In this document: in pieces, positions 1 through 64,000 of the stretch | Layout of the letters: the number at the start of each line of letters is the position of its first letter | Numbering within the stretch: position 1 is the stretch's first letter | Assembly: GCA_964638585.1 (NCBI GenBank) | Contig: CAZXAN010000002.1 | Coordinates: 73,291 to 137,290 of the forward strand | Reading direction: 5' to 3' | Source: an uncultured Candidatus Saccharibacteria bacterium | Lineage (GTDB): Bacteria > Patescibacteriota > Minisyncoccia > Phycocordibacterales > Phycocordibacteraceae | Length of the DNA stretch: 64,000 nucleotides | Notes under the pieces: generated by a model | Database searches by the model: none | What the model was told of the DNA's origin: nothing | The model's input: only the letters and a program-made list of their open reading frames with translations | Made by a program: the position numbers and the translations under genes

Positions 1-334
1 CAACGACGCACCCTCTGGGACAAAGGTTGTTGTGTTAATTGACGGCGGATCAGCTTCAGCCTCCGAGATTTTTGCCGGCGCTCTTCAGGATTCAAAGAGA
101 GCAACTGTCATTGGTACCAAGTCTTTTGGCAAGGGCTCTGTGCAAACATTAATTGATCTTGGCGACGGTTCGCTCAAAGTCACTGTAGCGCGCTGGATAA
201 CGCCTGTCGGGCACTGGATTATGGGCAATGGAATTACTCCGGATATTATCGTGTCATTCACTCAAGAGGATGCTACCGCAAAGAAAGATCCTCAAATGCT
301 TCGCGCCATCCAATTTTTGACTACTGGCAAGTAG
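1..334 (+). CDS. C-terminal fragment of an S41 carboxyl-terminal processing (tail-specific) protease; the start lies upstream of the window
   Basis: The frame is open from nt 2. The translation (...VVLIDGGSASASEIFAGALQD...GKGSVQT...) matches the conserved S41 peptidase catalytic-domain region. Confidence 0.6.
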   Translation, partial: NDAPSGTKVVVLIDGGSASASEIFAGALQDSKRATVIGTKSFGKGSVQTLIDLGDGSLKVTVARWITPVGHWIMGNGITPDIIVSFTQEDATAKKDPQMLRAIQFLTTGK

Positions 335-399
335 TGCGTTTGCAAATTAAATAAACTGTGTTTTTCCACAGAGTTTACTTTATAGACATGTGCATAAAT

Positions 400-443
400 C
401 ACTGTACCTTAATTCGTCCTATAGGCTATACTAAGGTACAGTG
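400..443. promoter_or_regulatory. 44-bp perfect palindrome, CACTGTACCTTA-N20-TAAGGTACAGTG, with a CCTATAGG core in the loop. It sits immediately upstream of the PaaX-like gene and overlaps the GTG at 441. Candidate operator.
   Basis: Seen directly: 12-bp arms are exact reverse complements, and the central CCTATAGG is itself palindromic. A second imperfect copy lies at 1036-1075. Confidence 0.5.
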
Positions 444-1019
444 AAAAGAGAACAAAAAAGTCGAGTGAAGATGAAGAATCTGCTTCTCAGATCAATTGCT
501 GTTACAGGAGTAATAAGTGTCGCGCTTATTGCACCGAAGATTACACGATTGTTGAAAGAGCTTGACCGTCCAGCAAAAAACCGTGCGCGACTTTATCGGC
601 GTATTACGCAAGGACTTAATCGACTGGAACAGAATGGTTTTGTAACGGTGACTGGCAAATATGCGGAACGTCGAATTGAGATAACGAAAAAGGGAAGAGA
701 GGTGATGGAGCAGATTGAGTTTGGAGAGTATGTCATTCCCGAGCCAGCTTTCTGGGATGGGAAGTGGAGAGTATTGATTTTTGATATAAGAGAAAAAAGG
801 CGACGCATTCGTACCCAGCTCCGACGGCTTCTCCATGGTGCTGGATTTGTTCGTGTTCAAGATAGCGTGTGGGTATATCCGTATCCATGCGACGAATTCG
901 TCTCTCTTGTGAGGGCGCATCTTAGAAGTGGTGTCGGTGAAATGAGAGTTTTTGTAGCCGAAGCATTGGAGTCGGACAAGGACCTTCGAGAACATTTCAA
1001 ACTATTTTCTTTACCATAA
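441..1019 (+). CDS. PaaX-family winged-HTH transcriptional regulator. The real start is probably the ATG at 471 (MKNLLL...).
   Basis: N-terminal wHTH-like segment (RARLYRRITQGLNRLEQNGFVT). The C-terminal stretch WDGKWRVLIFDIREKRRRIRTQLRRLLHGAGFVRVQDSVWVYP matches the PaaX C-terminal domain pattern. Confidence 0.55.
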   Translation: MKREQKSRVKMKNLLLRSIAVTGVISVALIAPKITRLLKELDRPAKNRARLYRRITQGLNRLEQNGFVTVTGKYAERRIEITKKGREVMEQIEFGEYVIPEPAFWDGKWRVLIFDIREKRRRIRTQLRRLLHGAGFVRVQDSVWVYPYPCDEFVSLVRAHLRSGVGEMRVFVAEALESDKDLREHFKLFSLP

Positions 1020-1035
1020 TCTGTCTACGACACCG

Positions 1036-1075
1036 TGTACCTTAATAGAGCCTATAGGACGCAGTAAGGTTAAGT
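1036..1075. promoter_or_regulatory. Second, imperfect copy of the GTACCTTAAT...CCTATAGG...TAAGGT palindrome, between the PaaX-like gene and rplI
   Basis: GTGTACCTTAATAGAGCCTATAGGACGCAGTAAGGTTAAG. It shares the arms GTACCTTA/TAAGGT and the CCTATAGG core with the element at 400-443. Confidence 0.4.
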
Positions 1076-1111
1076 TGATTACCGGAGGAAAGTGCTGTAA
1101 GCTATAAGTAT

Positions 1112-1555
1112 ATGAAAGTAATTTTGATTAAAGATGTGAAAGGGATGGGGCGCGCGCATGACCACATAGAGGCCAAAGATGGTCATGCCTTAAACTATCT
1201 AATACCTAAGAAGCTCGCCATACCTGCGACACCAACGTCTGTTAAAGAGGCTGAGACTAGGCGCAAGCAGGTGGTGGAACGTGGAGCTGTTGATGCCGCA
1301 CTTCTGACCCAGAATCTGGCGTCACTCGCAGAATCTCGCATTGTTATTAAAATGAAGGCGAACGAAAAAGGCCATCTCTACGATGCTGTTGGAGAGGCTG
1401 ACATAAGCAAGGCGGTTAAAGAGCAGGCGCGCATTGACTTGCCAGAAGATGTCATAAAACTGGAGAAGCCTATTAAAGAGCTTGGCACGTTTGACGTCCC
1501 AGTGGCGTCTAGCGACACATTCGGAAAGTTTTCTATCACGATTGAAGCGGAATAA
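1112..1555 (+). CDS. rplI: 50S ribosomal protein L9
   Basis: MKVILIKDVKGMG...ALNYLIPKKLA... is typical of the L9 N-domain. A GGAGGA RBS lies 12 nt upstream. Confidence 0.9.
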   Translation: MKVILIKDVKGMGRAHDHIEAKDGHALNYLIPKKLAIPATPTSVKEAETRRKQVVERGAVDAALLTQNLASLAESRIVIKMKANEKGHLYDAVGEADISKAVKEQARIDLPEDVIKLEKPIKELGTFDVPVASSDTFGKFSITIEAE

Positions 1556-1561
1556 ATACGC

Positions 1562-1640
1562 GAGAACACAAGTAACAAAAACGGTCGCGCTCCGGGCCGC
1601 TAGGCCAAGTCTAACTACCATTTTTGTTACCTGTGTTCTC
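1562..1640. terminator. Long inverted repeat between convergent rplI and rpmA. The arms are 20 bp with one mismatch. Probable bidirectional terminator.
   Basis: GAGAACACAAGTAACAAAAA ... TTTTTGTTACCTGTGTTCTC, with an A-run inside one arm and a T-run inside the other. Confidence 0.5.
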
Positions 1641-1913
1641 TTAAAGCACGTCTGCGACGGTTTTGCGCATGATACGACCAGTAAAAGAGGTCTTGCGTTT
1701 GGTGCGATAGGCAACTGTGCCTACAGCTAGAGAGAATAGAGTGTGGTCGTGGCCTACACCGACGTTTTTACCGGCTTCTATCTTGGTCCCCCTCTGGCGG
1801 ACAATAACCATGCCTGGGCGGGCAGAAGCGCCGTCAGCAAGCTTAACACCGAGGTATTTCGGGTTTGAAGTATTGAGGTTCTTCGCTGATCCGCCGGCTT
1901 TAGTTGATGCCAT
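1641..1913 (-). CDS. rpmA: 50S ribosomal protein L27
   Basis: MASTKAGGSAKN...KYLGVK...VIVRQRGTK...GVGHDHTLFSL matches the L27 signature. Confidence 0.9.
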   Translation of the reverse strand: MASTKAGGSAKNLNTSNPKYLGVKLADGASARPGMVIVRQRGTKIEAGKNVGVGHDHTLFSLAVGTVAYRTKRKTSFTGRIMRKTVADVL

Positions 1914-1932
1914 AGTGGTATAGTTTTACTAA

Positions 1933-2280
1933 ATGACTATAGCAGAAGCGCGTGGAAAATGCAAAAGCTTTATAGGTAAAATACCAAGAGATGCCCTCGT
2001 TTTGGGCATTATAGTGCTCGCCTCGCTACTCAGCTTTAGCCTTGGGTATATGGCAGGAATTGACGTAGGGCAGGGGATACTTGAGTCCCCCACCGTCACA
2101 AATGCAGATCCTTCTACAAGCCAGAGGCAAGTCGTGGCGTCTAAGTCTGGCACCAAGTACTACTTCAAATCATGTGCCGGAGCAAAACGCATAACTGAAG
2201 CAAATAAAATAATATTTATTTCAACCTCGGCGGCGGAAGAGGCTGGTTATTCTCTTGCGTCAAATTGCAAAGATTTTTAG
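1933..2280 (+). CDS. Small membrane-anchored hypothetical protein with a C-terminal Ada-like metal-binding motif (KYYF.SC...F.S..AEEAGY)
   Basis: N-terminal TM helix. The C-terminus resembles Ada_Zn_binding-type domains. Confidence 0.4.
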   Translation: MTIAEARGKCKSFIGKIPRDALVLGIIVLASLLSFSLGYMAGIDVGQGILESPTVTNADPSTSQRQVVASKSGTKYYFKSCAGAKRITEANKIIFISTSAAEEAGYSLASNCKDF

Positions 2281-2296
2281 TGTTAAAATATAATCA

Positions 2297-3019
2297 ATGA
2301 ATGATGACTTGACGACAGCAGAAAACCTGACCAAACATATTCATGAGGGTCGCAGCACTATGCCAGATGATCGCCCACTGCTCGTGTGCAAACCTAAGAA
2401 GATTGAGTCGTGGAGAATCTTCAAAATAATGTCCGAGTTTGTTGAAGGGTTTAATATAATCCGCAGATATGGTCTAGCCGCGACATTCTTCGGCAGTTCG
2501 CGAGCGACTCTGGACCACGACTCTTATGTAGACGCCACAGAGCTCGCCAGCCGGCTCTCAAAAAAGGGTTTTGCTATTATTACCGGAGGCAGTTCTGGAA
2601 TTATGCAGGCCGCAAACATGGGTGCATTTGAATCTGGTGGAGTATCACTTGGACTCAATATCAATCTGCCTGACGCCCAATCTTACAATCCATACCTTAC
2701 AGAAAAATTTAACTTTGATCACTTTTTTGTCCGCAAGGTTATGCTCACTTATGCTTCTGAAGTTTATATATACTTTCCAGGTGGTTTTGGCACTTTAGAC
2801 GAATTTTTTGAGGTTGTAACTCTCGTACAGACCAAGAAGATTCGCCATGTGCCAATTATTCTCTTTGGTAGTGACTTTTGGAATCCACTGCTCGCTTTTA
2901 TAGAAAAAAAGGTGTATCAGGAACACAAGTCAATAGATAAGGCTGACATGGATCTTTACACAGTTGTGGACACGGTTGACGAGGCATATGACTATATAAT
3001 TAAAAATGTAATTTGTTAA
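2297..3019 (+). CDS. LOG-family protein (TIGR00730; cytokinin riboside 5'-monophosphate phosphoribohydrolase-like)
   Basis: GFAIITGGSSGIMQAANMGA ... PGGFGTLDEFFEVVTLVQT are the diagnostic LOG motifs (GGGxGxM, PGGxGTxxE). Confidence 0.75.
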   Translation: MNDDLTTAENLTKHIHEGRSTMPDDRPLLVCKPKKIESWRIFKIMSEFVEGFNIIRRYGLAATFFGSSRATLDHDSYVDATELASRLSKKGFAIITGGSSGIMQAANMGAFESGGVSLGLNINLPDAQSYNPYLTEKFNFDHFFVRKVMLTYASEVYIYFPGGFGTLDEFFEVVTLVQTKKIRHVPIILFGSDFWNPLLAFIEKKVYQEHKSIDKADMDLYTVVDTVDEAYDYIIKNVIC

Positions 3020-3136
3020 CATGAAGCAAAGAAAATATTCTGCAAGCAGGCTCCAGCTATACGCCTTTTGGACAGGATTCACAAGCACCGTCATTAGTCT
3101 TTTGCACGTCATCATCATCGCGTTAAAAAAATAAAT

Positions 3137-3628
3137 ATGGAACCGAAACCACAAGTGCTCCATGAGGTCGTCATAACTGCTATCGTTGTCAAAGATAGTA
3201 AATATTTAATTACGCGACGGGCCCTCACAAAGAAGCGTTTCGGCGGAATGTGGACGGTCCCTGGAGGTAAGCTCGAGACAAGCGACTACGTAAATCTGCC
3301 CAAAGATACAAAAGATTATTGGTATAACGTTTTAGAACAAGTACTGCGCCGCGAGGTTAAAGAAGAAACCGGCCTCGAGATTAAAAATATAGAATACGTT
3401 ACGTCGCTTGCCACAATCCATGCAGACGGCGCGCCATCGCTCGTGATATCTTGCATGGCCGATTGGGAGAGCGGGGAAGTTGTCTTACAAGAAAGCGAGA
3501 CCGACCAGTCCGCCTGGGTCTCTCTAGAAGAAGCTAAAAACTACGATTTGATTGGTGGTATTTATGAAGAGCTAGAAATGGCAGAAGCGCGCCGGAAGGG
3601 ACATAAGTCTGAATGGAAGCGGGATTAA
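3137..3628 (+). CDS. NUDIX hydrolase
   Basis: Nudix box GGKLETSDY...LRREVKEETGLEI. Confidence 0.75.
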   Translation: MEPKPQVLHEVVITAIVVKDSKYLITRRALTKKRFGGMWTVPGGKLETSDYVNLPKDTKDYWYNVLEQVLRREVKEETGLEIKNIEYVTSLATIHADGAPSLVISCMADWESGEVVLQESETDQSAWVSLEEAKNYDLIGGIYEELEMAEARRKGHKSEWKRD

Positions 3629-3634
3629 AAACGA

Positions 3635-3654
3635 CGGCCGCGTTTAGCGCGGCC
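3635..3654. terminator. Hairpin CGGCCGCG-TTTA-CGCGGCCG between two convergent NUDIX genes; bidirectional terminator
   Basis: Perfect 8-bp GC stem with flanking A and T runs. Confidence 0.5.
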
Positions 3655-3656
3655 GA

Positions 3657-4127
3657 TTAGTCAATAAATGGTGAGAACTCAATCTTTAGAAAACCTTTTG
3701 CTCGTTCTTTGTAATACACGTTCGCGTAGAACTTCTCGCCACGAACAAGCTGTGGCAGCCATTTGTCATCCGACTCAAGCATGCGACCAAATGGAATCTT
3801 ATCAATGACATGCCACTCAGGAACCATGCTTGCGGTCTCTTTCGGTTCGCCGAAAAAATAATTCGCTCGGTAAACGTATACTTCAAAGTCCGCTACGCCA
3901 TTTACAAAGAAGGTAATAACAGCGCACAATTCAAGTCTCGTCGGATCAAGTATAACCCCTAGTTCTTCTTCAGTCTCGCGCACGAGACATTCTACAAGTG
4001 TCTCACCTAATTCCAATTTTCCGCCTGGACCGTTTAGAGTGCCTTCGCCGATTTCAGGTTTTCCTTGTTTACGACCTAGCAGGATATGATCATTGCGAGT
4101 AATGATACCGAGCGTTGCGATTTTCAT
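3657..4127 (-). CDS. NUDIX hydrolase. The ORF track extends to 4172; the likely start is MKIATLG at 4127.
   Basis: GPGGKLELGETLVECLVRETEEELGV is a Nudix box. Confidence 0.7.
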   Translation of the reverse strand: MKIATLGIITRNDHILLGRKQGKPEIGEGTLNGPGGKLELGETLVECLVRETEEELGVILDPTRLELCAVITFFVNGVADFEVYVYRANYFFGEPKETASMVPEWHVIDKIPFGRMLESDDKWLPQLVRGEKFYANVYYKERAKGFLKIEFSPFID

Positions 4128-4186
4128 AATCAATTTCCCTCTGGTTACGTTCTGGCTACGATAGTAACACACCTATTGCAAGAGCT

Positions 4187-4735
4187 CTATCTTTTTAGTT
4201 TCTTTTGTATATCCGAGTATTTTTCCTTGTCCCAGAAAGATAAAAAGCCTCCTAACTCTTTTGATGCAGAAAACGAATAGCCATAAACCTCTTGTTCTTC
4301 AGGGTCTGTATATGGAACGCATATGCATTCTTTAATATTGCTTTGTTTAAAATAAATAAGCATTTTCTCAGGATTGTGTGTATGGCCACATTCAACAACA
4401 ATCGACTTGTCGGTTGTTATAACATCGGGATAATAACCACACAGCGGATGTTCATATAACACTTTTAGACCAAGACTTTTTTGCAGATATTCGCCAGACA
4501 ATATTTTAAGCGCGATGTGCTCATTACCTCCGCCAGCAGCGTCATCTGAACGTGTATTCTTTTCTAGATTATGCAATATAGCTAAATACTCTTGACGATT
4601 TGTGATAGGGAAGACTCGCAGTAGTAGATACTGTTCGTCAACCAAAAATGCAATATCTCGAATAATCTGTCTGTCACCGTTAAATGCATGTTCTCCAGAA
4701 TAAAATGCATCTCGTATACGCTTATACGTGTCCAT
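4187..4735 (-). CDS. Hypothetical protein, possibly a PD-(D/E)XK-like nuclease fold (YYPDVI ... IVVECGH)
   Basis: No strong family match by eye. A beta-strand PD...E.G pattern is present, and the gene is immediately downstream of the tyrosine recombinase. Confidence 0.4.
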   Translation of the reverse strand: MDTYKRIRDAFYSGEHAFNGDRQIIRDIAFLVDEQYLLLRVFPITNRQEYLAILHNLEKNTRSDDAAGGGNEHIALKILSGEYLQKSLGLKVLYEHPLCGYYPDVITTDKSIVVECGHTHNPEKMLIYFKQSNIKECICVPYTDPEEQEVYGYSFSASKELGGFLSFWDKEKYSDIQKKLKR

Positions 4736-4739
4736 ATTT

Positions 4740-5702
4740 TTATGTTTTTAAATCACTACCGCCATGGAATTTTTCATGTATGTCTCGGAGTCGTTTATTT
4801 GTCACGTGCGTATAGATTTGTGTAGTTGCAACATTTTTGTGACCTAGTAGCTCTTGCACGCTGCGCAAGTCCGCTCCATGCGATAATAGATCGGTCGCAT
4901 AAGTATGACGTAGGGTGTGCGGAGTAACTTTTTTAGATAGCCCAGCGAGTATTGCACAGCGCGAGATCATCTTTTGAATAGAGCGCGCAGTTAGCCTAGT
5001 AGCATCTTCATTTTTAGAACGAAAATTTATAAACAAGGGGTCGTACACATCGCGTCGAGCCTTTAGATATGTGCGAAGCCATTCAGCTGCACGTGGAGAA
5101 ATGAAGATTGTACGAATATGCTTGCCCTTACCTACAATTGAAAGTTCATAGGTTCGTGTGCGACTGTTGTCATCGAGAAAAGATACTTGATTCACATCGA
5201 GCGATACGAGTTCAGCTATACGCATACCGGATGAAAAGAATAGCTCCATAATAGCGCGATCACGCAAACCGGATGGTGTTAATATATTTGTAATTTTCAG
5301 CATTTTTTCGACGTCGCGTACTTCAAGAAATGCTAGTGTATGTTCTTCTTTCTGTTTGGCAAGTTTTACTTTGGAGGATGGAATTGTATCTATGTCGCGA
5401 TCTGCAAGATAGTTTAAAAATGCACGCAATGCTATTAGATAATAATTTTGAGATTTTTTACCAAGATATTCACCACGTAACGTTTTGTATTTTTGCGCCA
5501 AGTAGAGTCGATAATCCCATATATGTTTTGCTGTCAATTCATGTGGTAAAAGTTTTGGTTGTTCAGTTTTATTGAGCCAGCCGGAAAATAATTTTAAATA
5601 TTGTTCGTAATTGCGTTGAGTATTGTTAGATAGTCCTTTTTCAACCTCGCAGTATTCAAGGAAGGGGAGTATATGATCAGGAAGTGGTATTTTGCTCAGC
5701 AT
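4740..5702 (-). CDS. Tyrosine site-specific recombinase (XerC/XerD family)
   Basis: C-terminal catalytic motifs HTLRHTYATDLLSHGADLRSVQELLGHKNVATTQIYTHV (R..H..R..Y). N-terminal SAM-like domain. Confidence 0.8.
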   Translation of the reverse strand: MLSKIPLPDHILPFLEYCEVEKGLSNNTQRNYEQYLKLFSGWLNKTEQPKLLPHELTAKHIWDYRLYLAQKYKTLRGEYLGKKSQNYYLIALRAFLNYLADRDIDTIPSSKVKLAKQKEEHTLAFLEVRDVEKMLKITNILTPSGLRDRAIMELFFSSGMRIAELVSLDVNQVSFLDDNSRTRTYELSIVGKGKHIRTIFISPRAAEWLRTYLKARRDVYDPLFINFRSKNEDATRLTARSIQKMISRCAILAGLSKKVTPHTLRHTYATDLLSHGADLRSVQELLGHKNVATTQIYTHVTNKRLRDIHEKFHGGSDLKT

Positions 5703-5776
5703 ATGTTATAAGTCTACTATAGAGTTACGTTCGCACAATATATGTAAAACGACTAATATGTGGATAACGCCCATGT

Positions 5777-5968
5777 CTACGTATTAAGCAATGTCTGAAC
5801 ATGCAAACTAATCCATTGCCATGCTTGTGTAATAAGATGAAAGAGGTAACTAACATTAGCCTGACCGGCTGGGGAGTTGATAATGGCCTCAAGAGATATA
5901 CCAAAGAAGGACAGCGCTAGGATCAGGACGAATATCCAGAAGATGGTTCGTAACATAGGTGGGAGCAT
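5777..5968 (-). CDS. Possible small membrane protein (63 aa from MLPPML...)
   Basis: Hydrophobic ORF in a 300-bp spacer upstream of xerC. No further support. Confidence 0.2.
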   Translation of the reverse strand: MLPPMLRTIFWIFVLILALSFFGISLEAIINSPAGQANVSYLFHLITQAWQWISLHVQTLLNT

Positions 5969-6004
5969 TATACTACTTATATAGAGTAGTGCTAATATCT
6001 CGGC

Positions 6005-6643
6005 ATGACGAGAAAAGAGATTGCACTCAAGCATTTTAAGAGAGTTGACCCTCTATTCCACAAGGCCACATTACAACACCACACTTCCCTGCCAATGCAA
6101 CTAGAAGAAAAGAAGACTCACGCTTCGCTTTTTGTTGCACTTGTATCAATCGTTATCTCTCAACAGCTTGGGACTACCGTGGCAGACGTGATCTTTGCCA
6201 GAGTAAAGAAGGCGTGCAGGGACAGACTCTCTCCAGACGCTGTTTTGGGAGCCTCTCTTGCAAAGCTTCGTTCTGCAGGGCTATCTGGTTCTAAAATAAA
6301 AACTCTTCATGCGATTGCTACAGCAATAAAAAATGGCGAGCTAGATTTGCTCGCATTAAAAAAGATTGATGAAGAAGATGCTGGGAAAAGACTTATGCAG
6401 ATATGGGGACTTGGGCCATGGTCGGTAGAGATGTTTATGATGTTTGCGCTTGGCAGGAGCGACGTATTTTCTGCCGGCGACCTTGGCTTAGTTCGTGCAA
6501 TGGAGTCAATTTATGATTTGCCAAAAAATTCTCCGCGATCTTCCCTGCTTGTTATCGCAAATAAATGGTCTCCACATCGCACATACGCATCGCTTCTTCT
6601 CTGGGCAACTCGCGACTCTAAGGGACAGAATTTTACAAATTAG
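6005..6643 (+). CDS. alkA: DNA-3-methyladenine glycosylase II (AlkA-like) of the HhH-GPD superfamily
   Basis: GLGPWSVEMFMMFALGRSDVFSAGDLGL is an HhH-GPD motif with the catalytic Asp. Confidence 0.7.
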   Translation: MTRKEIALKHFKRVDPLFHKATLQHHTSLPMQLEEKKTHASLFVALVSIVISQQLGTTVADVIFARVKKACRDRLSPDAVLGASLAKLRSAGLSGSKIKTLHAIATAIKNGELDLLALKKIDEEDAGKRLMQIWGLGPWSVEMFMMFALGRSDVFSAGDLGLVRAMESIYDLPKNSPRSSLLVIANKWSPHRTYASLLLWATRDSKGQNFTN

Positions 6644-7977
6644 AGATACGACAATGGGTTGAGGTATGCGTCGAGGGCTGCCACAGGCATCGTTGCGTCG
6701 GCACAACCGATTTTAGAACCGCGGAATTGGCGTAGGGTCATAATCTGCATGCCTTCAGTCGCATAAACGCCAAAGTGGATATGAGGTCCAGTAGCCATAC
6801 CTGTCATACCAGATAGACCGATCACCTGCCCTGTACTGACTGTCTGACCTTTTGACACGTCAATTGACGAGAGATGTGAATACACGGTACTCAAACCGTT
6901 GCTGTGCACGACGAGTATCCATTTGCCAAACGAGTAGCACCCTTTTATCAGGTCTGTGTTGCCTGTGCCTAGTACAGTACCGCCAAGGGACGCTTGAACA
7001 GGTGTGCCGATAGGCGCTGCGATATCTATGGCATTGTGACCCTTCCCGTGATAGATTTGCGGATTTTCTGTCGCAAATTTGGTGTTGCCAAAGTATTGTG
7101 TGATACAAAATTGATTGCCTAAGCGACTCTTCAATCTCGCACATCCAAGCATAAATTTACTACTAAACGGCCATGACAAGACTCCAGAGCCGACCTTAGG
7201 CAAAAGTCCTGGGTGCACGATTAAGTTCAACTGTCCTTGCAGGTTTATAAGCTCTTGCTCAAATGCCTTACCTGCTGCTTGTTTTTGTGCGATAAGACTT
7301 TGATAATTTGATTCTTTATTTTTAGTTTGCGTTAATAGTTGTTGCTGTACAGACTTGCTTGCATCTACTGAATGCTTCTGGCTTGCCAAGTCTTTTTTGA
7401 GAGAAACCAAGTTTGCTTTTTCGGCTGACACTTGGTCTCTGTTTGTTGTGAGTGCAGTGCGGACCTCTCTAAGATCGTTTATACGTGCGAGCAGTGACTG
7501 GTTAAATTGAATAGTCTCTTCTGTGGCCTGCCACACTTCACGCAGTGAATCAGTAAAAACTAGCTTGAGAACAAGAGAAGACTCTTCATCTTCGGCAACG
7601 CTTCTAAGAGCCTTCCCTATCGTCTCCTGATTTGTTTTTATAGATGTTTCTTTATCACCAATAGATTGTGTAAGACTCTGAATCTTGAGATTTGCAGAAG
7701 AAATTTTATTTTGAGTAACTTGAATCTGAGCTGCAAGCTGTTTTTGGTTGAGGGTTAGGGTATTGATTGTGGACTGCAGAGTATTCTTCTGTGTCCCTAT
7801 AACGTCAAGTTCTTTTTGGAACGAAGCTATCTCTGCCTGTAGCTCTGCCAGTTTCTTATTGTTTGCATCAATCTGTGCCTGTATGTCTGCCACCGATTGC
7901 GCATGAGTAACCGGCGCGTACGAAATGATTAAAAGTATAGGTACTAAAAAATAGAGAATGTACGCGCGATTCATCAC
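6640..7977 (-). CDS. M23 family peptidoglycan endopeptidase with an N-terminal signal peptide and a long coiled-coil (EnvC/NlpD-like)
   Basis: The C-terminus carries GHNAIDIAAP...HIHFGVY, the M23 HxxxD / HxH motifs. Heptad-rich Q/L/K stretch. Confidence 0.8.
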   Translation of the reverse strand: MMNRAYILYFLVPILLIISYAPVTHAQSVADIQAQIDANNKKLAELQAEIASFQKELDVIGTQKNTLQSTINTLTLNQKQLAAQIQVTQNKISSANLKIQSLTQSIGDKETSIKTNQETIGKALRSVAEDEESSLVLKLVFTDSLREVWQATEETIQFNQSLLARINDLREVRTALTTNRDQVSAEKANLVSLKKDLASQKHSVDASKSVQQQLLTQTKNKESNYQSLIAQKQAAGKAFEQELINLQGQLNLIVHPGLLPKVGSGVLSWPFSSKFMLGCARLKSRLGNQFCITQYFGNTKFATENPQIYHGKGHNAIDIAAPIGTPVQASLGGTVLGTGNTDLIKGCYSFGKWILVVHSNGLSTVYSHLSSIDVSKGQTVSTGQVIGLSGMTGMATGPHIHFGVYATEGMQIMTLRQFRGSKIGCADATMPVAALDAYLNPLSYL

Positions 7978-9314
7978 TCAAGTATAGCAATAGCCTTACG
8001 TATGCGCGAAGTAGATTCTGCCGGTCCTAATATTGAGATAAGAGTAAATGGGTCCGGTGAGCGTTCTTGGCCGGACAAAGCGTAACGCAGTGGCCACAAA
8101 ACGGCTCCCCTGCCCCCCTTTCCTTTTGCCTCTTCAGAGTCGGCAAGTGGCATAATGGCCTCTTTTGCCTGTGCCGCAGAAACGTCTTCTAGTAGGGCGT
8201 TTACGAGCTCTAAAAGTGCCTCAAGAGCTGATTTGGCTATGCCTGGACGGTCAGAAAGCTCTTTTTTAAGCAATAATTCACGCTCGATTTTTGGTGCAGT
8301 AAATAGACATGAAAGCTCGCCCGCGAGCAATTCCCGAGCCTCACCAAACGTCTGCGCACGCTCTTTCAATAGAGGCACAACTTTCGCAATGATGTCGGGA
8401 CGTACGACGTCCCGACCTGCATTCAGATTCATGAGAAAGTCGTCGTCAGATAGTTTGCGCATCCAGTATTGGTTGACTGAAAATAGTTTAACCTCGTCAA
8501 ATATCGCACTCCCCTTCTGCACGCGCGAAATATCAAATGCTTCAACTAATTCTTCGTGCGACAGATATTCGCGGTCGTCACCCGGGTTCCATCCGAGGAA
8601 GGCGAGGTAATTCAACATTGCTTCTGGCAATATTCCCTCATCGCGGTATTCAATAAGCGGTTTAGCACCGTTACGAGTTGAGAGCTTTGAACGGTCTGTA
8701 CCAAGAAGCAGTGGCAAATGAGTATAGCTTGGTTGTGAATAGCCGAGCGCTTGCTGGATAAGAATGTGCCGCGGTGTATTTGAAATATGATCGGCACCAC
8801 GAATGATGTGAGTAATATCAGCATCGCCGTCATCAACTACGACCGCGAGGTGGTAGAGAGGGTCATCTATAGCCCGCGCGATGACAAAGTCTCCATGCTC
8901 TGTTGTATCAAAGGTAATATCACCGCGAATCTCGTCATGGAATGTGATGGTCGTATTCGGATTTCGCAGGCGCACCACGTCAACTGTTTGAGACGGGTCA
9001 TCTTTTTTTGGTTCATGCGACACATAGGCCTTGTCCTCAGCTACAAGCTTTTTGAGTAATTCTTTGTGTCTGTCAATACGATCGCTTGAACGTACCGTAG
9101 GCTGATCAGGAATTACGCCAAGCCAATTTAAGGTATCAAAAATAACTTCTTCAGAACCCTCTTTTTCGCGAGCTTGGTCGGTGTCTTCAATACGAACTAA
9201 GAATAGACCGTTGTGTTTTTTTGCGAACAAATAGCAGAAAACGGCAGTACGATAATTACCGGCGTGTTTCAAGCCAGTTGGCGATGGAGCGAAGCGAGTA
9301 ACAACTTTTGTCAT
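7974..9314 (-). CDS. gltX: Glutamate--tRNA ligase
   Basis: RFAPSPTGLKHAGN... is the class I HIGH region. Length and organisation match GluRS. Confidence 0.85.
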   Translation of the reverse strand: MTKVVTRFAPSPTGLKHAGNYRTAVFCYLFAKKHNGLFLVRIEDTDQAREKEGSEEVIFDTLNWLGVIPDQPTVRSSDRIDRHKELLKKLVAEDKAYVSHEPKKDDPSQTVDVVRLRNPNTTITFHDEIRGDITFDTTEHGDFVIARAIDDPLYHLAVVVDDGDADITHIIRGADHISNTPRHILIQQALGYSQPSYTHLPLLLGTDRSKLSTRNGAKPLIEYRDEGILPEAMLNYLAFLGWNPGDDREYLSHEELVEAFDISRVQKGSAIFDEVKLFSVNQYWMRKLSDDDFLMNLNAGRDVVRPDIIAKVVPLLKERAQTFGEARELLAGELSCLFTAPKIERELLLKKELSDRPGIAKSALEALLELVNALLEDVSAAQAKEAIMPLADSEEAKGKGGRGAVLWPLRYALSGQERSPDPFTLISILGPAESTSRIRKAIAILE

Positions 9315-10450
9315 GATTCGTGAGGCAGAGCGATAGAGAGAACCTCTTTCGCCAATATGCGAGCAGAGTCTGGGTCGGTAAAGCCAGCTGCAGAATCTCC
9401 CATGCGTTTTGCGAGCGCTGGGTCACCTATGATCCTGCGGACTTCTGATACAAACAGATTTGGCGAGAGATTGTCTTCTTCGAGAACGACTGCGGCACCA
9501 GTCTTGGCATATGCATATGCGTTAGAGCGCTGGTCGTGACTCACTGATTCAGGAATTGGGATGATAATCGCTGGTTTCTTCCATAGACCGATCTCAGCAA
9601 TCGCGCTTGCTCCGGCACGTGAGACAACCACGTCCATCACGCCAGCCGCTCTCTGCATAGACACTTGGTCCATATAGCCTATCGGGTGATATCTAGCCGC
9701 GTATGGATTCTTTTCTAGTTCAACCTGTGCAACCGCAGATACGTTCTTAAAGTTTGCTTGGCCGGTCTGATGGATTATGTTACCGATAGAAACAAGTTCT
9801 GGAAGGCATGAAAGCACCGTTTCGTTTATCTTCACTGCGCCCTGAGAACCGCCGAGAATAAGAACAGTCGGGACGTCGGGTTCAAGCCCCAGATATTGTT
9901 GTGCTCCTTCTGTCTCAACGCGCATAAGAGCCTTCCTGATCGGGATACCAGTCCTGGCGATTTTGTCCTGTGCTTTCTTTGGAAAGTACTGTGCAGAATC
10001 TTCAAAAGAGATTGCGATTCTTTTTGCGAATTTGGATGCATATAGATTTGCGCGCCCCGGCTTAGCGTCTGACTCATGAATAATTATAGGTATGCGAAGC
10101 AGGTGTGCAGCAGTTACAGTCGGTACACTCCCGTAACCGCCTTTGCTCACTATAACGTCTGGGTAGATACGATAGAGCGTTAAGATTGCTCGGATTAGTC
10201 CTGCAAATGAAACGAACAAGTCAGTAAAATTTCGTATAGAGAAATAACGACGCGACTTTCCTGCTGGCACGTGTATATAGGTAATGCCGTTTTCAAACAG
10301 AGCCTTTTCGTCAAAGATGTTCGGCGCGAGATAGTATAGCTTTGGCGCTATAAGACGCTCTTCACGGACGATGTCAGAGAGAGCCTCGGCGATAGCAATA
10401 ATTGGATAGAAATGCCCTCCTGTCCCTCCCCCAGTAAACGCGATTTTCAT
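9311..10450 (-). CDS. murG: MurG, the undecaprenyl-PP-MurNAc-pentapeptide UDP-GlcNAc transferase
   Basis: N-terminal GGGTGGHFYP, GT-B fold length, and dcw context. Confidence 0.85.
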   Translation of the reverse strand: MKIAFTGGGTGGHFYPIIAIAEALSDIVREERLIAPKLYYLAPNIFDEKALFENGITYIHVPAGKSRRYFSIRNFTDLFVSFAGLIRAILTLYRIYPDVIVSKGGYGSVPTVTAAHLLRIPIIIHESDAKPGRANLYASKFAKRIAISFEDSAQYFPKKAQDKIARTGIPIRKALMRVETEGAQQYLGLEPDVPTVLILGGSQGAVKINETVLSCLPELVSIGNIIHQTGQANFKNVSAVAQVELEKNPYAARYHPIGYMDQVSMQRAAGVMDVVVSRAGASAIAEIGLWKKPAIIIPIPESVSHDQRSNAYAYAKTGAAVVLEEDNLSPNLFVSEVRRIIGDPALAKRMGDSAAGFTDPDSARILAKEVLSIALPHES

Positions 10451-10542
10451 AATACGTAAAGTATACCCTACCCTTCTTCATATAAAAACAAAACCGCCGC
10501 GTGTCATACCGCGGCGGCGTAGGTACAGAAACCCCACCTTTT

Positions 10543-11487
10543 TCACTCAGTCCGATAGAGTTCTCGTCGGATCATGCCACTGAGTGCAGCTAGACCGCAA
10601 AGAAGTGTTGTCTGCTGATGATGTCCGTCGACATTGTGACAGTGCAATTCTATTGGTCCCGAGGCTTCGCGTAGACTTCCATCCACGTATAGACCACACG
10701 CATTCCCAGGAACATCAAGAATGAGCTGTCCATTGTTACGAATGTCAGCACGATAACTGTAGTCATCGAATCGCTGGTAACTCGGAAACATCCGCTCGTA
10801 GACTCTTTTTAGAGCGCCCTTCACCGTCGGCAATTCCTTATTTGAGTGCGAGCGTAGGTAGTCACAAAGAGTCCTTGAGAGTGTGGCACCGATAAACGCT
10901 CGACCTCTCTCAAAATTCGTTCGCACAGTTAGGAGTTGTTGGGGCGTGTTAGTGATTCCGGCAAGCCACTTCTTATCAGGCATTTCCAGGATCTGGAAAA
11001 GGAGGCTGAATGTCGCAGCAATGCAGTCAAGAGAATCCCAGTCGTGCATAGTTTCTCTGCCTGTTTTACTGCAATGAAAACACTCCCAGTCATCGTCGGT
11101 TATGCCGCTACCTTCGCAGTTTTCGCACTCGCCGGCATCTTTTTCGATTTGAGGAATGACGACGGCGTACTCACGAAGACCGTTACTTTTTGTTCGCCGG
11201 TACGGGTTGAGTATTCCACTGAAACCCCATGGCTTATCAACATCAAGGTGAAAGTTAGTCGTGACGTCATATTCCTTCAGACGTTCTTGATAACCGGCAA
11301 GCCAGGTCAGCTTGGGTAGTACATCGAGGATGTGACGAAATGGTTCTTCAGCAAAACCAATGACCAATAGTGGTACTGGCGGAAGATCTAGAGGTAGCTC
11401 GGCCGGATCGACTCCGTACATCAGGTCTAGAGTAAACCACTCTGGGTAATCGTTAAGGCCGAGATGAACATAATCAAATTGTCGCAT
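10543..11487 (-). CDS. Hypothetical cysteine-rich cytoplasmic protein of 314 aa, inserted between ftsW and murG
   Basis: No family recognised. Cys cluster CENCEGSG...WECFHCSKTG plus further Cys/His (LHCHNVDGHH). No TM. Confidence 0.5.
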   Translation of the reverse strand: MRQFDYVHLGLNDYPEWFTLDLMYGVDPAELPLDLPPVPLLVIGFAEEPFRHILDVLPKLTWLAGYQERLKEYDVTTNFHLDVDKPWGFSGILNPYRRTKSNGLREYAVVIPQIEKDAGECENCEGSGITDDDWECFHCSKTGRETMHDWDSLDCIAATFSLLFQILEMPDKKWLAGITNTPQQLLTVRTNFERGRAFIGATLSRTLCDYLRSHSNKELPTVKGALKRVYERMFPSYQRFDDYSYRADIRNNGQLILDVPGNACGLYVDGSLREASGPIELHCHNVDGHHQQTTLLCGLAALSGMIRRELYRTE

Positions 11488-11645
11488 GACGTAACCTCCG
11501 TTTAGGGTTGAACATCTTTCTGAGTAGAAAGTTATACCGCCACTACATATAAGTCAAATTTTCAGCACTATTCAAAATACATGACGGTCGTCCACTATAT
11601 TGGATACCCGATTTTTTCGTTTGTATTCAAACGAGTAAAAATCGC

Positions 11646-11669
11646 GTCGGAAATGAGCACATTTCCGAC
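11646..11669. terminator. Perfect hairpin GTCGGAAATG-AGCA-CATTTCCGAC, 4 nt after the ftsW stop, with a T-run on the minus strand; terminator of ftsW
   Basis: 10-bp perfect stem. On the minus strand it is followed by GATTTTTAC. It shares GTCGGAAAT arms with the hairpin at 39882-39917. Confidence 0.55.
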
Positions 11670-11673
11670 GTAA

Positions 11674-12771
11674 TCAAGATTTTTTATGGGCGGCGACGTT
11701 GAGGATTAGACCGCACATTATGAGTACAGCCATAAGCGCCGTACCACCGTGAGATATAAACGGCAACGGTAAACCAGTAAGTGGGATTATGTTAAGCATC
11801 GCGCCTATATTTACAAACGCTTGGAAAATTATTATGAACGAGAATCCGAGTGCGACAAGTGCGCCAAAGAGGTCACGCGAATTCCCTGCTATGACGATAC
11901 CTCGCGAGGCAAGCCCCATAAATAACGCGAGCAGTATTACAGCCCCCACAAATCCAGTTTCTTCTGCAAAAACTGCGAATATTGAGTCGCCCTCTGGTTC
12001 TGGCAGATAATTAAACTTTCCTACGCTTTGACCAAAACCTCTACCCAAGAGACCTCCAGAGCCTATAGCTATAAGTGATTGTTGTATTTGATACCCGCTT
12101 GTTAGAGAGTTAGCTGATGGATTTATAAATGTTTTTACACGTTCAAGAACGTACGGGCGTGCGACCACGACCAGCCCAAACACTACAATCGCGCAGATGG
12201 CTAAGATACCAAAGTCTCTCATTGATGCTCCAACTACGAAGTACATTACTGCTCCTGTAGCGACAATCAGAAGTGCTGTTGATGTGTTTGGTTGTGCTAG
12301 AAGAATGATCACGGGGATCGCCACTATAGCGACAAAAGGCATAATCCCTTTCTTCGGATTCGCCAGTTCTCGTGCCCGAGGAGCAAGCCACCATGCCATC
12401 ATCAATACAAATCCTATCTTTAAGAATTCGGCTGGTTGTACAGTGGCAAAACCTAGGCTAATCCAGCGAGTCGCCCCGCCAGAACTTAAGCCTATACCGG
12501 GAACAAATACTAGTGCAGTAAAGATGAGTGTCACTACATAAATATAAGGTGCAGAAACTTTAATCCAATTGAGCGGGAACATTCTTGCTAGAATAAGTGC
12601 GACGAATCCGAGTCCTATCCCAAGCCCTGATTGAAATAAGATATCGCGTGAGAGCGAGCCGCTCTCTCGTGCCAAGAGACCTAGAGAGGCAGAAGAGAAT
12701 ATTGCTAGACCAATAAAAACGATTACGAGCACGAGCATGAAGAAGACTCGGTCGCCAGATACAAACTTCAT
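11674..12771 (-). CDS. ftsW: SEDS-family peptidoglycan glycosyltransferase FtsW/RodA
   Basis: Ten-TM topology and conserved SEDS segments (...NPSANSLTSGYQIQQSLIAIGSGGLLG...). Confidence 0.85.
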   Translation of the reverse strand: MKFVSGDRVFFMLVLVIVFIGLAIFSSASLGLLARESGSLSRDILFQSGLGIGLGFVALILARMFPLNWIKVSAPYIYVVTLIFTALVFVPGIGLSSGGATRWISLGFATVQPAEFLKIGFVLMMAWWLAPRARELANPKKGIMPFVAIVAIPVIILLAQPNTSTALLIVATGAVMYFVVGASMRDFGILAICAIVVFGLVVVARPYVLERVKTFINPSANSLTSGYQIQQSLIAIGSGGLLGRGFGQSVGKFNYLPEPEGDSIFAVFAEETGFVGAVILLALFMGLASRGIVIAGNSRDLFGALVALGFSFIIIFQAFVNIGAMLNIIPLTGLPLPFISHGGTALMAVLIMCGLILNVAAHKKS

Positions 12772-12773
12772 AA

Positions 12774-13850
12774 TTATTTAAGAAGAGCTACCGTCATACC
12801 AATGATTGCGCACACAATTGAGATTATCCAGTAGCGCATCGTGACCTTGTATGAAGGCCACCCTATCGCTTCAAAATGATGATGTAAGGGAGCAATGCGA
12901 AAAACTTTTTTACCTCTAAATTTTTTTGAAGCAACTTGAATGATATTAGAAGCCACTGTAACGACGAGTGGAAACGCAATTATGGGTAGTGCCGCCACAC
13001 CATATCCCTCGCCCGGTGTGTCTGTCATAAATGCGATAACAGCTAGAGTCAGAGTCAGGCCCATTGTCCCTGTCTCGGTCATCCAGAATCGAGCGGGCGG
13101 GATATTGAACCAGAGAAATGCAAGTATCGCACCAGTAAGAGTAGCGCAGAAAGCCGCGAGATTTATCTGATTTTGGAAATATGCAATGCCAGCATAAGCC
13201 ATAAATGCTGTACTGAAGATACCTCCAGCTAACCCATCAATCCCATCTATCACTCCTCCTGCGTATAAGCATATTGATACTAATATAAAAAGAGGAACTA
13301 TTAATGCGCCGAGATATAGTGTGCCGTCTCCTGGGATACCTACGGCGACCATTCCTAGCTTTACATAGAACCACCAACCTATAATACTTGAGATAAGAGT
13401 CACAAATAGAAGACGTGTGCGTAAAATTATCCCCCTCTCGCCAGACGGATGTATATCAAGAAGGTCGTTTACAAGTCCGACTATGGCGCCGGTGATTAGT
13501 GCAAAGAGAGGTACCCAAGTCTGGCTACGGCTTAAGAAATCTAGTTTCTCTGCCAGTGGTATCGGCACGAGCCGTGCGAATATCCAGAGACCAAGTGTGA
13601 CGAGGAGAACAGTAACCCAGATTAGAATACCTCCCATTCGTGGAGTTGAAGTCTCGGTACCTGTATGCATGGTCATGCGAAGTTTCTCAAATTCAACTGC
13701 CGGCGTCCCGTCTATTGCTACCTTGCTGACCGTTTTTTTCCACACGCGATGTTTATATAGGTAATGAGTTAGAAGCGGAGCAAGTAATATGCCTATGACA
13801 AATGCTGCTGTCGCTGGTATAAAAACTTTAATTATATCGATAGTTAACAT
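12774..13850 (-). CDS. mraY: Phospho-N-acetylmuramoyl-pentapeptide transferase
   Basis: Hallmark APLHHHFE motif and polytopic membrane topology. Confidence 0.9.
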   Translation of the reverse strand: MLTIDIIKVFIPATAAFVIGILLAPLLTHYLYKHRVWKKTVSKVAIDGTPAVEFEKLRMTMHTGTETSTPRMGGILIWVTVLLVTLGLWIFARLVPIPLAEKLDFLSRSQTWVPLFALITGAIVGLVNDLLDIHPSGERGIILRTRLLFVTLISSIIGWWFYVKLGMVAVGIPGDGTLYLGALIVPLFILVSICLYAGGVIDGIDGLAGGIFSTAFMAYAGIAYFQNQINLAAFCATLTGAILAFLWFNIPPARFWMTETGTMGLTLTLAVIAFMTDTPGEGYGVAALPIIAFPLVVTVASNIIQVASKKFRGKKVFRIAPLHHHFEAIGWPSYKVTMRYWIISIVCAIIGMTVALLK

Positions 13851-13857
13851 AACGCAA

Positions 13858-14817
13858 TCATAGAGACTCTATGTCGGCAAAATGTGCAAGCGTAGCAGAC
13901 ACAAGCTCGTAGCTGTCTGTAAAACGCGAGTTCATTGTTGAACCTAAGACAATTACTGCAATCGGATGAGATATACCTGCGTCAAACACGAGCGCCATGT
14001 TCCCTCCCGCTAAGTCTGTATATCCGGTTTTAGACAATATCAAACGAGGCAGAGTATCAATTATCGTGTCTGTATTGATAACAGAAAAAGACTTGCCATC
14101 TTTTGACACTGCTTGCACAGAGGCCATAGTTGTCGCATCAACGACCGTTGGAGCCTGTTCTATTAAGGCCTTTGCCAGACTAGCCATATCTCGCGCAGAA
14201 CCGTATCCGCCAGAGACAGAGGCGCTTGCATCAAGCCCGCTCTCGTTGACAGCATAGGTCTGAGACAATCCAAGCGAAGCGATAGCCCCAGCAAGCATGT
14301 CTTTTTGCGAGAGGTTTGTCCTCTCTCCAGTGGCTGTTGCAATTGCGACTGCACCATCGTTTAGTGACGCTGTAAGAGTGAGACGAGCAAGATCGTAGAG
14401 TGTAAATGTCTGGCCAGCAGAAAAAGCGTGTGGTCCGTCAAGACCAATTGCATTTGCTGGGATAGTTATTGGCGTATCCAAAGAGAGTTTTGTGAGGGCA
14501 GCGTACACTGTTATAAGTTTTGTAAGTGATGCAAGCGGTAACTGTGCGTCAGCATTTTTCTCATAAAGAGCCTCTCCTGTTACAAGGTCATAAACTATTG
14601 CGGCCTTTGCTTCAACCGCAATCTTGGCAAATGCGTCTGGTGCCGTGGAAGTCAGACTTCCGGGACTTGTATTTGAAGCCTGATTTCCTGGCACGCTTTG
14701 TGTCGTTGGCAAAAAGAGAAATAGCGCGAGCAAAATAGATGTGGCAGTAAGCGCAATACCCATTTCGCGCATCCTGCGAGTGTAGTTAGCCAATTTTTTA
14801 AGTTCTTCAGTATTCAT
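13858..14817 (-). CDS. D-alanyl-D-alanine carboxypeptidase (peptidase S11, PBP5-like)
   Basis: Signal anchor. SxxK motif ASLTKLIT and the SxN/KTG-like regions. Confidence 0.75.
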   Translation of the reverse strand: MNTEELKKLANYTRRMREMGIALTATSILLALFLFLPTTQSVPGNQASNTSPGSLTSTAPDAFAKIAVEAKAAIVYDLVTGEALYEKNADAQLPLASLTKLITVYAALTKLSLDTPITIPANAIGLDGPHAFSAGQTFTLYDLARLTLTASLNDGAVAIATATGERTNLSQKDMLAGAIASLGLSQTYAVNESGLDASASVSGGYGSARDMASLAKALIEQAPTVVDATTMASVQAVSKDGKSFSVINTDTIIDTLPRLILSKTGYTDLAGGNMALVFDAGISHPIAVIVLGSTMNSRFTDSYELVSATLAHFADIESL

Positions 14818-14822
14818 ATTGC

Positions 14823-15374
14823 TTAATCTTCTTCGACGTTCGCAGCTTCGGCATCAATGACTGCTCGCGCGCCATCAGATAACTCGGCGGTGCGCGGGAG
14901 CTCGTCAATGCTACTAATGCCAAGATGTGCGAGAGCCTCTGTCGTGAGACTGTATCTAATTCGGCGTTTATCACGCTCGTCCTCCCTACCTTCTATAAGT
15001 CCGCGCATAAGAAGTGTGCGGAGCGAGGCAGACGAGTTCACACCGCGCACCCAGTCTACTTCTCCTCGCGTCGTACCAGTTCCGTACGCGATAACAGCGA
15101 GTGTTTCCAGACTCGCCTTGCCCAAATCACGCGAGAGCTCGCTCTCGCGGAGTTTCTTCACTATCCCAGCCGCCTCGGGGGCCGTGCGCATCTCTATCTC
15201 CCCCTCTGTCTCAATGATGGACACGCCGTGTCCATCAAGCTGTGTAGAGAGGGCTTTAAGCGCGATTTTTAACTCTGAATCTTTAATGCCAAGCAGTTTC
15301 ATCAGGTGCTTTTTATCAAGTGGTTCGCCAGAGGCGAAAAGTAGCGCTTCAAGTGCGGCTGGAGGTGTGAGCAT
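14823..15374 (-). CDS. scpB: Segregation and condensation protein B
   Basis: Tandem winged-helix ScpB pattern (LEALLFASGEPL..., TLAVIAYGTGTTRGEVDWVRG). Confidence 0.8.
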   Translation of the reverse strand: MLTPPAALEALLFASGEPLDKKHLMKLLGIKDSELKIALKALSTQLDGHGVSIIETEGEIEMRTAPEAAGIVKKLRESELSRDLGKASLETLAVIAYGTGTTRGEVDWVRGVNSSASLRTLLMRGLIEGREDERDKRRIRYSLTTEALAHLGISSIDELPRTAELSDGARAVIDAEAANVEED

Positions 15375-15435
15375 TGCTCTCTATTGTAGCTGATGCATCC
15401 CCTCCTCGGCAACGTGCCCTCTTGTGGATGTTAAA

Positions 15436-16158
15436 TCAACCGTAGTGCGGGACGGAGGCAGAGGTGGTGTGAGAAATGCGAATATCGCCGTGTTCGCCAT
15501 ATTGTTCGGCGGCGACAGCACCTTGCTTTACAAGCTCGAGCAACGCAAGAAATGAAACTATAACCTCTACTTTTTCCTTGTTGCTACCCGCAAAATCTTT
15601 AAACGATATAGTCATGGCGCTCTGCACGCGCTTGGCGAGTTGGTCCATCATTTCCTCTATCGTAACTAGTGGCTTTACGCGTGCTTCGGGTAGTTGTTCT
15701 ACTTCTTCACGAGCGGCGAGGACGCGCGCTAGCGCTTCGGCTAGCGCGTCTTTTGATAAATCGCGCGAGGGCGCAAATGTGACTTCAGGCGGTCGCTCCC
15801 CTGCCGGTACCATTACGGTTTTGCCAAAGATGCGCGAGAGCTCGCGCGACGCTTCGCGCACTTTTTCATATGCCTCAAGCCTGTGCTTCAGGTCTTCAAC
15901 ATCTGCTGTCTCCTCTTCTGTGAGAGCTAAGTCAGGAATTAAAGACTTTGATTTTATTAAAAGTAGTGTAGCGGCTATTTGTATGAATGTCGCTGTCTCT
16001 TCTACCGGAAATTTCTCTTGTGCGCGAACGTGCTGAATGTAGTCTTCAGTAATTGATGCGAGTGCGAGCTCATTGACCAGAAGCTTTCTCTGCTCTATCA
16101 GGTCAAGCAATACCTCAAACGGCCCTTCGTATGAGTCTGTTTTTATGTTAAACGGCAT
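15436..16158 (-). CDS. scpA: Segregation and condensation protein A
   Basis: N-terminal FEGPFEVLLDLI... is the ScpA kleisin motif. Adjacent to scpB. Confidence 0.8.
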   Translation of the reverse strand: MPFNIKTDSYEGPFEVLLDLIEQRKLLVNELALASITEDYIQHVRAQEKFPVEETATFIQIAATLLLIKSKSLIPDLALTEEETADVEDLKHRLEAYEKVREASRELSRIFGKTVMVPAGERPPEVTFAPSRDLSKDALAEALARVLAAREEVEQLPEARVKPLVTIEEMMDQLAKRVQSAMTISFKDFAGSNKEKVEVIVSFLALLELVKQGAVAAEQYGEHGDIRISHTTSASVPHYG

Positions 16159-17584
16159 ATTGTTCTATAAAGCGTAGCAGGAGACGCACAGGTGCGCCCG
16201 CCGCACCCTTGGATAACTCATCGCCGGGCGCTGATGTCATCCGCGAAGCCATATCGATATGCGCCCACGGGCAGTTGAGCTCCTTGGCGAATTGCCAGAG
16301 GAACATTGCGCCATCTATCGCTCCACCGTAACGGCTCGTAGAGCCCCCAGGGACATTCTTAAGGTCCGCGAAGTCGCCTTTTACACGGTCTTCATATTCG
16401 TCCCAGAGCGGTAGCCGCCATGTGTAGTCGCCAGATTCTTCGGCAGCTTTTTCTAATGCACTCGCTAATCTGTCGTCGCGCGTGAGCACTCCGCTTGCGT
16501 AGAGCCCGAGCGCGGATATCACTGCGCCCGTGAGAGTCGCGACGTCTATCACAACGGCCGGTTTAAATCGTTTCGCATACGTGAGCGCGTCCGCGAGAAT
16601 AATGCGACCCTCGGCATCAGTGTCCAGCACTTCTATCGTCTTGCCTGAGAGCGACTTTAAGATATCGCCTGGGCGGTATGCCTCGTTGCCCGGCATGTTC
16701 TCTACTGAAGGCAAGAGGCCAATAACGTGCTGTTTTAACTTTAATCGCGCGGCGAGTGCTACTGTGTGGACCACAGAGGCTGCGCCCGACATATCCATGT
16801 GCATCTCATAGATACTGTTTGACGGCTTTAAGTTTAATCCCCCGCTGTCAAACGTGACTCCCTTACCTGCAAAAACGATGGGACCCTTATCGTTTTTGCC
16901 CCGAGCGTTAGTCGAGGGGCGGTATTCAAGAATAGTAAACGTCGGCTCTTCAGTAGAACCTTTCGCGACGCCGAGGATGGCGCCCATACCAAGTTTCTGC
17001 ATTTCTTTCTTGCCGAGCACCGTTACTTTTACAGGAAGGCCTTTCATCGCGTCTTTGGCTGCTCTAGCAAGAACAGTTGGGGTCATGTCGCCGCCAGGAG
17101 TGTTCGCGAGCGCTCTGCATGCGTTCACCGCCTTCCCTATCTCCTGACCTTTTGTATAGGCCTTTTCAATTAAGTTTGAGGACCTTCCGTACAGAAGAAT
17201 CTCGTCAACAGAATTCCAGCCCTCATTCGGCTGAGTCTTAAAATGGTTGAAGTCATAGTTCGCCATTTCAAAGTTCTCGGCCGCGAGTTGCGAGGTGTGC
17301 TCCGGACTAAGTTTTTGCAAATTTTTAAATAATTCAGGCGTCTCATCAAACTGAATTGCAATCTTTTTTATCTTGTTAGCTTTTGCAGACTGGATAACAG
17401 AACGGCACAAAATTATAAATTTGCGCGCGTTCATCTCGCTCCACTTCCCTGTCCCGATTTCTAGAGACTCAATCCCGTTCTCTTTTATAAAACGCTTTGT
17501 GCCTTTTGGTTTATCAGTTAAGGCGATACGTACGTACCCCTTTGGCGCGTCTGCGAGCGATCCCTTTTTTACAACTATCTTCAT
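16148..17584 (-). CDS. pepA: Leucyl aminopeptidase (M17)
   Basis: NTDAEGR-type motif VLDTDAEGRIILADALTYA and the M17 catalytic-domain length. Confidence 0.85.
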   Translation of the reverse strand: MKIVVKKGSLADAPKGYVRIALTDKPKGTKRFIKENGIESLEIGTGKWSEMNARKFIILCRSVIQSAKANKIKKIAIQFDETPELFKNLQKLSPEHTSQLAAENFEMANYDFNHFKTQPNEGWNSVDEILLYGRSSNLIEKAYTKGQEIGKAVNACRALANTPGGDMTPTVLARAAKDAMKGLPVKVTVLGKKEMQKLGMGAILGVAKGSTEEPTFTILEYRPSTNARGKNDKGPIVFAGKGVTFDSGGLNLKPSNSIYEMHMDMSGAASVVHTVALAARLKLKQHVIGLLPSVENMPGNEAYRPGDILKSLSGKTIEVLDTDAEGRIILADALTYAKRFKPAVVIDVATLTGAVISALGLYASGVLTRDDRLASALEKAAEESGDYTWRLPLWDEYEDRVKGDFADLKNVPGGSTSRYGGAIDGAMFLWQFAKELNCPWAHIDMASRMTSAPGDELSKGAAGAPVRLLLRFIEQYAV

Positions 17585-18951
17585 GACCCTTTCACAGCCT
17601 CGTTTGTGCTTAGGAGAGTATCAATACGATTCATATCGCGAGGGAATGGTGTCGCTTCTTTCACATTCGGTATCTCTAACATTCGTGCTGTGAATCGTTC
17701 AACGCCTGTTGATGAGCCTCCGTGTGGTGGCATCCCATATTTAAATGCTTGTAAGTAGAAAGAGAATTTTTCTGGATCAAGCTTCCTGCTCTTCATCCTA
17801 GAAATCAGGTCATCATAATTATGAATGCGCTGTGCTCCGCTATTTATCTCAAGACCTCTGAAGAGGAGATCAAAGCCACGCGAGTACGGCGCTTCCGTCG
17901 GGTCTTCGTAGGTATAAAACGCCCGTTTGGCGGTTGGGTATCTCGTGATGAATACAAAATCAGAGCTGAGATGCTTCTTTGCATATTCGCAGATTTGTTT
18001 CTCGTCATCAGGTGCCATATCGTTCGTGTCTTCAATAGTTCTGTTGAACTCCTTGGCAATAATCTCGTGTGCCTCGTTCAGTGTGAAAACAGGAATAGAA
18101 TCTGGGATGAGTGGAAGCGAAGAGCCGAAACGAGCGAACATGTCCGAGTGCTTCTCGCCCACTGCCTGTACTGTGTCGCGTATAGCGTTTTCAAGCACCT
18201 GCATAGGCTCTCGCTCGTTCTCTATAAAACCCATTTCAAAATCTAGACAGGTGGCCTCGCTCATGTGGCGTGTCGTCGCACTCTTCTCAGCGCGGAATAT
18301 TTTAGCTACGGTAAAGGCTCTCTCAAAGACTCCGACCATTATTTGTTTATAAAATTGCGGTGAAGTGGCGAGATATGCTGTCTTGTCGTTATAGTAATCA
18401 ACCTTGAACACGGCGGCTCCGCCCTCGGCGTCGCCGCCCACGAGTGCCGGTGCTTGGAACTCGGTAAAGCCCTGTCTCTGTAACGACTGTCGGTACGCAT
18501 CTACTATCGTCGCCTGTAGCGTGAACATGTCGCGACTGCGGTTACTGCGGAGCGTAAAGGGTCGATAATCAAACAGTGTGTCCAGATTAACTTCAGTATC
18601 TTTTTCAAACGGCAATTCCTGCGCTTGCGAGAGCACAGTGATGGTTGTTACCTCAAGCTCCACTCCGCCATTCAACCCTTCAACTCGCATTTTCTCCGGT
18701 CTCTCGTTTACTATCCCCCCAACCTGAACTACCCACTCGGGTCGCAGAGTCTGCGCGGTGGTAACCGCCTCGGCATGGTTTGGCAGGCATACAGCCTGGA
18801 CCTTCCCCGACCTATCGCGAATGTCCAAAAAAACTAGCTTCCCATGGTCCCTCCTCACATCCACCCAGCCACTAATGGATACCGTCTCGCTAACGTGACC
18901 AGCCAACTCTCCAATAAGTATTCGTTCCATAATTTGATTATGCCACACCAA
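17581..18951 (-). CDS. aspS: Aspartate--tRNA ligase, archaeal/eukaryal type (short form, possibly non-discriminating)
   Basis: N-terminal OB fold (GWVDVRRDHGKLVFLDIRDRSG). Class II motif FRAEKSATTRHMSEATCLDFEMGF is of the type-2 AspRS kind. 456 aa. Confidence 0.75.
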   Translation of the reverse strand: MVWHNQIMERILIGELAGHVSETVSISGWVDVRRDHGKLVFLDIRDRSGKVQAVCLPNHAEAVTTAQTLRPEWVVQVGGIVNERPEKMRVEGLNGGVELEVTTITVLSQAQELPFEKDTEVNLDTLFDYRPFTLRSNRSRDMFTLQATIVDAYRQSLQRQGFTEFQAPALVGGDAEGGAAVFKVDYYNDKTAYLATSPQFYKQIMVGVFERAFTVAKIFRAEKSATTRHMSEATCLDFEMGFIENEREPMQVLENAIRDTVQAVGEKHSDMFARFGSSLPLIPDSIPVFTLNEAHEIIAKEFNRTIEDTNDMAPDDEKQICEYAKKHLSSDFVFITRYPTAKRAFYTYEDPTEAPYSRGFDLLFRGLEINSGAQRIHNYDDLISRMKSRKLDPEKFSFYLQAFKYGMPPHGGSSTGVERFTARMLEIPNVKEATPFPRDMNRIDTLLSTNEAVKGS

Positions 18952-19897
18952 TTGCCTTTCTTACTTCTTCCATCTTGGCTTCAGAGACTGCGCGGGCTTC
19001 GCGCTTCCCTTTTTCTAACACTTCCTCAACAATACTGGAGTCGTTTTTTAGCTCCTCATATTTCGCATTCATGGGCGCGAGATAGCGCTCTAGGTCTACT
19101 ATCAACATTTCTTTCAACTTTTTATAATTCCCCTCATGCTCGGCATACACCTGCTCCAGCTCCTGCTCACTGCGCACTAATTTATGTATCTGGAACACAT
19201 TTTCTGGGCGACTGCCGCTAGAGTCTGTCACTATGCCCATCACAGCTTTCACCAATTCATCATGCGAGGCGAATAGTGGAATTACGTTGCCGTAGCTTTT
19301 GCTCATCTTCTGCCCGTCTGTTCCCGGTACTATCGCTACTTCTGGCATAATATACGGTTCTGGCAATTTGAAAACTTCAGTCTTGTAGACACGATTAAAC
19401 TTCTCGGCGGTGTCGCGAGCTATCTCTATGTGTTGTTTCTGGTCGGCGCCCACCGGAACGACTGCTGTGTCGTACAAGAGGATATCAGCCGCCATTAGCA
19501 TGGGGTAATTAAAAGTCCCGACGCTTATATCTTTGCTCTTGGCCTCGGCATCTTTAAACGCGTGTGCGCGCATGAGGTACGGCATCGTCGTGATGGTGTC
19601 AAAAATCCATGCGAGCTCGGTGTGCGCTGGCACGTCTGATTGCTTAAAAAAGACTACTTCTTTTGGATCCAAACCAACAGCGATATATGCCATCACCAGC
19701 TCGCGAGTTCTACGACGCATTTCTTCTGCGTCCTGCATTGTGTTTAGCGCGTGATAATCCGCTACAAATATAAATGGTCTGTATTTGCCCTCTTTTGTCA
19801 GCTCTACAATCTGACGCATGGCGCCGAAGTAGTTGCCGATATGCAGGTCGCCGGTGGGTTTAATCCCCGAGACTAGAACAGGCTTTTCGTTACTCAT
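18938..19897 (-). CDS. trpS: Tryptophan--tRNA ligase. The ORF track extends to 19981; the start is more likely MSNEKPVL at 19897.
   Basis: GIKPTGDLHIGNY is a HIGH-like motif. KMSKSYGN. Length about 320 aa. Confidence 0.85.
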   Translation of the reverse strand: MSNEKPVLVSGIKPTGDLHIGNYFGAMRQIVELTKEGKYRPFIFVADYHALNTMQDAEEMRRRTRELVMAYIAVGLDPKEVVFFKQSDVPAHTELAWIFDTITTMPYLMRAHAFKDAEAKSKDISVGTFNYPMLMAADILLYDTAVVPVGADQKQHIEIARDTAEKFNRVYKTEVFKLPEPYIMPEVAIVPGTDGQKMSKSYGNVIPLFASHDELVKAVMGIVTDSSGSRPENVFQIHKLVRSEQELEQVYAEHEGNYKKLKEMLIVDLERYLAPMNAKYEELKNDSSIVEEVLEKGKREARAVSEAKMEEVRKAIGVA

Positions 19898-19995
19898 GGC
19901 TATAAGATACCATGCCTTGACACAATTGCGGAACGGCATAGTGTTACAGGTGGGTGCTGTTCTGGCATCATTGTTCGCCATCCTGAGGAGGAATT

Positions 19996-20115
19996 ATGGA
20001 GATTTTGGACAATTTAAAATCCGAATGGTCTATGCTCGAGCCGTGGGAAAGGATCCTGCTTTTGCTTGTGGCAATTGGTATCGGACTTTGGTTTTACGGC
20101 GGTTTTAGATTCTAA
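19996..20115 (+). CDS. 39-aa small membrane peptide (MEILDNLKSEWSMLEPWERILLLLVAIGIGLWFYGGFRF)
   Basis: Strong SD GAGGAGG 6 nt upstream of the ATG. One TM helix. Followed by a perfect terminator hairpin. Not in the ORF track because it is under 60 aa. Confidence 0.4.
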   Translation: MEILDNLKSEWSMLEPWERILLLLVAIGIGLWFYGGFRF

Positions 20116-20123
20116 CCGCAATC

Positions 20124-20158
20124 GCGCCGCTCGTTCCCACGAGCGGCGCTGCTGTTTT
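20124..20158 (+). terminator. Intrinsic terminator GCGCCGCTCGT-TCCC-ACGAGCGGCGC followed by TGCTGTTTT
   Basis: 11-bp perfect GC-rich stem followed by a T-run. Confidence 0.5.
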
Positions 20159-20170
20159 CAATCTCTTGTA

Positions 20171-20256
20171 TGGTGCGCCGGGCAGGATTCGAACCTGCGT
20201 AGGCCGAAGCCGCATCGTTTACAGCGATGTGTAATTGACCACTCTACCACCGACGC
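20171..20256 (-). tRNA. tRNA-Tyr (anticodon GTA), class II with a long variable arm; CCA is encoded
   Basis: Hand fold of the minus-strand sequence GCGTCGG-TG-GTAG-AGTGGTCAA-TTAC-A-CATCG-CTGTAAA-CGATG-CGGCTTCGGCCTAC-GCAGG-TTCGAAT-CCTGC-CCGGCGC-A-CCA. The acceptor stem is 7 bp with one G-U pair, and the T-loop is TTCGAAT. Confidence 0.85.
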
Positions 20257-20440
20257 AATGGCACCCACTCACTATAACGGACTTCGGGATTATTTCAAAA
20301 TGATGGATATCGTAAGTCCATCATTTGCTATTTTGCTTTCTTTTGCTAGCATCACTCTGGATTGCTCCCAAATGATCTGGCATGGTGCCAGGCTCCTAGA
20401 TTCTTAGGTTTAATGAGCAACAGGGAGAAGTGTCGTGAGA

Positions 20441-21055
20441 ATGAAGCCGTGGGATAAAGTTACTTTGACATGGGACTGCTATGGAACGGGAATAAGCACG
20501 AGCGTGTGCCTTGATGGCAAATTTAATCCCAACGCCACCGACCCAGAAGTCTATAACTCCAAAGCGGAGGAGCAAGTTCATGGCTTGTTCCAAATGCAAA
20601 TCATCTCGTTGCCGCGCGAACGGGATGACGGCCAGCGAAAAGGCGAGATTATTCTCGACATACGGCGCAAGTCTGGGGCGAATGTCGCACCTAACTCGAA
20701 GGCACTGGTGAAGTTTCTTGAGGCCAGGCTCAGTCCGCGGGTATCAACAAAACGGCCGTTGTCTAACGAGTACGGAGTGAGTGTCCAGCCTCCCGCAACA
20801 AAAAGCTGGGCGGACACGAAATTCACCCTGTCTTTCGTTCTCGCCAACAGCGAACAATTCTGCGACACGGCAATCGAAATCGGTCGTGGAGTATTCGAGG
20901 CTCTGGGTATTCATGACGAGTCAGGTATCTATCTCACTGGATTCTCTCTGAAACGCGAGACCTTCGTGAAGCTTGACGGGTCATGGATAACGTTTGAAAA
21001 CGGTTTACGCATTAGTCACCGTTTGCCGATTTGGGGCCCTGAAGATAATTCGTGA
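20441..21055 (+). CDS. Hypothetical protein of about 205 aa, sitting between tRNA-Tyr and tyrS. The ORF track begins 6 nt earlier, at 20435.
   Basis: No recognisable motifs. GGGAGA RBS upstream. Own terminator downstream. Confidence 0.45.
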   Translation: MKPWDKVTLTWDCYGTGISTSVCLDGKFNPNATDPEVYNSKAEEQVHGLFQMQIISLPRERDDGQRKGEIILDIRRKSGANVAPNSKALVKFLEARLSPRVSTKRPLSNEYGVSVQPPATKSWADTKFTLSFVLANSEQFCDTAIEIGRGVFEALGIHDESGIYLTGFSLKRETFVKLDGSWITFENGLRISHRLPIWGPEDNS

Positions 21056-21082
21056 GGTTAGTGCGTTCATACTGCATCGTTA

Positions 21083-21110
21083 AGGCCCCGCTTCGGTGGG
21101 GCTTTTCCTA
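21083..21110 (+). terminator. Intrinsic terminator GGCCCCGCTTCGGTGGGGC followed by TTTTCCTATTTTC
   Basis: GC hairpin with a TTCG-type loop and a T-run. Confidence 0.5.
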
Positions 21111-21146
21111 TTTTCATTTCAAAACGAGCCCAGCACTAAACCTGAT

Positions 21147-22400
21147 TTAGTGCTGGGCGAGGATGAGGACGCCCTGCTTACCACGACGAACGAGGGCGTA
21201 GCCATGCGAGAGATCGCCAGCAAATATTTTTTGGTCCGGGTCGGTAATGGGTAGGCCTGAGAGCGTGATGCCCTTCCCTTCTATCAGCCTACGCGCGTCA
21301 GACTTTGACGTGGCAAGTCCTCCAGCAACAAGAGCTTCGGCGAGTGAGGAGCCGTCTGCAACATCTTTTTTACTTAGCATGACAGACGGTGCTTCTGCGA
21401 GCGCGACTGCAATGGCCTCTCGCGATAGCTCATGAAATGGAGTATCGCCAAACAGAGCGTCGCTTGCCGCGGCGGCCTGGGCAGTATTCGCAGGACCGTG
21501 CACTATCTCGGTCACAAGTCTTGCCAGAGTTTCTTGTGCTTGTCTCTCTCCCGGGTTTCTATTATGCAATTCCATTAGTGCAGAAATCTCTGCTAGCGGG
21601 AGAAATGTGTACACCTTAAGATACTTCTCAATATTGGTATCAGGTAAGTTTATCCAGAATTGGTAAAAACTGAATGGCGATGTCTTTTTTGCATCCAGCC
21701 AGATGGCATTACCCTCGCTCTTGCCGAATTTCTTGCCAGATGCGTCAGTCGTGAGCGGGAATGCAAATGCGTAGACATCTTTACCAAGACGTTTATGGAT
21801 TAGGTCAACGCCAGAGAGCACATTAGTCCACTGATCAGATCCGCCGATTTGCAAATCAACCCCGTACTTCTGATGAAGAGTGTAATAATCAAGGCCTTGG
21901 AGGAGTGCGTAGGTGAATTCTGTGTATGAAATACTGTCGTCCGGATTATCAAGACGCTTTTTTATCACTTCCCGTTTGATTAGATCATTTACTGTAAAAT
22001 ATTTACCAACATCTCTGAGAAAAGGTAGGAGGCGCTCCTTGGCTAGCCAATCAGAGTTATCAACCATTCGGAATGATGCGCCACGCAAAATGTTCTTCAA
22101 CTGCTTTTCTAGCGCACGCGTGTTCGTGGCGACTGTCTTTTCATCAAGCATTATTCGTTCACCCCTCTCCTTTGGGTCACCGATCATACCAGTACCGCCA
22201 CCAACAAGGAATACAAGTTTGTGTCCAGCTTCTCCAATACGTCTCATCAGGAGCACCCACGTTAGATGTCCGACATGAAGAGAGTCGGCTGTTGGGTCAA
22301 CTCCGACATACACAGTGCGCGGAACTGAAAGTATCTTCTCTGGCTCGGTAGACGAGTGTTCTATTAGCCCGCGTGCTTTTAGTTCTTCTGCGAGTGTCAT
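21147..22400 (-). CDS. tyrS: Tyrosine--tRNA ligase with a C-terminal S4 domain. Start at MTLAEEL (22400).
   Basis: HIGH region (DPTADSLHVGHL), KMSKS-like KFGKSEGN, and a C-terminal S4-like segment. Confidence 0.9.
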   Translation of the reverse strand: MTLAEELKARGLIEHSSTEPEKILSVPRTVYVGVDPTADSLHVGHLTWVLLMRRIGEAGHKLVFLVGGGTGMIGDPKERGERIMLDEKTVATNTRALEKQLKNILRGASFRMVDNSDWLAKERLLPFLRDVGKYFTVNDLIKREVIKKRLDNPDDSISYTEFTYALLQGLDYYTLHQKYGVDLQIGGSDQWTNVLSGVDLIHKRLGKDVYAFAFPLTTDASGKKFGKSEGNAIWLDAKKTSPFSFYQFWINLPDTNIEKYLKVYTFLPLAEISALMELHNRNPGERQAQETLARLVTEIVHGPANTAQAAAASDALFGDTPFHELSREAIAVALAEAPSVMLSKKDVADGSSLAEALVAGGLATSKSDARRLIEGKGITLSGLPITDPDQKIFAGDLSHGYALVRRGKQGVLILAQH

Positions 22401-22428
22401 GTTGAAAATCATACCACACAGAGCAAAA

Positions 22429-22488
22429 CAAGGAGACACCTCGCTGCGAGGGCTTGCAAAATACGCAAGGAGACACCTCGCTGCGAGG
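22429..22488. repeat. Perfect 23-bp tandem direct repeat CAAGGAGACACCTCGCTGCGAGG, two copies with a 37-bp period, in the 90-bp tyrS leader
   Basis: Both copies read directly (22429-22451 and 22466-22488). Each contains a small CCTCG-N3-CGAGG hairpin. A partial third copy (CACCTTGCGAGG) follows. Confidence 0.6.
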
Positions 22489-22490
22489 AG

Positions 22491-23015
22491 TCACCTTGCG
22501 AGGAAAAAGAGGCCGACGGCAGGGGCGATGAACCACCAGAAGAAGTACTTGACCGGCGCGAATAGCGCCGCGACAGCCGGCGTGAACTTATACACCTCCG
22601 CTACAGGGAACACGTTGAAGGCGAGAGCCATGAGAAACGTCGCACCGAGGAGGGATAAAATTATAGTGCCGAATATGCCGACATAGAGAAAGTCAGACAC
22701 TACTACTCTGCGCAAAATAATATAAAAAACTAGAGTGAGTCCCGCATAGAGAGCAACTTGAGCGAGAAGAGCGGTCATAGCTGGCGCGGTCGGCAGATAT
22801 GACATAAACGGGAATGCCGCGAAGACAGCATAGCCGGCATAAAACGCGATAAGAATAGAGACGAGTGTCGCGCGCCCGATGTACCAAGCGAAAAGAAACA
22901 AAACTCCAAACAGAATTATTACAATAAGAAAATCGCTCACACTATTCCACGCCGTAGAGGCATAACTTGTTGCCAATTTGCCTACCTGCGCTATTGCTTC
23001 CGTACTTGTTGGCAT
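22491..23015 (-). CDS. Polytopic membrane protein, hypothetical
   Basis: About five hydrophobic helices. No motif recognised. Confidence 0.5.
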   Translation of the reverse strand: MPTSTEAIAQVGKLATSYASTAWNSVSDFLIVIILFGVLFLFAWYIGRATLVSILIAFYAGYAVFAAFPFMSYLPTAPAMTALLAQVALYAGLTLVFYIILRRVVVSDFLYVGIFGTIILSLLGATFLMALAFNVFPVAEVYKFTPAVAALFAPVKYFFWWFIAPAVGLFFLAR

Positions 23016-23031
23016 TTATCCAGTATACAGG

Positions 23032-24135
23032 CTAGAGCCCTTCTGCTTTCAGCTCTTCAACAGTTTTGCGGGCTTTTCCCGAGAGTTTGTGAGGGAGGGC
23101 GACTTCCAAGTGGATGATGAGGTCGCCCCGAGAGCCGTCAACGGGGATGCCCTTGCCGGCGACGCGCAGTAATTCTTCTGCACGCTTCATCGGCGGGATT
23201 TTTACTTCCAACATTTTCCCTTCTAGCGTCTCTATCGGCACTATAGTCCCCAAAAGAGCGTCAGTGAGTTTAACAGGTAGCGTCATGATGAGATTCGCGC
23301 CGTCGCGGCGGAATGTCGCGTGTGGCTTCACGTGCACTTTGACATATAAATCTCCGGCGGTGCCGGTCTTGATTGCCTCACCCTGTTGAGTCATTCGTAT
23401 CATCTCGCCGTGGTCTATGCCGGCGGGGATATTTATCTTTATTTCTTCTTCGCGACGCTTCACGCCGTGACCCTTACACTCTGGACACTTTTCTTTCGGG
23501 ATCTTTCCGGCGCCGTCGCAGACGTTGCAGACGCGAACAGAAGTAAACTGCCCTAGAATAGAGTTGCGTGTCTCGTGAATCTTACCGCTACCATTGCAGA
23601 TCGTGCATTTGTCCAGCTCTGTGCCAACCTTCGCGCCATTGCCGCGGCAGAGTGTGCAGGTAGATACTTTTGCTATCAATACATTTCTGCTGGTGCCAAA
23701 GACGGCGTCTTTAAAAGAAACTTCAAGATCTATAGAGATATCGCGTCCGCGCGGCGCCTGCTGTCGGCCGCCGCGACCAGAGAATATGTCGCCAAAGATA
23801 TCACCAAAGTCGAATTCAGCGCCGCCCTGTCCACCGAAGCCTTGCTGGAACTGTGAGAAATCAAAGCCGCCAAACGGATTCCCTGCTCCCCCTCCGCCTG
23901 CCGATGGGCCACGCCCTCCGGCAAACGCCTGGCCGTATGTATCATATTCTCTACGTTTCTTGTCATCACTTAAAACAGAATAGGCCTCGGTAATCTCCTT
24001 AAACTTAGCCTCGTCAGTACCTCCCTTGTCGGGGTGATATTTGTGCGCGAGCTTACGGAACGCTTTTTTAATATCGTCCGCCGTCGCCCTCTTATCTACT
24101 CCCAGCACGTTGTAATAATCCTTAGTTGTTGCCAT
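23032..24135 (-). CDS. dnaJ: Chaperone DnaJ
   Basis: J-domain with HPD (KYHPDKG), a G/F-rich region, and four CxxCxGxG zinc-finger repeats. Confidence 0.9.
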
Positions 24136-24190
24136 TTTTTCTTATTATACTCTCACTTCTTTTTGTATGCAAAACAAAGCGGCGGATGCC

Positions 24191-24502
24191 TTAGAATCCG
24201 ATTCCTAAATTATGCAGCGTGGGTAAGCCGAGAGCAAATAGATAAAAAATTAGTAAAATAAAAAATTCTATTCTATCTAGTTGATGCATGGCGCTTTTTT
24301 CACGAGCGTATCGCATTGCCAGGATTATAAAATACACGAGGAAAAATACATGACCTGCCAATATAGGCAGAGCCAAAAAAAGAAATGCGCCCCCTTCACC
24401 AGGACCGAGTGTTGATGACAGAAGGGTGAGCCCACCAATAAAGACCAAATAAATCATCGTCAGGACTAAAATAGCTTTCTTTTTTCCAGTAGTATCCGTC
24501 AT
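24191..24502 (-). CDS. Small membrane protein, hypothetical (103 aa, three TM), immediately upstream of dnaJ
   Basis: Hydrophobic. Co-oriented 55 bp upstream of dnaJ. Confidence 0.4.
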   Translation of the reverse strand: MTDTTGKKKAILVLTMIYLVFIGGLTLLSSTLGPGEGGAFLFLALPILAGHVFFLVYFIILAMRYAREKSAMHQLDRIEFFILLIFYLFALGLPTLHNLGIGF

Positions 24503-24705
24503 TATTTAGCAGTATATAGCATACAAACTCCTTCAACAAACTATGTGGGAGGCAAATGTACTTATAAGAGAATCAGGAGATGTTTGAAATGACGCCAGAG
24601 CTTCTGGTGTTGTGCGAGCGATAGCGAGACCGCGGAGCATGAGAAGGCCTTCTTCGTGGGCTTCAGATTGAAAATGTTCCTGCATTTGTAAATCTTGTCT
24701 AAAAA

Positions 24706-24750
24706 CGAATGTTCGTTATTTCTCACGGTCGTGTGAGATAACGAACATTT
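24706..24750. promoter_or_regulatory. Inverted repeat AATGTTCGTTATTTCTCAC-GGTCGT-GTGAGATAACGAACATT. CACGGTCGTG recurs 58 bp downstream and CACGGTT once between. Candidate operator for the downstream (minus-strand) membrane-protein/dnaJ unit.
   Basis: About 18-bp arms with a single 2-nt bulge. Decamer CACGGTCGTG at about 24724 and 24790. Confidence 0.4.
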
Positions 24751-24842
24751 GGTTTGCAAAACAAAAGTATCACGGTTATCCGCTATAACCCACGGTCGTG
24801 GCATATTGCGGATATGTGACACTATTACAGACAAAACAAAAC

Positions 24843-24862
24843 GGCGCGAGGTTCCCCGCGCC
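24843..24862 (-). terminator. Hairpin GGCGCG-AGGTTCCC-CGCGCC followed on the minus strand by TTTTGTTTTG. It terminates the dnaK/small-membrane-protein transcript.
   Basis: GC stem plus T-run on the minus strand. Confidence 0.4.
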
Positions 24863-24868
24863 ATTTGG

Positions 24869-25132
24869 CTATCTTGAATGCACTGCAGGTCGAGGGCTGA
24901 CGATAATCATGAATATCAGCCCGAAAAAATATGCGACCAGACCGAGGAAGAATTGCCAGTTGCCACCGGATATGGCTCCGAGTGTTACCGACGCAAGAGC
25001 TACCATAGGGAAACACATACCGGTTGTCCATTTCCCGGGACTCACTGTGTCCTCATACACTGCAAGTATTCCGATTGCAAAGCACGCCACGCTCCACACG
25101 AAAAAACTCATTTCAAGCACAGTCATGTTCAT
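24869..25132 (-). CDS. Small membrane protein (87 aa), hypothetical, directly downstream of dnaK
   Basis: Two to three TM helices. Followed by a terminator. Confidence 0.35.
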   Translation of the reverse strand: MNMTVLEMSFFVWSVACFAIGILAVYEDTVSPGKWTTGMCFPMVALASVTLGAISGGNWQFFLGLVAYFFGLIFMIIVSPRPAVHSR

Positions 25133-25181
25133 TCTCCTGATTATGATCCAGGGTATTTATAACATGGGGTGTAAGAATTTG

Positions 25182-27095
25182 CTATTTTTCTTTAAACTCG
25201 GCATCGGTAGGACCACTGGATTCTGGAGGCTGGTCGCTGGAGCCTGGAGTCCCGCCCGAGTCAGATCCGCCAGCTGGCGGAGATGGTGTCTCTGACTGCT
25301 TGGCCATTATCTCGCCAATCTTCATTAGAGCATACGAGAGCGTCTCAGTAGCAGTTTTGATAAGCGCCGCGTCTTCGCTCGCACGTGCAGTTTTAAGTGC
25401 GTCAATTTTGTCCTGTACATCTTTCACAACCTCTGCTCCCGCCTTCTCGCCATAATCTTTAATCGCCTTCTCGCCTGCATAGACTGCCTGGTCGGCAATG
25501 TTCCTCGCTTCTACAAGCGTCTTGCGCTTCTCATCTTCAGCCGAGTTCGCCTCTGCATCGGCCTTCATCTTCTCGATGTCTGCTTTTGAGAGTCCCGTTG
25601 ATCCTTCTATTCTTATTGACTGTTCTTTGCCACTAGCCTTCTCTTTGGCTTTTACAGTTAAGATACCGGACGCATCAATATCAAACGTCACCTCTACCTG
25701 TGGCATACCGCGAGGCGCCGGTGGAATACCGTCCAGCATAAATTTACCCAGTGACTTATTATCCGCGCTCATTGCGCGCTCGCCCTGCGTGATATGTATC
25801 TCTACTGACGCTTGATTATCCGCCGCGGTTGAAAAGGTTTGAGAACGCGAGGTCGGTATCGCTGTATTTCTCTCTACCAACTTGGTCGCGACGCCACCCA
25901 TAGTCTCTATAGATAGAGAAAGTGGGATGACATCAACAAGCAGAATATCCTTCACATCGCCTTGTAATATTCCAGCTTGAATCGCCGCACCGATAGCCAC
26001 GACCTCGTCGGGGTTTACGCTCATGTTAGGCTTCTTGCCAAAAAACTTCTCTACTTCTGTCTGGATTTTCGGCATTCTGGTCTGCCCGCCCACGAGTATT
26101 ACTTCGTTAATATCACCAATTTTAAACGGTGATGCCTCCATCGCGCGCTTTGTGATCGCCATTGCGCGATCAATAAATTCTCCCGCAAGGTCCTCAAGTT
26201 TCGCACGTGTCATCTTAATCAGTAGGTGTCTCGGCCCTGATGCATCTGATGTGAGAAATGGGATATTAATCTCTGTCTCCATTGCAGAAGAGAGCTCTAT
26301 CTTGGCTTTTTCAGCCGCTTCGTCCAAACGCTGTCTCGCTAGAGCATCAGTACGAACATCTATGCCGCTTTCCTTCTTAAACTCGTCCGCGAGCCAATTA
26401 ATAATTTTCTGATCAATGTCTTTACCTCCGAGGTGCGCATCGCCATCAGTGCTTTTTACTTCTATCACGTCTCCACCAACCTCCAGCACAGAGATGTCAA
26501 ACGTCCCTCCACCGAAGTCAAATACAGCAATCTTCTCGTCTTTCTTTTTGTTAAAACCGTATGCAAGCGCGGCAGCCGTCGGCTCGTTGATGATGCGCTT
26601 CACCGTGAGTCCAGCGATTTCCCCTGCAGCTTTTGTTGCACTTCGCTGATCATCGTTAAAGTATGCGGGCACCGTGATAACTGCCTCAGTAATCTTCTCT
26701 CCAAGCTTCGCTTCTGCGTCTGCCTTCAGCTTCCCGAGTATCATCGCCGAGATTTCTTCAGAGCGATACCACTTGTCAGTCATCTTAACTTCTACTCCGC
26801 CAGTGTCGCCCTTACGCATTTCAAATGGGACCACTGCCTTATCCTTCTGCACTTCTGCTTCGTCAAATGTGTGCCCAATAAATCTCTTTATTTGAAAGAT
26901 TGTGTTCAGAGGATTGGTAACAGACTGTCGCTTAGCGAGTGTGCCGACGACTCTCTCGCCATTCTTCCCTATCGCCACTATTGAAGGCGTCGTGCGAGCG
27001 CCTTCGGCGTTCTCTAAGACGCGTGGCTCGCCACCCTCTACGATAGCCATAGCCGAGTTAGTTGTACCCAAATCTATTCCGAGAATTTTTGACAT
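25182..27095 (-). CDS. dnaK: Chaperone DnaK (Hsp70)
   Basis: [11 protein letters not shown]..., DLGGGTFD, and the full Hsp70 length. Confidence 0.95.
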
Positions 27096-27128
27096 AAATT
27101 AAAAAATTACTAGCTAATAATACGCTTT

Positions 27129-27662
27129 TTATTTCTCACTTGCAAAGTGACCGACACGGACCTTCGCGGGTCGTATTACAGTCTCACCGACTCTCCACCC
27201 TTTCTCTAATACTACCGTAACCGTATCATCTGTTTCAAGAGTTTCAGCTACGTCCTGTCCGAGTGCTTCGTGTATAGCTGGGCTAAATTTTTCTCCAACT
27301 TTTCCTATCTCTTCTAGTCCGAGCGATGCAAATGCTCCATCTAGTTGCTTAGCTATACCCATGAATCCTTCAGGCACGTCTCCATGCTCTTTCGCTCTCT
27401 CTAGGGCATCAAACGTCGGAAGAAGAATCTCCACAGCGCCCACTATTCCTTTTAACTCAGATGCTTTAGCCTCGGTTTCAAATCGCTTAAGCGCGTTAAC
27501 GTAGTCAGCTTTGGCTCTCTGCCAACCGTCCATATATTCCTGTTTTTCTTGTCGACACACCTTCAACTCCTCGCGCATCTTGGCGATCTTATCTTCCGGC
27601 TTAACATCTGTTCCATCATCGCCGTTTTCTGGTTCTATCTTTACATCTTCTTCTTCGTTCAT
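27129..27662 (-). CDS. grpE: Nucleotide exchange factor GrpE. Start at MNEEEDV (27662); the ORF track extends to 27764.
   Basis: Acidic N-terminus, a coiled-coil, and the C-terminal beta-domain pattern of GrpE. Immediately upstream of dnaK. Confidence 0.85.
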   Translation of the reverse strand: MNEEEDVKIEPENGDDGTDVKPEDKIAKMREELKVCRQEKQEYMDGWQRAKADYVNALKRFETEAKASELKGIVGAVEILLPTFDALERAKEHGDVPEGFMGIAKQLDGAFASLGLEEIGKVGEKFSPAIHEALGQDVAETLETDDTVTVVLEKGWRVGETVIRPAKVRVGHFASEK

Positions 27663-27694
27663 GTCTCCACTATGCCTGAAAATCTCTCTGCAGT

Positions 27695-27730
27695 CAAAAA
27701 AATAAACCTGCGGGGTACGAGCCCGCAGGT
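27695..27730 (-). terminator. Hairpin ACCTGCGGG-GTACGAG-CCCGCAGGT with a T-run on the minus strand, 33 bp upstream of grpE. It is followed by a TTGACT-17-CATAGT promoter-like sequence.
   Basis: 9-bp perfect stem. Minus-strand TTTATTTTTTTG. Then TTGACT, a 17-nt spacer, and CATAGT. Confidence 0.45.
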
Positions 27731-27747
27731 GTCCAGAGCGCCATATT

Positions 27748-28008
27748 TTATATGCTGGTCCCAAATAGCATCAAGAAAATCCCAAGAATCAACTCCGTAA
27801 ACATCTTATTCCGATGATGTTTCCTGTTCTTCTTGACCCACTCGTTAGAGCCCTTCCAGCTGCGACGGTATACCAATGCGTCAAGCCTCTTCTGTTCCTC
27901 AAATGAAAGCATTGGAGCACTCCCAGTAATGGACGGTATGTCCTCTCGGAGTATATAACTATTATCAATGCACAACTGACTATCCACAGTACTAGACGAC
28001 CGTCGCAT
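27748..28008 (-). CDS. Hypothetical small protein with a C-terminal TM helix
   Basis: ORF only. Confidence 0.2.
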   Translation of the reverse strand: MRRSSSTVDSQLCIDNSYILREDIPSITGSAPMLSFEEQKRLDALVYRRSWKGSNEWVKKNRKHHRNKMFTELILGIFLMLFGTSI

Positions 28009-28088
28009 ATTTTGAATAGTGGCATTTATGGTACAGAAAAGCCTCGTACAGAGTGAAGCCGAGGCTTTTCTGCACGAGACTTTTATAA

Positions 28089-28262
28089 CTAATCAGAAAG
28101 TGGTTTGCCGATGTTAAGAACATCCGGTCTTGGCGACCACCCGCCATTTATCTCGCGACGGTGGTTTTGCAATGCGATAGTCTGAGCCATCTCTGAGTCG
28201 AGCGCTGCCTGGCTAGATTTGTCATCCGTTTTCATCTGCACAAATGTGTCATTGTCAGCCAT
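28089..28262 (-). CDS. 57-aa acidic hypothetical protein (MADNDTFVQMKTDDKSS...)
   Basis: GGAGG RBS 5 nt upstream of the ATG. Not in the ORF track because it is under 60 aa. Confidence 0.4.
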   Translation of the reverse strand: MADNDTFVQMKTDDKSSQAALDSEMAQTIALQNHRREINGGWSPRPDVLNIGKPLSD

Positions 28263-28323
28263 ATGGCCTCCTGTAAGAACTGGTTTATTGCATTATACAT
28301 CTACTGTCGCAATACACAAGGCA

Positions 28324-28605
28324 TCACTTTTTATGCGACTTTTTCATCTTCGCTTCAATCCTCATGAGGAAGGACTGCCGGTAATGCCTTGGTAGACCGG
28401 CACTCATGTGGAGCATGCGGTAATTGTCAGCTCTGCCGATCACCCGCAATCCGCGAGAGTCCTCAGGTACAAGTTGGTTGAAGATACGCATGAGTCTGTA
28501 TGTGGTCGGGAATCTGACCGGGCGATTATCCGTATTGGACAGTCGCCACGCAGAACATCCGTCACCGTTCCTTTCAGGCCAATATTCAAGATTTAACTTT
28601 AACAA
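28324..28605 (-). CDS. 93-aa basic hypothetical protein
   Basis: ORF only. Arg/Lys-rich. Confidence 0.3.
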   Translation of the reverse strand: MLKLNLEYWPERNGDGCSAWRLSNTDNRPVRFPTTYRLMRIFNQLVPEDSRGLRVIGRADNYRMLHMSAGLPRHYRQSFLMRIEAKMKKSHKK

Positions 28606-28748
28606 GGTACACCCCCTAAGTAATCAGTTAGCCTACGGAATATAGATAGGCATGCTGAGATACTATCATTTATCATCCGAACAACGAAGTTGGGATGAAA
28701 TAAAACAAAACGCCCCGATCTATGTCGAGGTCGTTACGTTGGCACGAA

Positions 28749-29135
28749 TTACTGACGGGCCAGCATGAGATGTTTGAACTTGCCAGAGGCGAGGAACGGG
28801 AAGTTTGACACGACGGCTGTCCTAAGAGTCGGGCTGTTCTGAAGGTTGGACATAAACCATTCGTTCTTCTCCACGTCCTCCTTGATCCCGATTGTCTCGC
28901 TCCCGCCCTTGTGGAGGCGCAGGATGCCGCCATCGAACGATAGATACCCAGCGTACATCGCGACAGTGTGATGGCCCTTGGGTATGTCCATCACATCTTC
29001 GCAGAAGATCTCGGCGAGAACCTTATGACTCAGTCCGGTCTTGTCGCCGTGCCCGTGTCCCAAGATTAGCCCCGTAAATGGAAACCCAAGCCCGTGTCCG
29101 TGTAGTGCGATGAATCTTATAATCAATTCAGGCAT
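28749..29135 (-). CDS. Hypothetical protein with His-rich motifs (ALHGHGLG...GHGHGD...KGHH)
   Basis: Possible metal-binding or hydrolase-like protein. No family assigned. Confidence 0.4.
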   Translation of the reverse strand: MPELIIRFIALHGHGLGFPFTGLILGHGHGDKTGLSHKVLAEIFCEDVMDIPKGHHTVAMYAGYLSFDGGILRLHKGGSETIGIKEDVEKNEWFMSNLQNSPTLRTAVVSNFPFLASGKFKHLMLARQ

Positions 29136-29324
29136 AATATCCCTCTTGTCTTGTTTATACAGCTGTTTAACTACGTATACTCTGCCAACAATCTATGCTC
29201 AAGTTAGCCGTTCGTCAATCTACCTAACAAAAAACGCCCTCTCAGGCGGTTTTTGTTATGGGATGACTAGCGCTTGGACCATTGCCCACCATCAGAAGAC
29301 AGATAGGCGGGTAAACTTGCTAGC

Positions 29325-29720
29325 CTAACGTTTAGACCATTGTTTTCGTTTCCTTGCCTTCACGAGACCCGGCTTCTTGCGCTCTTTGGCGCGAGGGTCG
29401 CGCTTGAGGAACTTGGCAGACTTGAGAACTGCGCGAGTCCTAGGCTCTACTTTAATCAGAGCACGACTGATTGCGTGACGTAGCGCGTCTGCTTGGGCAG
29501 CGACACCGCCACCAGAGACGTGTGCAGTGACCTGATAGTTCTCTGCACTCTCTGCTTTTGCCAGAGCCTCTTCTGCTACGAGTGCGCGCAGATCTGTTTT
29601 GAAATATTCTTTAACACTCTTGCCGTTCACTGTGACAGACGACTTAGGAGCCACAGACATACGTACTGTCGCTATCGCGGTCTTTCGGCGCCCGACTGCT
29701 GTGATAAATTTTGTTGCCAT
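29325..29720 (-). CDS. rpsI: 30S ribosomal protein S9
   Basis: C-terminal ...KARKRKQWSKR and typical S9 length. Confidence 0.9.
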   Translation of the reverse strand: MATKFITAVGRRKTAIATVRMSVAPKSSVTVNGKSVKEYFKTDLRALVAEEALAKAESAENYQVTAHVSGGGVAAQADALRHAISRALIKVEPRTRAVLKSAKFLKRDPRAKERKKPGLVKARKRKQWSKR

Positions 29721-29748
29721 GTGTTTCCTAGTGTCTAGAGCCTAACGC

Positions 29749-30120
29749 CTAGTCATTTACTATTAAATTCTTCATACGAGGCTTCCTAAGCTTGTTGCGC
29801 GGGATCATGCCGTCAACAGTCTTTATTACCACCTCCGCGATTCCCTTCTTAGTTATCATTTCGTCCATAGTCATGGTGTAGAAACCTCCTGGGTAGCCAG
29901 TGTAGCGAGTATAGACCTTGCCCGCGGTGCGACGCTTGGGCAGGTGCATCTTGCTCGCGTTGTTAACAGTGACAGTGACAGGTAAGGCCTGATTCTTAGC
30001 GAAGTGTACAGAACGCTTACCTAGTAGCGCACTTGCCGCCTCGCTACAGACGCGACCTAGTGTACGATCGGTCGCATCTATAACGTGAGTTGTTGGAGCT
30101 GGCTTAGTGTTGAGAGTCAT
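29749..30120 (-). CDS. rplM: 50S ribosomal protein L13
   Basis: Conserved L13 core (...HLPKRRTAGKVYTRYTGYPGG...). Upstream of rpsI. Confidence 0.9.
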   Translation of the reverse strand: MTLNTKPAPTTHVIDATDRTLGRVCSEAASALLGKRSVHFAKNQALPVTVTVNNASKMHLPKRRTAGKVYTRYTGYPGGFYTMTMDEMITKKGIAEVVIKTVDGMIPRNKLRKPRMKNLIVND

Positions 30121-30132
30121 ATACTGGTATTA

Positions 30133-30486
30133 CTAGACAAATGAGATGTAAGCAAGTTTGCGTGCGTCGTTTAGCCCTCTCTTCGTTCTCTTTGTAACAC
30201 GCGTATAACCACCCTTTCTCTCGGCATATCGCGGACCGATAGAGCCGAATAGCTTTTTGACAGCCTCTTTGTCACCGAGTTTTGTGACAGCTAGTCGACG
30301 GCTAGCAAGAGTGTTCAACTTGGCATATGAGACGAGACGCTCAACAAATGGGCGAAGGGCTTTAGCCTTTGCTTCCGTAGTAGAGATTCGCTCTTCTAAC
30401 ACGAGCGAACGTGCGAGCGACTTGATTAGCGCTCGGCGCTGGCCGGCTTCTCTGTGAAATGTCTGTCCTTTAGTTGTGTATGCCAT
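30133..30486 (-). CDS. rplQ: 50S ribosomal protein L17
   Basis: HREAGQRRALIKSLARSLVLEERISTT is an L17 pattern. Downstream of rpoA. Confidence 0.9.
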   Translation of the reverse strand: MAYTTKGQTFHREAGQRRALIKSLARSLVLEERISTTEAKAKALRPFVERLVSYAKLNTLASRRLAVTKLGDKEAVKKLFGSIGPRYAERKGGYTRVTKRTKRGLNDARKLAYISFV

Positions 30487-30503
30487 ACAGATTCAATAAG
30501 TGC

Positions 30504-31445
30504 CTATTCGCTCTTGAGCGTTAATCCGTGACCGGCGAGCGCAACAGAGATCTCCTCTATCGCCTTGTCGCCGATGCCGTCTAGCTCCTTAAGCGCGCTA
30601 GCAGTCTTTCTCGCGAGCCCTGCTGCACTCTTGATGCCAGCATCTTCTAGAGCTTTTGTGATACGAGCCGAGAGCTCCAGATCAGCAACCTTTACCTTGG
30701 TTGCATCAGTCCCCATATCTGACTTTGAAGAACCACTGCCGTTTGAAGCGGATTCACTCTCCTGAAATCCGATCACAGACTTAAGCTGGTGGATCATTGT
30801 CTCAATAGACTTCTCAAGTGCTTCACGCGGAGTGATTGTGCCATTTGTTTCAATGAGGATGCGCAGACGATTGAAGTCGGTGCGATCGCCAACGCGCATG
30901 TTCTCTACCTCGTAGTTCACACGGCGAATCGGGGTAAAGGTAGCATCAAGAGCGATGGTGCCGATATCTACCTTGTCCTTTGTGAGGACCTCGCGTGCGA
31001 CATAACCTAGACCACGTTCAATAGTTGCTTCTAACTCAAGAGAAGATTTACCAGACATGTCGCAGATATGCTGGCTCGGATTCTTGATCTCAACTTGGCT
31101 TGGGAGCTTAAAGTCTTTTGCAGTTACTTCGCCAGCGCCCTTTGACGTAAGAGAAATCGTTTGTGGTTCGTCTCCGTGCAACACAAAGTGTACGCGCTTA
31201 AGATTAAGTAACATCTCCATGACAGTCTCGCGTACGCCCTCTAATGTAGCGAACTCGTGTGGGACGCCATCTATCTTGACCTGTGTTACCGCTGCTCCCG
31301 GCAATGATGAAAGAATGATACGGCGAAGAGAGTTACCGAGTGTGTGTCCGTAACCCGGGTAGAGCGAGTCTATTTCATAAACGCCCTGCATCTCTTCTTC
31401 AGAAACGATTCTAGGCTTGCTTGGTAGTGTAATGTGGTATTCCAT
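30504..31445 (-). CDS. rpoA: DNA-directed RNA polymerase subunit alpha
   Basis: N-terminal dimerisation domain and a C-terminal alphaCTD HhH. Sits in the rpsD-rpoA-rplQ context. Confidence 0.9.
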   Translation of the reverse strand: MEYHITLPSKPRIVSEEEMQGVYEIDSLYPGYGHTLGNSLRRIILSSLPGAAVTQVKIDGVPHEFATLEGVRETVMEMLLNLKRVHFVLHGDEPQTISLTSKGAGEVTAKDFKLPSQVEIKNPSQHICDMSGKSSLELEATIERGLGYVAREVLTKDKVDIGTIALDATFTPIRRVNYEVENMRVGDRTDFNRLRILIETNGTITPREALEKSIETMIHQLKSVIGFQESESASNGSGSSKSDMGTDATKVKVADLELSARITKALEDAGIKSAAGLARKTASALKELDGIGDKAIEEISVALAGHGLTLKSE

Positions 31446-31507
31446 AACGCAATCGTAATTACCAGTTAATAAGGTTTAAATATTTAAACATTTAAAAATA
31501 TAAATGT

Positions 31508-32122
31508 CTATCTCGTGTAGAACGAGAGCACAGAAACGAGGTCTCCTGCCTTGTCTGCCGACGCTGTCGTCGGACGTTCTTTGACAGAGCCCTCCATGTT
31601 CTTGGCATCCCATGTTAGCCACGACGCTAGAGGCGTCTCTAGAAATCGCTCTGCGAAGCCGACAAGAACTCCGTGCTCCTTTGAGCCATCTCTCACAGCT
31701 ATCTTGTCGCCGACAGAGAGAGCTTGAGACGGTACACGGCTCTTCTTGCCGTTTACCATCACGTGGCCATGCGCCACCATCTGGCGCGCACCTCGGCGAG
31801 TCTTGGCGAGACCGAGTCGCCACACGACGTTGTCTAAGCGCATCTCAAGTAGCTCGTGTAGACGGTCAGACGGCTGAGCCTTGTGCACAGTAGAGAGTGC
31901 CTTGTTCACATAATTGCGGAACTGTTTTTCAGGCAGTCCATAAGTGATGCGCACCTTCTGCTTCTCTAACATTTGTTTGCCATACTCACTCTGGCGTCCG
32001 CGACCGCGTTTTTTATTCTTAGCAGAACGCTCGGCAGAGATCGCAAACTTTTGTGTCTGCGCTTTTTCAAATACTGTTGCGCCGAGGCGCTTAGCTATTT
32101 TGTATCGTGGTCCTGTGATCAT
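31508..32122 (-). CDS. rpsD: 30S ribosomal protein S4
   Basis: MITGPRYKIAKRLG and an S4 domain. Confidence 0.9.
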   Translation of the reverse strand: MITGPRYKIAKRLGATVFEKAQTQKFAISAERSAKNKKRGRGRQSEYGKQMLEKQKVRITYGLPEKQFRNYVNKALSTVHKAQPSDRLHELLEMRLDNVVWRLGLAKTRRGARQMVAHGHVMVNGKKSRVPSQALSVGDKIAVRDGSKEHGVLVGFAERFLETPLASWLTWDAKNMEGSVKERPTTASADKAGDLVSVLSFYTR

Positions 32123-32137
32123 ATTTAAATATTATAA

Positions 32138-32572
32138 CTATACGCGACGAGGCTTCGGCGGACGCGGGCCGTTGTGCGGGACAGGTGTCACGTCCTTGAT
32201 CGCCTTGATCGTAATACCTTTGCCAGAGAATGATCTTAGTACAGACTCTCGGCCAGCACCAACTCCGCGAATAATCACCGTAGCCTCTTTAAGACCTATC
32301 ATTGCGCCCTTTTCTCCCAAAAACTCGCCAACCTTTGCCGCTGCATACGGGGTAGATTTGCGTGCACCAGAGAAGCCAAGTGCCCCAGCGCTGGAAGAGA
32401 CAATTGCATTGCCCTTCTCATCTGTAAGAATAGCCTTTGTGTTGTTAAAGGTAGCTTCAATGTGGAGAATGCCCTTCTCTAGGTGACGCTTAGTCACCTT
32501 ACCCATGGCTCGCTCTTTACGGCCTTGGTCCATTCCCTTACCACTCTTCTTGATGATGCGTTTTTTACCCAT
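32138..32572 (-). CDS. rpsK: 30S ribosomal protein S11
   Basis: S11 family motifs (...GALGFSGARKSTPYAAAKVGE...). Confidence 0.9.
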   Translation of the reverse strand: MGKKRIIKKSGKGMDQGRKERAMGKVTKRHLEKGILHIEATFNNTKAILTDEKGNAIVSSSAGALGFSGARKSTPYAAAKVGEFLGEKGAMIGLKEATVIIRGVGAGRESVLRSFSGKGITIKAIKDVTPVPHNGPRPPKPRRV

Positions 32573-32575
32573 ATA

Positions 32576-32956
32576 TTATGTCTTTTCTAGCGTACGACGG
32601 CCCGATGTCATCGTCTTACGGACGTTGCCACGGCGTGTGCGTGAATTGGTCTTTGTCCTCTGTCCGCGAACAGGCAGACCACGAGAATGTTTATCGCCTC
32701 GTATTGACTTAATATCTTTGAGACGCTTGATGTTCTGACCGATCTCTCGGCGAAGTTCGCCCTCTATCGTGTACGCCTCGGCGAGAGAACGTATCTTCTG
32801 CTCTTCTTCACTCGTAACCTCACTGCCCTTTTTTGTAAATGGCACGCCGACTTGTGTCAGAATGTCGCGTGCACGCGTTGGTCCAATACCAAAAATCAGC
32901 GGTAGTGAATACGCTAGTTGTTTGTTATCTGGGATTGTGACGCCGGCGATACGCAT
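32576..32956 (-). CDS. rpsM: 30S ribosomal protein S13
   Basis: MRIAGVTIP...KRLKDIKSIRG. Confidence 0.9.
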   Translation of the reverse strand: MRIAGVTIPDNKQLAYSLPLIFGIGPTRARDILTQVGVPFTKKGSEVTSEEEQKIRSLAEAYTIEGELRREIGQNIKRLKDIKSIRGDKHSRGLPVRGQRTKTNSRTRRGNVRKTMTSGRRTLEKT

Positions 32957-32986
32957 ATTTATATTTTTAAATATTTAAATTTCTTT

Positions 32987-33103
32987 TTAACCCTGACGCG
33001 CCTTACGACGCGGTTTCAGCTTATTAATACGATAAAGGCGCCCGCCTCTGCGGACCAACTGATCACCTGTCTGTTGTACCTTTATTGAAGCACGTACTTT
33101 CAT
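32987..33103 (-). CDS. rpmJ: 50S ribosomal protein L36, a cysteine-less variant (38 aa: [38 protein letters not shown])
   Basis: Hand-translated. It has the L36 N-terminus MKVRAS and the C-terminus ...KARQG, but none of the CCCH zinc-ribbon ligands. It occupies the canonical position between infA and rpsM. Not in the ORF track because it is under 60 aa. Confidence 0.7.
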
Positions 33104-33122
33104 CTTAATTACTTAAAATTAT

Positions 33123-33362
33123 TTATGATAAACGTCTTACTATCCTTGCCCGCCCGCCATATGGGTCGGTCACCATCTCTACTTGATCACCCATCAAGAC
33201 ACGTATTCTATGCAAGCGCATCTTGCCTGCTAGATAGGCCAACACGAGCTGACCTTCCTCGCCTTCAACACTCGCAGGAATCCGAACGCGGAAAAGCGAG
33301 TTTGGCAACACTTCTTCAACAGTGCCATTCACCGTTGTCTTTGTATCTTCGGCCTCACTCAT
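33123..33362 (-). CDS. infA: Translation initiation factor IF-1
   Basis: S1-like OB fold pattern (G.V.E.L.N..F.V.L..G....A...GKMR...IR...GD.V). Confidence 0.85.
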   Translation of the reverse strand: MSEAEDTKTTVNGTVEEVLPNSLFRVRIPASVEGEEGQLVLAYLAGKMRLHRIRVLMGDQVEMVTDPYGGRARIVRRLS

Positions 33363-33412
33363 TTATATGTCAGATGGATCCATGCAAGTACCCATATAAT
33401 CTAGCAGGTACC

Positions 33413-34633
33413 TTATAAACCGTCAACTACGACCTTTATAGAGGCTGGGTCCTGAGGGAATGCTTGCCTCCAAAATGGTCGGAGCGTGATGATAGCACGC
33501 TTGATTTCAGGATAGTTTGTGAGAGCCACCTCTGCAGATCCGCGTGTCTTACCACTCACTGCCACGGCGATACGCGTTGTATCTACTGTGTATACGAGCG
33601 TTGCATTGCCAGTAACGGTAAACGATATAGACTCTAGTTCTGGGCTTAACTGGCTTGCTGTCGCAAATAGAAGTCCTTCTGTTTGAGATAGAGTGACGGG
33701 CTCGCCCTGATACGCCATACCCGATACAGAGTTGGCGATTGCCTTGGCGATTGCGCTATTGGGGAAAACGACTGCTGTAATCGTCCCCTGCTCTTTCACA
33801 TCAGCCATATTATTTGAATAAGATTCTGAAGCGAGCTCGTCGTACTTTATCGTTGTGGCGCCAGGTAAGAGAACATACCCAGGCTGGACCTTCTCTCTAA
33901 TAGCCTTTGCCAAGTCACCGTCAAGAGCTTTTATAAGCTCGTTACGCGTCTTTGTCTCTAGAGAAGACTCTATCATAGGCACGTTACCAGAAGACCCTCC
34001 TGTCATTGCGCTTTCTGAACGCGCATACACCTGACTAGCTTTAGGAGTACCGGCAAACCCCAGCACCGTAAACGAAGTCGGGGCTACGTTGTAGGCAGGG
34101 CCAGCTTTCTCCGCATAAACCTTGGCCTTGATACTACCGGGCTTGCTGACTGTGCCGGCCGGTACCGTCAACGCTGAATATGTGTAGAAAATTAGTCCAG
34201 AGGCAGTCGCGAAGCGAGTCTTAATAACTAGAGGCTGTGATTTTGTCTGCGTGTTGTAGATAGTTATAGTGCCAGTAGCTGTTGAGCTCGCAGTCTTAAC
34301 ACCACTACTTTTCACGCTCTGTGTAGCGATTTTTTGCGCAGTGATTATCTCAAATGGCAGGGTCTCTAGACTCTTGTCTGCAACAAAAGATCCCTGAACA
34401 GCTGCAGATATAGAGGTTGGAGTTATCTCAACCTTTGCAGTAGAAAAGTAGAACAATGCTCCTACAGATATGGCGACAATAGCTACAACTACCACGAGTG
34501 TTGAATAGGGGAATCTACTCTTCTTTGGCTGATTTAAATTTAAAAGCGGACGTTCTGTATCCTCGCTAGGTCTAGCAAGTGGCTCTGTGTCTCTTCGCCT
34601 TGAAGGCGGAATAATATCATCAAATTTACGCAT
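33413..34633 (-). CDS. Single-pass membrane protein with a large Ser/Thr/Ala-rich extracytoplasmic domain; hypothetical
   Basis: About 45-aa cytoplasmic N-terminus, one TM helix, then a beta-rich region. Co-oriented with the upstream actin-like ATPase gene. Confidence 0.5.
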   Translation of the reverse strand: MRKFDDIIPPSRRRDTEPLARPSEDTERPLLNLNQPKKSRFPYSTLVVVVAIVAISVGALFYFSTAKVEITPTSISAAVQGSFVADKSLETLPFEIITAQKIATQSVKSSGVKTASSTATGTITIYNTQTKSQPLVIKTRFATASGLIFYTYSALTVPAGTVSKPGSIKAKVYAEKAGPAYNVAPTSFTVLGFAGTPKASQVYARSESAMTGGSSGNVPMIESSLETKTRNELIKALDGDLAKAIREKVQPGYVLLPGATTIKYDELASESYSNNMADVKEQGTITAVVFPNSAIAKAIANSVSGMAYQGEPVTLSQTEGLLFATASQLSPELESISFTVTGNATLVYTVDTTRIAVAVSGKTRGSAEVALTNYPEIKRAIITLRPFWRQAFPQDPASIKVVVDGL

Positions 34634-34655
34634 ACCTCTAGTATATCATTTCTGT

Positions 34656-35684
34656 TTAAATGCGGTGTTGATAATATATTGCCATAAGCAGGAGCGGGAG
34701 ATCTGTGGCTAGCGGGGTCATTTGCTTAACATAATTTGTAAGATGGCTAGCGAGGACAGTCACAAATGTTGGCGGATTGTCTGAGAGCCATAGCTGTCCA
34801 AGGTTTGACTCCGAAAGCTTTTTTTGTAGAGAAGGAATTTCTAGCTCCTGTGCAAGGAGAAATATAGTACGAGGGAGTGGGTATTGTTTTGCTAAAGTTG
34901 AAAACTCATTTTTTACATTTTCTATCCATTCGTTACTCCCAGTCACGCACTGCACATCAACTATGCCAACAAAAAGCCCTCTGCGTATAAGAGAGACTGA
35001 AGTAACTGGTCCGGTCGCATCTAAGATAAGCATGTCGTGCTGGTGAGGGAACGCGTGACGCATTGCTTGGTAACGCAATGAGCTATCAGTGATCGGCAAG
35101 ATTTTGTTTGTGTGATATGCCTTTCTAATTACAGAGATTATGCTGTTTGCCACTTCTTTGCTTATGAGTGATGTGAGTATAATAATTGACGCACGGTGTA
35201 TCTTCCTACCATACGGCTTCAACGTCTCATAACCATTTAGGATAGTGCCTATTATGCTCTCGTCTGAAATAGTTTTATTTTGTGATACAGTTCTTGTCTC
35301 TTCTAAAGCCCTATCAACCATATCTTTTGTAAAAATAAATGGTTCTTTTTTTTCAAAAGATTCTGTGCGTACGCTTGTCTCCTGCCACGGAGAATCTATT
35401 GAGATTAGGATTTTATCAATACTCCCGCTACCAGACGCCCGCAAAAGAATAGGAGAAGCTTCTTGAAGTAGGCTCCCGCAGAGGATATATAACGCTCGTA
35501 ACATAGCAAACTCGTGCGTCTCATCTTTTCTGATATCAATTGGCAATCGCCGTGTGTAAAGTACTGTAGGCAAACTGCTTTTTTTATATTGCACACATGC
35601 TCCAGCCACAGAGCTTGCGCCAATATCAATAAGCATTACAGATTCCGATTCCTTCTTTTTAAATAAATTCGTCAAAAAACCCAT
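34656..35684 (-). CDS. Actin-like ATPase fold protein (FtsA/PilM-like)
   Basis: Phosphate-1 motif MLIDIGASSVAGACV and phosphate-2-like LILDATGPVTS. No clear FtsZ or PilN/O partners are recognisable. Confidence 0.45.
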   Translation of the reverse strand: MGFLTNLFKKKESESVMLIDIGASSVAGACVQYKKSSLPTVLYTRRLPIDIRKDETHEFAMLRALYILCGSLLQEASPILLRASGSGSIDKILISIDSPWQETSVRTESFEKKEPFIFTKDMVDRALEETRTVSQNKTISDESIIGTILNGYETLKPYGRKIHRASIIILTSLISKEVANSIISVIRKAYHTNKILPITDSSLRYQAMRHAFPHQHDMLILDATGPVTSVSLIRRGLFVGIVDVQCVTGSNEWIENVKNEFSTLAKQYPLPRTIFLLAQELEIPSLQKKLSESNLGQLWLSDNPPTFVTVLASHLTNYVKQMTPLATDLPLLLMAIYYQHRI

Positions 35685-35688
35685 TACT

Positions 35689-37449
35689 CTATTCTAGCAC
35701 TGCTTTTATTCTTCGGATGCCGGCAGAACTAGCTTCTTCTTTTAAGATTTTAAAAGTGCCAGATAGCTCGCCTGTGTTAGATACGTGCGGGCCGCCACAA
35801 AATTCTATAGAGAATGCAGAATCGAGAGGCCCGACAGAATAAACCGATACCATGTCGGGATAATTCGCGCCGAACTCATGTTCAGCGCCAAGCTTCTCTG
35901 CGTCTTCTTTCTTCATATCAGTGCGTACCACTGGTATTTTTTCTGCAATTTTCTCATTTACTATTCTTTCAACCTCTCTCTTCTGTTCATCAGTCATCTT
36001 TTGTCCGTATGAAAAATCTATGCGCAGGCGCTCGCTGGTGATATTACTCCCTCGCTGATGCACGTCTTTACCAAGCACTATTTGTAGAGACTTAAGCAAT
36101 AAGTGATGTGCTGTGTGATATTTAACAGTCTGTTCGGCATGATCAGCCAATCCACCGGCAAACTTCTGTGCCGCACCCGCCCGTGACAACGCCTGATGCT
36201 CCTGCATCTTCGCTTTTACTGCATCCATGTCAAGTGTAATTCCCTTCTCTTTTGCGATTTCCTCCGTGAGTTCTATTGGAAAGCCGTAGGTTGTGAAGAG
36301 CATGAATGCGTCAACAGCGTCGCCCATCTTCTCCAGCTCACGCATGCCGTGCGCAAGCGTTTTTCTGAACTGCGTTTCTTCTGCGCTGAACTCGTCTGTG
36401 TGCCCTCCTGAAATTTCGCCGAGTATCGCTTCCTTGATGCCAATCTTGTCTATTTCTCGTATCGCACGACGGATAAGGCGACGCAAAACGTATCCCTGCT
36501 CCGTGTTAGATGGGCGAAGTCCAGCGTCAAACATGACCGAAGCTGCCCGTGTATGGTCTAAAATAATCCTAAACGACCGAGTTACCGAAGTTAAACTTCG
36601 GTAATTGTGACCTGAACGTTTTTCAAGCACTGCCCGAGGCGCGTCAAACACATCAATCAAAAACACATCCGGATTATTGTTTGTTGCAGCTGTTAGGCGC
36701 TCAAGACCGCCACCGAAATCTACATTTTGTTTAGGTAACTTTCCGAAGGCTACTTGCCCTGAGCTTGTCGAAGGGTCGGCGCTTTTTATGTATTCCATAA
36801 ATACAGAGTTACCGATCTCCATGAAGCGCCCACAGTCACAGTTTGGGTGGCACTTTTCATCAAATGCAGGATCATGTTCAACACTTGTGAATTCGTAAAA
36901 GATTTCAGAATCTGGCCCTCCAGGCTCCCCAGCAGGCATTTTATCTGGAGTACCTGAACGGCTCCACCAATTCTTCTTTGCATCATAAAAAAGAATCCTA
37001 TCTTCCGGCACTCCAATCTTTTTCCAAATCTCTGCTGATTCAGTATCTTTAGGTAGACCGAGCGATTCGTCTCCTGCAAAACAAGTGACCCATAACTTCT
37101 CTTTTGGCAGTTTCAGCTCCTCGGTTAAAAATTCATAGACCCACGGCAACTGCTCTTTTTTAAAATAATCACCGAGCGACCAGTTGCCGAGCATTTCAAA
37201 GAATGTCGTGTGGCGGTTGTCCCCAACTTCTTCTATATCTCCTGCGCGAAAGGAGAGCTGCGAATTCGCCAGCCTTTTACCCTCCGGGTGCTCCTGGCCG
37301 AGGAGGTATGGCACAAGAGGCTGCATCCCGCTACTGGTAAACAGCGTGGTTGGGTCGTTCTCTGGCACGATAGGCGCGCTCGGTATAATCGCGTGTCCCC
37401 TCGCAGCAAAGAAAGCTAGATATTTGCTCCTAACCTCGTTGACGGTCAT
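35689..37449 (-). CDS. alaS: Alanine--tRNA ligase, short form (586 aa; apparently lacks the C-Ala domain)
   Basis: The N-terminal class II AlaRS catalytic core (FTSSGMQPLVPYLLG..., GNWSLGDYFK) and a CGGPHV editing-type zinc motif lie near the C-terminus. Confidence 0.8.
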   Translation of the reverse strand: MTVNEVRSKYLAFFAARGHAIIPSAPIVPENDPTTLFTSSGMQPLVPYLLGQEHPEGKRLANSQLSFRAGDIEEVGDNRHTTFFEMLGNWSLGDYFKKEQLPWVYEFLTEELKLPKEKLWVTCFAGDESLGLPKDTESAEIWKKIGVPEDRILFYDAKKNWWSRSGTPDKMPAGEPGGPDSEIFYEFTSVEHDPAFDEKCHPNCDCGRFMEIGNSVFMEYIKSADPSTSSGQVAFGKLPKQNVDFGGGLERLTAATNNNPDVFLIDVFDAPRAVLEKRSGHNYRSLTSVTRSFRIILDHTRAASVMFDAGLRPSNTEQGYVLRRLIRRAIREIDKIGIKEAILGEISGGHTDEFSAEETQFRKTLAHGMRELEKMGDAVDAFMLFTTYGFPIELTEEIAKEKGITLDMDAVKAKMQEHQALSRAGAAQKFAGGLADHAEQTVKYHTAHHLLLKSLQIVLGKDVHQRGSNITSERLRIDFSYGQKMTDEQKREVERIVNEKIAEKIPVVRTDMKKEDAEKLGAEHEFGANYPDMVSVYSVGPLDSAFSIEFCGGPHVSNTGELSGTFKILKEEASSAGIRRIKAVLE

Positions 37450-37495
37450 GTATAAAAAGATAGCACGAGATAATACATTCCTGTACTATGCTTTC

Positions 37496-39460
37496 ATGAA
37501 GAAAAACTGGGGATTTGAGAAGAGGGATATGGACGCGGGAGTGCGTCCACAGAATGATTTTTATAAGTACGCGAACGGCGGATGGTTGAAAAAGAATAAA
37601 ATACCAGAACATGAGGCGAGCTGGGGGTCGTTTATAATGTTGCGTTACGATACTGAGAAAAAACTTCGTTCTCTCGTCGCTAAGTCGCTCAAATTAAAGA
37701 ATCATAGAGTCGGGACTCCTGAACAGATGGTTGCCGACCTATATCGCTCCGGTCTAGATATGAAGAAGCGCAACGCTCTCGGTATTAAGCCCCTCCAGCC
37801 GTGGCTCGACATGATTTCAAAAATTAAAGACGTTATGTCACTAGTCACTACGCTCGCGCACTTAGAAAAAATCGGCGGGGGCGGGCCTTTTGGCTTGATG
37901 ATTGATCAGGATATGAAAAATAGCGAACGATACATAATCTACCTTTGCCAAAGCGGTCTCGGCATGCCCGACCGCGACTATTATTTGAAAGACGATGCGG
38001 AGTCTCTACGTGTGCGCACTGCTTATATTAAACATCTTGAAGCTATGTTTGTACTCATGGGTAAGACGAAAGCAGAGGCTAAACAGAGTCAGGAAATAGT
38101 GATGCGTCTGGAAACAGCTATTGCTAAAATTTCTATGACAAAAGAGGACTTGCGTGACGTAGATAAAACTTATCATAAGATGAAGTTGCCTGCGCTTGCA
38201 AAACTCGTACAAAATATAGACTGGACTACTTATTTCAAAATAATCGGCGCAAAGAGAGTACGCAACGTAGTTGTGATGCAACCGAATTTTATGAAAGCCA
38301 TAAACGTAATGATGGAAAATGAATCTATAGAAGATTGGAAGACATACCTCACGTGGCACCTTGTCGGTGGTGCGGCGAGCTATCTTTCTGAGAAATTTGA
38401 AAGACAGAGCTTTGCCTTTTACGGTACGACTCTCGCCGGAGTAAAGGTGATGAAACCCGCTTGGCGCCGTTCACTACGAGCAGTAAATGGTAATTTAGGA
38501 GAAGTGCTCGGTAAGCTATATGTTGACGAATATTTCGGTGTTGAAGCAAAGAAAAAAATCGTGGAACTTGTGGCCGACTTATTCACAGCATACGAAGCTC
38601 GTATTAAAAATCTAGACTGGATGAGCTCGGCAACTAAGAAGAAGGCTCTCAAAAAACTGCATCAAATGGTTCGTAAGCTCGGATATCCTGACAAATGGAA
38701 AAGTTATCGTGGACTCGTCATTAAGTCAGGCGAATACTTCGGTAACGCTGTGCGCGCGACACTCTTTGAGCACGCAAGAATTATGCGCCGGCTGAGCAAG
38801 CCAGTAGATCGCAAGGAGTGGCTTATGACCCCACAGACGGTAAACGCGTACTGTAACTTCGGTACAAACGACATAGTCTTCCCTGCTGCGATACTTCAAC
38901 CGCCGTTCTTTTCTACAGAAGCTGATGATGCACTTAATTACGGCGCGATGGGTACGGTCATTGGACACGAGATTACTCACGGATTTGACGATCAGGGATG
39001 TAAATTTGACGGCAAGGGAAACCGGAAGACGTGGTGGACTAAAGCAGACCAGAAGCGTTTTGATAAAAAAGCCAAAGTACTCATCAAGCAGTTTAACGAA
39101 TACAAAGTCGCTGGTGGGCTCCACGTGAACGGCCAATTGACGCTCGGTGAGAATATCGCCGACCTCGGCGGCGCCTCTATCGCATATGATGCGTATCAAC
39201 TTCGTCTTAAGAAAACTGGGCAAAAAAATATCGACGGCTTCACGCCTGAACAGCGCTTCTTCCTCTCCTTCGCTCTCTTTGAACGCGAGCTCCGTCGTCC
39301 AGAGGCCGAGAAGATGCAAGTGCTCACCGACCCACATTCACCAGGCAATTTTCGAATCAACGGCCCTGTTTCAAACCTTCCAGAATTTTATTCAGCATTT
39401 GATGTGAAGAGAGGTGACAAGCTCTATCGCGAACCAAAAAACCGCGCGAAAATTTGGTGA
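37496..39460 (+). CDS. pepO: M13 family zinc metalloendopeptidase (PepO/neprilysin-like)
   Basis: HEITHGFDDQG (HExxH), ENIADLGG and NAYCNFGTNDIVFPAAILQPPFF. The ORF track's N-terminal extension from 37184 overlaps alaS and is rejected. Confidence 0.8.
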   Translation: MKKNWGFEKRDMDAGVRPQNDFYKYANGGWLKKNKIPEHEASWGSFIMLRYDTEKKLRSLVAKSLKLKNHRVGTPEQMVADLYRSGLDMKKRNALGIKPLQPWLDMISKIKDVMSLVTTLAHLEKIGGGGPFGLMIDQDMKNSERYIIYLCQSGLGMPDRDYYLKDDAESLRVRTAYIKHLEAMFVLMGKTKAEAKQSQEIVMRLETAIAKISMTKEDLRDVDKTYHKMKLPALAKLVQNIDWTTYFKIIGAKRVRNVVVMQPNFMKAINVMMENESIEDWKTYLTWHLVGGAASYLSEKFERQSFAFYGTTLAGVKVMKPAWRRSLRAVNGNLGEVLGKLYVDEYFGVEAKKKIVELVADLFTAYEARIKNLDWMSSATKKKALKKLHQMVRKLGYPDKWKSYRGLVIKSGEYFGNAVRATLFEHARIMRRLSKPVDRKEWLMTPQTVNAYCNFGTNDIVFPAAILQPPFFSTEADDALNYGAMGTVIGHEITHGFDDQGCKFDGKGNRKTWWTKADQKRFDKKAKVLIKQFNEYKVAGGLHVNGQLTLGENIADLGGASIAYDAYQLRLKKTGQKNIDGFTPEQRFFLSFALFERELRRPEAEKMQVLTDPHSPGNFRINGPVSNLPEFYSAFDVKRGDKLYREPKNRAKIW

Positions 39461-39479
39461 AATGTAGTATTGTATATGC

Positions 39480-39851
39480 ATGGAAATTAAAAAGCCACGC
39501 ATCGTAGCCTTTGACTTTGACGGTGTTATTGCGTCTTATTCAGGATTTGTACATGGAGACGATATCAAAGACCCTATCCCAGAAGTGCTTAATGCTATTC
39601 GAATTCTTAAAGAACAGGATTACAAAATAATGATCCACTCTACTCGCGGTGACGAGTTTTTGAAAAGTTACTGCGAGAAGTTCTCTATACCGTTTGATTA
39701 TATTAACCAACGCGACGACTTATTTGGCGCGAACCCAGGTAAACCCATTGCATTTGTATATGTTGACGACAGAAACATTTGTTACAAAGGTCAGACTGCA
39801 GAAGAACTAGTATCAGAAATCGTAAACTTCAAAGCCCATTGGCAGAAATAA
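39480..39851 (+). CDS. Small HAD-superfamily phosphatase-like protein
   Basis: N-terminal FDFDGVI (DxD motif I). 123 aa. Confidence 0.5.
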   Translation: MEIKKPRIVAFDFDGVIASYSGFVHGDDIKDPIPEVLNAIRILKEQDYKIMIHSTRGDEFLKSYCEKFSIPFDYINQRDDLFGANPGKPIAFVYVDDRNICYKGQTAEELVSEIVNFKAHWQK

Positions 39852-39881
39852 TCGCATTTATTTTATCGACTTCAACTTGAT

Positions 39882-39917
39882 GTCGGAAATTTCATCCTAT
39901 AGGACGAAATTTCCGAC
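39882..39917. promoter_or_regulatory. Perfect hairpin GTCGGAAATTTC-ATCCTATAGGAC-GAAATTTCCGAC between the convergent HAD gene and ung. The loop carries the same TCCTATAGGA palindrome as the elements flanking the PaaX-like gene.
   Basis: 12-bp perfect arms. No downstream T-run on either strand, so it is not a canonical intrinsic terminator. Confidence 0.5.
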
Positions 39918-39923
39918 AAATGA

Positions 39924-40631
39924 TTAGAGCCAATTTATTGGAGTTTCGTTGTGAGAGATGAGGTACTCGTTCGCTTTGGAGAAATGCTTACAACCAAAGA
40001 AACCGGAGTAGGCAGAAAATGGCGAGGGGTGCGGGGCCTCTAGCACGAGGTGCTTGGTGCCGCTGTGCCCTCCCGTAGCCTTGGCGTAGGAGGGGTCGAT
40101 GTGCGAGCCTTTTTGTTTGGCATAGTTGCCCCAGAGCATAAAAACTAAATTTTCGCGCTCGTCTGAAAGCGCCTTAATAACCGCATCAGTAAACTCCTCC
40201 CATCCCTTCCCTTGATGCGAGCCGGCACTGTGCGCGCGCACAGTCAGGGTTGCATTCAACAATAAAACTCCCTGCTTAGACCAATGCTCGAGATCACCCT
40301 TCTTCGCCAAGGCTTCGAAGGGCAAAGAGCAATCTGTTGAAAGCTCTTTGAATATGTTTTGCAAAGAAGGCGGAACGGCTACGTTGTCGTTCACAGCAAA
40401 ACAGAGTCCATTCGCCTGGCCCACACCGTGATATGGGTCCTGTCCTAAAATTACTACTTTTACTTTATCAAACTGGCACAAGTCAAAAGCGCGAAAAATA
40501 TTTTTCGGCGCTGGATACACTACTCCCTCTTTGTATTCTTTCTTCACAAACGCAGTTAAGTCAGCAAAGTATTGCTTCTCAAATTCACCCTCCAACTTCT
40601 CTCCCCACGACTGCTCTATCTTAACGTTCAT
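39924..40631 (-). CDS. ung: Uracil-DNA glycosylase (family 1). The probable start is MNVKIEQ; the ORF track extends to 40727.
   Basis: GQDPYHG water-activating loop and a C-terminal HPSPFS leucine-intercalation loop. Confidence 0.8.
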   Translation of the reverse strand: MNVKIEQSWGEKLEGEFEKQYFADLTAFVKKEYKEGVVYPAPKNIFRAFDLCQFDKVKVVILGQDPYHGVGQANGLCFAVNDNVAVPPSLQNIFKELSTDCSLPFEALAKKGDLEHWSKQGVLLLNATLTVRAHSAGSHQGKGWEEFTDAVIKALSDERENLVFMLWGNYAKQKGSHIDPSYAKATGGHSGTKHLVLEAPHPSPFSAYSGFFGCKHFSKANEYLISHNETPINWL

Positions 40632-40717
40632 TGGGAGAGTATAATCCAAAAATGAAAACAACGTGTGGCCTGGTTTATAACCAAACCGCACGTTGCTGAA
40701 GGAACCTGTCGAGCCAG

Positions 40718-41146
40718 TTACTTCCACGCCACTCTGAATCCGAGATGTGTGGCGGACTCTTTGTACCGAATTGCGAAAGCGTTGCGGATGGCCTTTCTGC
40801 GCATCGTGGCTTTCCTCTCTGGTCTATTGACCAGAAAATGAAGAGCCGTACACCCGACGACCGAGCTGATAATCAGGGCAAGTAAAATCCTGGGAATAGG
40901 CGTTTCGAGTCCCGACAAATCGAAAAATCCAAACGCCGCCAGTGCCGCGCAGAACGATATGAAGGTACCCAGCTCGGTATTTCTAGCCCAAAAACTCTGG
41001 GAAAGATGCGCTCTGTTGAATATTTCCCATGCGGTGCGGGCCGTATCAAGCCGCTCTTTTGCGACCGCTGTTTTTGCCGTAGCGACAATTTTTTCTGCTT
41101 CTGTTTCGGGCGCTACCTGTTGGCAATTAGGGCAGATTTCTATCAT
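40718..41146 (-). CDS. Hypothetical protein with an N-terminal CPNCQ zinc-ribbon-like motif and two C-terminal TM helices
   Basis: ORF with mixed features. No family assigned. Confidence 0.35.
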   Translation of the reverse strand: MIEICPNCQQVAPETEAEKIVATAKTAVAKERLDTARTAWEIFNRAHLSQSFWARNTELGTFISFCAALAAFGFFDLSGLETPIPRILLALIISSVVGCTALHFLVNRPERKATMRRKAIRNAFAIRYKESATHLGFRVAWK

Positions 41147-41319
41147 TTTGGCTCCTTTGAGCGTAAGTTAGTCGGAACATCTTGTTTACTCCAAAAATAC
41201 CCTACCACACATAAGGCTTACTCGTCCAGTTTTTTCTAGTCAGGTATCCACGATATGTGCCGACCGGTACATAGTTTGGATAGTCCAAGTAAAGAGGTCG
41301 AACCTCTTTACTTTTCCGT

Positions 41320-42111
41320 TCATTTATTCTTTTTGTGCAATTCAAGAAGAGTTTTGCCGGCTGCTTCGCGGTAGGTGCAGTATTCGCAAGGGCCACCGCC
41401 AAATGAGATGCCGATTGGTGGGATGGTGTCACTTGTGAGCATCTTTTTTAAATCAAACACCGCTGGTTCTACCCATGTATCACTCCCTGTGTACGGGATA
41501 AGTTCAATATCAAATTCTAGCTTTCCATCAAACGCTTTGGCATCTGATTTGCCGTTCACATATACAAAGTATCCGGTCGGCGAAACTTTGAAATCGTTTT
41601 GACGAAACAGCCACTGATAGATTTCCATCTGCCTTTTGTATTGGTCATAGAGATCATCTTCAGAACTCGGGCCAATTTTTTTGCTTGTCGCTTTATAATC
41701 TACTATTATCAACTCTCCTTCTGGATTAACCCAAACATCGTCCACTCCACCTCGCATTAATATATTGGTTGGTGTGTGTAAATATGCAATTCCGCGACGC
41801 AGAGCGTCGCGCCACTCTTCCATTCTCTCATCATCTAGTGGCACAGCATCAAGCCCGTATTTTTTAAGGAGCGGATGCTGAGATTTGTTGGCGCGATGAA
41901 TATCAAATTCTGTTTTTAATAAAGTGTCCACAGCATTATTGAGTGTAAACGCTGGCATTGAGGGTCTCTTGACTCCGCACTTCATGTCTAAAAATGCGCA
42001 CCTTTGGCACTCTGTAAATAAATCAAGTTTTGATCGGCTCACCTTATACGGCTCGCCAGATGATGGGTCATATGGCCCACTCCCCTTTCTTTTATATCCT
42101 GTCGTTTTCAT
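41320..42111 (-). CDS. Cas4/RecB-like PD-(D/E)XK nuclease with N- and C-terminal cysteine clusters (putative Fe-S). The ORF track extends to 42201.
   Basis: Motif II/III ELIIVDYKATSK, the QxxxY motif (QYKRQMEIYQ), and Cys at CQRCAF...C near the N-terminus and CEYC near the C-terminus. Confidence 0.5.
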   Translation of the reverse strand: MKTTGYKRKGSGPYDPSSGEPYKVSRSKLDLFTECQRCAFLDMKCGVKRPSMPAFTLNNAVDTLLKTEFDIHRANKSQHPLLKKYGLDAVPLDDERMEEWRDALRRGIAYLHTPTNILMRGGVDDVWVNPEGELIIVDYKATSKKIGPSSEDDLYDQYKRQMEIYQWLFRQNDFKVSPTGYFVYVNGKSDAKAFDGKLEFDIELIPYTGSDTWVEPAVFDLKKMLTSDTIPPIGISFGGGPCEYCTYREAAGKTLLELHKKNK

Positions 42112-42133
42112 GTGATAACATACTATCACACGC

Positions 42134-43399
42134 ATGGGAAAGACCCTGAAAATTATTAAAAAGTTCGTACCAAAAAAGCTGTTCTTGGCTCTACAGCCCA
42201 TGTATCATTATTTATTAGCCGTTGCTGGATCTCTATGGTACAGATTCCCCTCTCACAAACTCCGTATCGTCGGTGTTACTGGTACAAACGGTAAGACAAC
42301 AACGGCTACCTTGCTATACAAGATCGCGACAAAGCTTGGATATAAAGTGGGACTTGTTTCTACTGTAGAAAATATCATTGCAGGAGAGGTTAAACCTACT
42401 ACGCATACTACTCCTGATCCTATTTCTCTAAACAAACTTTTTAAAGAAATGGTTGATACAGGGTGCGAATATGTTTTTATGGAAGTGTCCTCTCATGCAC
42501 TGGATCAAAATCGTGTGTTAGGGGTAAATTTTGTTGGTGGGATTTTTACCAATTTAACCCATGACCATTTGGACTACCATAAAACTTTTGAAAATTACTT
42601 TGAAGCCAAAAAGAAGTTTTTTAAAATGCTTCCAGCTGGGGCTTTTGCACTTTCCAATACTGATAATGAGTATGGAAATAAAATGCTTCAAGGGATAAAA
42701 GCCAAGAATTTTTCTTACGGGTTTAACGGTAATGAAAATTTTCATGGAGAAATAAAACAAACAAAATTTGATGGTCTAGATCTAGTTTTTAACGGAGAAG
42801 ATATTAACTCAAAACTATTAGGTAGATTCAATGCCTATAACTTACTAGCGGTTTGGAGTGCAAGCAATTTGCTCGGTTTTGACATGAAAAAAGTCAGTAC
42901 GATTCTAAAAGACATAGAACCACCACTTGGTAGATTCCAACATTTTACTTCTACAAATGGGGTCCTAGTTATTGTGGATTATGCTCATACTCCTGATGCC
43001 TTAGAAAATGTATTAAAAACTGTTAGAACATTTGTTAGTTCAAGAGTTATTTCTGTTTTTGGTTGTGGTGGCGACCGTGACCCGATGAAACGCAAAGTAA
43101 TGGGTCATATTGGAGTTATGCTTTCTGATATCGCGATTTTTACCTCGGATAATCCAAGGAGTGAAGATCCAGAAAAAATTATTGAACAGATGAAGACTGA
43201 TTTGTCAGACGAAGACTTAAAAAAAGTAAAAACGATTCCAAATCGTCACGAAGCAATTTTAGAAGCAGTCAAATTAGCGCAGAAGGGGGACGTAGTACTT
43301 TGCGCTGGCAAAGGACATGAAGATTATCAAGAAATTAAAGGTGTTAAACATCATTTTAATGATATGGAGGAATTTAAAAAAGCCCTTAGCATTACCTAG
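42134..43399 (+). CDS. murE: UDP-N-acetylmuramoyl-L-alanyl-D-glutamate--2,6-diaminopimelate ligase
   Basis: Mur ligase P-loop GVTGTNGKTTT, MEVSSHAL, and a DYAHTPDALENVL C-terminal domain. Confidence 0.85.
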   Translation: MGKTLKIIKKFVPKKLFLALQPMYHYLLAVAGSLWYRFPSHKLRIVGVTGTNGKTTTATLLYKIATKLGYKVGLVSTVENIIAGEVKPTTHTTPDPISLNKLFKEMVDTGCEYVFMEVSSHALDQNRVLGVNFVGGIFTNLTHDHLDYHKTFENYFEAKKKFFKMLPAGAFALSNTDNEYGNKMLQGIKAKNFSYGFNGNENFHGEIKQTKFDGLDLVFNGEDINSKLLGRFNAYNLLAVWSASNLLGFDMKKVSTILKDIEPPLGRFQHFTSTNGVLVIVDYAHTPDALENVLKTVRTFVSSRVISVFGCGGDRDPMKRKVMGHIGVMLSDIAIFTSDNPRSEDPEKIIEQMKTDLSDEDLKKVKTIPNRHEAILEAVKLAQKGDVVLCAGKGHEDYQEIKGVKHHFNDMEEFKKALSIT

Positions 43400-44249
43400 T
43401 TGTCCCTAACTCCATTGAGAGTAGTCCATCGGCTTCAGCCAATATCTCTCCGACTTGTTCGCTCTGCATATGGAGCATTTCAAATATACGGCGGTCCTTG
43501 AGAACATCATCAACTGTAATAATCCCACGCTCTATGAGCATTCTCTTTTCTGCATTTGAAAATCCTGTGAGTGCCGTGACCGGATATATTTTTGCGCGAC
43601 TCATACGCATAAAAAGGTTGTTATCTGCCGGGTAGCCCCAGCCAAGAAGCTCTACACCCGAGCATTCGGCATATGCTATAGCCTCTGAAGTAAATTTTGT
43701 ATTCGTGACGAGAATACCGCGATTTATCGGACATGATTGCACTGTAGAGTCACAGGCAAAGATGTCATCAAAACGGCTCTTCACATAAAGTGCAACTTTT
43801 AGATCTGTCTTGTAGCCTGGATCATTGTGATACTTCAACTCTGCTGCTAGGTATTCGTTCTTCTCTGAATGTGATGCGTAGAAGTCTACTTCATGTTGAA
43901 CGCACTTGCCCTGCATAATCTTGCGTGTCTCTACCTTCCAGCCCTCGGCTCGATACAGGTGTGATATAAAATCTTCAAATGGGTGCCCAGTTGGTCCTAG
44001 CTCTAGGAGTGCTCGACGGAGAGCGTAACGAGCGGCAACCGGCCGTGCCTCTTTGCGCAAGAGTGTAAAAGCGCGCGAATATATCTCGCGCGAAGAGGCG
44101 TTTGGCGTGACTGTATTGGTAATCGTCTTGGCTATGCGCTCTGCTGTGTATCCGCCTGCCCCTGCGCGCGTGAGCGATACTACAAGACGTTCTGGATCAA
44201 AAACTTCCTTTGACCCGTCCGCCTTGATAATGGTAGGCATTTGCGTCAT
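43392..44249 (-). CDS. ATP-cone domain fused to an Mrr-like (type IV) restriction endonuclease catalytic domain
   Basis: N-terminal IIKADGSKEVFDPERLVVSL is the ATP-cone pattern found in NrdR. The C-terminal region has restriction-endonuclease-like features. Confidence 0.55.
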   Translation of the reverse strand: MTQMPTIIKADGSKEVFDPERLVVSLTRAGAGGYTAERIAKTITNTVTPNASSREIYSRAFTLLRKEARPVAARYALRRALLELGPTGHPFEDFISHLYRAEGWKVETRKIMQGKCVQHEVDFYASHSEKNEYLAAELKYHNDPGYKTDLKVALYVKSRFDDIFACDSTVQSCPINRGILVTNTKFTSEAIAYAECSGVELLGWGYPADNNLFMRMSRAKIYPVTALTGFSNAEKRMLIERGIITVDDVLKDRRIFEMLHMQSEQVGEILAEADGLLSMELGTTR

Positions 44250-44662
44250 GAGCGTGTTGTTGTGGCCGACATGCCATTTACCGTTGCGTGTATCGGTAAC
44301 GACGCGCTAGCGTTTATTGTTGTAGAGAAGTTAAGGCGAGCCGGCTCTTGTAAGCATACTCCCGTGTCTTTAGGCATAGTGATTATGACAAGTATGCTGT
44401 CTGTGCTTGATGCTGTACCAACCAACTCTGCAGAGGCGGTTACGGAGGTGCATGGTGTCGGCGCCAAGATTGATCCGGTTATCGTATGAACCCCTTTCTT
44501 AAAAACGTCGTGAATAGTGACAGTTGGTACAATTTCTATAATCTTTTCTTGTTGCATCTGCGGTCGTGGTAGATCGCGCGTGTGCGGTACAGAGAGCACG
44601 AAGCTGACAAATATAATGACAGTAATAATAGCTGCAGATGTCCACAGACGCATATGACTCAT
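44246..44662 (-). CDS. Hypothetical signal-anchored secreted protein
   Basis: N-terminal TM/signal. Ser/Thr-rich. Confidence 0.35.
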   Translation of the reverse strand: MSHMRLWTSAAIITVIIFVSFVLSVPHTRDLPRPQMQQEKIIEIVPTVTIHDVFKKGVHTITGSILAPTPCTSVTASAELVGTASSTDSILVIITMPKDTGVCLQEPARLNFSTTINASASLPIHATVNGMSATTTRS

Positions 44663-45594
44663 GCTGTGATTATACCACCGCCAATCATTTCATCACCACT
44701 AAAAAAGACAACCGACTGCCCGAGTGCTGGAGTGTCCTGCAAAGTGTCAGAGCTGACAAAACGACTATTCTCAACATGTCCACGAATACGCTGACCACGA
44801 TATCTATACTGCGCTTCGGTTGCATTAGCAGAATCGCTAAACCAATTTGCATCCGCAAACTTAATCTCTCTGACGTCAGACGTACGCGTCTTAGATACCT
44901 CAATTTCTTTTTTCTCCACATCTTTCCCGATGACATACCACGGACCATTTTTGCGCGAAACGCGTTGACCTATAGTGTATAAGAGCGCGGGGTTGTCAGT
45001 GCCTAATTCTTTCTTCAAAAATTCTTCAACAGATACACTACCCAAGAAACAAATACCTTGGCTATCTTTCTTTTCTGCAACTGGCAAATTAAACCTTCGC
45101 GCAGTCTTGCGTACCGCATCCTTATTCATTTTTCCTACTGGGAAAATAGTTGCATTCAAAATATCCTTAGACACAGCCCATAAGAAATAGCTCTGGTCTT
45201 TCTCACCGCTTCTATAATGTCCCATCGCGATAGCGTCTGCACCCTCACTCATCGCGTATCTATAAAAAGCACCGAACTTCACTTCTCTATTGCACATAAT
45301 GTCTGGGTTTGGTGTGCGCCCCGCGCGATACTCGTTGATAAGATAATCAATCACACTTTTCTTATATTCAGCACTCGCATCAAGAGTTATGAAAGGTATG
45401 TGTAGTTTGGCCGCGACGCGCATCGCGTCGCGGCGCTCCTCTGCCCACGTACACGGCATGTCAGGCGGATACCAGCCCTTGATAAACACGCCAGTCACCT
45501 CTGCTCCCGCCTGCTTCAGCAACGCCGCCGACACAGCGCTATCCACCCCGCCGGACAGGCCAACGTATATCTTCTTCCCTTTCACATTCTGCAT
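44659..45594 (-). CDS. mnmA: tRNA-specific 2-thiouridylase
   Basis: PP-loop (VGLSGGVDSAVSA) and the MnmA catalytic cysteines. Confidence 0.8.
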   Translation of the reverse strand: MQNVKGKKIYVGLSGGVDSAVSAALLKQAGAEVTGVFIKGWYPPDMPCTWAEERRDAMRVAAKLHIPFITLDASAEYKKSVIDYLINEYRAGRTPNPDIMCNREVKFGAFYRYAMSEGADAIAMGHYRSGEKDQSYFLWAVSKDILNATIFPVGKMNKDAVRKTARRFNLPVAEKKDSQGICFLGSVSVEEFLKKELGTDNPALLYTIGQRVSRKNGPWYVIGKDVEKKEIEVSKTRTSDVREIKFADANWFSDSANATEAQYRYRGQRIRGHVENSRFVSSDTLQDTPALGQSVVFFSGDEMIGGGIITA

Positions 45595-45626
45595 ATAAAC
45601 ACAGTATCAAACTTCATTAAATATCT

Positions 45627-46583
45627 CTAACGCAAATACTTACGCTGGTTAGATAAGTGGCTAGAGTATGTGGTTGCGTAGTGCATCACACCATTTTTAT
45701 CGGTTAGATAGTAGAGATAATTTGTCTCTACAGGAGTAACTGCTGAGAGAAGTGCATCAAGACCTGGGTTGTTTATTGGGCCCGGTGGGAGACCAGTGTG
45801 TAGATAGGTGTTGTATGGCGAATCTATTTTTAAATCTGCTAATGATGGCGAGTATGTGTCGCGGTTAAATATATAACCGAACACAGCGTCCACTTGTAGT
45901 GGCATGCCGAGCTTTAAACGATTCCACAAAATGCCCGCTACTATGCGTCTAACTTCTGTACTTCGCGCCTCTTTCTCTAAGAGTGAAGCCATGATAACTA
46001 CGTCAGAGAAAGAATGTTCAGATACGCTGATCTTGTCTAAAATAACAGATGTTTTGGCACTGAAGTTGGCGCGCATTGATGTGACAACCGATTCAACATT
46101 AGAATCAGGAGAGAATAAATATGTATCTGGGAAAAGATATCCCTCATATTGCTTCGCTTCATTTATAAAATCTACAGACGATATCGCTGGCATAATCTCT
46201 GCAATTTTGTTTGCCACTTCTCTAACCGTTAATCCTTCAACCAAGGTCACTCGCGTTGGCGGTATATTGTATTCGCCAGCAACAAGTCTATACGCAATTA
46301 CTAGCAGATTTTCTGGATTATTAAAACGGTATGTGCCGGCCTGTACAGAACTGCTTCTACCTGAAGCACGCATTACAAACCGAAAAAGAATTGCTTTTGA
46401 TATTATGCGTGAGTCAGACAGCTCTTGAGAGATTTCAGAAATGCTTGCTCCTCGTTCTATAACAATAATCTTATCTTGTGGAAAATTTGACGGTGGCGCG
46501 ATAATAAACAAATATCCTGCATATAGTAATATGGCAAGCACAAACGATATGAGCCACCATTTATGCTCATTAATAATATTCAT
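45627..46583 (-). CDS. mltG: Endolytic murein transglycosylase (YceG-like)
   Basis: N-terminal TM helix and the EGYLFPDTY motif. Confidence 0.8.
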   Translation of the reverse strand: MNIINEHKWWLISFVLAILLYAGYLFIIAPPSNFPQDKIIVIERGASISEISQELSDSRIISKAILFRFVMRASGRSSSVQAGTYRFNNPENLLVIAYRLVAGEYNIPPTRVTLVEGLTVREVANKIAEIMPAISSVDFINEAKQYEGYLFPDTYLFSPDSNVESVVTSMRANFSAKTSVILDKISVSEHSFSDVVIMASLLEKEARSTEVRRIVAGILWNRLKLGMPLQVDAVFGYIFNRDTYSPSLADLKIDSPYNTYLHTGLPPGPINNPGLDALLSAVTPVETNYLYYLTDKNGVMHYATTYSSHLSNQRKYLR

Positions 46584-46588
46584 GGCGC

Positions 46589-47983
46589 TTACACAGGCAG
46601 ATTAGGAGGGGCTTCGCCGACTGCCGAAGTGATTCTCTCAAGGCTTGGGCTAGCTGACGAGAGCGATGGAATGTGATAAATAGTTGCGAGCTCCTCTGTG
46701 CTCATTACCATCGCATCTTTTGCGTGCTTGCCACCCTCAAAAAACGGATCGTAGAAGAACTGTCGGCGCCTGTATGCCTCTACCAACTCTTTGCGGAAAT
46801 GCGCCTTTCTCTTGTCAGCCCAAAATTCCCAAGGATAATCATCAAATGTTTTCATCCACGCAGTTGAGTTGATTCCATTCCACCCCTCTGTCGTAAAAGG
46901 CTTGAAGAGTCCTATCAAGTGACTAATGCTGATGCCGTTAACATTTTCAGGCTTAGCTATATATATACCGCGCGCGCCAACATCAAATGCGAGCTTAGAA
47001 GTATTTCTGTCAATCGCAGCCATCTTCTCTGACTCGCCCTTTGTCGGGTTCGGGAACCCTGGGCGCTCTTCTCCGGTCACGGGGTCAATATAAGGATTGC
47101 GTGCGTTCTTGCGAATCTCTTCTATGAGTTCTTGTCCTTCATCTTTCCAAGTATATGGCTTGCCCTTTGCATTCATCTTCGTGCTATTAATACCTGCCGT
47201 AGTCGTCCCATATCTCGCTTCGCCACGATGAGCGCGGATAATAAACTGTAGCCATAAATACTCTCCCTTGCCGACTGAAGCCATAAATTCTATAACATTT
47301 GCAAGCGGGTCTACTTGCTCCGGCTCCTTCTGTACTTTATCAAGCCCGTATTCAATATAAGTTTTAATCGGGAGCGGAGCGGCGGCAGTGTGTATAAAAT
47401 CACAACCCCACACGACATAATCCTCGTCTCGTGCGGTTATTGTACGCGTATAATCAGGCGCCTCAACTATTTGCACACCAGGATACTGCGCATACATTTG
47501 CGATTCAATAATCCGACGAAATTCAGCACGCGCCCATATAAAGAAATGTACTCTGCCTTCAAACGAGGCCATTTCAAGAGAGTAGAATGGTCGCGTACCG
47601 CCCTTAAATCGTGAATACCATGTCGCTTCACCGCCCGTGAGGTGGATTGATGCGAGAAATGCCTCCATGGCGAGAGGTGTCTTCACCAAGTTGCGAGGAG
47701 GTTTAATCTCAAGCAGAATATATTTCTGTTTCGCGATGAATTCTGAACGTTTAAGAACTATCCACATCTTCCACGCTCCGAGACATAACAAAAATGGTAG
47801 CCATACCGGTGCAATAAAAAGAGCCATAGAAATAGCAGACTGAACGGCACTATACATAAATACAAGTGACATCAGCAGAACAGATAGGCCGAGAATAAAT
47901 GTTGGCCACGGCTCAAATCGCACACCGGTTTTTTCAGCTATTTTGCCTTGAGCATTCTCAAGACCATGCATGAACGGCATCAT
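46589..47983 (-). CDS. Membrane protein with two N-terminal TM helices and a large soluble domain; hypothetical
   Basis: 464 aa. No family recognised by eye. Confidence 0.5.
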   Translation of the reverse strand: MMPFMHGLENAQGKIAEKTGVRFEPWPTFILGLSVLLMSLVFMYSAVQSAISMALFIAPVWLPFLLCLGAWKMWIVLKRSEFIAKQKYILLEIKPPRNLVKTPLAMEAFLASIHLTGGEATWYSRFKGGTRPFYSLEMASFEGRVHFFIWARAEFRRIIESQMYAQYPGVQIVEAPDYTRTITARDEDYVVWGCDFIHTAAAPLPIKTYIEYGLDKVQKEPEQVDPLANVIEFMASVGKGEYLWLQFIIRAHRGEARYGTTTAGINSTKMNAKGKPYTWKDEGQELIEEIRKNARNPYIDPVTGEERPGFPNPTKGESEKMAAIDRNTSKLAFDVGARGIYIAKPENVNGISISHLIGLFKPFTTEGWNGINSTAWMKTFDDYPWEFWADKRKAHFRKELVEAYRRRQFFYDPFFEGGKHAKDAMVMSTEELATIYHIPSLSSASPSLERITSAVGEAPPNLPV

Positions 47984-47998
47984 TGAGTCTAGTATAAC

Positions 47999-48036
47999 AA
48001 AAATTCGGCGACCCTATAGGGTCGCCGAATTTTTGT
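47999..48036. terminator. Bidirectional intrinsic terminator AATTCGGCGACCC-TATA-GGGTCGCCGAATT, flanked by an A-run and a T-run
   Basis: 13-bp perfect stem. CAAAA upstream and TTTTTG downstream. Confidence 0.55.
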
Positions 48037-48041
48037 GTGAA

Positions 48042-49106
48042 CTATACGACTGCGTAACGGCCGTCTTTAAGGCGCTTAAAGTAACGTGTGTCGTTAAGAT
48101 TAACCAAAACAGTATTGTCCTTCACAAAGCGGGCCTTTTTAACATGTTTTATAATCTCGTCCTTCTTGATAGGACCCATCTTCTCAATTGTCTCTCGGAT
48201 CACGTCACGCACAACTCCAGGAGTGTATCCCCATTCAGTCAGAGCATACAGTCCACGGCCTACTAGAACGAAACGCGGATCCTTAATAAGTTCATTATGC
48301 GTTGTTGCAATATGAGCCTTCTTTGAAAAAAGCGTACCGATGGCTTTTGCGACTTCAGAGAAATGCATCGGAGAGCCATGACGCTTGACCGCTAGATATG
48401 CATAATCTCGGACGCCTTTGATACGGATAGCAGGAGCGGTGGTCTTGCCCCACTGTGCGAGCGGATTAGAGCCAATATGCTTAGAGAGAGACAGCCAACG
48501 TTTTAACACTTCTTCATTTTTATATGCGTCATTAACCGCCTTAAGCTCATCAAGAAACTTATCTAGCATCTCACCCTCGGGGATAACCTCTTCGTCAGAA
48601 AGAGATACATAGAGTCTAGAGAGCGCGTCGTGAATGTGTTTGGCTGTTGCACTGTCTACGTGCCAACGTGCGAGAAAGTCGTTTGTCTCGCGTTCACGGA
48701 AGAATGCTGAATCAACCATGAGGAAAAAACGAAAACGGTTTCTGTTCTTTTCGTCCTTGCCAAGAGTGGCTAGGAGAGTGTCTTCAGAAATTATCACACC
48801 TAGTGAATCTATATAATCCGCAAGTTCTTCAAATGCTCCGCGAACGTCTTTAAATATCTTGCTGGCGCGGATAGAGTCAAGGCCGGCAGCTTCTATCTGG
48901 CGTACGCGTTCGCGTGTGATACCAAATCTATCTCCAATAGCCTCTAGTGTCTCACGCTCTGGAGAGTTGCCTAGACCAAAACGGCGTACTAGGACGTCGC
49001 GGGCGCGCTCTGGTGCAGCCGAGAGAAGTCGTTTTACGATTGCCCCACTATCAAAAGAGAAGAATGCAGCCTTCACACCCTTCTTCACATTTATGATTTT
49101 TTTCAT
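48042..49106 (-). CDS. Sigma-70 region 4-like domain with a C-terminal HARE-HTH (RpoE/delta-type HTH) domain
   Basis: RDVLVRRFGLGNSPERETLEAIGDRFGITRERVRQIE is a region-4 HTH. The C-terminal HFSEVAKAIG...LVGRGLYALTEWGY is HARE-HTH-like. Confidence 0.5.
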   Translation of the reverse strand: MKKIINVKKGVKAAFFSFDSGAIVKRLLSAAPERARDVLVRRFGLGNSPERETLEAIGDRFGITRERVRQIEAAGLDSIRASKIFKDVRGAFEELADYIDSLGVIISEDTLLATLGKDEKNRNRFRFFLMVDSAFFRERETNDFLARWHVDSATAKHIHDALSRLYVSLSDEEVIPEGEMLDKFLDELKAVNDAYKNEEVLKRWLSLSKHIGSNPLAQWGKTTAPAIRIKGVRDYAYLAVKRHGSPMHFSEVAKAIGTLFSKKAHIATTHNELIKDPRFVLVGRGLYALTEWGYTPGVVRDVIRETIEKMGPIKKDEIIKHVKKARFVKDNTVLVNLNDTRYFKRLKDGRYAVV

Positions 49107-49164
49107 GTGGTCTAATTTATAGCAAACGTATTAATAATAGTCAACCCGTCCAACAATTTGAGTA

Positions 49165-51594
49165 CTATACAACAAAATTCAAAATCTTGCCTGCTACATA
49201 AATTATGCGCTTCGGATCCTTACCGCCTAAGGCTAGGGTAACTGCCTCTATATCGCGAGCTCTTGCGATAGCCACATCTTCTGTAGCCTCTGTTTGTAAC
49301 ATAACCGATCCACGGCGTTTGCCATTTACCTGCACAACTACCTCAACTTCGCTCTCAACAAGAACGCTTGTGTCATACTCTGGCCAAGCCTGTTGGTGCA
49401 CACTATTTACACTGAGCGAACTCGAAGTGCCTTCCCCACCGAGTTTTTCCCAAAGATGTTCGGCGAGATGCGGTGCAAACGGAGCTAGCATAATTACAAA
49501 ATTCTTTACAGCTGTTTTAGGAACGTCAGATAAAGCCTCAAGCTCATTTAGCAATATCATAAGAGCAGCAACTCCCGTATTGAATTTAAATCTGTCGCCG
49601 TCTTCAGCTACCTTAAAGCTTGCTCTAGCAAGTGCGCGCTCTATTGAATTTGGCGGCGAGACACCCAAGCTACTTGGGTGTCTCGCCGCCAAGTCAAAGC
49701 GTTCCACCAGTCGTGCAGCGCGTTCAAGAAACTTCCGCATAGAAGCAACGCCCTCTAGTCCCCATGGGTAACTCCCAGGCTCGTTGTATGGGCCGATAAA
49801 GGCTAGATAGACACGCACGGCGTCTGCACCAAATTTCTGCACAAACTCATCTGGGTTAATCACGTTTCCTTTAGACTTGCTCATTTTCGCACCATCGGGA
49901 CCCATAATAAGGCCTCGATTGAAGCGTTCATTAAATGGCTCGGCTACTGGCACCAGCGCGAGGTCGTACAAAGCTTGTGTAAAAAACCGCGCATATAGAA
50001 GATGCATGGTCGTGTGCTCGCTACCACCCGAATAGCGATTAATCGGCAACCATTTTTTCATCAACGCATCGTCAGAGAAGTCGTGTGAATCTTTAGGATC
50101 CAAATATCTCAAAAAATACCAGGACGAATCAACGAAGGTATCGAGAGTGTCATATTCTGGTGTCCAACCTTCGCCAAATATTCTTGTAACTCGCTCTTTC
50201 AACTCTTGCGATGATGCGAGAGGCGCCTTACCGGTCGGTTTGAAATCTACGTCAGTCGGCAAAAGCCACGGTAAATGCTCTTTTGGAATCGCATGTGGCT
50301 TCCCTTCTGGGTCATAAACAATAGGTATGGGGCATCCCCAATATCTCTGTCGGCTCACTAACCAATCTCTGATTCTATACTGCGTTGTCTTCTCGCCGCC
50401 AACGTAAGTCACGATGTCCCACTTCGCCTCATCGCTATTTCTGCCAGTAAAGTCACCCGAATTCAAAAGACTGCCCGCATCCACATAACATTTGCCAGCT
50501 TCTCCACCACCTACTACTTCAGTTATTTTTAAACCGAATTTTTTCGCAAATTCAAAGTCGCGTTCGTCGTGAGCGGGGACGGCCATCACTGCACCAGTAC
50601 CGTACGAGTTCAAGACATAGTCGGCGACGTAGATTGGGATCTCTTCTTTTGTCGCCGGATTAATTGCCATAACACCTTCCAGCTTCACCCCCGTCTTTTC
50701 TTTGTTCTCGCTTCGCTCTCTTTCTGTCTTTTTCGCAGTCGTCTTCACATACTCCTTCACCTCTTTCGCGTTTGTGAGGGAAGTCAGACTTCCCTCAATC
50801 ATCGGATGTTCAGGCGCGAGCACAACATAAGTCGCGCCAAACACTGTGTCTGGTCGTGTCGTAAATACCTCGATCTGGAATTTGGAGTTTGTAATTTGGA
50901 ATTTCAGAAGGGCGCCTTCTGACTTGCCGATCCACGCGCGCTGCGCTTCTTTAATCTCCTCGCGCCACGGTAGATTATCCAAGCCGGTCAAGAGTCGCTC
51001 TGCATACTGTGTAATTTTAAGAAACCACTGCGTGAGGCGCTTTTCTTCAACTGCTGTCCCGCATCTATCGCATGTGCCGTCAATAACTTGTTCGTTTGCA
51101 AGAACAGTCTGGTCCTTGGGACACCACTTCACCGCCGCCTCGCGGTGCTCGGCGAGACCGTGTTCAAAGAGCTTTGCGAATAGCCACTGCGTCCAACGGT
51201 AATACTCGGGATCGCAGGCGACAACCTCCTTACTCCAATCAAACGAGGCGCCCATACTCGAGAGTTGTTCGCGCATTCTCTCCATATTTTTATATGTCCA
51301 CTCTCGTGGGTCAACACCATTCTTAATCGCAGCATTCTCGGCCGGCAGACCAAAAGCGTCAAAGCCTATAGGGAATAACACATTCTTACCACGCATGCGC
51401 AACATGCGTGCGTAAATATCAGTAACAGCAAACGCATACCAATGGCCGATGTGTAAGTCACCCGAAGGATACGGGAATTCTACGAGCAGATAGTACGGCT
51501 CTTTTGTCGTGTCGTTTAGATCAGCAGTGTAGAGGTCAAGACTAGCCCACATCTGGCGGGCTTTCTTCTCTATGTCTTGATGCTCGTACGCCAT
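49165..51594 (-). CDS. leuS: Leucine--tRNA ligase
   Basis: HIGH (PYPSGDLHIGHW), KMSKS (KMSKSKGN), and the CP1 editing domain. Confidence 0.9.
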   Translation of the reverse strand: MAYEHQDIEKKARQMWASLDLYTADLNDTTKEPYYLLVEFPYPSGDLHIGHWYAFAVTDIYARMLRMRGKNVLFPIGFDAFGLPAENAAIKNGVDPREWTYKNMERMREQLSSMGASFDWSKEVVACDPEYYRWTQWLFAKLFEHGLAEHREAAVKWCPKDQTVLANEQVIDGTCDRCGTAVEEKRLTQWFLKITQYAERLLTGLDNLPWREEIKEAQRAWIGKSEGALLKFQITNSKFQIEVFTTRPDTVFGATYVVLAPEHPMIEGSLTSLTNAKEVKEYVKTTAKKTERERSENKEKTGVKLEGVMAINPATKEEIPIYVADYVLNSYGTGAVMAVPAHDERDFEFAKKFGLKITEVVGGGEAGKCYVDAGSLLNSGDFTGRNSDEAKWDIVTYVGGEKTTQYRIRDWLVSRQRYWGCPIPIVYDPEGKPHAIPKEHLPWLLPTDVDFKPTGKAPLASSQELKERVTRIFGEGWTPEYDTLDTFVDSSWYFLRYLDPKDSHDFSDDALMKKWLPINRYSGGSEHTTMHLLYARFFTQALYDLALVPVAEPFNERFNRGLIMGPDGAKMSKSKGNVINPDEFVQKFGADAVRVYLAFIGPYNEPGSYPWGLEGVASMRKFLERAARLVERFDLAARHPSSLGVSPPNSIERALARASFKVAEDGDRFKFNTGVAALMILLNELEALSDVPKTAVKNFVIMLAPFAPHLAEHLWEKLGGEGTSSSLSVNSVHQQAWPEYDTSVLVESEVEVVVQVNGKRRGSVMLQTEATEDVAIARARDIEAVTLALGGKDPKRIIYVAGKILNFVV

Positions 51595-51603
51595 TGCCGA
51601 ACA

Positions 51604-52569
51604 CTACCTTATCTGCGGATAGAAGCTTGGGTCAATCGTGCGATCAAAGCAGACTTGACCAGCATCGTGTTGCCAATTATCCTGAACCATCTCTTTACCG
51701 CCAATTGGCGCTACTGCTAAGGGTTGTCTAGCGTATCCAGTCCAATCTCCTGATAATACCTGGGCACCACGACTTTGTGCGTTAAACGTCGCACAAAGTT
51801 TGAAAGCGAGAGCTCCGGTAGCCTGATAGACGTACGGTTCACCGCTCTGTGAATCAACCGGAATCGGCCCGTAATTGAGCGAGCTGTTTAGGTCTGTGAT
51901 AGCGCCAGGCAATTTTTGTTTCGCCTGCCAGTAATACACAACCTGCGACTGAATATTCTGTAGGTCGTTAACCTTTTGCGCATCAAAGCGCGCGAGACGC
52001 GCTTGAGCCGGTGTGCCAACAATTAAAAATCCAGAACCAATAGTTACAACTGCCAATACAGCTACGCCAACGCGAACGTACAGTCTGCGTGAAGGGTTCG
52101 TATCCCAGTAATTCTTCAAGTCAGCCAAGAAATGCATAAACACTCCTGCGGAAACGAGGATTATGACAAGTACTTTAAGCAAAAATGCCGTCGTAAGAGC
52201 CTCTCCACTCAAGAATGTTGTGAGTAGCGCGATTAGGTCGCCAACCATTGCGGCGCCCGCGAGAAAGAGCGTCAAGATAATCGCCCAGCGTCTCACCCAA
52301 ATCTCTTTACGCGAAGGGTCTCTGTCAGAATCTTTACGAATCAGATACATCAGAACCAGATACACAGGTAGTAAGACAATCACAGAAGCCATCTCACCAC
52401 TTATGCCACTTTGATAAGGGTCCGCTGGATAATACGCGAGAGGGTTTGGGAACGCGTAATTAATATAATCAAACACAAGAAATGTGTACGCGATAACAGT
52501 CCAATAAAATGACACTAGCGCCCCTGCCCACAAGAAGAAATCTTTTGCTGTTGTTTTTGGTTTGTCCAT
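51604..52569 (-). CDS. Polytopic membrane protein of the kind annotated as DUF5671 in CPR genomes
   Basis: N-terminal multi-TM region and a C-terminal extracellular domain. The DUF5671 assignment is from memory. Confidence 0.45.
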   Translation of the reverse strand: MDKPKTTAKDFFLWAGALVSFYWTVIAYTFLVFDYINYAFPNPLAYYPADPYQSGISGEMASVIVLLPVYLVLMYLIRKDSDRDPSRKEIWVRRWAIILTLFLAGAAMVGDLIALLTTFLSGEALTTAFLLKVLVIILVSAGVFMHFLADLKNYWDTNPSRRLYVRVGVAVLAVVTIGSGFLIVGTPAQARLARFDAQKVNDLQNIQSQVVYYWQAKQKLPGAITDLNSSLNYGPIPVDSQSGEPYVYQATGALAFKLCATFNAQSRGAQVLSGDWTGYARQPLAVAPIGGKEMVQDNWQHDAGQVCFDRTIDPSFYPQIR

Positions 52570-52685
52570 AGACTCGTATTATACCACTTTTATAAAAGTA
52601 AACCGCCACCGGTTAGGATGGCGGGTTGGTTGAAGAAAAGCGCGATATAGTTGGGATAGTTGTTCAACACCAGGTGTAGCACAAT

Positions 52686-53783
52686 TTAGCCGTGGAGGAA
52701 GACCATTACGTCGCCATCTTTAACTATGTAGTCCTTGCCTTCGGTGCGGAGCTTGGCTAACTCGCGAGCGGCGGCCCAACTGCCGGCAGAGATGAGATCG
52801 TCGGTGGAGACGACTTCGGCGCGAATAAATTTCTCAAGAAAATCGTTGTGAATAGCAGAGCCGGCGACAGGAGCTGTACTGCCCTCTTTAACAGTCCATG
52901 CGCGCGTCTCGTCTTCGCCGGTTGTAAAAAATGAAATCAGTCCGAGAGTCTCATATGCTCCTTTTATTAAATCGGCTAGCCCGTCTTCATTTACTCCTAA
53001 CTCCTGACGGAAGCTCTGTCTGTCGTCATCAGCAACATCATTTAGCTCTCGCTCTGTCGCCGCATCTACAAAGACGTAGCGCGACCCAAGCGACTTGATC
53101 ATCTCGTAGGCGCGCTCCGCGCGACCGTCTTTTAGCTCATCAAGATTGTGTCCACCACTCTTTCTATTTAACGCATACAAAATGGGCTTTATAGTAAGCA
53201 AGTTTAGATACGCCACACACTTCTGCTCTTCTTCTGTGAGGCTTGCGTGTAGTGCGAACTTGCCTAGAGCAAATGCCTGCTGTAGCTTGGCGAGCGCAGA
53301 ATCTTCTACAACTGCCTTTTTGTCTCCAGAGCGTAGCTCGCTCTGTATCTTATCGCGCCGTTTACGCACCTGTTCAGAATCTGCGAGTATGAGTTCAATA
53401 TTTATAACCTCTATATCTTTGTACGGTTCAACCTCGTTATGAACGTGCAGGATGTTAGTGTCGTCAAAAAATCGCACGACTTGTAGTATCGCATCGGTCT
53501 CTCTGATGTTGGATAAGAACTGGTTCCCCAATCCCTCGCCTTCTGCGGCACCCTTAACTAAGCCTGCTATATCTACAAACTCTATTGCCGCTGGGATTGT
53601 TTTTTTACTTTTTGAAAGCTCTGTGAGTTTCTGTAGTCTCTCGTCCGGTACTCCGACTATCCCGACCGAGGGATCAATCGTGCAAAACGGATAATTCTCA
53701 GCCGGCACACTGGCTTTGGTGAGTGCATTAAAAAGCGTGGACTTCCCCACGTTCGGTAACCCTACTATGCCAATTTTTAACAT
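52686..53783 (-). CDS. ychF: Ribosome-binding ATPase YchF (Obg family)
   Basis: GIVGLPNVGKSTLFNALT G1 motif and a C-terminal TGS domain. Confidence 0.85.
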   Translation of the reverse strand: MLKIGIVGLPNVGKSTLFNALTKASVPAENYPFCTIDPSVGIVGVPDERLQKLTELSKSKKTIPAAIEFVDIAGLVKGAAEGEGLGNQFLSNIRETDAILQVVRFFDDTNILHVHNEVEPYKDIEVINIELILADSEQVRKRRDKIQSELRSGDKKAVVEDSALAKLQQAFALGKFALHASLTEEEQKCVAYLNLLTIKPILYALNRKSGGHNLDELKDGRAERAYEMIKSLGSRYVFVDAATERELNDVADDDRQSFRQELGVNEDGLADLIKGAYETLGLISFFTTGEDETRAWTVKEGSTAPVAGSAIHNDFLEKFIRAEVVSTDDLISAGSWAAARELAKLRTEGKDYIVKDGDVMVFLHG

Positions 53784-53815
53784 ATTTTAAACATACAGGA
53801 GATTTGCATAAATAA

Positions 53816-53840
53816 AAAGACACTACCGTGTAGTGTCTTT
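53816..53840 (-). terminator. Hairpin AAAGACACTAC-CGT-GTAGTGTCTTT with a T-run on the minus strand
   Basis: 11-bp perfect stem. Minus-strand TTTTATTTATG follows. Confidence 0.45.
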
Positions 53841-53847
53841 GGCCCAT

Positions 53848-53940
53848 CGGGCGAGGTGACTGGTGAGTGTTTAGCGATTCTGAGACGCTAAAACTTCGCA
53901 TAAAGGATAATGCGGCTCGGACTCATCGTCACCTCGCCCG
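53848..53940. other. About 93-nt long imperfect hairpin (outer arms CGGGCGAGGTGAC / GTCACCTCGCCCG) upstream of ychF; candidate structured RNA or 3' UTR element
   Basis: 13-bp perfect outer stem, and inner arms that partly pair. Confidence 0.25.
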
Positions 53941-53992
53941 TAGCGGCGCTCGAAATGATCTAAATCTATGATAGCAGACCATGTTATTCTTG

Positions 53993-54487
53993 TCAACCTC
54001 TAGTCACAATACGAGCGTAGTGCAGTATCGCGTAGAATATTGCTGTCATAACGATGAACGCCATCACTGCCGAGCCAAATGAGATAAGTAACCAGCCAAA
54101 TGATAAATAAACTAAGAACCACCACGCAGTAAAGAGAGCTGCCGAACCAAGTCCAAACGAGACGTGTCTTCGCGCTAGCGACCACGAGACAGTAATTATG
54201 AGTAGTGCGAGTGCAATAAACATCCAGTAACTAGGTGTTAATGCCGGCTGTAGAGAGTTGTGTTGAATGTAAGAAACGACAACGAGACCAAGTGACGCGA
54301 GAAGCAGAAGCGTCATGCCAAATCTTAATCCATGAGTTAGCACGCTCAAGTGTGCGCGTTCTGCACTATCTACCTTACCGTCTCTCATGGCTCTCATATA
54401 TGCAAACTCTCCCCACACGACTGTCACTGCCCCGACGCACGCGCCGAGCGTTTGACAGAACACGAGAAATGGCACAAGCGTATTCAT
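53993..54487 (-). CDS. Four-TM membrane protein, hypothetical; last gene of the extended atp transcription unit
   Basis: Hydrophobic. 2 bp after the preceding ORF. Confidence 0.45.
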   Translation of the reverse strand: MNTLVPFLVFCQTLGACVGAVTVVWGEFAYMRAMRDGKVDSAERAHLSVLTHGLRFGMTLLLLASLGLVVVSYIQHNSLQPALTPSYWMFIALALLIITVSWSLARRHVSFGLGSAALFTAWWFLVYLSFGWLLISFGSAVMAFIVMTAIFYAILHYARIVTRG

Positions 54488-54489
54488 AA

Positions 54490-54801
54490 CTATTTTTGCA
54501 TGAGCGCCTGTAGCTCGGCACGATACTTCTTCATCACCTCCATAGACGCCTTCATCTCGCCCTCTCCACCCTTTTTTCTACGCTCTATTTCTTCGCCTAT
54601 TTTTTTAAAAAGCTGAGGATCTTTTGTAACGAGCGCAGTCATCTGCTCTCTCTGCTCCTTAGGCACATCCTTCATCTTCCACTTCGCGTATGTGTTTAGT
54701 AAGAAACTTTGGAATGACATGTGCAAATTATACCACCATAATAGAAGAGCCGCCCGAGGACGCGAGTGATACTCGGGCGTCTCTTCGTGCGGCTTTCTCA
54801 C
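54490..54801 (-). CDS. Hypothetical protein with a Lys/Glu-rich helical C-terminus
   Basis: ORF overlapping the upstream gene by 4 nt (translational-coupling style). Confidence 0.35.
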   Translation of the reverse strand: MRKPHEETPEYHSRPRAALLLWWYNLHMSFQSFLLNTYAKWKMKDVPKEQREQMTALVTKDPQLFKKIGEEIERRKKGGEGEMKASMEVMKKYRAELQALMQK

Positions 54802-55241
54802 TCGGCATTTTTCGGTGCAACTGCAAGTTTCAAGGAGGCAAACGTTGACACAGTGCGCGACTTGCCGTACGACACGTCAATTGGTGGGCTGTGAAAATGG
54901 CGATTGAGTATATAACTGCCATGCTCATTAGCTATGGTGTTAATGATCTTCACAAACGACCTGTAACCAACCATTTCGCACTCGATGTCCACAAAGTGAA
55001 GCCTCATATCTATGGCTTCTGCAATCAGATTCCTTGCTCGTGCCATCTCGACCGCATAGTTCTTGCGACCCACCTCTTGCAAATGATTCAGATAAAGTTT
55101 CTCATCTTCTTCTTTTTTAGTTACTTTCTCTGCGTCACGAGGCCATAACATATTCCATCTCATCAATCGCATCTGCGTCCCCTTAACGATATGCCACAGT
55201 TGGTGTGGCTCCAGAACGACTTTACTACACAATGACTGCAA
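54798..55241 (-). CDS. Hypothetical protein, directly abutting the atpC stop
   Basis: ORF with zero spacer to atpC. Confidence 0.4.
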   Translation of the reverse strand: MQSLCSKVVLEPHQLWHIVKGTQMRLMRWNMLWPRDAEKVTKKEEDEKLYLNHLQEVGRKNYAVEMARARNLIAEAIDMRLHFVDIECEMVGYRSFVKIINTIANEHGSYILNRHFHSPPIDVSYGKSRTVSTFASLKLAVAPKNAE

Positions 55242-55487
55242 TTACAAAAGAATAGTCGCCTGGTTGTGCGAGACTTCGGCGAGACCTCCAGATGGGAGAG
55301 GAAATACGTGTGATTGGTTATCGGCAGACATAACGCGCATCTCACCCGACTTTAATTCTGAAATAAACGCTTCGTGATTGGCGAGTATCTGGAAAACTCC
55401 ATCATCACCCGGCAGAGTAGCCGAGACAGCTTCGCCGTCAAAGAGGTTCTCGCCCACTTTTGCTACGGTTAAATGAAATGTTTTCAT
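55242..55487 (-). CDS. atpC: ATP synthase epsilon subunit, truncated (81 aa; beta-sandwich only, lacking the C-terminal helical hairpin)
   Basis: The N-domain pattern of F1 epsilon. Positioned after atpD. Confidence 0.75.
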   Translation of the reverse strand: MKTFHLTVAKVGENLFDGEAVSATLPGDDGVFQILANHEAFISELKSGEMRVMSADNQSHVFPLPSGGLAEVSHNQATILL

Positions 55488-55492
55488 AACTA

Positions 55493-56943
<1,451 letters not shown>

Positions 56944-56947
56944 TTAG

Positions 56948-57040
56948 TTGATTAGGCGCTAGGCTCTAGGCTCTAGGCGCTAGCATTATTTCTAATTTAT
57001 TTTTTATTTTTTTCATGTTGCTAATTCCTAGTGCCTAAAG
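56948..57040. repeat. TAGGC/GCCTA palindromic element, copy B (atpG-atpD spacer), with an AT-rich centre
   Basis: TTAGGCGCTAGGCTCTAGGCTCTAGGCGCTAGC ... CTAGTGCCTAAAGCCTAG. Confidence 0.55.
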
Positions 57041-57041
57041 C

Positions 57042-57956
57042 CTAGTTTGACAATGCTTCCCTGCCACCCACGATCTCGGAGACTTCGCGAGTGATGGCAG
57101 CTTGGCGAATTTTGTTGAAGAGTCGCGTGAGATCGTGCGCGACCTCTTTAGACTTGTCGGAGGCACTTTTCATCGCGACCATTCTCGCAGAATGCTCAGA
57201 CGCTTTCGCTTCAAGCAACATATTATAGAGCGCAACAGCCACAAGCCTTGGTACGAGGCGATTCAACACTTCTGCGCTCTCAGGTTCTACCGAATACGCT
57301 GTCGGCGGTTCTATCGCCGACAACGAGCTCCACTTGCCCTTACTCGGTACGATGCCTTCTACAATCTCTTTCAGGGCCGGCAGAGATATGGGCAAGAGCC
57401 TGCGCATCGTCGGCACTTGTTCAAAAGTAGATTTGAAATTGCTGTATATAGTTATCACTTTGTCATAATTCCCCCGCAAAAATCCTTCTGTTAGTTCTTG
57501 TGACAAACTCTCCATAAGAGCGAGAGGTACGTCGTCTCCCTTGTTTTCAAATGATTGTTTTATCGTATACGAACGACGCTTGAAATATTCTTCGCCCTTC
57601 TTGCCATACGCATATATCGTCACGTCACTGACCAACACAGAGTGTTGATCAAAGTACTCAACTGCCTTTTTTATGACACTACCGTTCAAAGCACCAGCAA
57701 GGCCTTTGTCGCTTGTTATGAGCACTAGTGCAATCTTCTTTCCTTCTCTGTGTAGAGCAAGCGGATGGCGTTTGACCTCTTCTGTGCCAGCGACACGAGT
57801 GAGGATAGAGAGTGCGGCGCGAGCATAGGGGCGACCGGCGATCGCTGACGCCTGCGTCTTACGCATCTTAACTGCAGAGACAGCCTCCATCGCACGCGTG
57901 ACTTTGTGCGTGCGCTCTGTCGCAGAAATTTTTGTTTTAATATCTTTAAGTGCCAT
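57042..57956 (-). CDS. atpG: ATP synthase gamma subunit
   Basis: [33 protein letters not shown] is the gamma N-terminal helix. Confidence 0.9.
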
Positions 57957-59496
57957 GGTGTTTTACAAATGCCTCCAGCTTCTCACGAAGCGTCTTCTCT
58001 GATTCTTCACGTATCTCTTTAGACTCACGTATAGCTATCAGCACACCACCTGCTTCACGAGTCAGATAGTCTTGTAGCTTCGCTTCAACTGCCTTTATTT
58101 CACTTGGCGCGAAGCTATCTAGATAACCGTTTGTTGCCGCAAATATTATCGCCGCCTCCATAGCAAAAGGAAGTGGCGCCCCACGACCTTGGTTGAGAGT
58201 CTCTGTCATGCGCCTACCGGCATCAATGCGCTTCTTCGTCTCGGCGTCCAAATCGCTAGAAAACTGCATAAATGCCTCAAGCTCTCTAAATTGAGCAAGC
58301 TCCAATTTAATCTTGCCGGCAACTTTTTTCATCGCTTTCGTTTGAGCACTAGAACCTACGCGCGAAACCGAGATGCCCACGTTAATGGCAGGTCGCTGAC
58401 CTTTGTTAAACAAGTTTGCTTCCAGATATATCTGCCCGTCGGTAATAGAGATAACGTTTGTAGGTATATATGCAGACACGTCGCCCTCTTGCGTCTCTAT
58501 TATTGGCAAGGCAGTTAATGACCCACCACCCTTCTCTTTTGAGAGTTTTGCCGCGCGCTCTAGTAGACGCGAATGCAGATAGAAAATGTCTCCCGGATAA
58601 GCCTCACGCCCAGGTGGTCGGCGCAAGAGTAATGACATTTGTCGATATGCTACAGCCTGTTTGGATAGGTCATCGTAAACAACGAGAGCATCCTTGCCAG
58701 CCTCCATAAAATATTCGCCGATAGCAGCGCCGGCAAACGGCGCGAGGAATTGTAGCGAGGCAGGGCTAGACGCCGGCGCAGTAACGACTATCGTGTATTC
58801 CATCGCACCTCTTTCTGCCAACTCTGCTACCAATTTTGCCGTTTTAGATTCTTTTTGGCCGATTGCTACATAAATACAAACTGGTCTCGTCTCTTTCGGT
58901 TCGCTTTTTTGATTTAAAATAGTATCTATAGCAATGCTCGTCTTACCGGTACCTCTGTCGCCGATTATAAGCTCACGTTGCCCTCTACCGATCGGGATCA
59001 TCGCATCTATTGCTTTTATGCCTGTGTGGAGCGGTACATTCACCGGAGCTCGGTCCATCACGCCATATGCCTCGCGCTCTATGTTCCGCAACTCTTTTGC
59101 TCCAGTCGGTCCCTTACCATCAACCGGCTCGCCAAGCGGATTTACTACTCTGCCTATCAAAGAGTCTCCTACTGAAATAGAAAGTAGACGATTTAAACGC
59201 CGTACAAGCATGCCCTCGTGTATCTTTGAAGCGTCACCAAGAATAACTGCACGCACGCCATCTTCTTCAAGATTCAACACTAGTCCGTAAATCGGAGAAG
59301 TATCTTTAAGAGCTTCTTCAAGTGTTCTGTCAAAAGTTGGATCAAATAGCACCATCTCGGACATCACAGAGTGCGTGAGTCCGTCAATCTCTGCAATACC
59401 ATCGCCAGCGGCACGAACAATGCCTGTCTCCTCGCTCCCAGCGCTCGGGGTCCATGAGGCAATCTCTTTCTCAATTCTCTCAATGATGGTTTGCAT
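57946..59496 (-). CDS. atpA: ATP synthase alpha subunit
   Basis: Walker [10 protein letters not shown] and the full F1-alpha length. Confidence 0.95.
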
Positions 59497-59498
59497 AA

Positions 59499-59533
59499 CT
59501 GGCTAGTTAATAGGCTTTAGGCGCTAGGCGCTA
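59499..59533. repeat. TAGGC-repeat element, short copy C (atpH-atpA junction; partly overlaps the atpH 3' end)
   Basis: GGCTAGTTAATAGGCTTTAGGCGCTAGGCGCTAG. Confidence 0.45.
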
Positions 59534-59982
59534 GTAACCTGTTGGTAAATGTGTATGAGAGCTCTCTTAGCTGAACGGTCAATTAACATATCTCCCTTTT
59601 GTGCTCGCCAACCGCTTATTATAGATGGGTTAACTATCGCGTGCTTTGCTACCATGCCAAAGCTTGTGGCAAGGCTGAGCGCCTCATCTGCATCTTTCAA
59701 GTGGGCTACCTCAACTTTTGCGCGCAGAGCATGTCGGCGAGCAGCCACCTTTCGCAATTCACGCACAATCTGCGAGAGCATCTTCATTCGTCCGGCACTC
59801 TTCAAGTGCACAATCAGCTTTGTTACAGCGGCATCAGACATTGTCTTGTCCTCAACCTCGGCAGCAGCTTCTAGCAGGCGTGTGTAATCGTCAATCATGA
59901 TGCTCGTCCCGCGTAGCTCTAGCGGAGTGGGATAGGATCTTTTCAGCAGCGAGTACAGCGAGTCGCGCAACATCCTTCTCAC
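59524..59982 (-). CDS. atpH: ATP synthase delta (OSCP) subunit, short
   Basis: OSCP-like helical pattern. Position between atpF and atpA. Confidence 0.7.
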   Translation of the reverse strand: MRRMLRDSLYSLLKRSYPTPLELRGTSIMIDDYTRLLEAAAEVEDKTMSDAAVTKLIVHLKSAGRMKMLSQIVRELRKVAARRHALRAKVEVAHLKDADEALSLATSFGMVAKHAIVNPSIISGWRAQKGDMLIDRSAKRALIHIYQQVTSA

Positions 59983-60364
59983 TCTCGCGCCTAGCTCGCT
60001 CTACCGTTTCTACCGCACGCAACTCTGCATCTTTAGCTATAGAGAAGGCACTCTCTTCAGCTTCTTTTATAAGCCTCGCCTTCTCCACACTCGCCGATTC
60101 GCGGGCAGAAGAGATGATATTTTCTGCCTGACTCTCGGCAACATTAATGCGCTTTGTTGATTCGTTGTCTGCACTGGCGAGCATCTCGCCTGCTTGCCGA
60201 GCATCTTCAACCCCTTTGGCAACAACGTCTCTCCTCTTATCCATCATCTCCATAACTGGCTTGTAGAGAAAGTACCAGAGAGCGAGAAGGACGATGCCGA
60301 AGTTTATCGCCTGAGCGAGAAGAAGAGACCATTTTATTCCGAATGCGTCCAGAAGCTGAGTCAT
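59891..60364 (-). CDS. atpF: ATP synthase subunit b
   Basis: N-terminal TM helix and a long charged coiled-coil. Confidence 0.8.
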   Translation of the reverse strand: MTQLLDAFGIKWSLLLAQAINFGIVLLALWYFLYKPVMEMMDKRRDVVAKGVEDARQAGEMLASADNESTKRINVAESQAENIISSARESASVEKARLIKEAEESAFSIAKDAELRAVETVERARRESEKDVARLAVLAAEKILSHSARATRDEHHD

Positions 60365-60367
60365 AGG

Positions 60368-60452
60368 AAGTTAGGATTTAGGCGCTAGGCTTTAGCGAAA
60401 TGCATTTTGTAATTACTAGCGCCCAGTGCCTAGAGCCTGTCATAGTGCCTAG
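60368..60452. repeat. TAGGC/GCCTA palindromic element, copy D (atpE-atpF spacer); near-identical core to copy A
   Basis: AGTTAGGATTTAGGCGCTAGGCTTTAGCGAAATGCATTTTGTAATTACTAGCGCCCAGTGCCTAGAGCCTGTCATAGTGCCTAG. Confidence 0.6.
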
Positions 60453-60698
<246 letters not shown>

Positions 60699-61451
60699 TT
60701 AATGCGCACCCTCTGGCTCCGCTATCGCCAACTTTATAAAGAACAGAGTGAGCATGGCGAAGACGAGCGCTTGCACAAGCCCAATAAACATCTCAAATCC
60801 CATCAAAGGTGCTGGCAACAGATATGGCAAGAAGTAGCTCGCCACCAATATCATCACTTCGCCTGCAAAAATATTTCCAAATAGACGGAACGAGAACGAG
60901 ATAAGCCGACCAAGATTGCTGACAAGCTCTATGAGCCCGACAACAAACCCGATCGGCGATTTAACATTAACATACTTCTTTGCATATTTGAAAAATCCAA
61001 GCATCGCTATGCCTGTGATCTCTATGACGAAGAAGGATATGAGCGCAAGTGCGAGAGTGAAGTTGAGGTCTGTTGTCGGTGCACGCAAGATAGGCAAAAA
61101 CTCTGACGCGTGCGAGAAGCCGATTGAGCCCACTCCTGGGAAGAACTCAAGCTCATTGATAAATGCGACAAAAATGAAGATTGTTGCCACAAGGGGGAAA
61201 AACCTCCTAGCAAGTTTCTCACTCTCTAACACCTCTGTCATATATGCTATTGCTCCTTCAAAGGCCCACTCTATGCCAGCTTGTAGCTTGCCAGGCACAA
61301 GAGTAAGAGATTTGCCAAAGAAATACGCGCCCAATATGAGTAAGGTCATAATCACCCACGCCATAATAAGAGAGTTGGTGATTGGGAAACCGAAAACGGA
61401 GCCTAATTGCTCCGCCTTGAGGACAACGCTGATCCCTTCATGCATATACAC
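60699..61451 (-). CDS. atpB: ATP synthase subunit a
   Basis: Conserved Arg-containing helix (...RLFGNIFAGEVM...). Confidence 0.9.
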   Translation of the reverse strand: MYMHEGISVVLKAEQLGSVFGFPITNSLIMAWVIMTLLILGAYFFGKSLTLVPGKLQAGIEWAFEGAIAYMTEVLESEKLARRFFPLVATIFIFVAFINELEFFPGVGSIGFSHASEFLPILRAPTTDLNFTLALALISFFVIEITGIAMLGFFKYAKKYVNVKSPIGFVVGLIELVSNLGRLISFSFRLFGNIFAGEVMILVASYFLPYLLPAPLMGFEMFIGLVQALVFAMLTLFFIKLAIAEPEGAH

Positions 61452-61520
61452 ATACTAGCAGACGACCCCCCTTGTATGCTATATACTATATGGGTCAGCA
61501 TTAATACAATAAAATTCATT

Positions 61521-61772
61521 ATGGCAATAAATTCAGCTCTATCAAAACCTCTTAACCTCTCTGCAGATCTAGAGGCAGTCGTGGGTAAGGGTCCGATGCC
61601 TAGAACAGAGGTGGTAAAACAGCTCTGGGTTTACATCAAGAAGCACAATCTTCAGAACCCTGCTAACAAGCGCAACATCCTCGCGGATGACAAGCTTAAG
61701 CCGGTATTCGGCGGTAAGGCAGAGGTTTCTATGTTTGAGATGACCAAGCTCGTCTCGGCGCACTTGAGCTAA
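61521..61772 (+). CDS. SWIB/MDM2-domain protein (83 aa). The ORF track's longer N-terminal extension is probably not translated.
   Basis: LEAVVGKGPMPRTEVVKQLWVYIKKHNLQNPANKRNILADDKLKPVFGG...MFEMTKLVSAHL is a textbook SWIB domain. Confidence 0.7.
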   Translation: MAINSALSKPLNLSADLEAVVGKGPMPRTEVVKQLWVYIKKHNLQNPANKRNILADDKLKPVFGGKAEVSMFEMTKLVSAHLS

Positions 61773-61789
61773 CAAAGGTCGCTCGGTTC

Positions 61790-61826
61790 AAAAGTAAATC
61801 CCGCTTCACAGCGGGATTTACTTTAT
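61790..61826. terminator. Bidirectional terminator AAGTAAATCCCGC-TTCACA-GCGGGATTTACTT between the convergent SWIB and response-regulator genes
   Basis: 13-bp perfect stem with T-runs on both strands. Confidence 0.5.
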
Positions 61827-61842
61827 GGCTTGAGCTGAGGAT

Positions 61843-62211
61843 TTACTTTTTGAAAACATCATCAATTATTCCAGCGATTCCTTCAAGAGATTCATTTGAT
61901 TTAATAAAATATCCTCTAACTCCTAGAGATACTCCTTCGCTGATTTTGTCTAGTGTAGAAATGTTGGATGTGATAAGTACTGGGATCTTACCAGCTCCAT
62001 ACTTCTCATTCAACTTCTTCAAAAATTCTATACCGTCCATCTTTGGCATCATAATGTCTAGCAATATCAAATCCGGTCTTTCTTCTTCAATTCTTGCCAG
62101 TCCCTCTTCTCCGTTTCCGGCAGATGATACGACATATTTCTCAGGATCCAGAGATGCCTTCATAGAAGCCACAAACGTCATGTCGTCATCAATCACAAGT
62201 ATTTTTTTCAT
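61843..62211 (-). CDS. Single-domain response regulator (CheY-like receiver)
   Basis: DD...D57-like (LILLDIMMPKMDG), T/S (LITSNI) and K (YFIKS) receiver residues. Confidence 0.8.
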   Translation of the reverse strand: MKKILVIDDDMTFVASMKASLDPEKYVVSSAGNGEEGLARIEEERPDLILLDIMMPKMDGIEFLKKLNEKYGAGKIPVLITSNISTLDKISEGVSLGVRGYFIKSNESLEGIAGIIDDVFKK

Positions 62212-63974
62212 GTCTTGTTTATTATAGTTTCCTGTACCACGATAGGCAACGTGAAGTAAAAAGTAGTTCCGACATCCACCTTGGACACAAGGTCTATTAT
62301 ACCACCGTGCTCCACCACTATTCCGCGCGCTATAGCGAGCCCAAGACCGGTTCCCTTAATGTTGGTCACTAGCGTCTTGTTGTTCAATTGTTTGAATTTA
62401 TTAAACAGTTGTGAGCGATTATCCGACGCGATGCCGATGCCTGTATCACTAACGGCAACGACGAGCGACTTCGGTATGGTGGCGAAGGCATCTTCAGGAA
62501 GTGGTTCTTGGAGCGCGACTCCCGCCTTCTCAGCTTCTGAGTTTACCTGCACTCCAGCTTCGTGTGTAAACGCAGACACCGTTACCGAACCACTCTCGTT
62601 GGTAAACTTAAGCGCGTTTGAAATAAGATTGTTCAACACCTGTTTAATCCTCTGCACATCAAACGGTATATCTTTTGCCATATTTTTTCCAATGGACGAA
62701 GCGAGATGAATCTTCTTATCCGCAGCAGTGATGTTGAAGAACGAAATTCTATTCGCGATTACCTCTTCTATGTCGGCTGGTTCGCGACTAATCTCAAACT
62801 TCCCAGCCTGCAATTTCGCAGCGTCTAAGATGTCATTCACCAGATCGAGCATTGACGAAGAGTTCTGGTAGATAATGTTCACATACTCTTTGGAGGTGAC
62901 AGCCTTCTTCCTAGGCATCTTTAAGATCTCACTAGCCTTCTGAATCCCGCTTAGCGGGGTCCTTAGTTCATGCACTATCATAGAAGTGAAGTCGTCACGC
63001 ACCTTCTCCAGTTCTACCTCGCGCGTTACGTCGTGAAAGATTACAACCCCTCCTAATACGTCACCTTCGTTTAGTGCTGACATAGTCTTGACCGGGAAGA
63101 CGAATGATTGATAAAATCTTTCACCGATGCCAAAGCGCTCGGACATAAATGTCTTCTTAAGCTTCACGCTTTCTTCCAGACGACCACGAATATCCATCTT
63201 CCCTCCTAGATTATCTATGAAGTCAAATATCGTTACTTCTTTCTTCTTTTCTTGCCCTATTACTCTCTTGGCTGCTGGATTAATAACTAGAATTCTATAG
63301 TCAGCGTCAGTCATCACGACCCCATCCTCCATACTCTCTACCATGGCATTTACTTTGGCTTGTTCGGTCTTGACCACTCCCTGAAGACTTGTCACCGCCT
63401 TGGATGCTTGTTGAATAATCTTGTAGAGAATCGTCATTTCCTCCTCTTTATAAAGGCCTTCCTTGGTGTCAGCGACGGTTAAAACGCCAACAACTTTTTC
63501 ATCAATAACTAGAGGAATGTTAAAGAATGAGCGAACCGGCTCTTCAAGCTCTTCTATTATGATTGCGCCGGAAAGAATTTCTTCTACATCTTTTTTATTG
63601 AATTCGCGATCAAGAAGAGCTCCGAGCGAGCCGAGCATTCTGTCTCTCACGTCGTTTACGAACCGCCGATGCACAGAATTCTCTAGGTGCATCTTGAATA
63701 TCACTTTCTCTGGCTCAATAATCATGTACGAGACAGCCGAGTACTCTATAAACTGGTGGAGGGAGTTCGTGATGATGTCAATAATTTGCTGGACATTGAG
63801 AGAATACCCGATACGGTCTCCGAGCTCTTTAAGAATCGCGAGCTCGTACATTCTGCGACTGACATCTTTTTCTTTCTTCGCTAGAACACTTTTCGCCTGC
63901 TGGTCCTTAATCGCCAAATACACGCTCACGCCAACGGCGATGCATGTGATGATAATAGATATGACCGTAACCAT
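62208..63974 (-). CDS. Sensor histidine kinase with an N-terminal TM, GAF/PAS-like sensor domains, HisKA and HATPase_c
   Basis: H-box HELRTPLSGI, and N, G1 (DTGIGI) and G2 (GTGLGLAI) boxes. Overlaps the response-regulator gene by 4 nt. Confidence 0.8.
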   Translation of the reverse strand: MVTVISIIITCIAVGVSVYLAIKDQQAKSVLAKKEKDVSRRMYELAILKELGDRIGYSLNVQQIIDIITNSLHQFIEYSAVSYMIIEPEKVIFKMHLENSVHRRFVNDVRDRMLGSLGALLDREFNKKDVEEILSGAIIIEELEEPVRSFFNIPLVIDEKVVGVLTVADTKEGLYKEEEMTILYKIIQQASKAVTSLQGVVKTEQAKVNAMVESMEDGVVMTDADYRILVINPAAKRVIGQEKKKEVTIFDFIDNLGGKMDIRGRLEESVKLKKTFMSERFGIGERFYQSFVFPVKTMSALNEGDVLGGVVIFHDVTREVELEKVRDDFTSMIVHELRTPLSGIQKASEILKMPRKKAVTSKEYVNIIYQNSSSMLDLVNDILDAAKLQAGKFEISREPADIEEVIANRISFFNITAADKKIHLASSIGKNMAKDIPFDVQRIKQVLNNLISNALKFTNESGSVTVSAFTHEAGVQVNSEAEKAGVALQEPLPEDAFATIPKSLVVAVSDTGIGIASDNRSQLFNKFKQLNNKTLVTNIKGTGLGLAIARGIVVEHGGIIDLVSKVDVGTTFYFTLPIVVQETIINKT

Positions 63975-64000
63975 GACCGCTTAATAACCCTTCAGTTCAA

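What the first reader, a model, noticed from the sequence alone, without database searches (positions are those of the whole stretch)
393..1080. PaaX-like regulator gene bracketed by two copies of a 40-44 bp palindrome with a CCTATAGG core
A perfect 44-bp palindrome, CACTGTACCTTA-N20-TAAGGTACAGTG at 400-443, lies just upstream of the regulator's start and overlaps the GTG the ORF track uses. The likely ATG is at 471.

An imperfect copy with the same arms and the same central CCTATAGG lies between the regulator's stop and rplI (1036-1075). A dimeric wHTH regulator flanked by two copies of a long palindrome with a palindromic core strongly suggests autoregulatory operator sites, possibly also gating read-through into rplI.

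The same TCCTATAGGA palindrome forms the loop of the perfect hairpin at 39882-39917.
Basis: partly seen in the sequence, partly recalled or inferred. Interest (0 to 1): 0.6.

Follow-up and report, generated by a model that had tools for sequence, protein, structure and literature searches.

The report
Regulator gene bracketed by its palindromes
A small DNA-binding protein gene in a Kaiserbacteria (candidate phyla radiation) genome sits between two copies of its own roughly 40-bp palindrome, and every sampled relative of the gene shows the same arrangement, with extra copies of the palindrome scattered at other gene borders and even inserted in frame into uvrC.

Summary
The element at 400-443 is not a perfect 44-bp palindrome. 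It has three parts: 12-nt arms, a CCTATAGG core, and 6+6 nt that do not pair. The start codon is most likely GTG 441 inside the right arm, not ATG 471. The hairpin at 39882 is a third element with the same layout but different arms.

The protein is 192 aa: a winged helix plus a Cas2-like PaaX_M domain, with no PaaX_C domain. It belongs to a large Patescibacteria family. In 38 of 38 homologous loci, at 31-82% identity, the gene is flanked upstream and downstream by palindromes. These differ between paralogue classes but match within a locus. The upstream copy carries a -10 box about 8 nt before the start codon, which implies a leaderless mRNA and autorepression.

An unbiased scan also found about as many solo copies. 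They abut gene ends and starts, vary between relatives, and include a 45-nt in-frame insertion in uvrC.

Best reading: a PaaX-like dimer binds its own promoter-operator and a second cognate site. The palindromes behave as low-copy insertional elements, as in REP/RAYT systems. No description was found in the searchable literature.

The parts
399..444 (.). Upstream three-part palindrome. Arms are 399/400-411 and 432-443/444. The core CCTATAGG is at 418-425. The non-pairing spacers are at 412-417 and 426-431.
   Evidence: I3, I21. Folds as RNA at -20.1 kcal/mol, z -6.0. The same element type lies upstream of all 38 homologues.
403..432 (+). Putative promoter inside the palindrome. The -35-like hexamer TGTACC is at 403-408, or GTACCT at 404-409. 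The -10 TATACT is at 427-432, 8 nt before GTG 441.
   Evidence: TAnnnT occurs at +6..+11 from the centre in 22 of 22 and 32 of 38 upstream copies. The figures are 5 of 25 and 8 of 39 for downstream copies. The consensus scan did not flag it because the -35 is weak. This part is an inference.
441..1019 (+). Gene for a 192-aa winged-helix plus Cas2-like (PaaX_M) protein. It probably starts at GTG 441-443 inside the right arm. An in-frame TAA lies at 432-434, and the internal ATG is at 471.
   Evidence: PF20803 at 5.5e-18. The N-terminal extension is conserved and the ATG is missing in many homologues. AF2 model at pLDDT 73.7. Best Foldseek match is PaaX 8a39, and the Cas2 domain matches 5zyf. 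Gene callers used ATG 471.
1005..1019 (+). C-terminal codons and stop, TTTTCTTTACCATAA (F S L P *). They resemble a decayed left arm. In L005 and L011 the live arm GGTTTACCTTAG supplies the last codons and the stop.
   Evidence: stop-to-centre distance 9 in L005 and L011. The same '..SLP*' tail is supplied to TatD in L066 and L121. This part is an inference.
1034..1075 (.). Downstream copy. The left arm TGTACCTTA is at 1036-1044, the core CCTATAGG at 1051-1058, and the degenerate right arm TAAGGTTAA at 1065-1073.
   Evidence: No RNA hairpin forms (z +0.11). A downstream copy is present in the homologous loci, 0-160 nt after the stop.
1075..1111 (+). rplI's own promoter-like region: TTGATT (1075-1080), 17 nt, TAAGCT (1098-1103), 8 nt, then ATG 1112. 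It abuts the right arm of the downstream palindrome.
   Evidence: Read from the sequence. The same TTGATT-16/17-TAnnnT-6/8-ATG layout occurs in L005, L008, L011 and L031 at variable distance from the palindrome. Not flagged by the consensus scan. This part is an inference.
356..371 (+). Small terminator-like hairpin after the S41 peptidase gene (stop at 334), upstream of the palindrome.
39881..39918 (.). Solo element with the same geometry and CCTATAGG core but TGTCGGAAATTTC arms. It lies 6 nt beyond the stop of ung (39924..40727, minus strand), between convergent genes.
   Evidence: (I6). Relatives carry a TTTACCTTA-class element at the same place next to ung (L081, L137, L083).

Best explanation
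The 192-aa protein is a short PaaX-like DNA-binding protein. It has an N-terminal winged helix and a Cas2-like domain that probably forms the dimer. It has no effector-binding C-terminal domain.

Inferred binding mode: as a dimer it recognises a roughly 40-bp three-part site. Each winged helix reads one 8-12-bp arm. The arm centres are 31 bp apart, about three helical turns. The central CCTATAGG is read by the dimer core or the basic N-terminal tail.

The upstream site contains the gene's own promoter (-10 TATACT at 427-432) and its start codon (GTG 441). Transcription would therefore start at or next to the start codon, giving a leaderless mRNA. A bound protein would occlude RNA polymerase, giving autorepression.

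The downstream site is a second cognate site at the 3' border of the gene. The most likely roles are a roadblock or insulator, or a looping partner of the upstream site. In this window it also touches the -35 of rplI.

The palindrome is not private to the gene. It belongs to a low-copy family of class-specific elements that have been inserted at other gene borders and into uvrC.

Shown here: the anatomy, the co-occurrence, the co-variation, the promoter features, the fold, and the insertional behaviour of the elements. Inferred: binding, dimer geometry, repression, and the role of the downstream copy.
For: Protein:
- PaaX_M at 5.5e-18 plus weak winged-helix hits.
- The AF2 model shows a winged helix plus a beta-alpha-beta-beta-alpha-beta domain.
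- The best PDB match is E. coli W PaaX (8a39), followed by PadR-DNA complexes and Cas2.

Operator geometry: the E. coli PaaX operator is TGATTC-N27-GAATCA, and PaaX represses its own promoter (PMC9493321). Here the site spans 38 bp (403-440).

Co-occurrence and co-variation:
- All 38 homologous loci from genomes (31-82% identity) have a cognate palindrome on both sides.
- Within-locus identity is 0.90 against 0.52 between loci, with 0 of 10000 permutations reaching it. The locus's own downstream copy ranks first for 25 of 38 upstream copies. Spearman correlation is 0.78.
- Paralogues in one MAG (L019, L026, L031) each carry their own class.

Promoter and start:
- TAnnnT at +6..+11 and a start codon at +20 occur in 22 of 22 upstream copies, against 5 of 25 downstream copies and 21 of 174 solo orientations. 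The count is 32 of 38 in genome loci.
- The in-frame N-terminal extension is conserved.

DNA rather than RNA:
- Complementarity is confined to core and arms, with a non-pairing 7-nt spacer.
- G.U and A.C mismatches are balanced: 54 against 41, and 37 against 48.
- The window's downstream copy does not fold (z +0.11).
- No Rfam family matches.
Against: - No binding data exist, and the consensus scan does not call the promoter because its -35 is weak.
- Co-variation is partly confounded by shared ancestry.
- A plain autoregulator does not need a downstream copy, yet all family members have one.
- Solo copies mostly lack promoter features. A third of the gaps between a solo copy and a flanking gene's 3' end are 15 nt or less (18 of 55).
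- Solo copies vary between close relatives. They are present after trpS in L067 and L091 but absent in the window at 82% protein identity.
- One solo copy is a 45-nt in-frame insertion in uvrC.
- None of these solo-copy features is explained by a classical regulon.
- The family keeps the Cas2-type FDI and QxSVW motifs with an invariant Asp (D115). E. coli PaaX lacks them. This hints at an activity beyond binding.
- Gene callers placed the start at ATG 471.
Confidence: 0.6

Rival explanations
1. A REP/RAYT-like system with an unrelated protein. The palindromes are small non-autonomous mobile elements. The winged-helix plus Cas2-like protein is the single-copy, vertically inherited enzyme that binds, cuts and spreads or maintains its cognate palindromes. 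Binding at its own promoter is a side function. The two flanking copies mark the ancestral element, as REPs flank RAYT genes.
For: Four features of RAYTs are listed in PMC3337134: short genes, flanked by their repeats, each type tied to its own repeat type, and paralogues in one genome always distinct. All four are matched here.

Evidence that solo copies are inserted and lost:
- About as many solo copies as flanking copies were found: 60 against 37 in 736 kb, and 49 internal orphans.
- The 45-nt element is inserted in frame in uvrC in 48 of 120 close homologues and absent in 67. This needs at least 20 state changes on a neighbour-joining tree.
- The element is present or absent after trpS and after another gene.
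- The same position after ung holds different classes.
- The arms supply stop codons and '..SLP*' tails to TatD and to the protein itself.

The Cas2-type Asp is invariant (D115), and the cas2 model scores above its cut-off.
Against: - The protein has no HUH/Tyr transposase motifs, and no transposase family is hit.
- No Cas2-fold protein is known to transpose DNA.
- Copy number is low. There are 2 strict sites in a 693-kb contig and about one extra element per 70 kb, far from the tens to hundreds typical of REPINs.
- No target-site duplication is visible at the uvrC insertion.
- The neighbour-joining tree of closely similar UvrC proteins is poorly resolved, so the count of gains and losses is soft.
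- No catalytic activity is shown.
Confidence: 0.25
2. The palindromes act as RNA. They would be 3'-end hairpins (terminators or stabilisers) or processing sites that punctuate polycistronic transcripts. The protein would bind or cleave the hairpin through its Cas2-like domain.
For: - Many copies fold strongly as RNA: z -6 to -11 for 397-446, 39875-39924, and the downstream copies of L025 and L036.
- 18 of 55 gaps to a flanking gene's 3' end are 15 nt or less.
- The right arm carries stop codons in all three frames.
- Some Cas2 proteins are reported as RNases (own knowledge).
Against: - The window's downstream copy does not fold (z +0.11).
- The 7-nt spacers are not complementary, and there is no excess of G.U over A.C mismatches.
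- There is no U tract, and the terminator scan does not flag the sites.
- In L053 and L111 a canonical GC-rich terminator follows the palindrome.
- The upstream copy has a position-specific -10 box, which is a DNA-level feature.
Confidence: 0.07
3. The palindromes are bound by some other factor, or are structural DNA such as cruciforms or recombination sites. The gene merely happens to sit between them.
For: - Binding by this protein is not demonstrated.
- The CCTATAGG core is shared by classes with different arms and by a terminator-like palindrome at 47997-48036. The core could therefore serve a common factor.
Against: - Arms change with the protein sequence.
- Paralogues within one genome each sit between their own class. 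Any other factor would need a matching set of paralogues.
- The association holds for 38 of 38 loci down to 31% identity.
Confidence: 0.05

Closest known systems
PaaX, repressor of phenylacetate catabolism (E. coli; PDB 8a39; Pfam PaaX_M PF20803)
   Same: Both have an N-terminal winged helix followed by the Cas2-like middle domain, with a shared WDGKW motif. Both use an operator of two inverted half-sites far apart: TGATTC-N27-GAATCA in PaaX, and 8-bp arms with 22 bp between them here. PaaX represses its own promoter by occlusion (PMC9493321).
   Different: This protein is 192 aa, against 316 aa for PaaX. It lacks the PaaX_C effector domain and scores 34.5 against the 264.55 cut-off of the PaaX equivalog. 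There are no paa genes nearby. It keeps the Cas2-type FDI and QxSVW motifs that PaaX lacks. Its sites have a third, central element. Cognate sites lie on both sides of the gene in every family member.
Cas2 (CRISPR adaptation protein)
   Same: The ferredoxin-like beta-alpha-beta-beta-alpha-beta fold matches (5zyf, TM 0.56-0.61 normalised to Cas2). TIGR01573 scores 28.0, above its 24.5 cut-off. The Asp at the end of strand 1 is conserved (D115). Cas2 is a dimer that lies on duplex DNA in the Cas1-Cas2 complex (own knowledge).
   Different: There is no cas1 and no CRISPR array (neighbours). The domain is fused to a winged helix. The sequence match covers only 36 residues. The 'Cas2' name that NCBI gives to homologues is therefore misleading.
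REP/REPIN-RAYT systems
   Same: A short gene is flanked by its own palindromic repeats. Each protein type has its own repeat type. Paralogues in one genome are distinct. Inheritance is vertical. Solo repeats lie at gene ends (PMC3337134).
   Different: The protein fold is unrelated and has no HUH/Tyr motifs. Copy number is low. The repeat is a three-part 40-44-bp site rather than a 20-35-nt hairpin pair. The upstream repeat doubles as promoter and start codon.
Rickettsia palindromic elements and other intragenic MITEs
   Same: A palindromic element is inserted in frame into a housekeeping gene (uvrC) and translated as a conserved peptide (PMC10969869).
   Different: The element is 45 nt, against about 150 bp for RPEs. 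There is one intragenic site rather than dozens. The element has an associated cognate protein gene.
Insertion sequences with regulatory terminal repeats; lambda immunity region (OL and OR flanking cI)
   Same: Recognition sites bracket the gene of the protein that binds them. The upstream site overlaps the promoter and start, and in some homologues the stop codon lies inside the downstream site (own knowledge for IS elements and lambda).
   Different: The genes keep fixed, syntenic positions next to housekeeping genes: rplI, infB, rpoC/dnaG and pheST. No relatives are found in viral contigs. Each end is a complete palindrome, not a single inverted repeat.

Membership tests
PaaX family (TIGR02277 / Pfam PaaX_N-PaaX_M-PaaX_C) | Central Cas2-like PaaX_M domain | tested here: met
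   PF20803 at 5.5e-18, 65.3 bits against a cut-off of 24, over residues 104-179. The WDGKW motif aligns to 8a39.
PaaX family (TIGR02277 / Pfam PaaX_N-PaaX_M-PaaX_C) | N-terminal winged-helix DNA-binding domain | tested here: met
   Weak winged-helix Pfam hits over residues 45-93. The AF2 model shows helices 11-22, 27-40 and 48-64 plus a wing at 68-81. Foldseek matches PaaX 8a39 and PadR-DNA 5x11.
PaaX family (TIGR02277 / Pfam PaaX_N-PaaX_M-PaaX_C) | C-terminal helical effector domain (PaaX_C) that binds phenylacetyl-CoA | tested here: not met
   The protein ends about 13 residues after the PaaX_M match. There is no PaaX_C hit. The family is uniformly 180-200 aa, against 316 aa for PaaX.
PaaX family (TIGR02277 / Pfam PaaX_N-PaaX_M-PaaX_C) | Score above the equivalog cut-off, and paa catabolic gene context | tested here: not met
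   TIGR02277 scores 34.5 bits against a cut-off of 264.55. The neighbours are an S41 peptidase, rplI and rpmA.
PaaX family (TIGR02277 / Pfam PaaX_N-PaaX_M-PaaX_C) | Operator of two inverted half-sites about 27 bp apart that overlaps the regulated promoter | tested here: inconclusive
   The geometry and the promoter overlap are present (PMC9493321). Binding itself was not testable.
Cas2 | Ferredoxin-like Cas2 fold with a conserved Asp after strand 1 | tested here: met
   Strands and helices span 109-173. 5zyf aligns at rmsd 2.7-2.8. D115 is invariant in 73 sequences. TIGR01573 scores 28.0, above 24.5.
Cas2 | Encoded next to cas1 and a CRISPR array | tested here: not met
   The 64-kb window has no tandem repeats. 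No cas genes appear among the neighbours in 38 loci.
REP/REPIN-RAYT | Protein is an IS200/IS605-type HUH/Tyr transposase | tested here: not met
   Only PaaX_M, Cas2 and winged-helix families are hit.
REP/REPIN-RAYT | Gene flanked by cognate palindromes, one repeat type per protein type, paralogues distinct | tested here: met
   The criteria come from PMC3337134.
REP/REPIN-RAYT | Repeats dispersed in tens to hundreds of copies per genome | tested here: not met
   There are 2 strict sites in a 693-kb contig and about 10 further solo elements in 736 kb. The window holds 3 strict-geometry elements.
REP/REPIN-RAYT | Repeats are mobile (insertion polymorphism) | tested here: inconclusive
   The uvrC in-frame insertion is present in 48 and absent in 67 of 120 close homologues. 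Presence or absence also varies after trpS. No target duplication or recent identical copies were seen.
Intrinsic (Rho-independent) terminator | GC-rich stem followed by a U tract | tested here: not met
   The scan does not flag 399-444 or 1034-1075. The downstream copy has z +0.11. The arms are AT-rich and no T run follows.

The most novel reading that the evidence does not exclude
The winged-helix plus Cas2-like proteins of Patescibacteria and their class-specific 40-45-bp palindromes form a second, independently evolved REPIN/RAYT-type partnership. In this reading a domesticated Cas2-fold nuclease recognises its own palindromes through the winged helix, controls its own gene through them, and inserts or maintains solo copies at gene borders and inside genes such as uvrC. 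This would give the Cas2 fold a DNA-mobilising or DNA-processing role outside CRISPR. It would also give streamlined CPR genomes a previously unrecognised class of persistent intragenomic elements.
Probability: 0.25. Interest if true: 0.9.

Novelty: new variant of a known kind. Interest (0 to 1): 0.72.

Why it matters
Transcriptional control in candidate phyla radiation bacteria is almost unknown. This family is large: at least 1408 clusters at 50% identity. It sits next to core genes such as rplI, infB, rpoC/dnaG and pheST. It is routinely mislabelled 'Cas2' or 'PaaX'.

The analysis gives the family a predicted binding site, a predicted promoter type (leaderless), a corrected start codon, and a set of protein-site pairs that differ in specificity. 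That makes a recognition code directly testable by EMSA or DAP-seq.

The solo copies and the in-frame uvrC insertion suggest the sites themselves spread. If the protein is responsible, this would be a new kind of repeat-protein partnership and a non-CRISPR function for the Cas2 fold.

Tried and rejected
- **Exact look-up of the 192-aa product.** It found nothing. The 182-aa product from ATG 471 is what gene callers recorded.
- **Other paralogues in the window.** tblastn of the protein against the window found none.
- **First AF2 run.** With 30 close homologues the model was poor (pLDDT 49.6). A second run with 73 diverse sequences was usable.
- **Sequence search of the PDB.** It gave only weak hits: 3kfw at 0.011 and 0.00088, and 8a39 at 0.12 and 0.038.
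- **Rfam.** The only match above a gathering threshold in the whole window is the tRNA at 20174-20256; in permissive mode on 300-1700 there was only noise.
- **Viral contigs.** No relatives were found, so a phage immunity-repressor origin was set aside.
- **Literature.** Searches for PaaX with Cas2-like, PaaX with Patescibacteria, and stand-alone Cas2 with winged helix found no description.
- **CRISPR array.** Rejected, because there are no tandem repeats.
- **CTATAG avoidance, as by a restriction system.** Rejected. There are 22 copies against 12.8 expected.
- **DNA-repair regulon.** ung, uvrB, uvrC, TatD and RNase HI are neighbours of solo sites. I considered this but did not adopt it. Most such sites lie at 3' ends or inside genes and lack promoter features, and many other neighbours are unrelated.
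- **Helical phasing of the two flanking sites.** Centre-to-centre distances run from 604 to 651 bp and show no phase preference (coordinates).
- **Crude ORF calling.** It gave spurious reverse-strand ORFs. I replaced it with a codon-usage caller.
- **13-nt match at the trpS 3' end.** It is within chance after multiple testing.
Full report
**1. What is in the sequence**

Positions 400-411 (CACTGTACCTTA) and 432-443 (TAAGGTACAGTG) are exact reverse complements. With one more base on each side they are 13 nt (I21). CCTATAGG lies exactly in the middle at 418-425. The six bases on either side of the core (ATTCGT and CTATAC) do not pair. The element is therefore a three-part palindrome, not a perfect 44-mer.

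A second copy lies between the stop codon (1019) and rplI (1112). Its left arm TGTACCTTA is at 1036-1044, its core at 1051-1058, and a degenerate right arm TAAGGTTAA at 1065-1073. A pattern of 22 specified bases matches only these two places in 64 kb, against 0.00 expected.

CCTATAGG occurs five times against 0.44 expected. Four of the five are at the centre of a long palindrome. With a strict geometric filter (core 4 of 4, arms at least 7 of 8 at +-12-19) the window has three hits (400, 39878, 47995), against 0.15 expected.

**2. The gene**

The ORF 441-1019 encodes a protein with a PaaX_M (Cas2-like) domain at 5.5e-18 and weak winged-helix matches in its N-terminal half. There is no PaaX_C domain.

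NCBIfam places it far below the PaaX equivalog (34.5 against 264.55). It scores just above the cas2 cut-off (28.0 against 24.5, over 36 residues). This explains why NCBI calls homologues 'Cas2'.

An AF2 model built on 73 diverse homologues (pLDDT 73.7) shows a winged helix followed by a beta-alpha-beta-beta-alpha-beta domain. Foldseek ranks E. coli W PaaX (8a39) first, then PadR-DNA complexes, Rv0674 and Cas2.

The family is large and uniform in length. There are 1408 representatives at E <= 1e-10, nearly all 180-200 aa. Named sources are Kaiserbacteria, Paceibacterota and other Patescibacteria. No relative was found in viral contigs. The window has no CRISPR-like tandem repeats.

**3. Start codon and promoter**

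In all sampled homologues an in-frame ATG or GTG sits at the outer end of the right arm of the upstream palindrome. The frame opens only two codons earlier, at the TAA of the arm. The 10-20 codons that follow encode a conserved basic peptide.

The codon that corresponds to ATG 471 is ATA, ATT, ATC or CGT in L007, L008, L013, L016, L018, L025, L027, L029, L030, L032 and L038. GTG 441 is therefore the likely start, although gene callers chose ATG 471.

A TAnnnT hexamer lies at +6..+11 from the palindrome centre (TATACT at 427-432 here), 7-8 nt before the start codon:
- 22 of 22 upstream copies from metagenomes and 32 of 38 from genomes have it.
- 5 of 25 and 8 of 39 downstream copies have it.
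- 21 of 174 solo-copy orientations have it.

This is the layout of a promoter that produces a leaderless mRNA. It lies wholly inside the palindrome. rplI and the gene at 46589..47983 show the same '-10, 7-8 nt, ATG' layout. The generic sigma-70 scan does not flag these promoters because their -35 hexamers are weak.

**4. Comparative test**

A genome-collection scan returned 38 loci with homologues at 31-82% identity. Every one has a palindrome upstream, and all have one 0-160 nt after the stop or overlapping it.

The arms differ between classes. Examples are TTTACCTTA, GTTCCATA, TGTATCAAT, TGTCGGAAT and ATAACCTTAT. In distant members the core differs too (CGATCG, GCGGCCGC, CACGTG, ACGGCCGT). 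The two copies at one locus nevertheless match:
- Identity over arms and core is 0.90 within loci against 0.52 between loci, with 0 of 10000 permutations reaching it.
- The locus's own downstream copy ranks first for 25 of 38 upstream copies.
- Site identity tracks protein identity (Spearman 0.78).

Several MAGs hold two or three paralogues, each with its own class (L019, L026 and L031; L010 and L012; L006 and L021).

Complementarity is high at +-1-4 and +-12-19 and near random at +-5-11. G.U and A.C mismatches are balanced. The window's downstream copy does not fold as RNA (z +0.11). This points to recognition of duplex DNA.

The arm centres are 31 bp apart. The E. coli PaaX operator is TGATTC-N27-GAATCA, and PaaX represses its own promoter (PMC9493321).

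**5. Genomic position**

The genes are not scattered at random. Orthologous groups keep fixed places:
- S41 peptidase, then the gene, then rplI (the window and six other loci).
- Between dnaG and rpoC.
- Upstream of infB-rbfA.
- Upstream of a tRNA.
- Near pheST.

This speaks for long vertical inheritance.

**6. The palindromes elsewhere**

I scanned metagenome contigs for TACCTTA-N7-CTATAG-N7-TAAGGTA without reference to the gene. The scan gave 120 loci with 135 sites. Of these:
- 22 are upstream copies and 25 are downstream copies of family genes.
- 49 lie well inside contigs with no family gene nearby.
- 39 are too close to a contig end to judge.

In the same 736 kb, 20 further elements of identical geometry but other arms were found. 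Eighteen of them have a CTATAG core, and half flank other family genes.

Copy number per genome is low. One 693-kb contig has two strict sites.

Solo copies are mostly intergenic (57 intergenic, 12 intragenic):
- 18 of 55 gaps to a flanking gene's 3' end are 15 nt or less.
- Five copies carry the start codon of the next gene. One of these is uvrB in L127, with a TATACT box and a basic N-terminal extension like that of the family.
- In TatD (L066, L121), and in the family gene itself (L005, L011), the left arm supplies the last codons and the stop ('..SLP*').

The window's own C-terminus, F-S-L-P-stop (1005-1019), looks like a decayed arm.

**7. Turnover and insertion**

Ten of the twelve intragenic sites are one site in uvrC. 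There the 45-nt element AGGTTTACCTTA...CCTATAGG...TAAGGTAAACCTC is read in frame as RFTL.SPIG..KVNL.

Among 120 close UvrC homologues (70-100% identity), 48 carry this insert and 67 have nothing there (QYPR-AF-DAKEY). Five carry other inserts, and the two examined at DNA level (L165, L166) are GC-rich palindromes. On a neighbour-joining tree built from the rest of the protein, the insert needs at least 20 state changes. That tree is poorly resolved, so this number is soft.

Three further observations point the same way:
- After trpS, L067 and L091 have the element but the window (82% identical TrpRS) does not.
- Another gene shows the same presence/absence pattern.
- Immediately after ung, L081, L137 and L083 carry a TTTACCTTA-class element. 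The window carries the TGTCGGAA-class element at 39881-39918.

In L053 and L111 the element is followed by a separate canonical terminator, so it is not itself the terminator.

**8. Interpretation**

Gating of rplI is possible in this window, because the right arm touches the -35 at 1075. It is not conserved, because the distance varies from 0 to about 35 nt.

- The bracket is a family-wide rule.
- The palindromes also exist as labile solo copies that have been inserted at gene borders and inside a gene.

That combination is the one described for REP/REPIN-RAYT systems: short genes, flanked by their repeats, one repeat type per protein type, and paralogues always distinct (PMC3337134). Here it occurs with an unrelated protein and at low copy number.

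The family keeps the Cas2-type FDI and QxSVW motifs with an invariant Asp that E. coli PaaX lacks. An enzymatic role therefore cannot be excluded.

I commit to the binding and autorepression model (0.6). I hold the REP/RAYT-like role of the protein as the main rival (0.25). RNA-level and third-party explanations rank low.

**9. Novelty**

No paper in the searchable library links PaaX-like or Cas2-like proteins of Patescibacteria to flanking palindromes. No Rfam family covers them.

I rate the finding as a new variant of a known kind: a PaaX-type autoregulated repressor with long-spaced inverted repeats. There is a real chance that it is something further from known systems.

Noticed in passing
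window 24702-24755 and 24780-24810: Two palindromes of about 45 nt lie 25 nt apart, each with a CACGGTCGTG core. The inner 26 nt of the first are about 20 of 26 identical to the palindromes that flank paralogues L029, L030 and L038. They lie between dnaK (25182-27095, minus strand) and a small membrane ORF and dnaJ. No family gene is nearby. They are probably solo elements of another class, which would imply further paralogues elsewhere in this genome.
   Followed up: partly
window 47997-48036: A perfect 40-bp palindrome has the same geometry and a CCTATAGG centre, but a GC-rich stem between A and T runs. It is terminator-like (-30.5 kcal/mol, z -10). It lies between two minus-strand genes. 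On the minus strand it is followed by TATACT, 7 nt, then the ATG of gene 46589..47983.
   Followed up: partly
window 1562-1640: A long hairpin has 24-nt arms (92% complementary) and a 31-nt loop. It lies between the convergent rplI and rpmA genes. The region recurs in L006, L010 and L013 (a spurious-ORF cluster common to those loci). No Rfam family matches. It could be a bidirectional terminator or a small RNA.
   Followed up: partly
L049:1554-1598, L064, L163, L165, L166 (uvrC): One spot in UvrC, after 'QYPR', is a hot spot for in-frame palindromic inserts. Of 120 close homologues, 48 carry the 45-nt class-A element, 67 carry nothing, and 5 carry other inserts; the two examined at DNA level are GC-rich palindromes (L165: CGCCTGCCTGC...GCAGGCAGGCG; L166).
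   Followed up: yes
window 1075-1114; window 47983-48000 (minus strand): rplI and at least one other gene have a -10-like hexamer 7-8 nt before the ATG and no Shine-Dalgarno sequence at a usable distance. This suggests leaderless mRNAs are common in this organism.
   Followed up: partly
window 18918-18940: At the 3' end of trpS there is a 13-nt match (GTTCCATAATTTG) to the arm plus spacer of the L010-type palindrome. Relatives L067 and L091 carry a complete class-A element at this position. The match is within chance after multiple testing, but the position is suggestive of a decayed element.
   Followed up: partly
L127:4368-4470: uvrB starts at the GTG of a class-A palindrome with a TATACT box. 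It has a 16-aa basic N-terminal extension (VRKDKNKNRKARRLRM) that resembles the N-terminus of the family protein. It looks as if the promoter-start module had been copied in front of uvrB.
   Followed up: partly
L066:560-610, L121:976-1020 (TatD); L005, L011 (family gene): The left arm of the palindrome overlaps the 3' end of unrelated genes and supplies their last codons and stop ('..SLP*'). The right arm TAAGGTAAAGTGA has stop codons in all three frames.
   Followed up: partly
homologues P0026, P0031, P0042, P0054 and others: Public annotation names family members 'CRISPR-associated endonuclease Cas2' or 'PaaX'. Neither name fits: there is no cas or CRISPR context, no PaaX_C domain and no paa genes.
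   Followed up: yes

What the first reader, a model, noticed from the sequence alone, without database searches (positions are those of the whole stretch)
10451..11673. Cysteine-rich unknown gene inserted into the dcw cluster between ftsW and murG, with its own terminator-bounded transcription unit
The otherwise canonical mraY-ftsW-murG order is interrupted by a 314-aa soluble protein with no recognisable family. It has clustered Cys/His (CENCEGSG...WECFHCSKTG; LHCHNVDGHH) suggestive of a zinc or Fe-S site.

A perfect intrinsic terminator sits 4 nt after the ftsW stop, and a 156-bp promoter-like spacer lies between that terminator and the start of the unknown gene. So the gene is separately transcribed rather than an operon member.

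Conserved position inside the division/cell-wall cluster hints at a division- or PG-related accessory function specific to this lineage.
Basis: partly seen in the sequence, partly recalled or inferred. Interest (0 to 1): 0.6.

Follow-up and report, generated by a model that had tools for sequence, protein, structure and literature searches.

The report
Orphan zinc-finger gene parked between ftsW and murG
The gene between ftsW and murG is real and separately transcribed, but it is a self-contained accessory gene from a large, unnamed family of candidate-phyla-radiation bacteria carrying a DnaJ-type zinc finger, and its place in the cell-wall cluster is incidental, not a clue to a division function.

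Summary
Window 10543..11487 (-) is an intact 314-aa ORF between ftsW and murG, with strong intrinsic terminators on both sides and its own conserved promoter.

The interpretation does not hold.
- The same cassette, promoter included, lies between dnaK and dnaJ in other Kaiserbacteria, and between recR and a DEAD helicase in another.
- The two closest relatives by MurG (87% and 84% identity) have an empty ftsW-murG junction.
- One genome has a DD-carboxypeptidase in that slot.
- Remote homologues (~30% identity) sit in more than 20 unrelated neighbourhoods.

The protein belongs to a large family: 1114 clusters at 50% identity in the exhaustive search. The members that carry an organism name come mostly from Parcubacteria lineages, and every name seen was 'hypothetical protein'. 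No Pfam or NCBIfam model covers it. The AlphaFold model is confident (pLDDT 88.7, pTM 0.90) but has no significant match in PDB or BFVD.

The only recognisable part is a DnaJ-type (CXXCXGXG)2 zinc knuckle inserted between two strands; some members carry all four repeats. The proteins are acidic. I found no transposon, phage or plasmid hallmarks.

My best guess is a zinc-finger-mediated protein-binding (holdase or assembly) factor. This is inferred, not shown. Interest is modest.

The parts
10543..11487 (-). ORF 'X', 314 aa. Member of an uncharacterised, apparently Parcubacteria-wide family. DnaJ-type zinc knuckle at C121/C124/C136/C139. Conserved C-terminal motifs PGNAC264GL and C283-H-N-V-D287..Q291-Q292.
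   Evidence: family and invariant residues. (AF2 pLDDT 88.7, pTM 0.90). (zinc-finger type).
11495..11499 (-). Shine-Dalgarno GGAGG, 7 nt upstream of the ATG.
   Evidence: sequence. Conserved in all 12 aligned upstream regions.
11529..11557 (-). Promoter of X: -35 TTGACT (11557-11552), 17-nt spacer, -10 TAACTT (11534-11529).
   Evidence: TTGAC and TA..T are invariant in 12 loci from the ftsW-murG, dnaK-dnaJ and recR contexts. The generic consensus scan did not call it.
11636..11670 (-). Intrinsic terminator of ftsW: 11-bp perfect stem, 4-nt loop, then a T-run.
   Evidence: (-17.2 kcal/mol, z -6.1).
10483..10518 (-). Intrinsic terminator of X: 9-bp G+C-rich stem, 8-nt loop, then TTTTGTTTTT.
   Evidence: (-20.2 kcal/mol, z -3.65). 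An equivalent hairpin plus T-run follows X in all other contexts.
10451..10482 (-). murG's own promoter block (TATATGAAGAAGGGTAGGGTATACTTTACGTATT; -10 TATACT at 10465-10460). It is present whether or not X occupies the junction.
   Evidence: The same block precedes murG in L009 (X present) and in L066 (junction empty).
11569..11606 (.). 38-bp dyad element TATCCA-N26-TGGATA with core GACGACCGTC, ending 11 nt upstream of the X -35 hexamer. One of four copies in the window. Role unknown; possibly an operator.
   Evidence: It is not a stable RNA hairpin.

Best explanation
**What it is (shown).** X is a real, intact, monocistronic gene. It is an autonomous cassette made of a sigma-70-type promoter, a Shine-Dalgarno site, the ORF and an intrinsic terminator. 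The cassette sits at a pre-existing transcription-unit boundary, between the ftsW terminator and murG's own promoter.

It encodes a member of a large, unnamed protein family of about 290-320 aa whose named members are mostly Parcubacteria (candidate phyla radiation). The protein is acidic and soluble. It is predicted to form one compact alpha/beta globule with no detectable solved relative. A DnaJ-type (CXXCXGXG)2 zinc knuckle is inserted between two beta-strands, and a second conserved patch (CPGxACGL ... CHNVDxxxQQ) lies near the C-terminal helix.

**Where it sits (shown).** The location in the cell-wall cluster is incidental. In other Kaiserbacteria the same cassette occupies the dnaK|dnaJ or recR|helicase boundary. 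The ftsW|murG slot is empty in the closest relatives.

**How it most likely works (inferred).** Every characterised protein with this finger type that I can recall uses it to grip other proteins: DnaJ, anti-TRAP, plant BSD2 and LQY1. This is from my own knowledge. I therefore propose that X is a zinc-finger-mediated protein-binding factor, that is, a holdase, assembly factor or co-chaperone-like protein. I do not think it is a division or peptidoglycan enzyme.
For: **Gene, terminators, promoter:**

**Family size and spread**
- 32 close homologues.
- 1114 representative clusters at E <= 1e-3 and 611 at E <= 1e-10.
- Homologues of about 30% identity in MAGs labelled Nomura-, Wolfe- and Jorgensenbacteria (three labelled 'Saccharibacteria').
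- All named members seen are 'hypothetical protein'.

**Fold:** AF2 pLDDT 88.7, pTM 0.90. No Foldseek match with E <= 1e-3 in PDB or BFVD.

**Zinc finger**
- Four Cys are invariant in 53 diverse members.
- 41 of 53 members hit PF00684, 33 hit TIGR02349 DnaJ and 15 hit anti-TRAP, all at E <= 0.1.
- The family profile hits the DnaJ zinc-finger structures 2ctt (1.7e-4), 1exk (4.7e-4), 1nlt and anti-TRAP 3lcz, over the finger only.
- Some members carry all four CXXC repeats, as in DnaJ.

**Charge:** pI 5.25 for X; family median 5.65.

**Positions**
- dnaK-X-dnaJ.
- recR-X-helicase.
- ftsW-X-murG.
- Empty or differently filled ftsW-murG slots.
- Diverse neighbours of remote homologues.

**Loose link to chaperone loci.** About 5 of roughly 27 independent contexts have Hsp70 or Hsp60 genes within 5 kb: the dnaK-dnaJ clade, L016 (groESL), L038 (grpE, dnaK), L020 (dnaJ, dnaK) and L055 (dnaK).
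Against: - The functional step has no direct support. There are no expression data, no interaction data and no structural neighbour.
- The chaperone proximity is no stronger than proximity to rplJ/rplL (4 contexts) or to dcw genes (3-4 contexts). It may only reflect how dense housekeeping genes are in tiny genomes.
- Similarity to DnaJ stops at the finger. Against the genome's own DnaJ only 15 columns align. There is no J domain, no G/F region and no DnaJ C-terminal domain.
- X itself gives no Pfam hit even at E <= 1.
- The conserved Cys/His/Asp patch (C264, C283, H284, D287) could be a catalytic or second metal site. That would point to an enzyme instead.
Confidence: 0.5

Rival explanations
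1. This is the first reader's reading: a lineage-specific division or peptidoglycan accessory factor. X would act with FtsW and MurG, for example in lipid II synthesis or flipping, or at the septum, and would be kept in the dcw cluster for that reason.
For: - The ftsW-X-murG order recurs in several Kaiserbacteria whose X proteins are only 49-68% identical.
- Two remote homologues lie 3-4 kb from mraZ-rsmH (L018, L062).
- In L013, L034 and L047 an N-terminally shortened X abuts ftsW with no spacer.
Against: - The closest relatives have an empty junction.
- Genomes with X at dnaK-dnaJ or at recR have no X at ftsW-murG.
- X is insulated by strong terminators and has its own promoter, which travels with it.
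- More than 20 remote contexts are unrelated to the cell wall.
- The protein is acidic and shows no membrane or PG-binding feature.
Confidence: 0.06
2. A selfish or mobile gene, such as a free-standing homing-endonuclease-like or transposase-like cassette. It would insert between conserved housekeeping genes and spread horizontally among Kaiserbacteria.
For: - There are at least three different intergenic positions within one candidate phylum. Each lies exactly at an operon boundary, and the promoter and terminator are carried along.
- Presence is patchy among close relatives.
- The X tree and the flanking-gene tree are not obviously congruent.
- A dispersed 38-bp dyad element lies next to the cassette in four genomes.
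- There are weak, non-significant Foldseek hits to the LAGLIDADG enzyme I-MsoI.
Against: - No terminal inverted or direct repeats flank the cassette.
- Only one copy was seen in every contig examined, up to 173 kb.
- There are no relatives in viral, phage or plasmid collections.
- No nuclease, transposase or integrase domain was found.
- The protein is acidic, which is unusual for a DNA-binding protein.
- Base composition matches the flanks.
- The I-MsoI hits have E about 0.06, probability 0.2 and TM-score 0.1-0.2.
- The NJ trees are star-like and cannot prove transfer.
Confidence: 0.1
3. An enzyme or redox protein. Its active site would be the conserved CPGxAC...CHNVD patch, acting as a Cys/His/Asp catalytic centre or a second metal site. 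The zinc finger could be structural only. Alternatively the finger cysteines could act in thiol-disulfide exchange, as reported for plant DnaJ-like zinc-finger proteins (from my own knowledge).
For: - H284 is nearly invariant.
- C264, C283, N285 and D287 are conserved in most of the 53 diverse members.
- Q184 and Q291 are nearly invariant.
- The window protein has 9 Cys and 10 His.
Against: - Very few polar residues are conserved family-wide.
- C264 and C283 are replaced in some members.
- No fold or sequence link to any enzyme family was found.
Confidence: 0.2

Closest known systems
DnaJ/Hsp40 cysteine-rich (zinc-finger-like) domain, Pfam PF00684 DnaJ_CXXCXGXG; structures 1exk, 2ctt, 1nlt
   Same: - Same CXXCXGXG repeat signature.
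- Like the DnaJ domain, the finger is inserted between beta-strands of a larger domain (the DnaJ part is from my own knowledge).
- The family profile hits these structures at E 1.7e-4 to 4e-3.
- Some family members carry four repeats, that is two Zn centres, exactly as DnaJ does.
   Different: - X has only two repeats, so presumably one Zn centre.
- It has no J domain, G/F region or DnaJ C-terminal domains.
- Similarity to the genome's own DnaJ covers only 15 columns.
- All Pfam matches fall below the 32.7-bit gathering score.
Stand-alone DnaJ-like zinc-finger proteins without a J domain: Bacillus anti-TRAP (RtpA, PDB 3lcz), plant BSD2, LQY1, CYO1 and PSA2
   Same: - They combine a DnaJ-type zinc knuckle with no J domain.
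- They act by binding or assembling other proteins (from my own knowledge).
- 15 of 53 family members hit the anti-TRAP NCBIfam model, and the family profile hits 3lcz at E 0.008.
   Different: - Those proteins are small (anti-TRAP is 53 aa) or have unrelated flanking parts.
- In X the finger is a roughly 25-residue insert in a 300-aa scaffold that has no detectable relative.
- No functional data exist for X.
Lineage-specific 'hypothetical' protein families enriched in CPR bacteria, as a general class known from comparative genomics of CPR genomes (from my own knowledge)
   Same: - The family is large, its named members are mostly CPR/Parcubacteria, it is unannotated and lacks a Pfam model.
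- It is found as a single copy per contig examined.
   Different: - I could not match it to any named family in the literature held here.

Membership tests
DnaJ/Hsp40 (J-domain protein, type I) | N-terminal J domain with an HPD motif (PF00226) | tested here: not met
   No PF00226 hit for X or for any of 53 family members. The genome's real DnaJ lies at 23032..24135.
DnaJ/Hsp40 (J-domain protein, type I) | Four CXXCXGXG repeats forming two Zn centres | tested here: not met
   X has two repeats, CENCEGSG and CFHCSKTG. A minority of family members have four.
DnaJ/Hsp40 (J-domain protein, type I) | C-terminal client-binding domains (PF01556 DnaJ_C) | tested here: not met
   No hit. hhalign against the genome's own DnaJ aligns only 15 columns of one repeat.
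DnaJ-type zinc-finger motif (PF00684-like module) | Paired CXXCXGXG repeats detectable by profile | tested here: inconclusive
   The motif is present by eye and all four Cys are invariant. 41 of 53 members match PF00684 at E <= 0.1 (best 1e-4; 5.4e-6), but all fall below the 32.7-bit cut-off and X itself gives no hit at E <= 1. The family profile hits the DnaJ finger structures at 1.7e-4 to 4.7e-4.
DnaJ-type zinc-finger motif (PF00684-like module) | Zinc actually bound by the four cysteines | not testable with these tools
   Needs metal analysis or a solved structure.
dcw (division and cell wall) cluster component | Conserved position in the cluster across related genomes | tested here: not met
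   The junction is empty in L064, L065 and L066, and holds a Peptidase_S11 gene in L067. X lies at dnaK-dnaJ or at recR in other Kaiserbacteria.
dcw (division and cell wall) cluster component | Co-transcription with neighbouring dcw genes | tested here: not met
   Strong terminators on both sides and an own conserved promoter, by sequence prediction only. No transcript data are available.
Insertion sequence or transposon | Terminal inverted repeats, target-site duplication, transposase domain | tested here: not met
   Only short chance repeats flank the cassette. No transposase or integrase family hit.
Free-standing homing endonuclease (LAGLIDADG, GIY-YIG, HNH) | Recognisable nuclease motif or fold | tested here: not met
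   No Pfam or PHROG hit. Foldseek hits to I-MsoI are not significant (E 0.06-0.26, TM-score 0.11-0.18). The protein is acidic, pI 5.25.
Rho-independent (intrinsic) terminator | G+C-rich hairpin followed at once by a U-run | tested here: met
   11670..11645 plus a T-run, and 10518..10493 plus a T-run. Free energies are -17.2 and -20.2 kcal/mol, and 0 of 200 shuffles fold as well.

The most novel reading that the evidence does not exclude
X would be the founding, structurally new member of a CPR-specific class of proteostasis factors: a DnaJ-type zinc-finger protein on a new scaffold that works with the Hsp70/Hsp60 machinery of these minimal cells.

In Kaiserbacteria it would also belong to a small set of accessory gene cassettes marked by a shared 38-bp dyad element (TATCCA-N26-TGGATA). 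That element would serve as a common operator or recombination site, which would explain how such cassettes come to sit at operon boundaries such as ftsW|murG and dnaK|dnaJ.
Probability: 0.12. Interest if true: 0.65.

Novelty: new variant of a known kind. Interest (0 to 1): 0.33.

Why it matters
If the working hypothesis is right, this is a widespread, unnamed, zinc-finger-bearing protein-binding factor peculiar to CPR bacteria. That would make it one more piece of the largely unknown 'private' proteome of these reduced, mostly uncultivated organisms.

The family is a reasonable target for structure determination:
- The predicted model is confident.
- The model has no solved relative.
- There are more than 1000 sequence clusters.

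The result also carries a warning for genome scans. In these small genomes, lying inside a famous cluster says little about function, because boundaries between independently transcribed housekeeping genes act as parking slots for accessory genes. By itself the finding does not open a long-standing question.

Tried and rejected
**Searches that found nothing for X**
- Whole-protein family searches: Pfam, PHROGs, NCBIfam and PADLOC gave only finger-sized or sub-threshold hits.
- PDB sequence searches with the single sequence and two profiles hit only DnaJ fingers.
- Foldseek against PDB and BFVD gave nothing significant.
- Rfam found no RNA family in or around the cassette.
- Viral, phage and plasmid searches found no relative.
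- Literature searches found nothing on this family.

**Ideas tested and dropped**
- Internal tandem duplication. The secondary-structure pattern (beta2-alpha2-beta4-alpha, twice) suggested it, but hhalign of the N-half against the C-half gave probability below 1%.
- TnpB- or Cas12f-like nuclease. I considered it because of the CxxC..CxxC motif and a D-containing C-terminal motif. I rejected it because the only hits are single-member ones at E 0.04-0.09 on the finger, the spacing is wrong and the protein is acidic.
- CIRCE/HrcA operator upstream of X or of the chaperone genes: no match in the window.
- A conserved 5'-UTR hairpin just after the promoter. A short inverted repeat is present in some loci but not others, and the fold is unremarkable (z -0.9).
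- The 38-bp dyad as a REP-like RNA hairpin: it does not fold better than shuffles.
- Transposon ends around the cassette: none.

**Technical failure**
- The metagenome scan with the diverse alignment A2 failed because no stretch was conserved enough. I repeated it with A1.

Full report
**1. The observation**

On the minus strand the window encodes mraY (12774..13850), ftsW (11674..12771), a 314-aa ORF here called X (10543..11487) and murG (9311..10450).

A perfect 11-bp hairpin with a T-run starts 3 nt after the ftsW stop codon. A G+C-rich hairpin with a T-run follows X. Both fold far better than shuffled sequence, at -17.2 kcal/mol (z -6.1) and -20.2 kcal/mol (z -3.65). GC content is the same as in the flanks. 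The description is therefore correct.

**2. X has its own promoter, and the promoter travels with it**

The generic consensus scan did not call a promoter in the spacer. Alignment of the region upstream of X from 12 loci tells a different story. It shows an invariant TTGAC, then 17 nt, then an invariant TA..T. A partly conserved leader and GGAGG follow. In the window this is TTGACT at 11557-11552 and TAACTT at 11534-11529.

The 12 loci come from three different genomic contexts. Promoter, ORF and terminator therefore form one autonomous unit.

murG keeps its own promoter block (…GGTAGGGTATACTTTACG-ATG) whether or not X is present. The ftsW|murG junction is thus a transcription-unit boundary in its own right.

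**3. The position is not conserved**

Close homologues of X number only 32 clusters at 90% identity, and the named ones are from Candidatus Kaiserbacteria. Their contexts fall into three groups:
- ftsW-X-murG: the window, L009-11 and L023 (68% identity), L028 and L029 (52%), L030, L012, and L013/L034/L047.
- dnaK-X-dnaJ: L001 and L019, L005/L006/L026, L007 and L008, L025, L027 and L031 (52-59% identity).
- recR-X-DEAD helicase: L003 and L004 (44% identity).

MurG homologues are far more numerous than X homologues, so I looked at four more ftsW-murG junctions:
- The two closest relatives by MurG identity, L064 (87%) and L065 (84%), have ftsW followed directly by murG, with spacers of 72 and 20 bp.
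- L066 lies on the same 173-kb contig that carries X between dnaK and dnaJ. Its junction is empty apart from a long hairpin and the murG promoter.
- L067 lies on the same contig that carries X next to recR. Its junction holds a 267-aa Peptidase_S11 gene.

In a MurG+FtsW neighbour-joining tree the window groups with the two genomes that have empty junctions. In the X tree the window's X groups with L009 and L024, next to the dnaK-type copies. Both trees are star-like. I conclude only that the distribution is patchy and that at least two relocations occurred, together with losses or a re-gain.

The window's own dnaK-dnaJ gap (about 1 kb) holds two small membrane ORFs instead of X. These boundaries behave as slots that take different accessory genes in different lineages.

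**4. The wider family**

An exhaustive profile search found 1114 representative clusters at E <= 1e-3 and 611 at E <= 1e-10. Almost all of the 150 listed hits are 280-330 aa long. The genome scan found homologues of about 30% identity in MAGs labelled Nomura-, Wolfe- and Jorgensenbacteria and other Patescibacteria; three MAGs were labelled 'Saccharibacteria'. Every source name seen is 'hypothetical protein'.

Across 53 diverse members the invariant positions are G88, C121, C124, C136, C139 and G253. Nearly invariant are P15, W17, F79, F89, P112, G126, G143, Q184, L185, P260, G261, H284, Q291, G298, L299 and A300.

Remote members have no stable neighbour. Adjacent genes include:
- an Mfd-like helicase and DprA
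- VIT1
- a PG-binding protein
- Mu Gam
- a DHH phosphoesterase
- EngB and a Fic protein
- ribosomal proteins S9, S21 and L7/L12
- TMEM175
- an aldehyde dehydrogenase and an alpha/beta-hydrolase
- a PD-(D/E)XK nuclease
- DegV
- IMPase and PGI
- PNPOx
- sigma-70
- signal peptidase

Hsp70 or Hsp60 genes lie within 5 kb in about 5 of roughly 27 independent contexts. However, rplJ/rplL (4 contexts) and dcw genes (3-4 contexts) are about as frequent. I treat the chaperone proximity as a hint, not as evidence.

**5. What the protein looks like**

The one recognisable module is the Cys cluster.
- 41 of 53 members match Pfam DnaJ_CXXCXGXG at E <= 0.1, all below the gathering score.
- 33 match the DnaJ model and 15 the anti-TRAP model of NCBIfam.
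- The family profile hits the zinc-finger domains of human DNAJA3 (2ctt, 1.7e-4), E. coli DnaJ (1exk, 4.7e-4), Ydj1 (1nlt) and anti-TRAP (3lcz), over profile positions of about 96-135 only.
- Some members (P0069, P0106, P0119) carry four CXXC repeats, the full two-centre arrangement of DnaJ.

Against the genome's own DnaJ, only one repeat aligns. No J domain or DnaJ C-terminal domain is present. X is therefore not a DnaJ.

The family is acidic: X has pI 5.25 and net charge -12.7, and the family median pI is 5.65. This argues against a nucleic-acid-binding role.

**6. Mobility hallmarks**

- No terminal inverted or direct repeats flank the cassette.
- Only one copy is present in the window.
- There are no relatives in IMG/VR, phage or plasmid collections.
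- No defence-system or transposase models match.

The cassette has moved during Kaiserbacteria evolution, but nothing indicates an active mobile element.

**7. Explanation and rivals**

*Shown:* X is a real gene and an autonomous transcription unit. It belongs to a large unnamed family whose named members are mostly Parcubacteria, carries a DnaJ-type zinc finger, sits in variable positions and is absent from this slot in the nearest relatives.

*Inferred:* the finger is a protein-gripping module. This rests on what is known of DnaJ, anti-TRAP and the plant DnaJ-like zinc-finger assembly factors (my own knowledge). Together with the acidic scaffold and the loose chaperone proximity, it makes a protein-binding holdase or assembly role the most likely one. 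I give the functional step about 30%.

*Rivals:*
- An enzyme or redox protein using the conserved C264/C283/H284/D287 patch: about 20%.
- A selfish mobile gene: about 10%.

**8. Novelty and score**

The kind of thing is known: a stand-alone protein with a DnaJ-type zinc finger, and an unannotated CPR-specific family. The scaffold is new as far as the available tools can tell, so I rate it 'new variant of a known kind'. Interest is modest (0.33). It rests on the size of the unnamed family and on the confident model that has no match.

Noticed in passing
window 11569-11606, 24777-24814, 27981-28018, 41245-41282; also L025:1085-1122, L028:5384-5421 and 5438-5475, L032:2240-2276: A dispersed 38-bp dyad element, TATCCA-N26-TGGATA, usually with a central CGGTCG/CGACCG core. 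All four window copies are intergenic. Three of them sit just after a terminator and just upstream of a small lineage-specific gene: X, a 55-aa ORF before grpE, and a 142-aa Zn-ribbon/TM ORF at 40718..41146. The fourth lies inside the dnaK-dnaJ gap. The strict pattern is expected 0.24 times per window by shuffling. The element does not fold as a stable RNA hairpin. It may be an operator or a recombination site.
   Followed up: partly
window 24136-25181 (dnaK-dnaJ gap): The roughly 1-kb gap between dnaK and dnaJ holds two small predicted membrane ORFs (24869..25132, 87 aa; 24191..24502, 103 aa). It also holds a 26-nt-arm palindrome at 24702-24755 with the same CACGACCGTG centre as the dyad element. 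Other Kaiserbacteria carry X, or a 125-151-aa ORF plus X, in this gap.
   Followed up: partly
L067:4201-5004 (ftsW-murG junction of the genome that carries X next to recR): A 267-aa Peptidase_S11 (DD-carboxypeptidase-like) gene occupies the same ftsW|murG slot that X occupies in the window. The slot therefore accepts different accessory genes.
   Followed up: partly
L013:4244-4996, L034, L047 (P0030, 252 aa, 46 member sequences): In one Kaiserbacteria lineage X lacks about 60 N-terminal residues and abuts or overlaps the end of ftsW, with no terminator or promoter between them. This could be a deletion derivative, a decaying copy, or a copy now read through from ftsW.
   Followed up: no
window 401-1075: A 192-aa ORF (441..1019, +) is flanked by 40-nt inverted repeats that are 85% complementary (401-440 and 1036-1075). 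By eye its C-terminal part looks Cas2- or PaaX-like (…WRVLIFDIREKRRRIRTQLRRLL…VQDSVWVYP). It sits between an S41 peptidase gene and rplI, which are adjacent in L003. It looks like another inserted cassette.
   Followed up: no
window 55490-55558, 56945-57052, 59503-59541, 60364-60433, 29724-29752; L064:4929-5000: A family of TAGGC/GCCTA-rich palindromic repeats lies in intergenic spacers. The same kind of repeat fills the 72-bp 'empty' ftsW-murG spacer of the closest relative, L064. They resemble REP-like terminator elements.
   Followed up: no
window 31475-31505 and 32955-32980: AT-rich inverted repeats of 24-25 nt, 88-96% complementary, lie 1.45 kb apart and bracket a stretch of small genes in the ribosomal-protein region.
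   Followed up: no
window 6640-13850: The 'dcw' segment is minimal and atypical. The order is Peptidase_S11, mraY, ftsW, [X], murG, gltX, M23 peptidase. There is no murD between mraY and ftsW. murG, gltX and the M23 gene overlap by 4 nt at each junction, suggesting one operon. A Mur ligase gene lies far away at 42134..43399.
   Followed up: no
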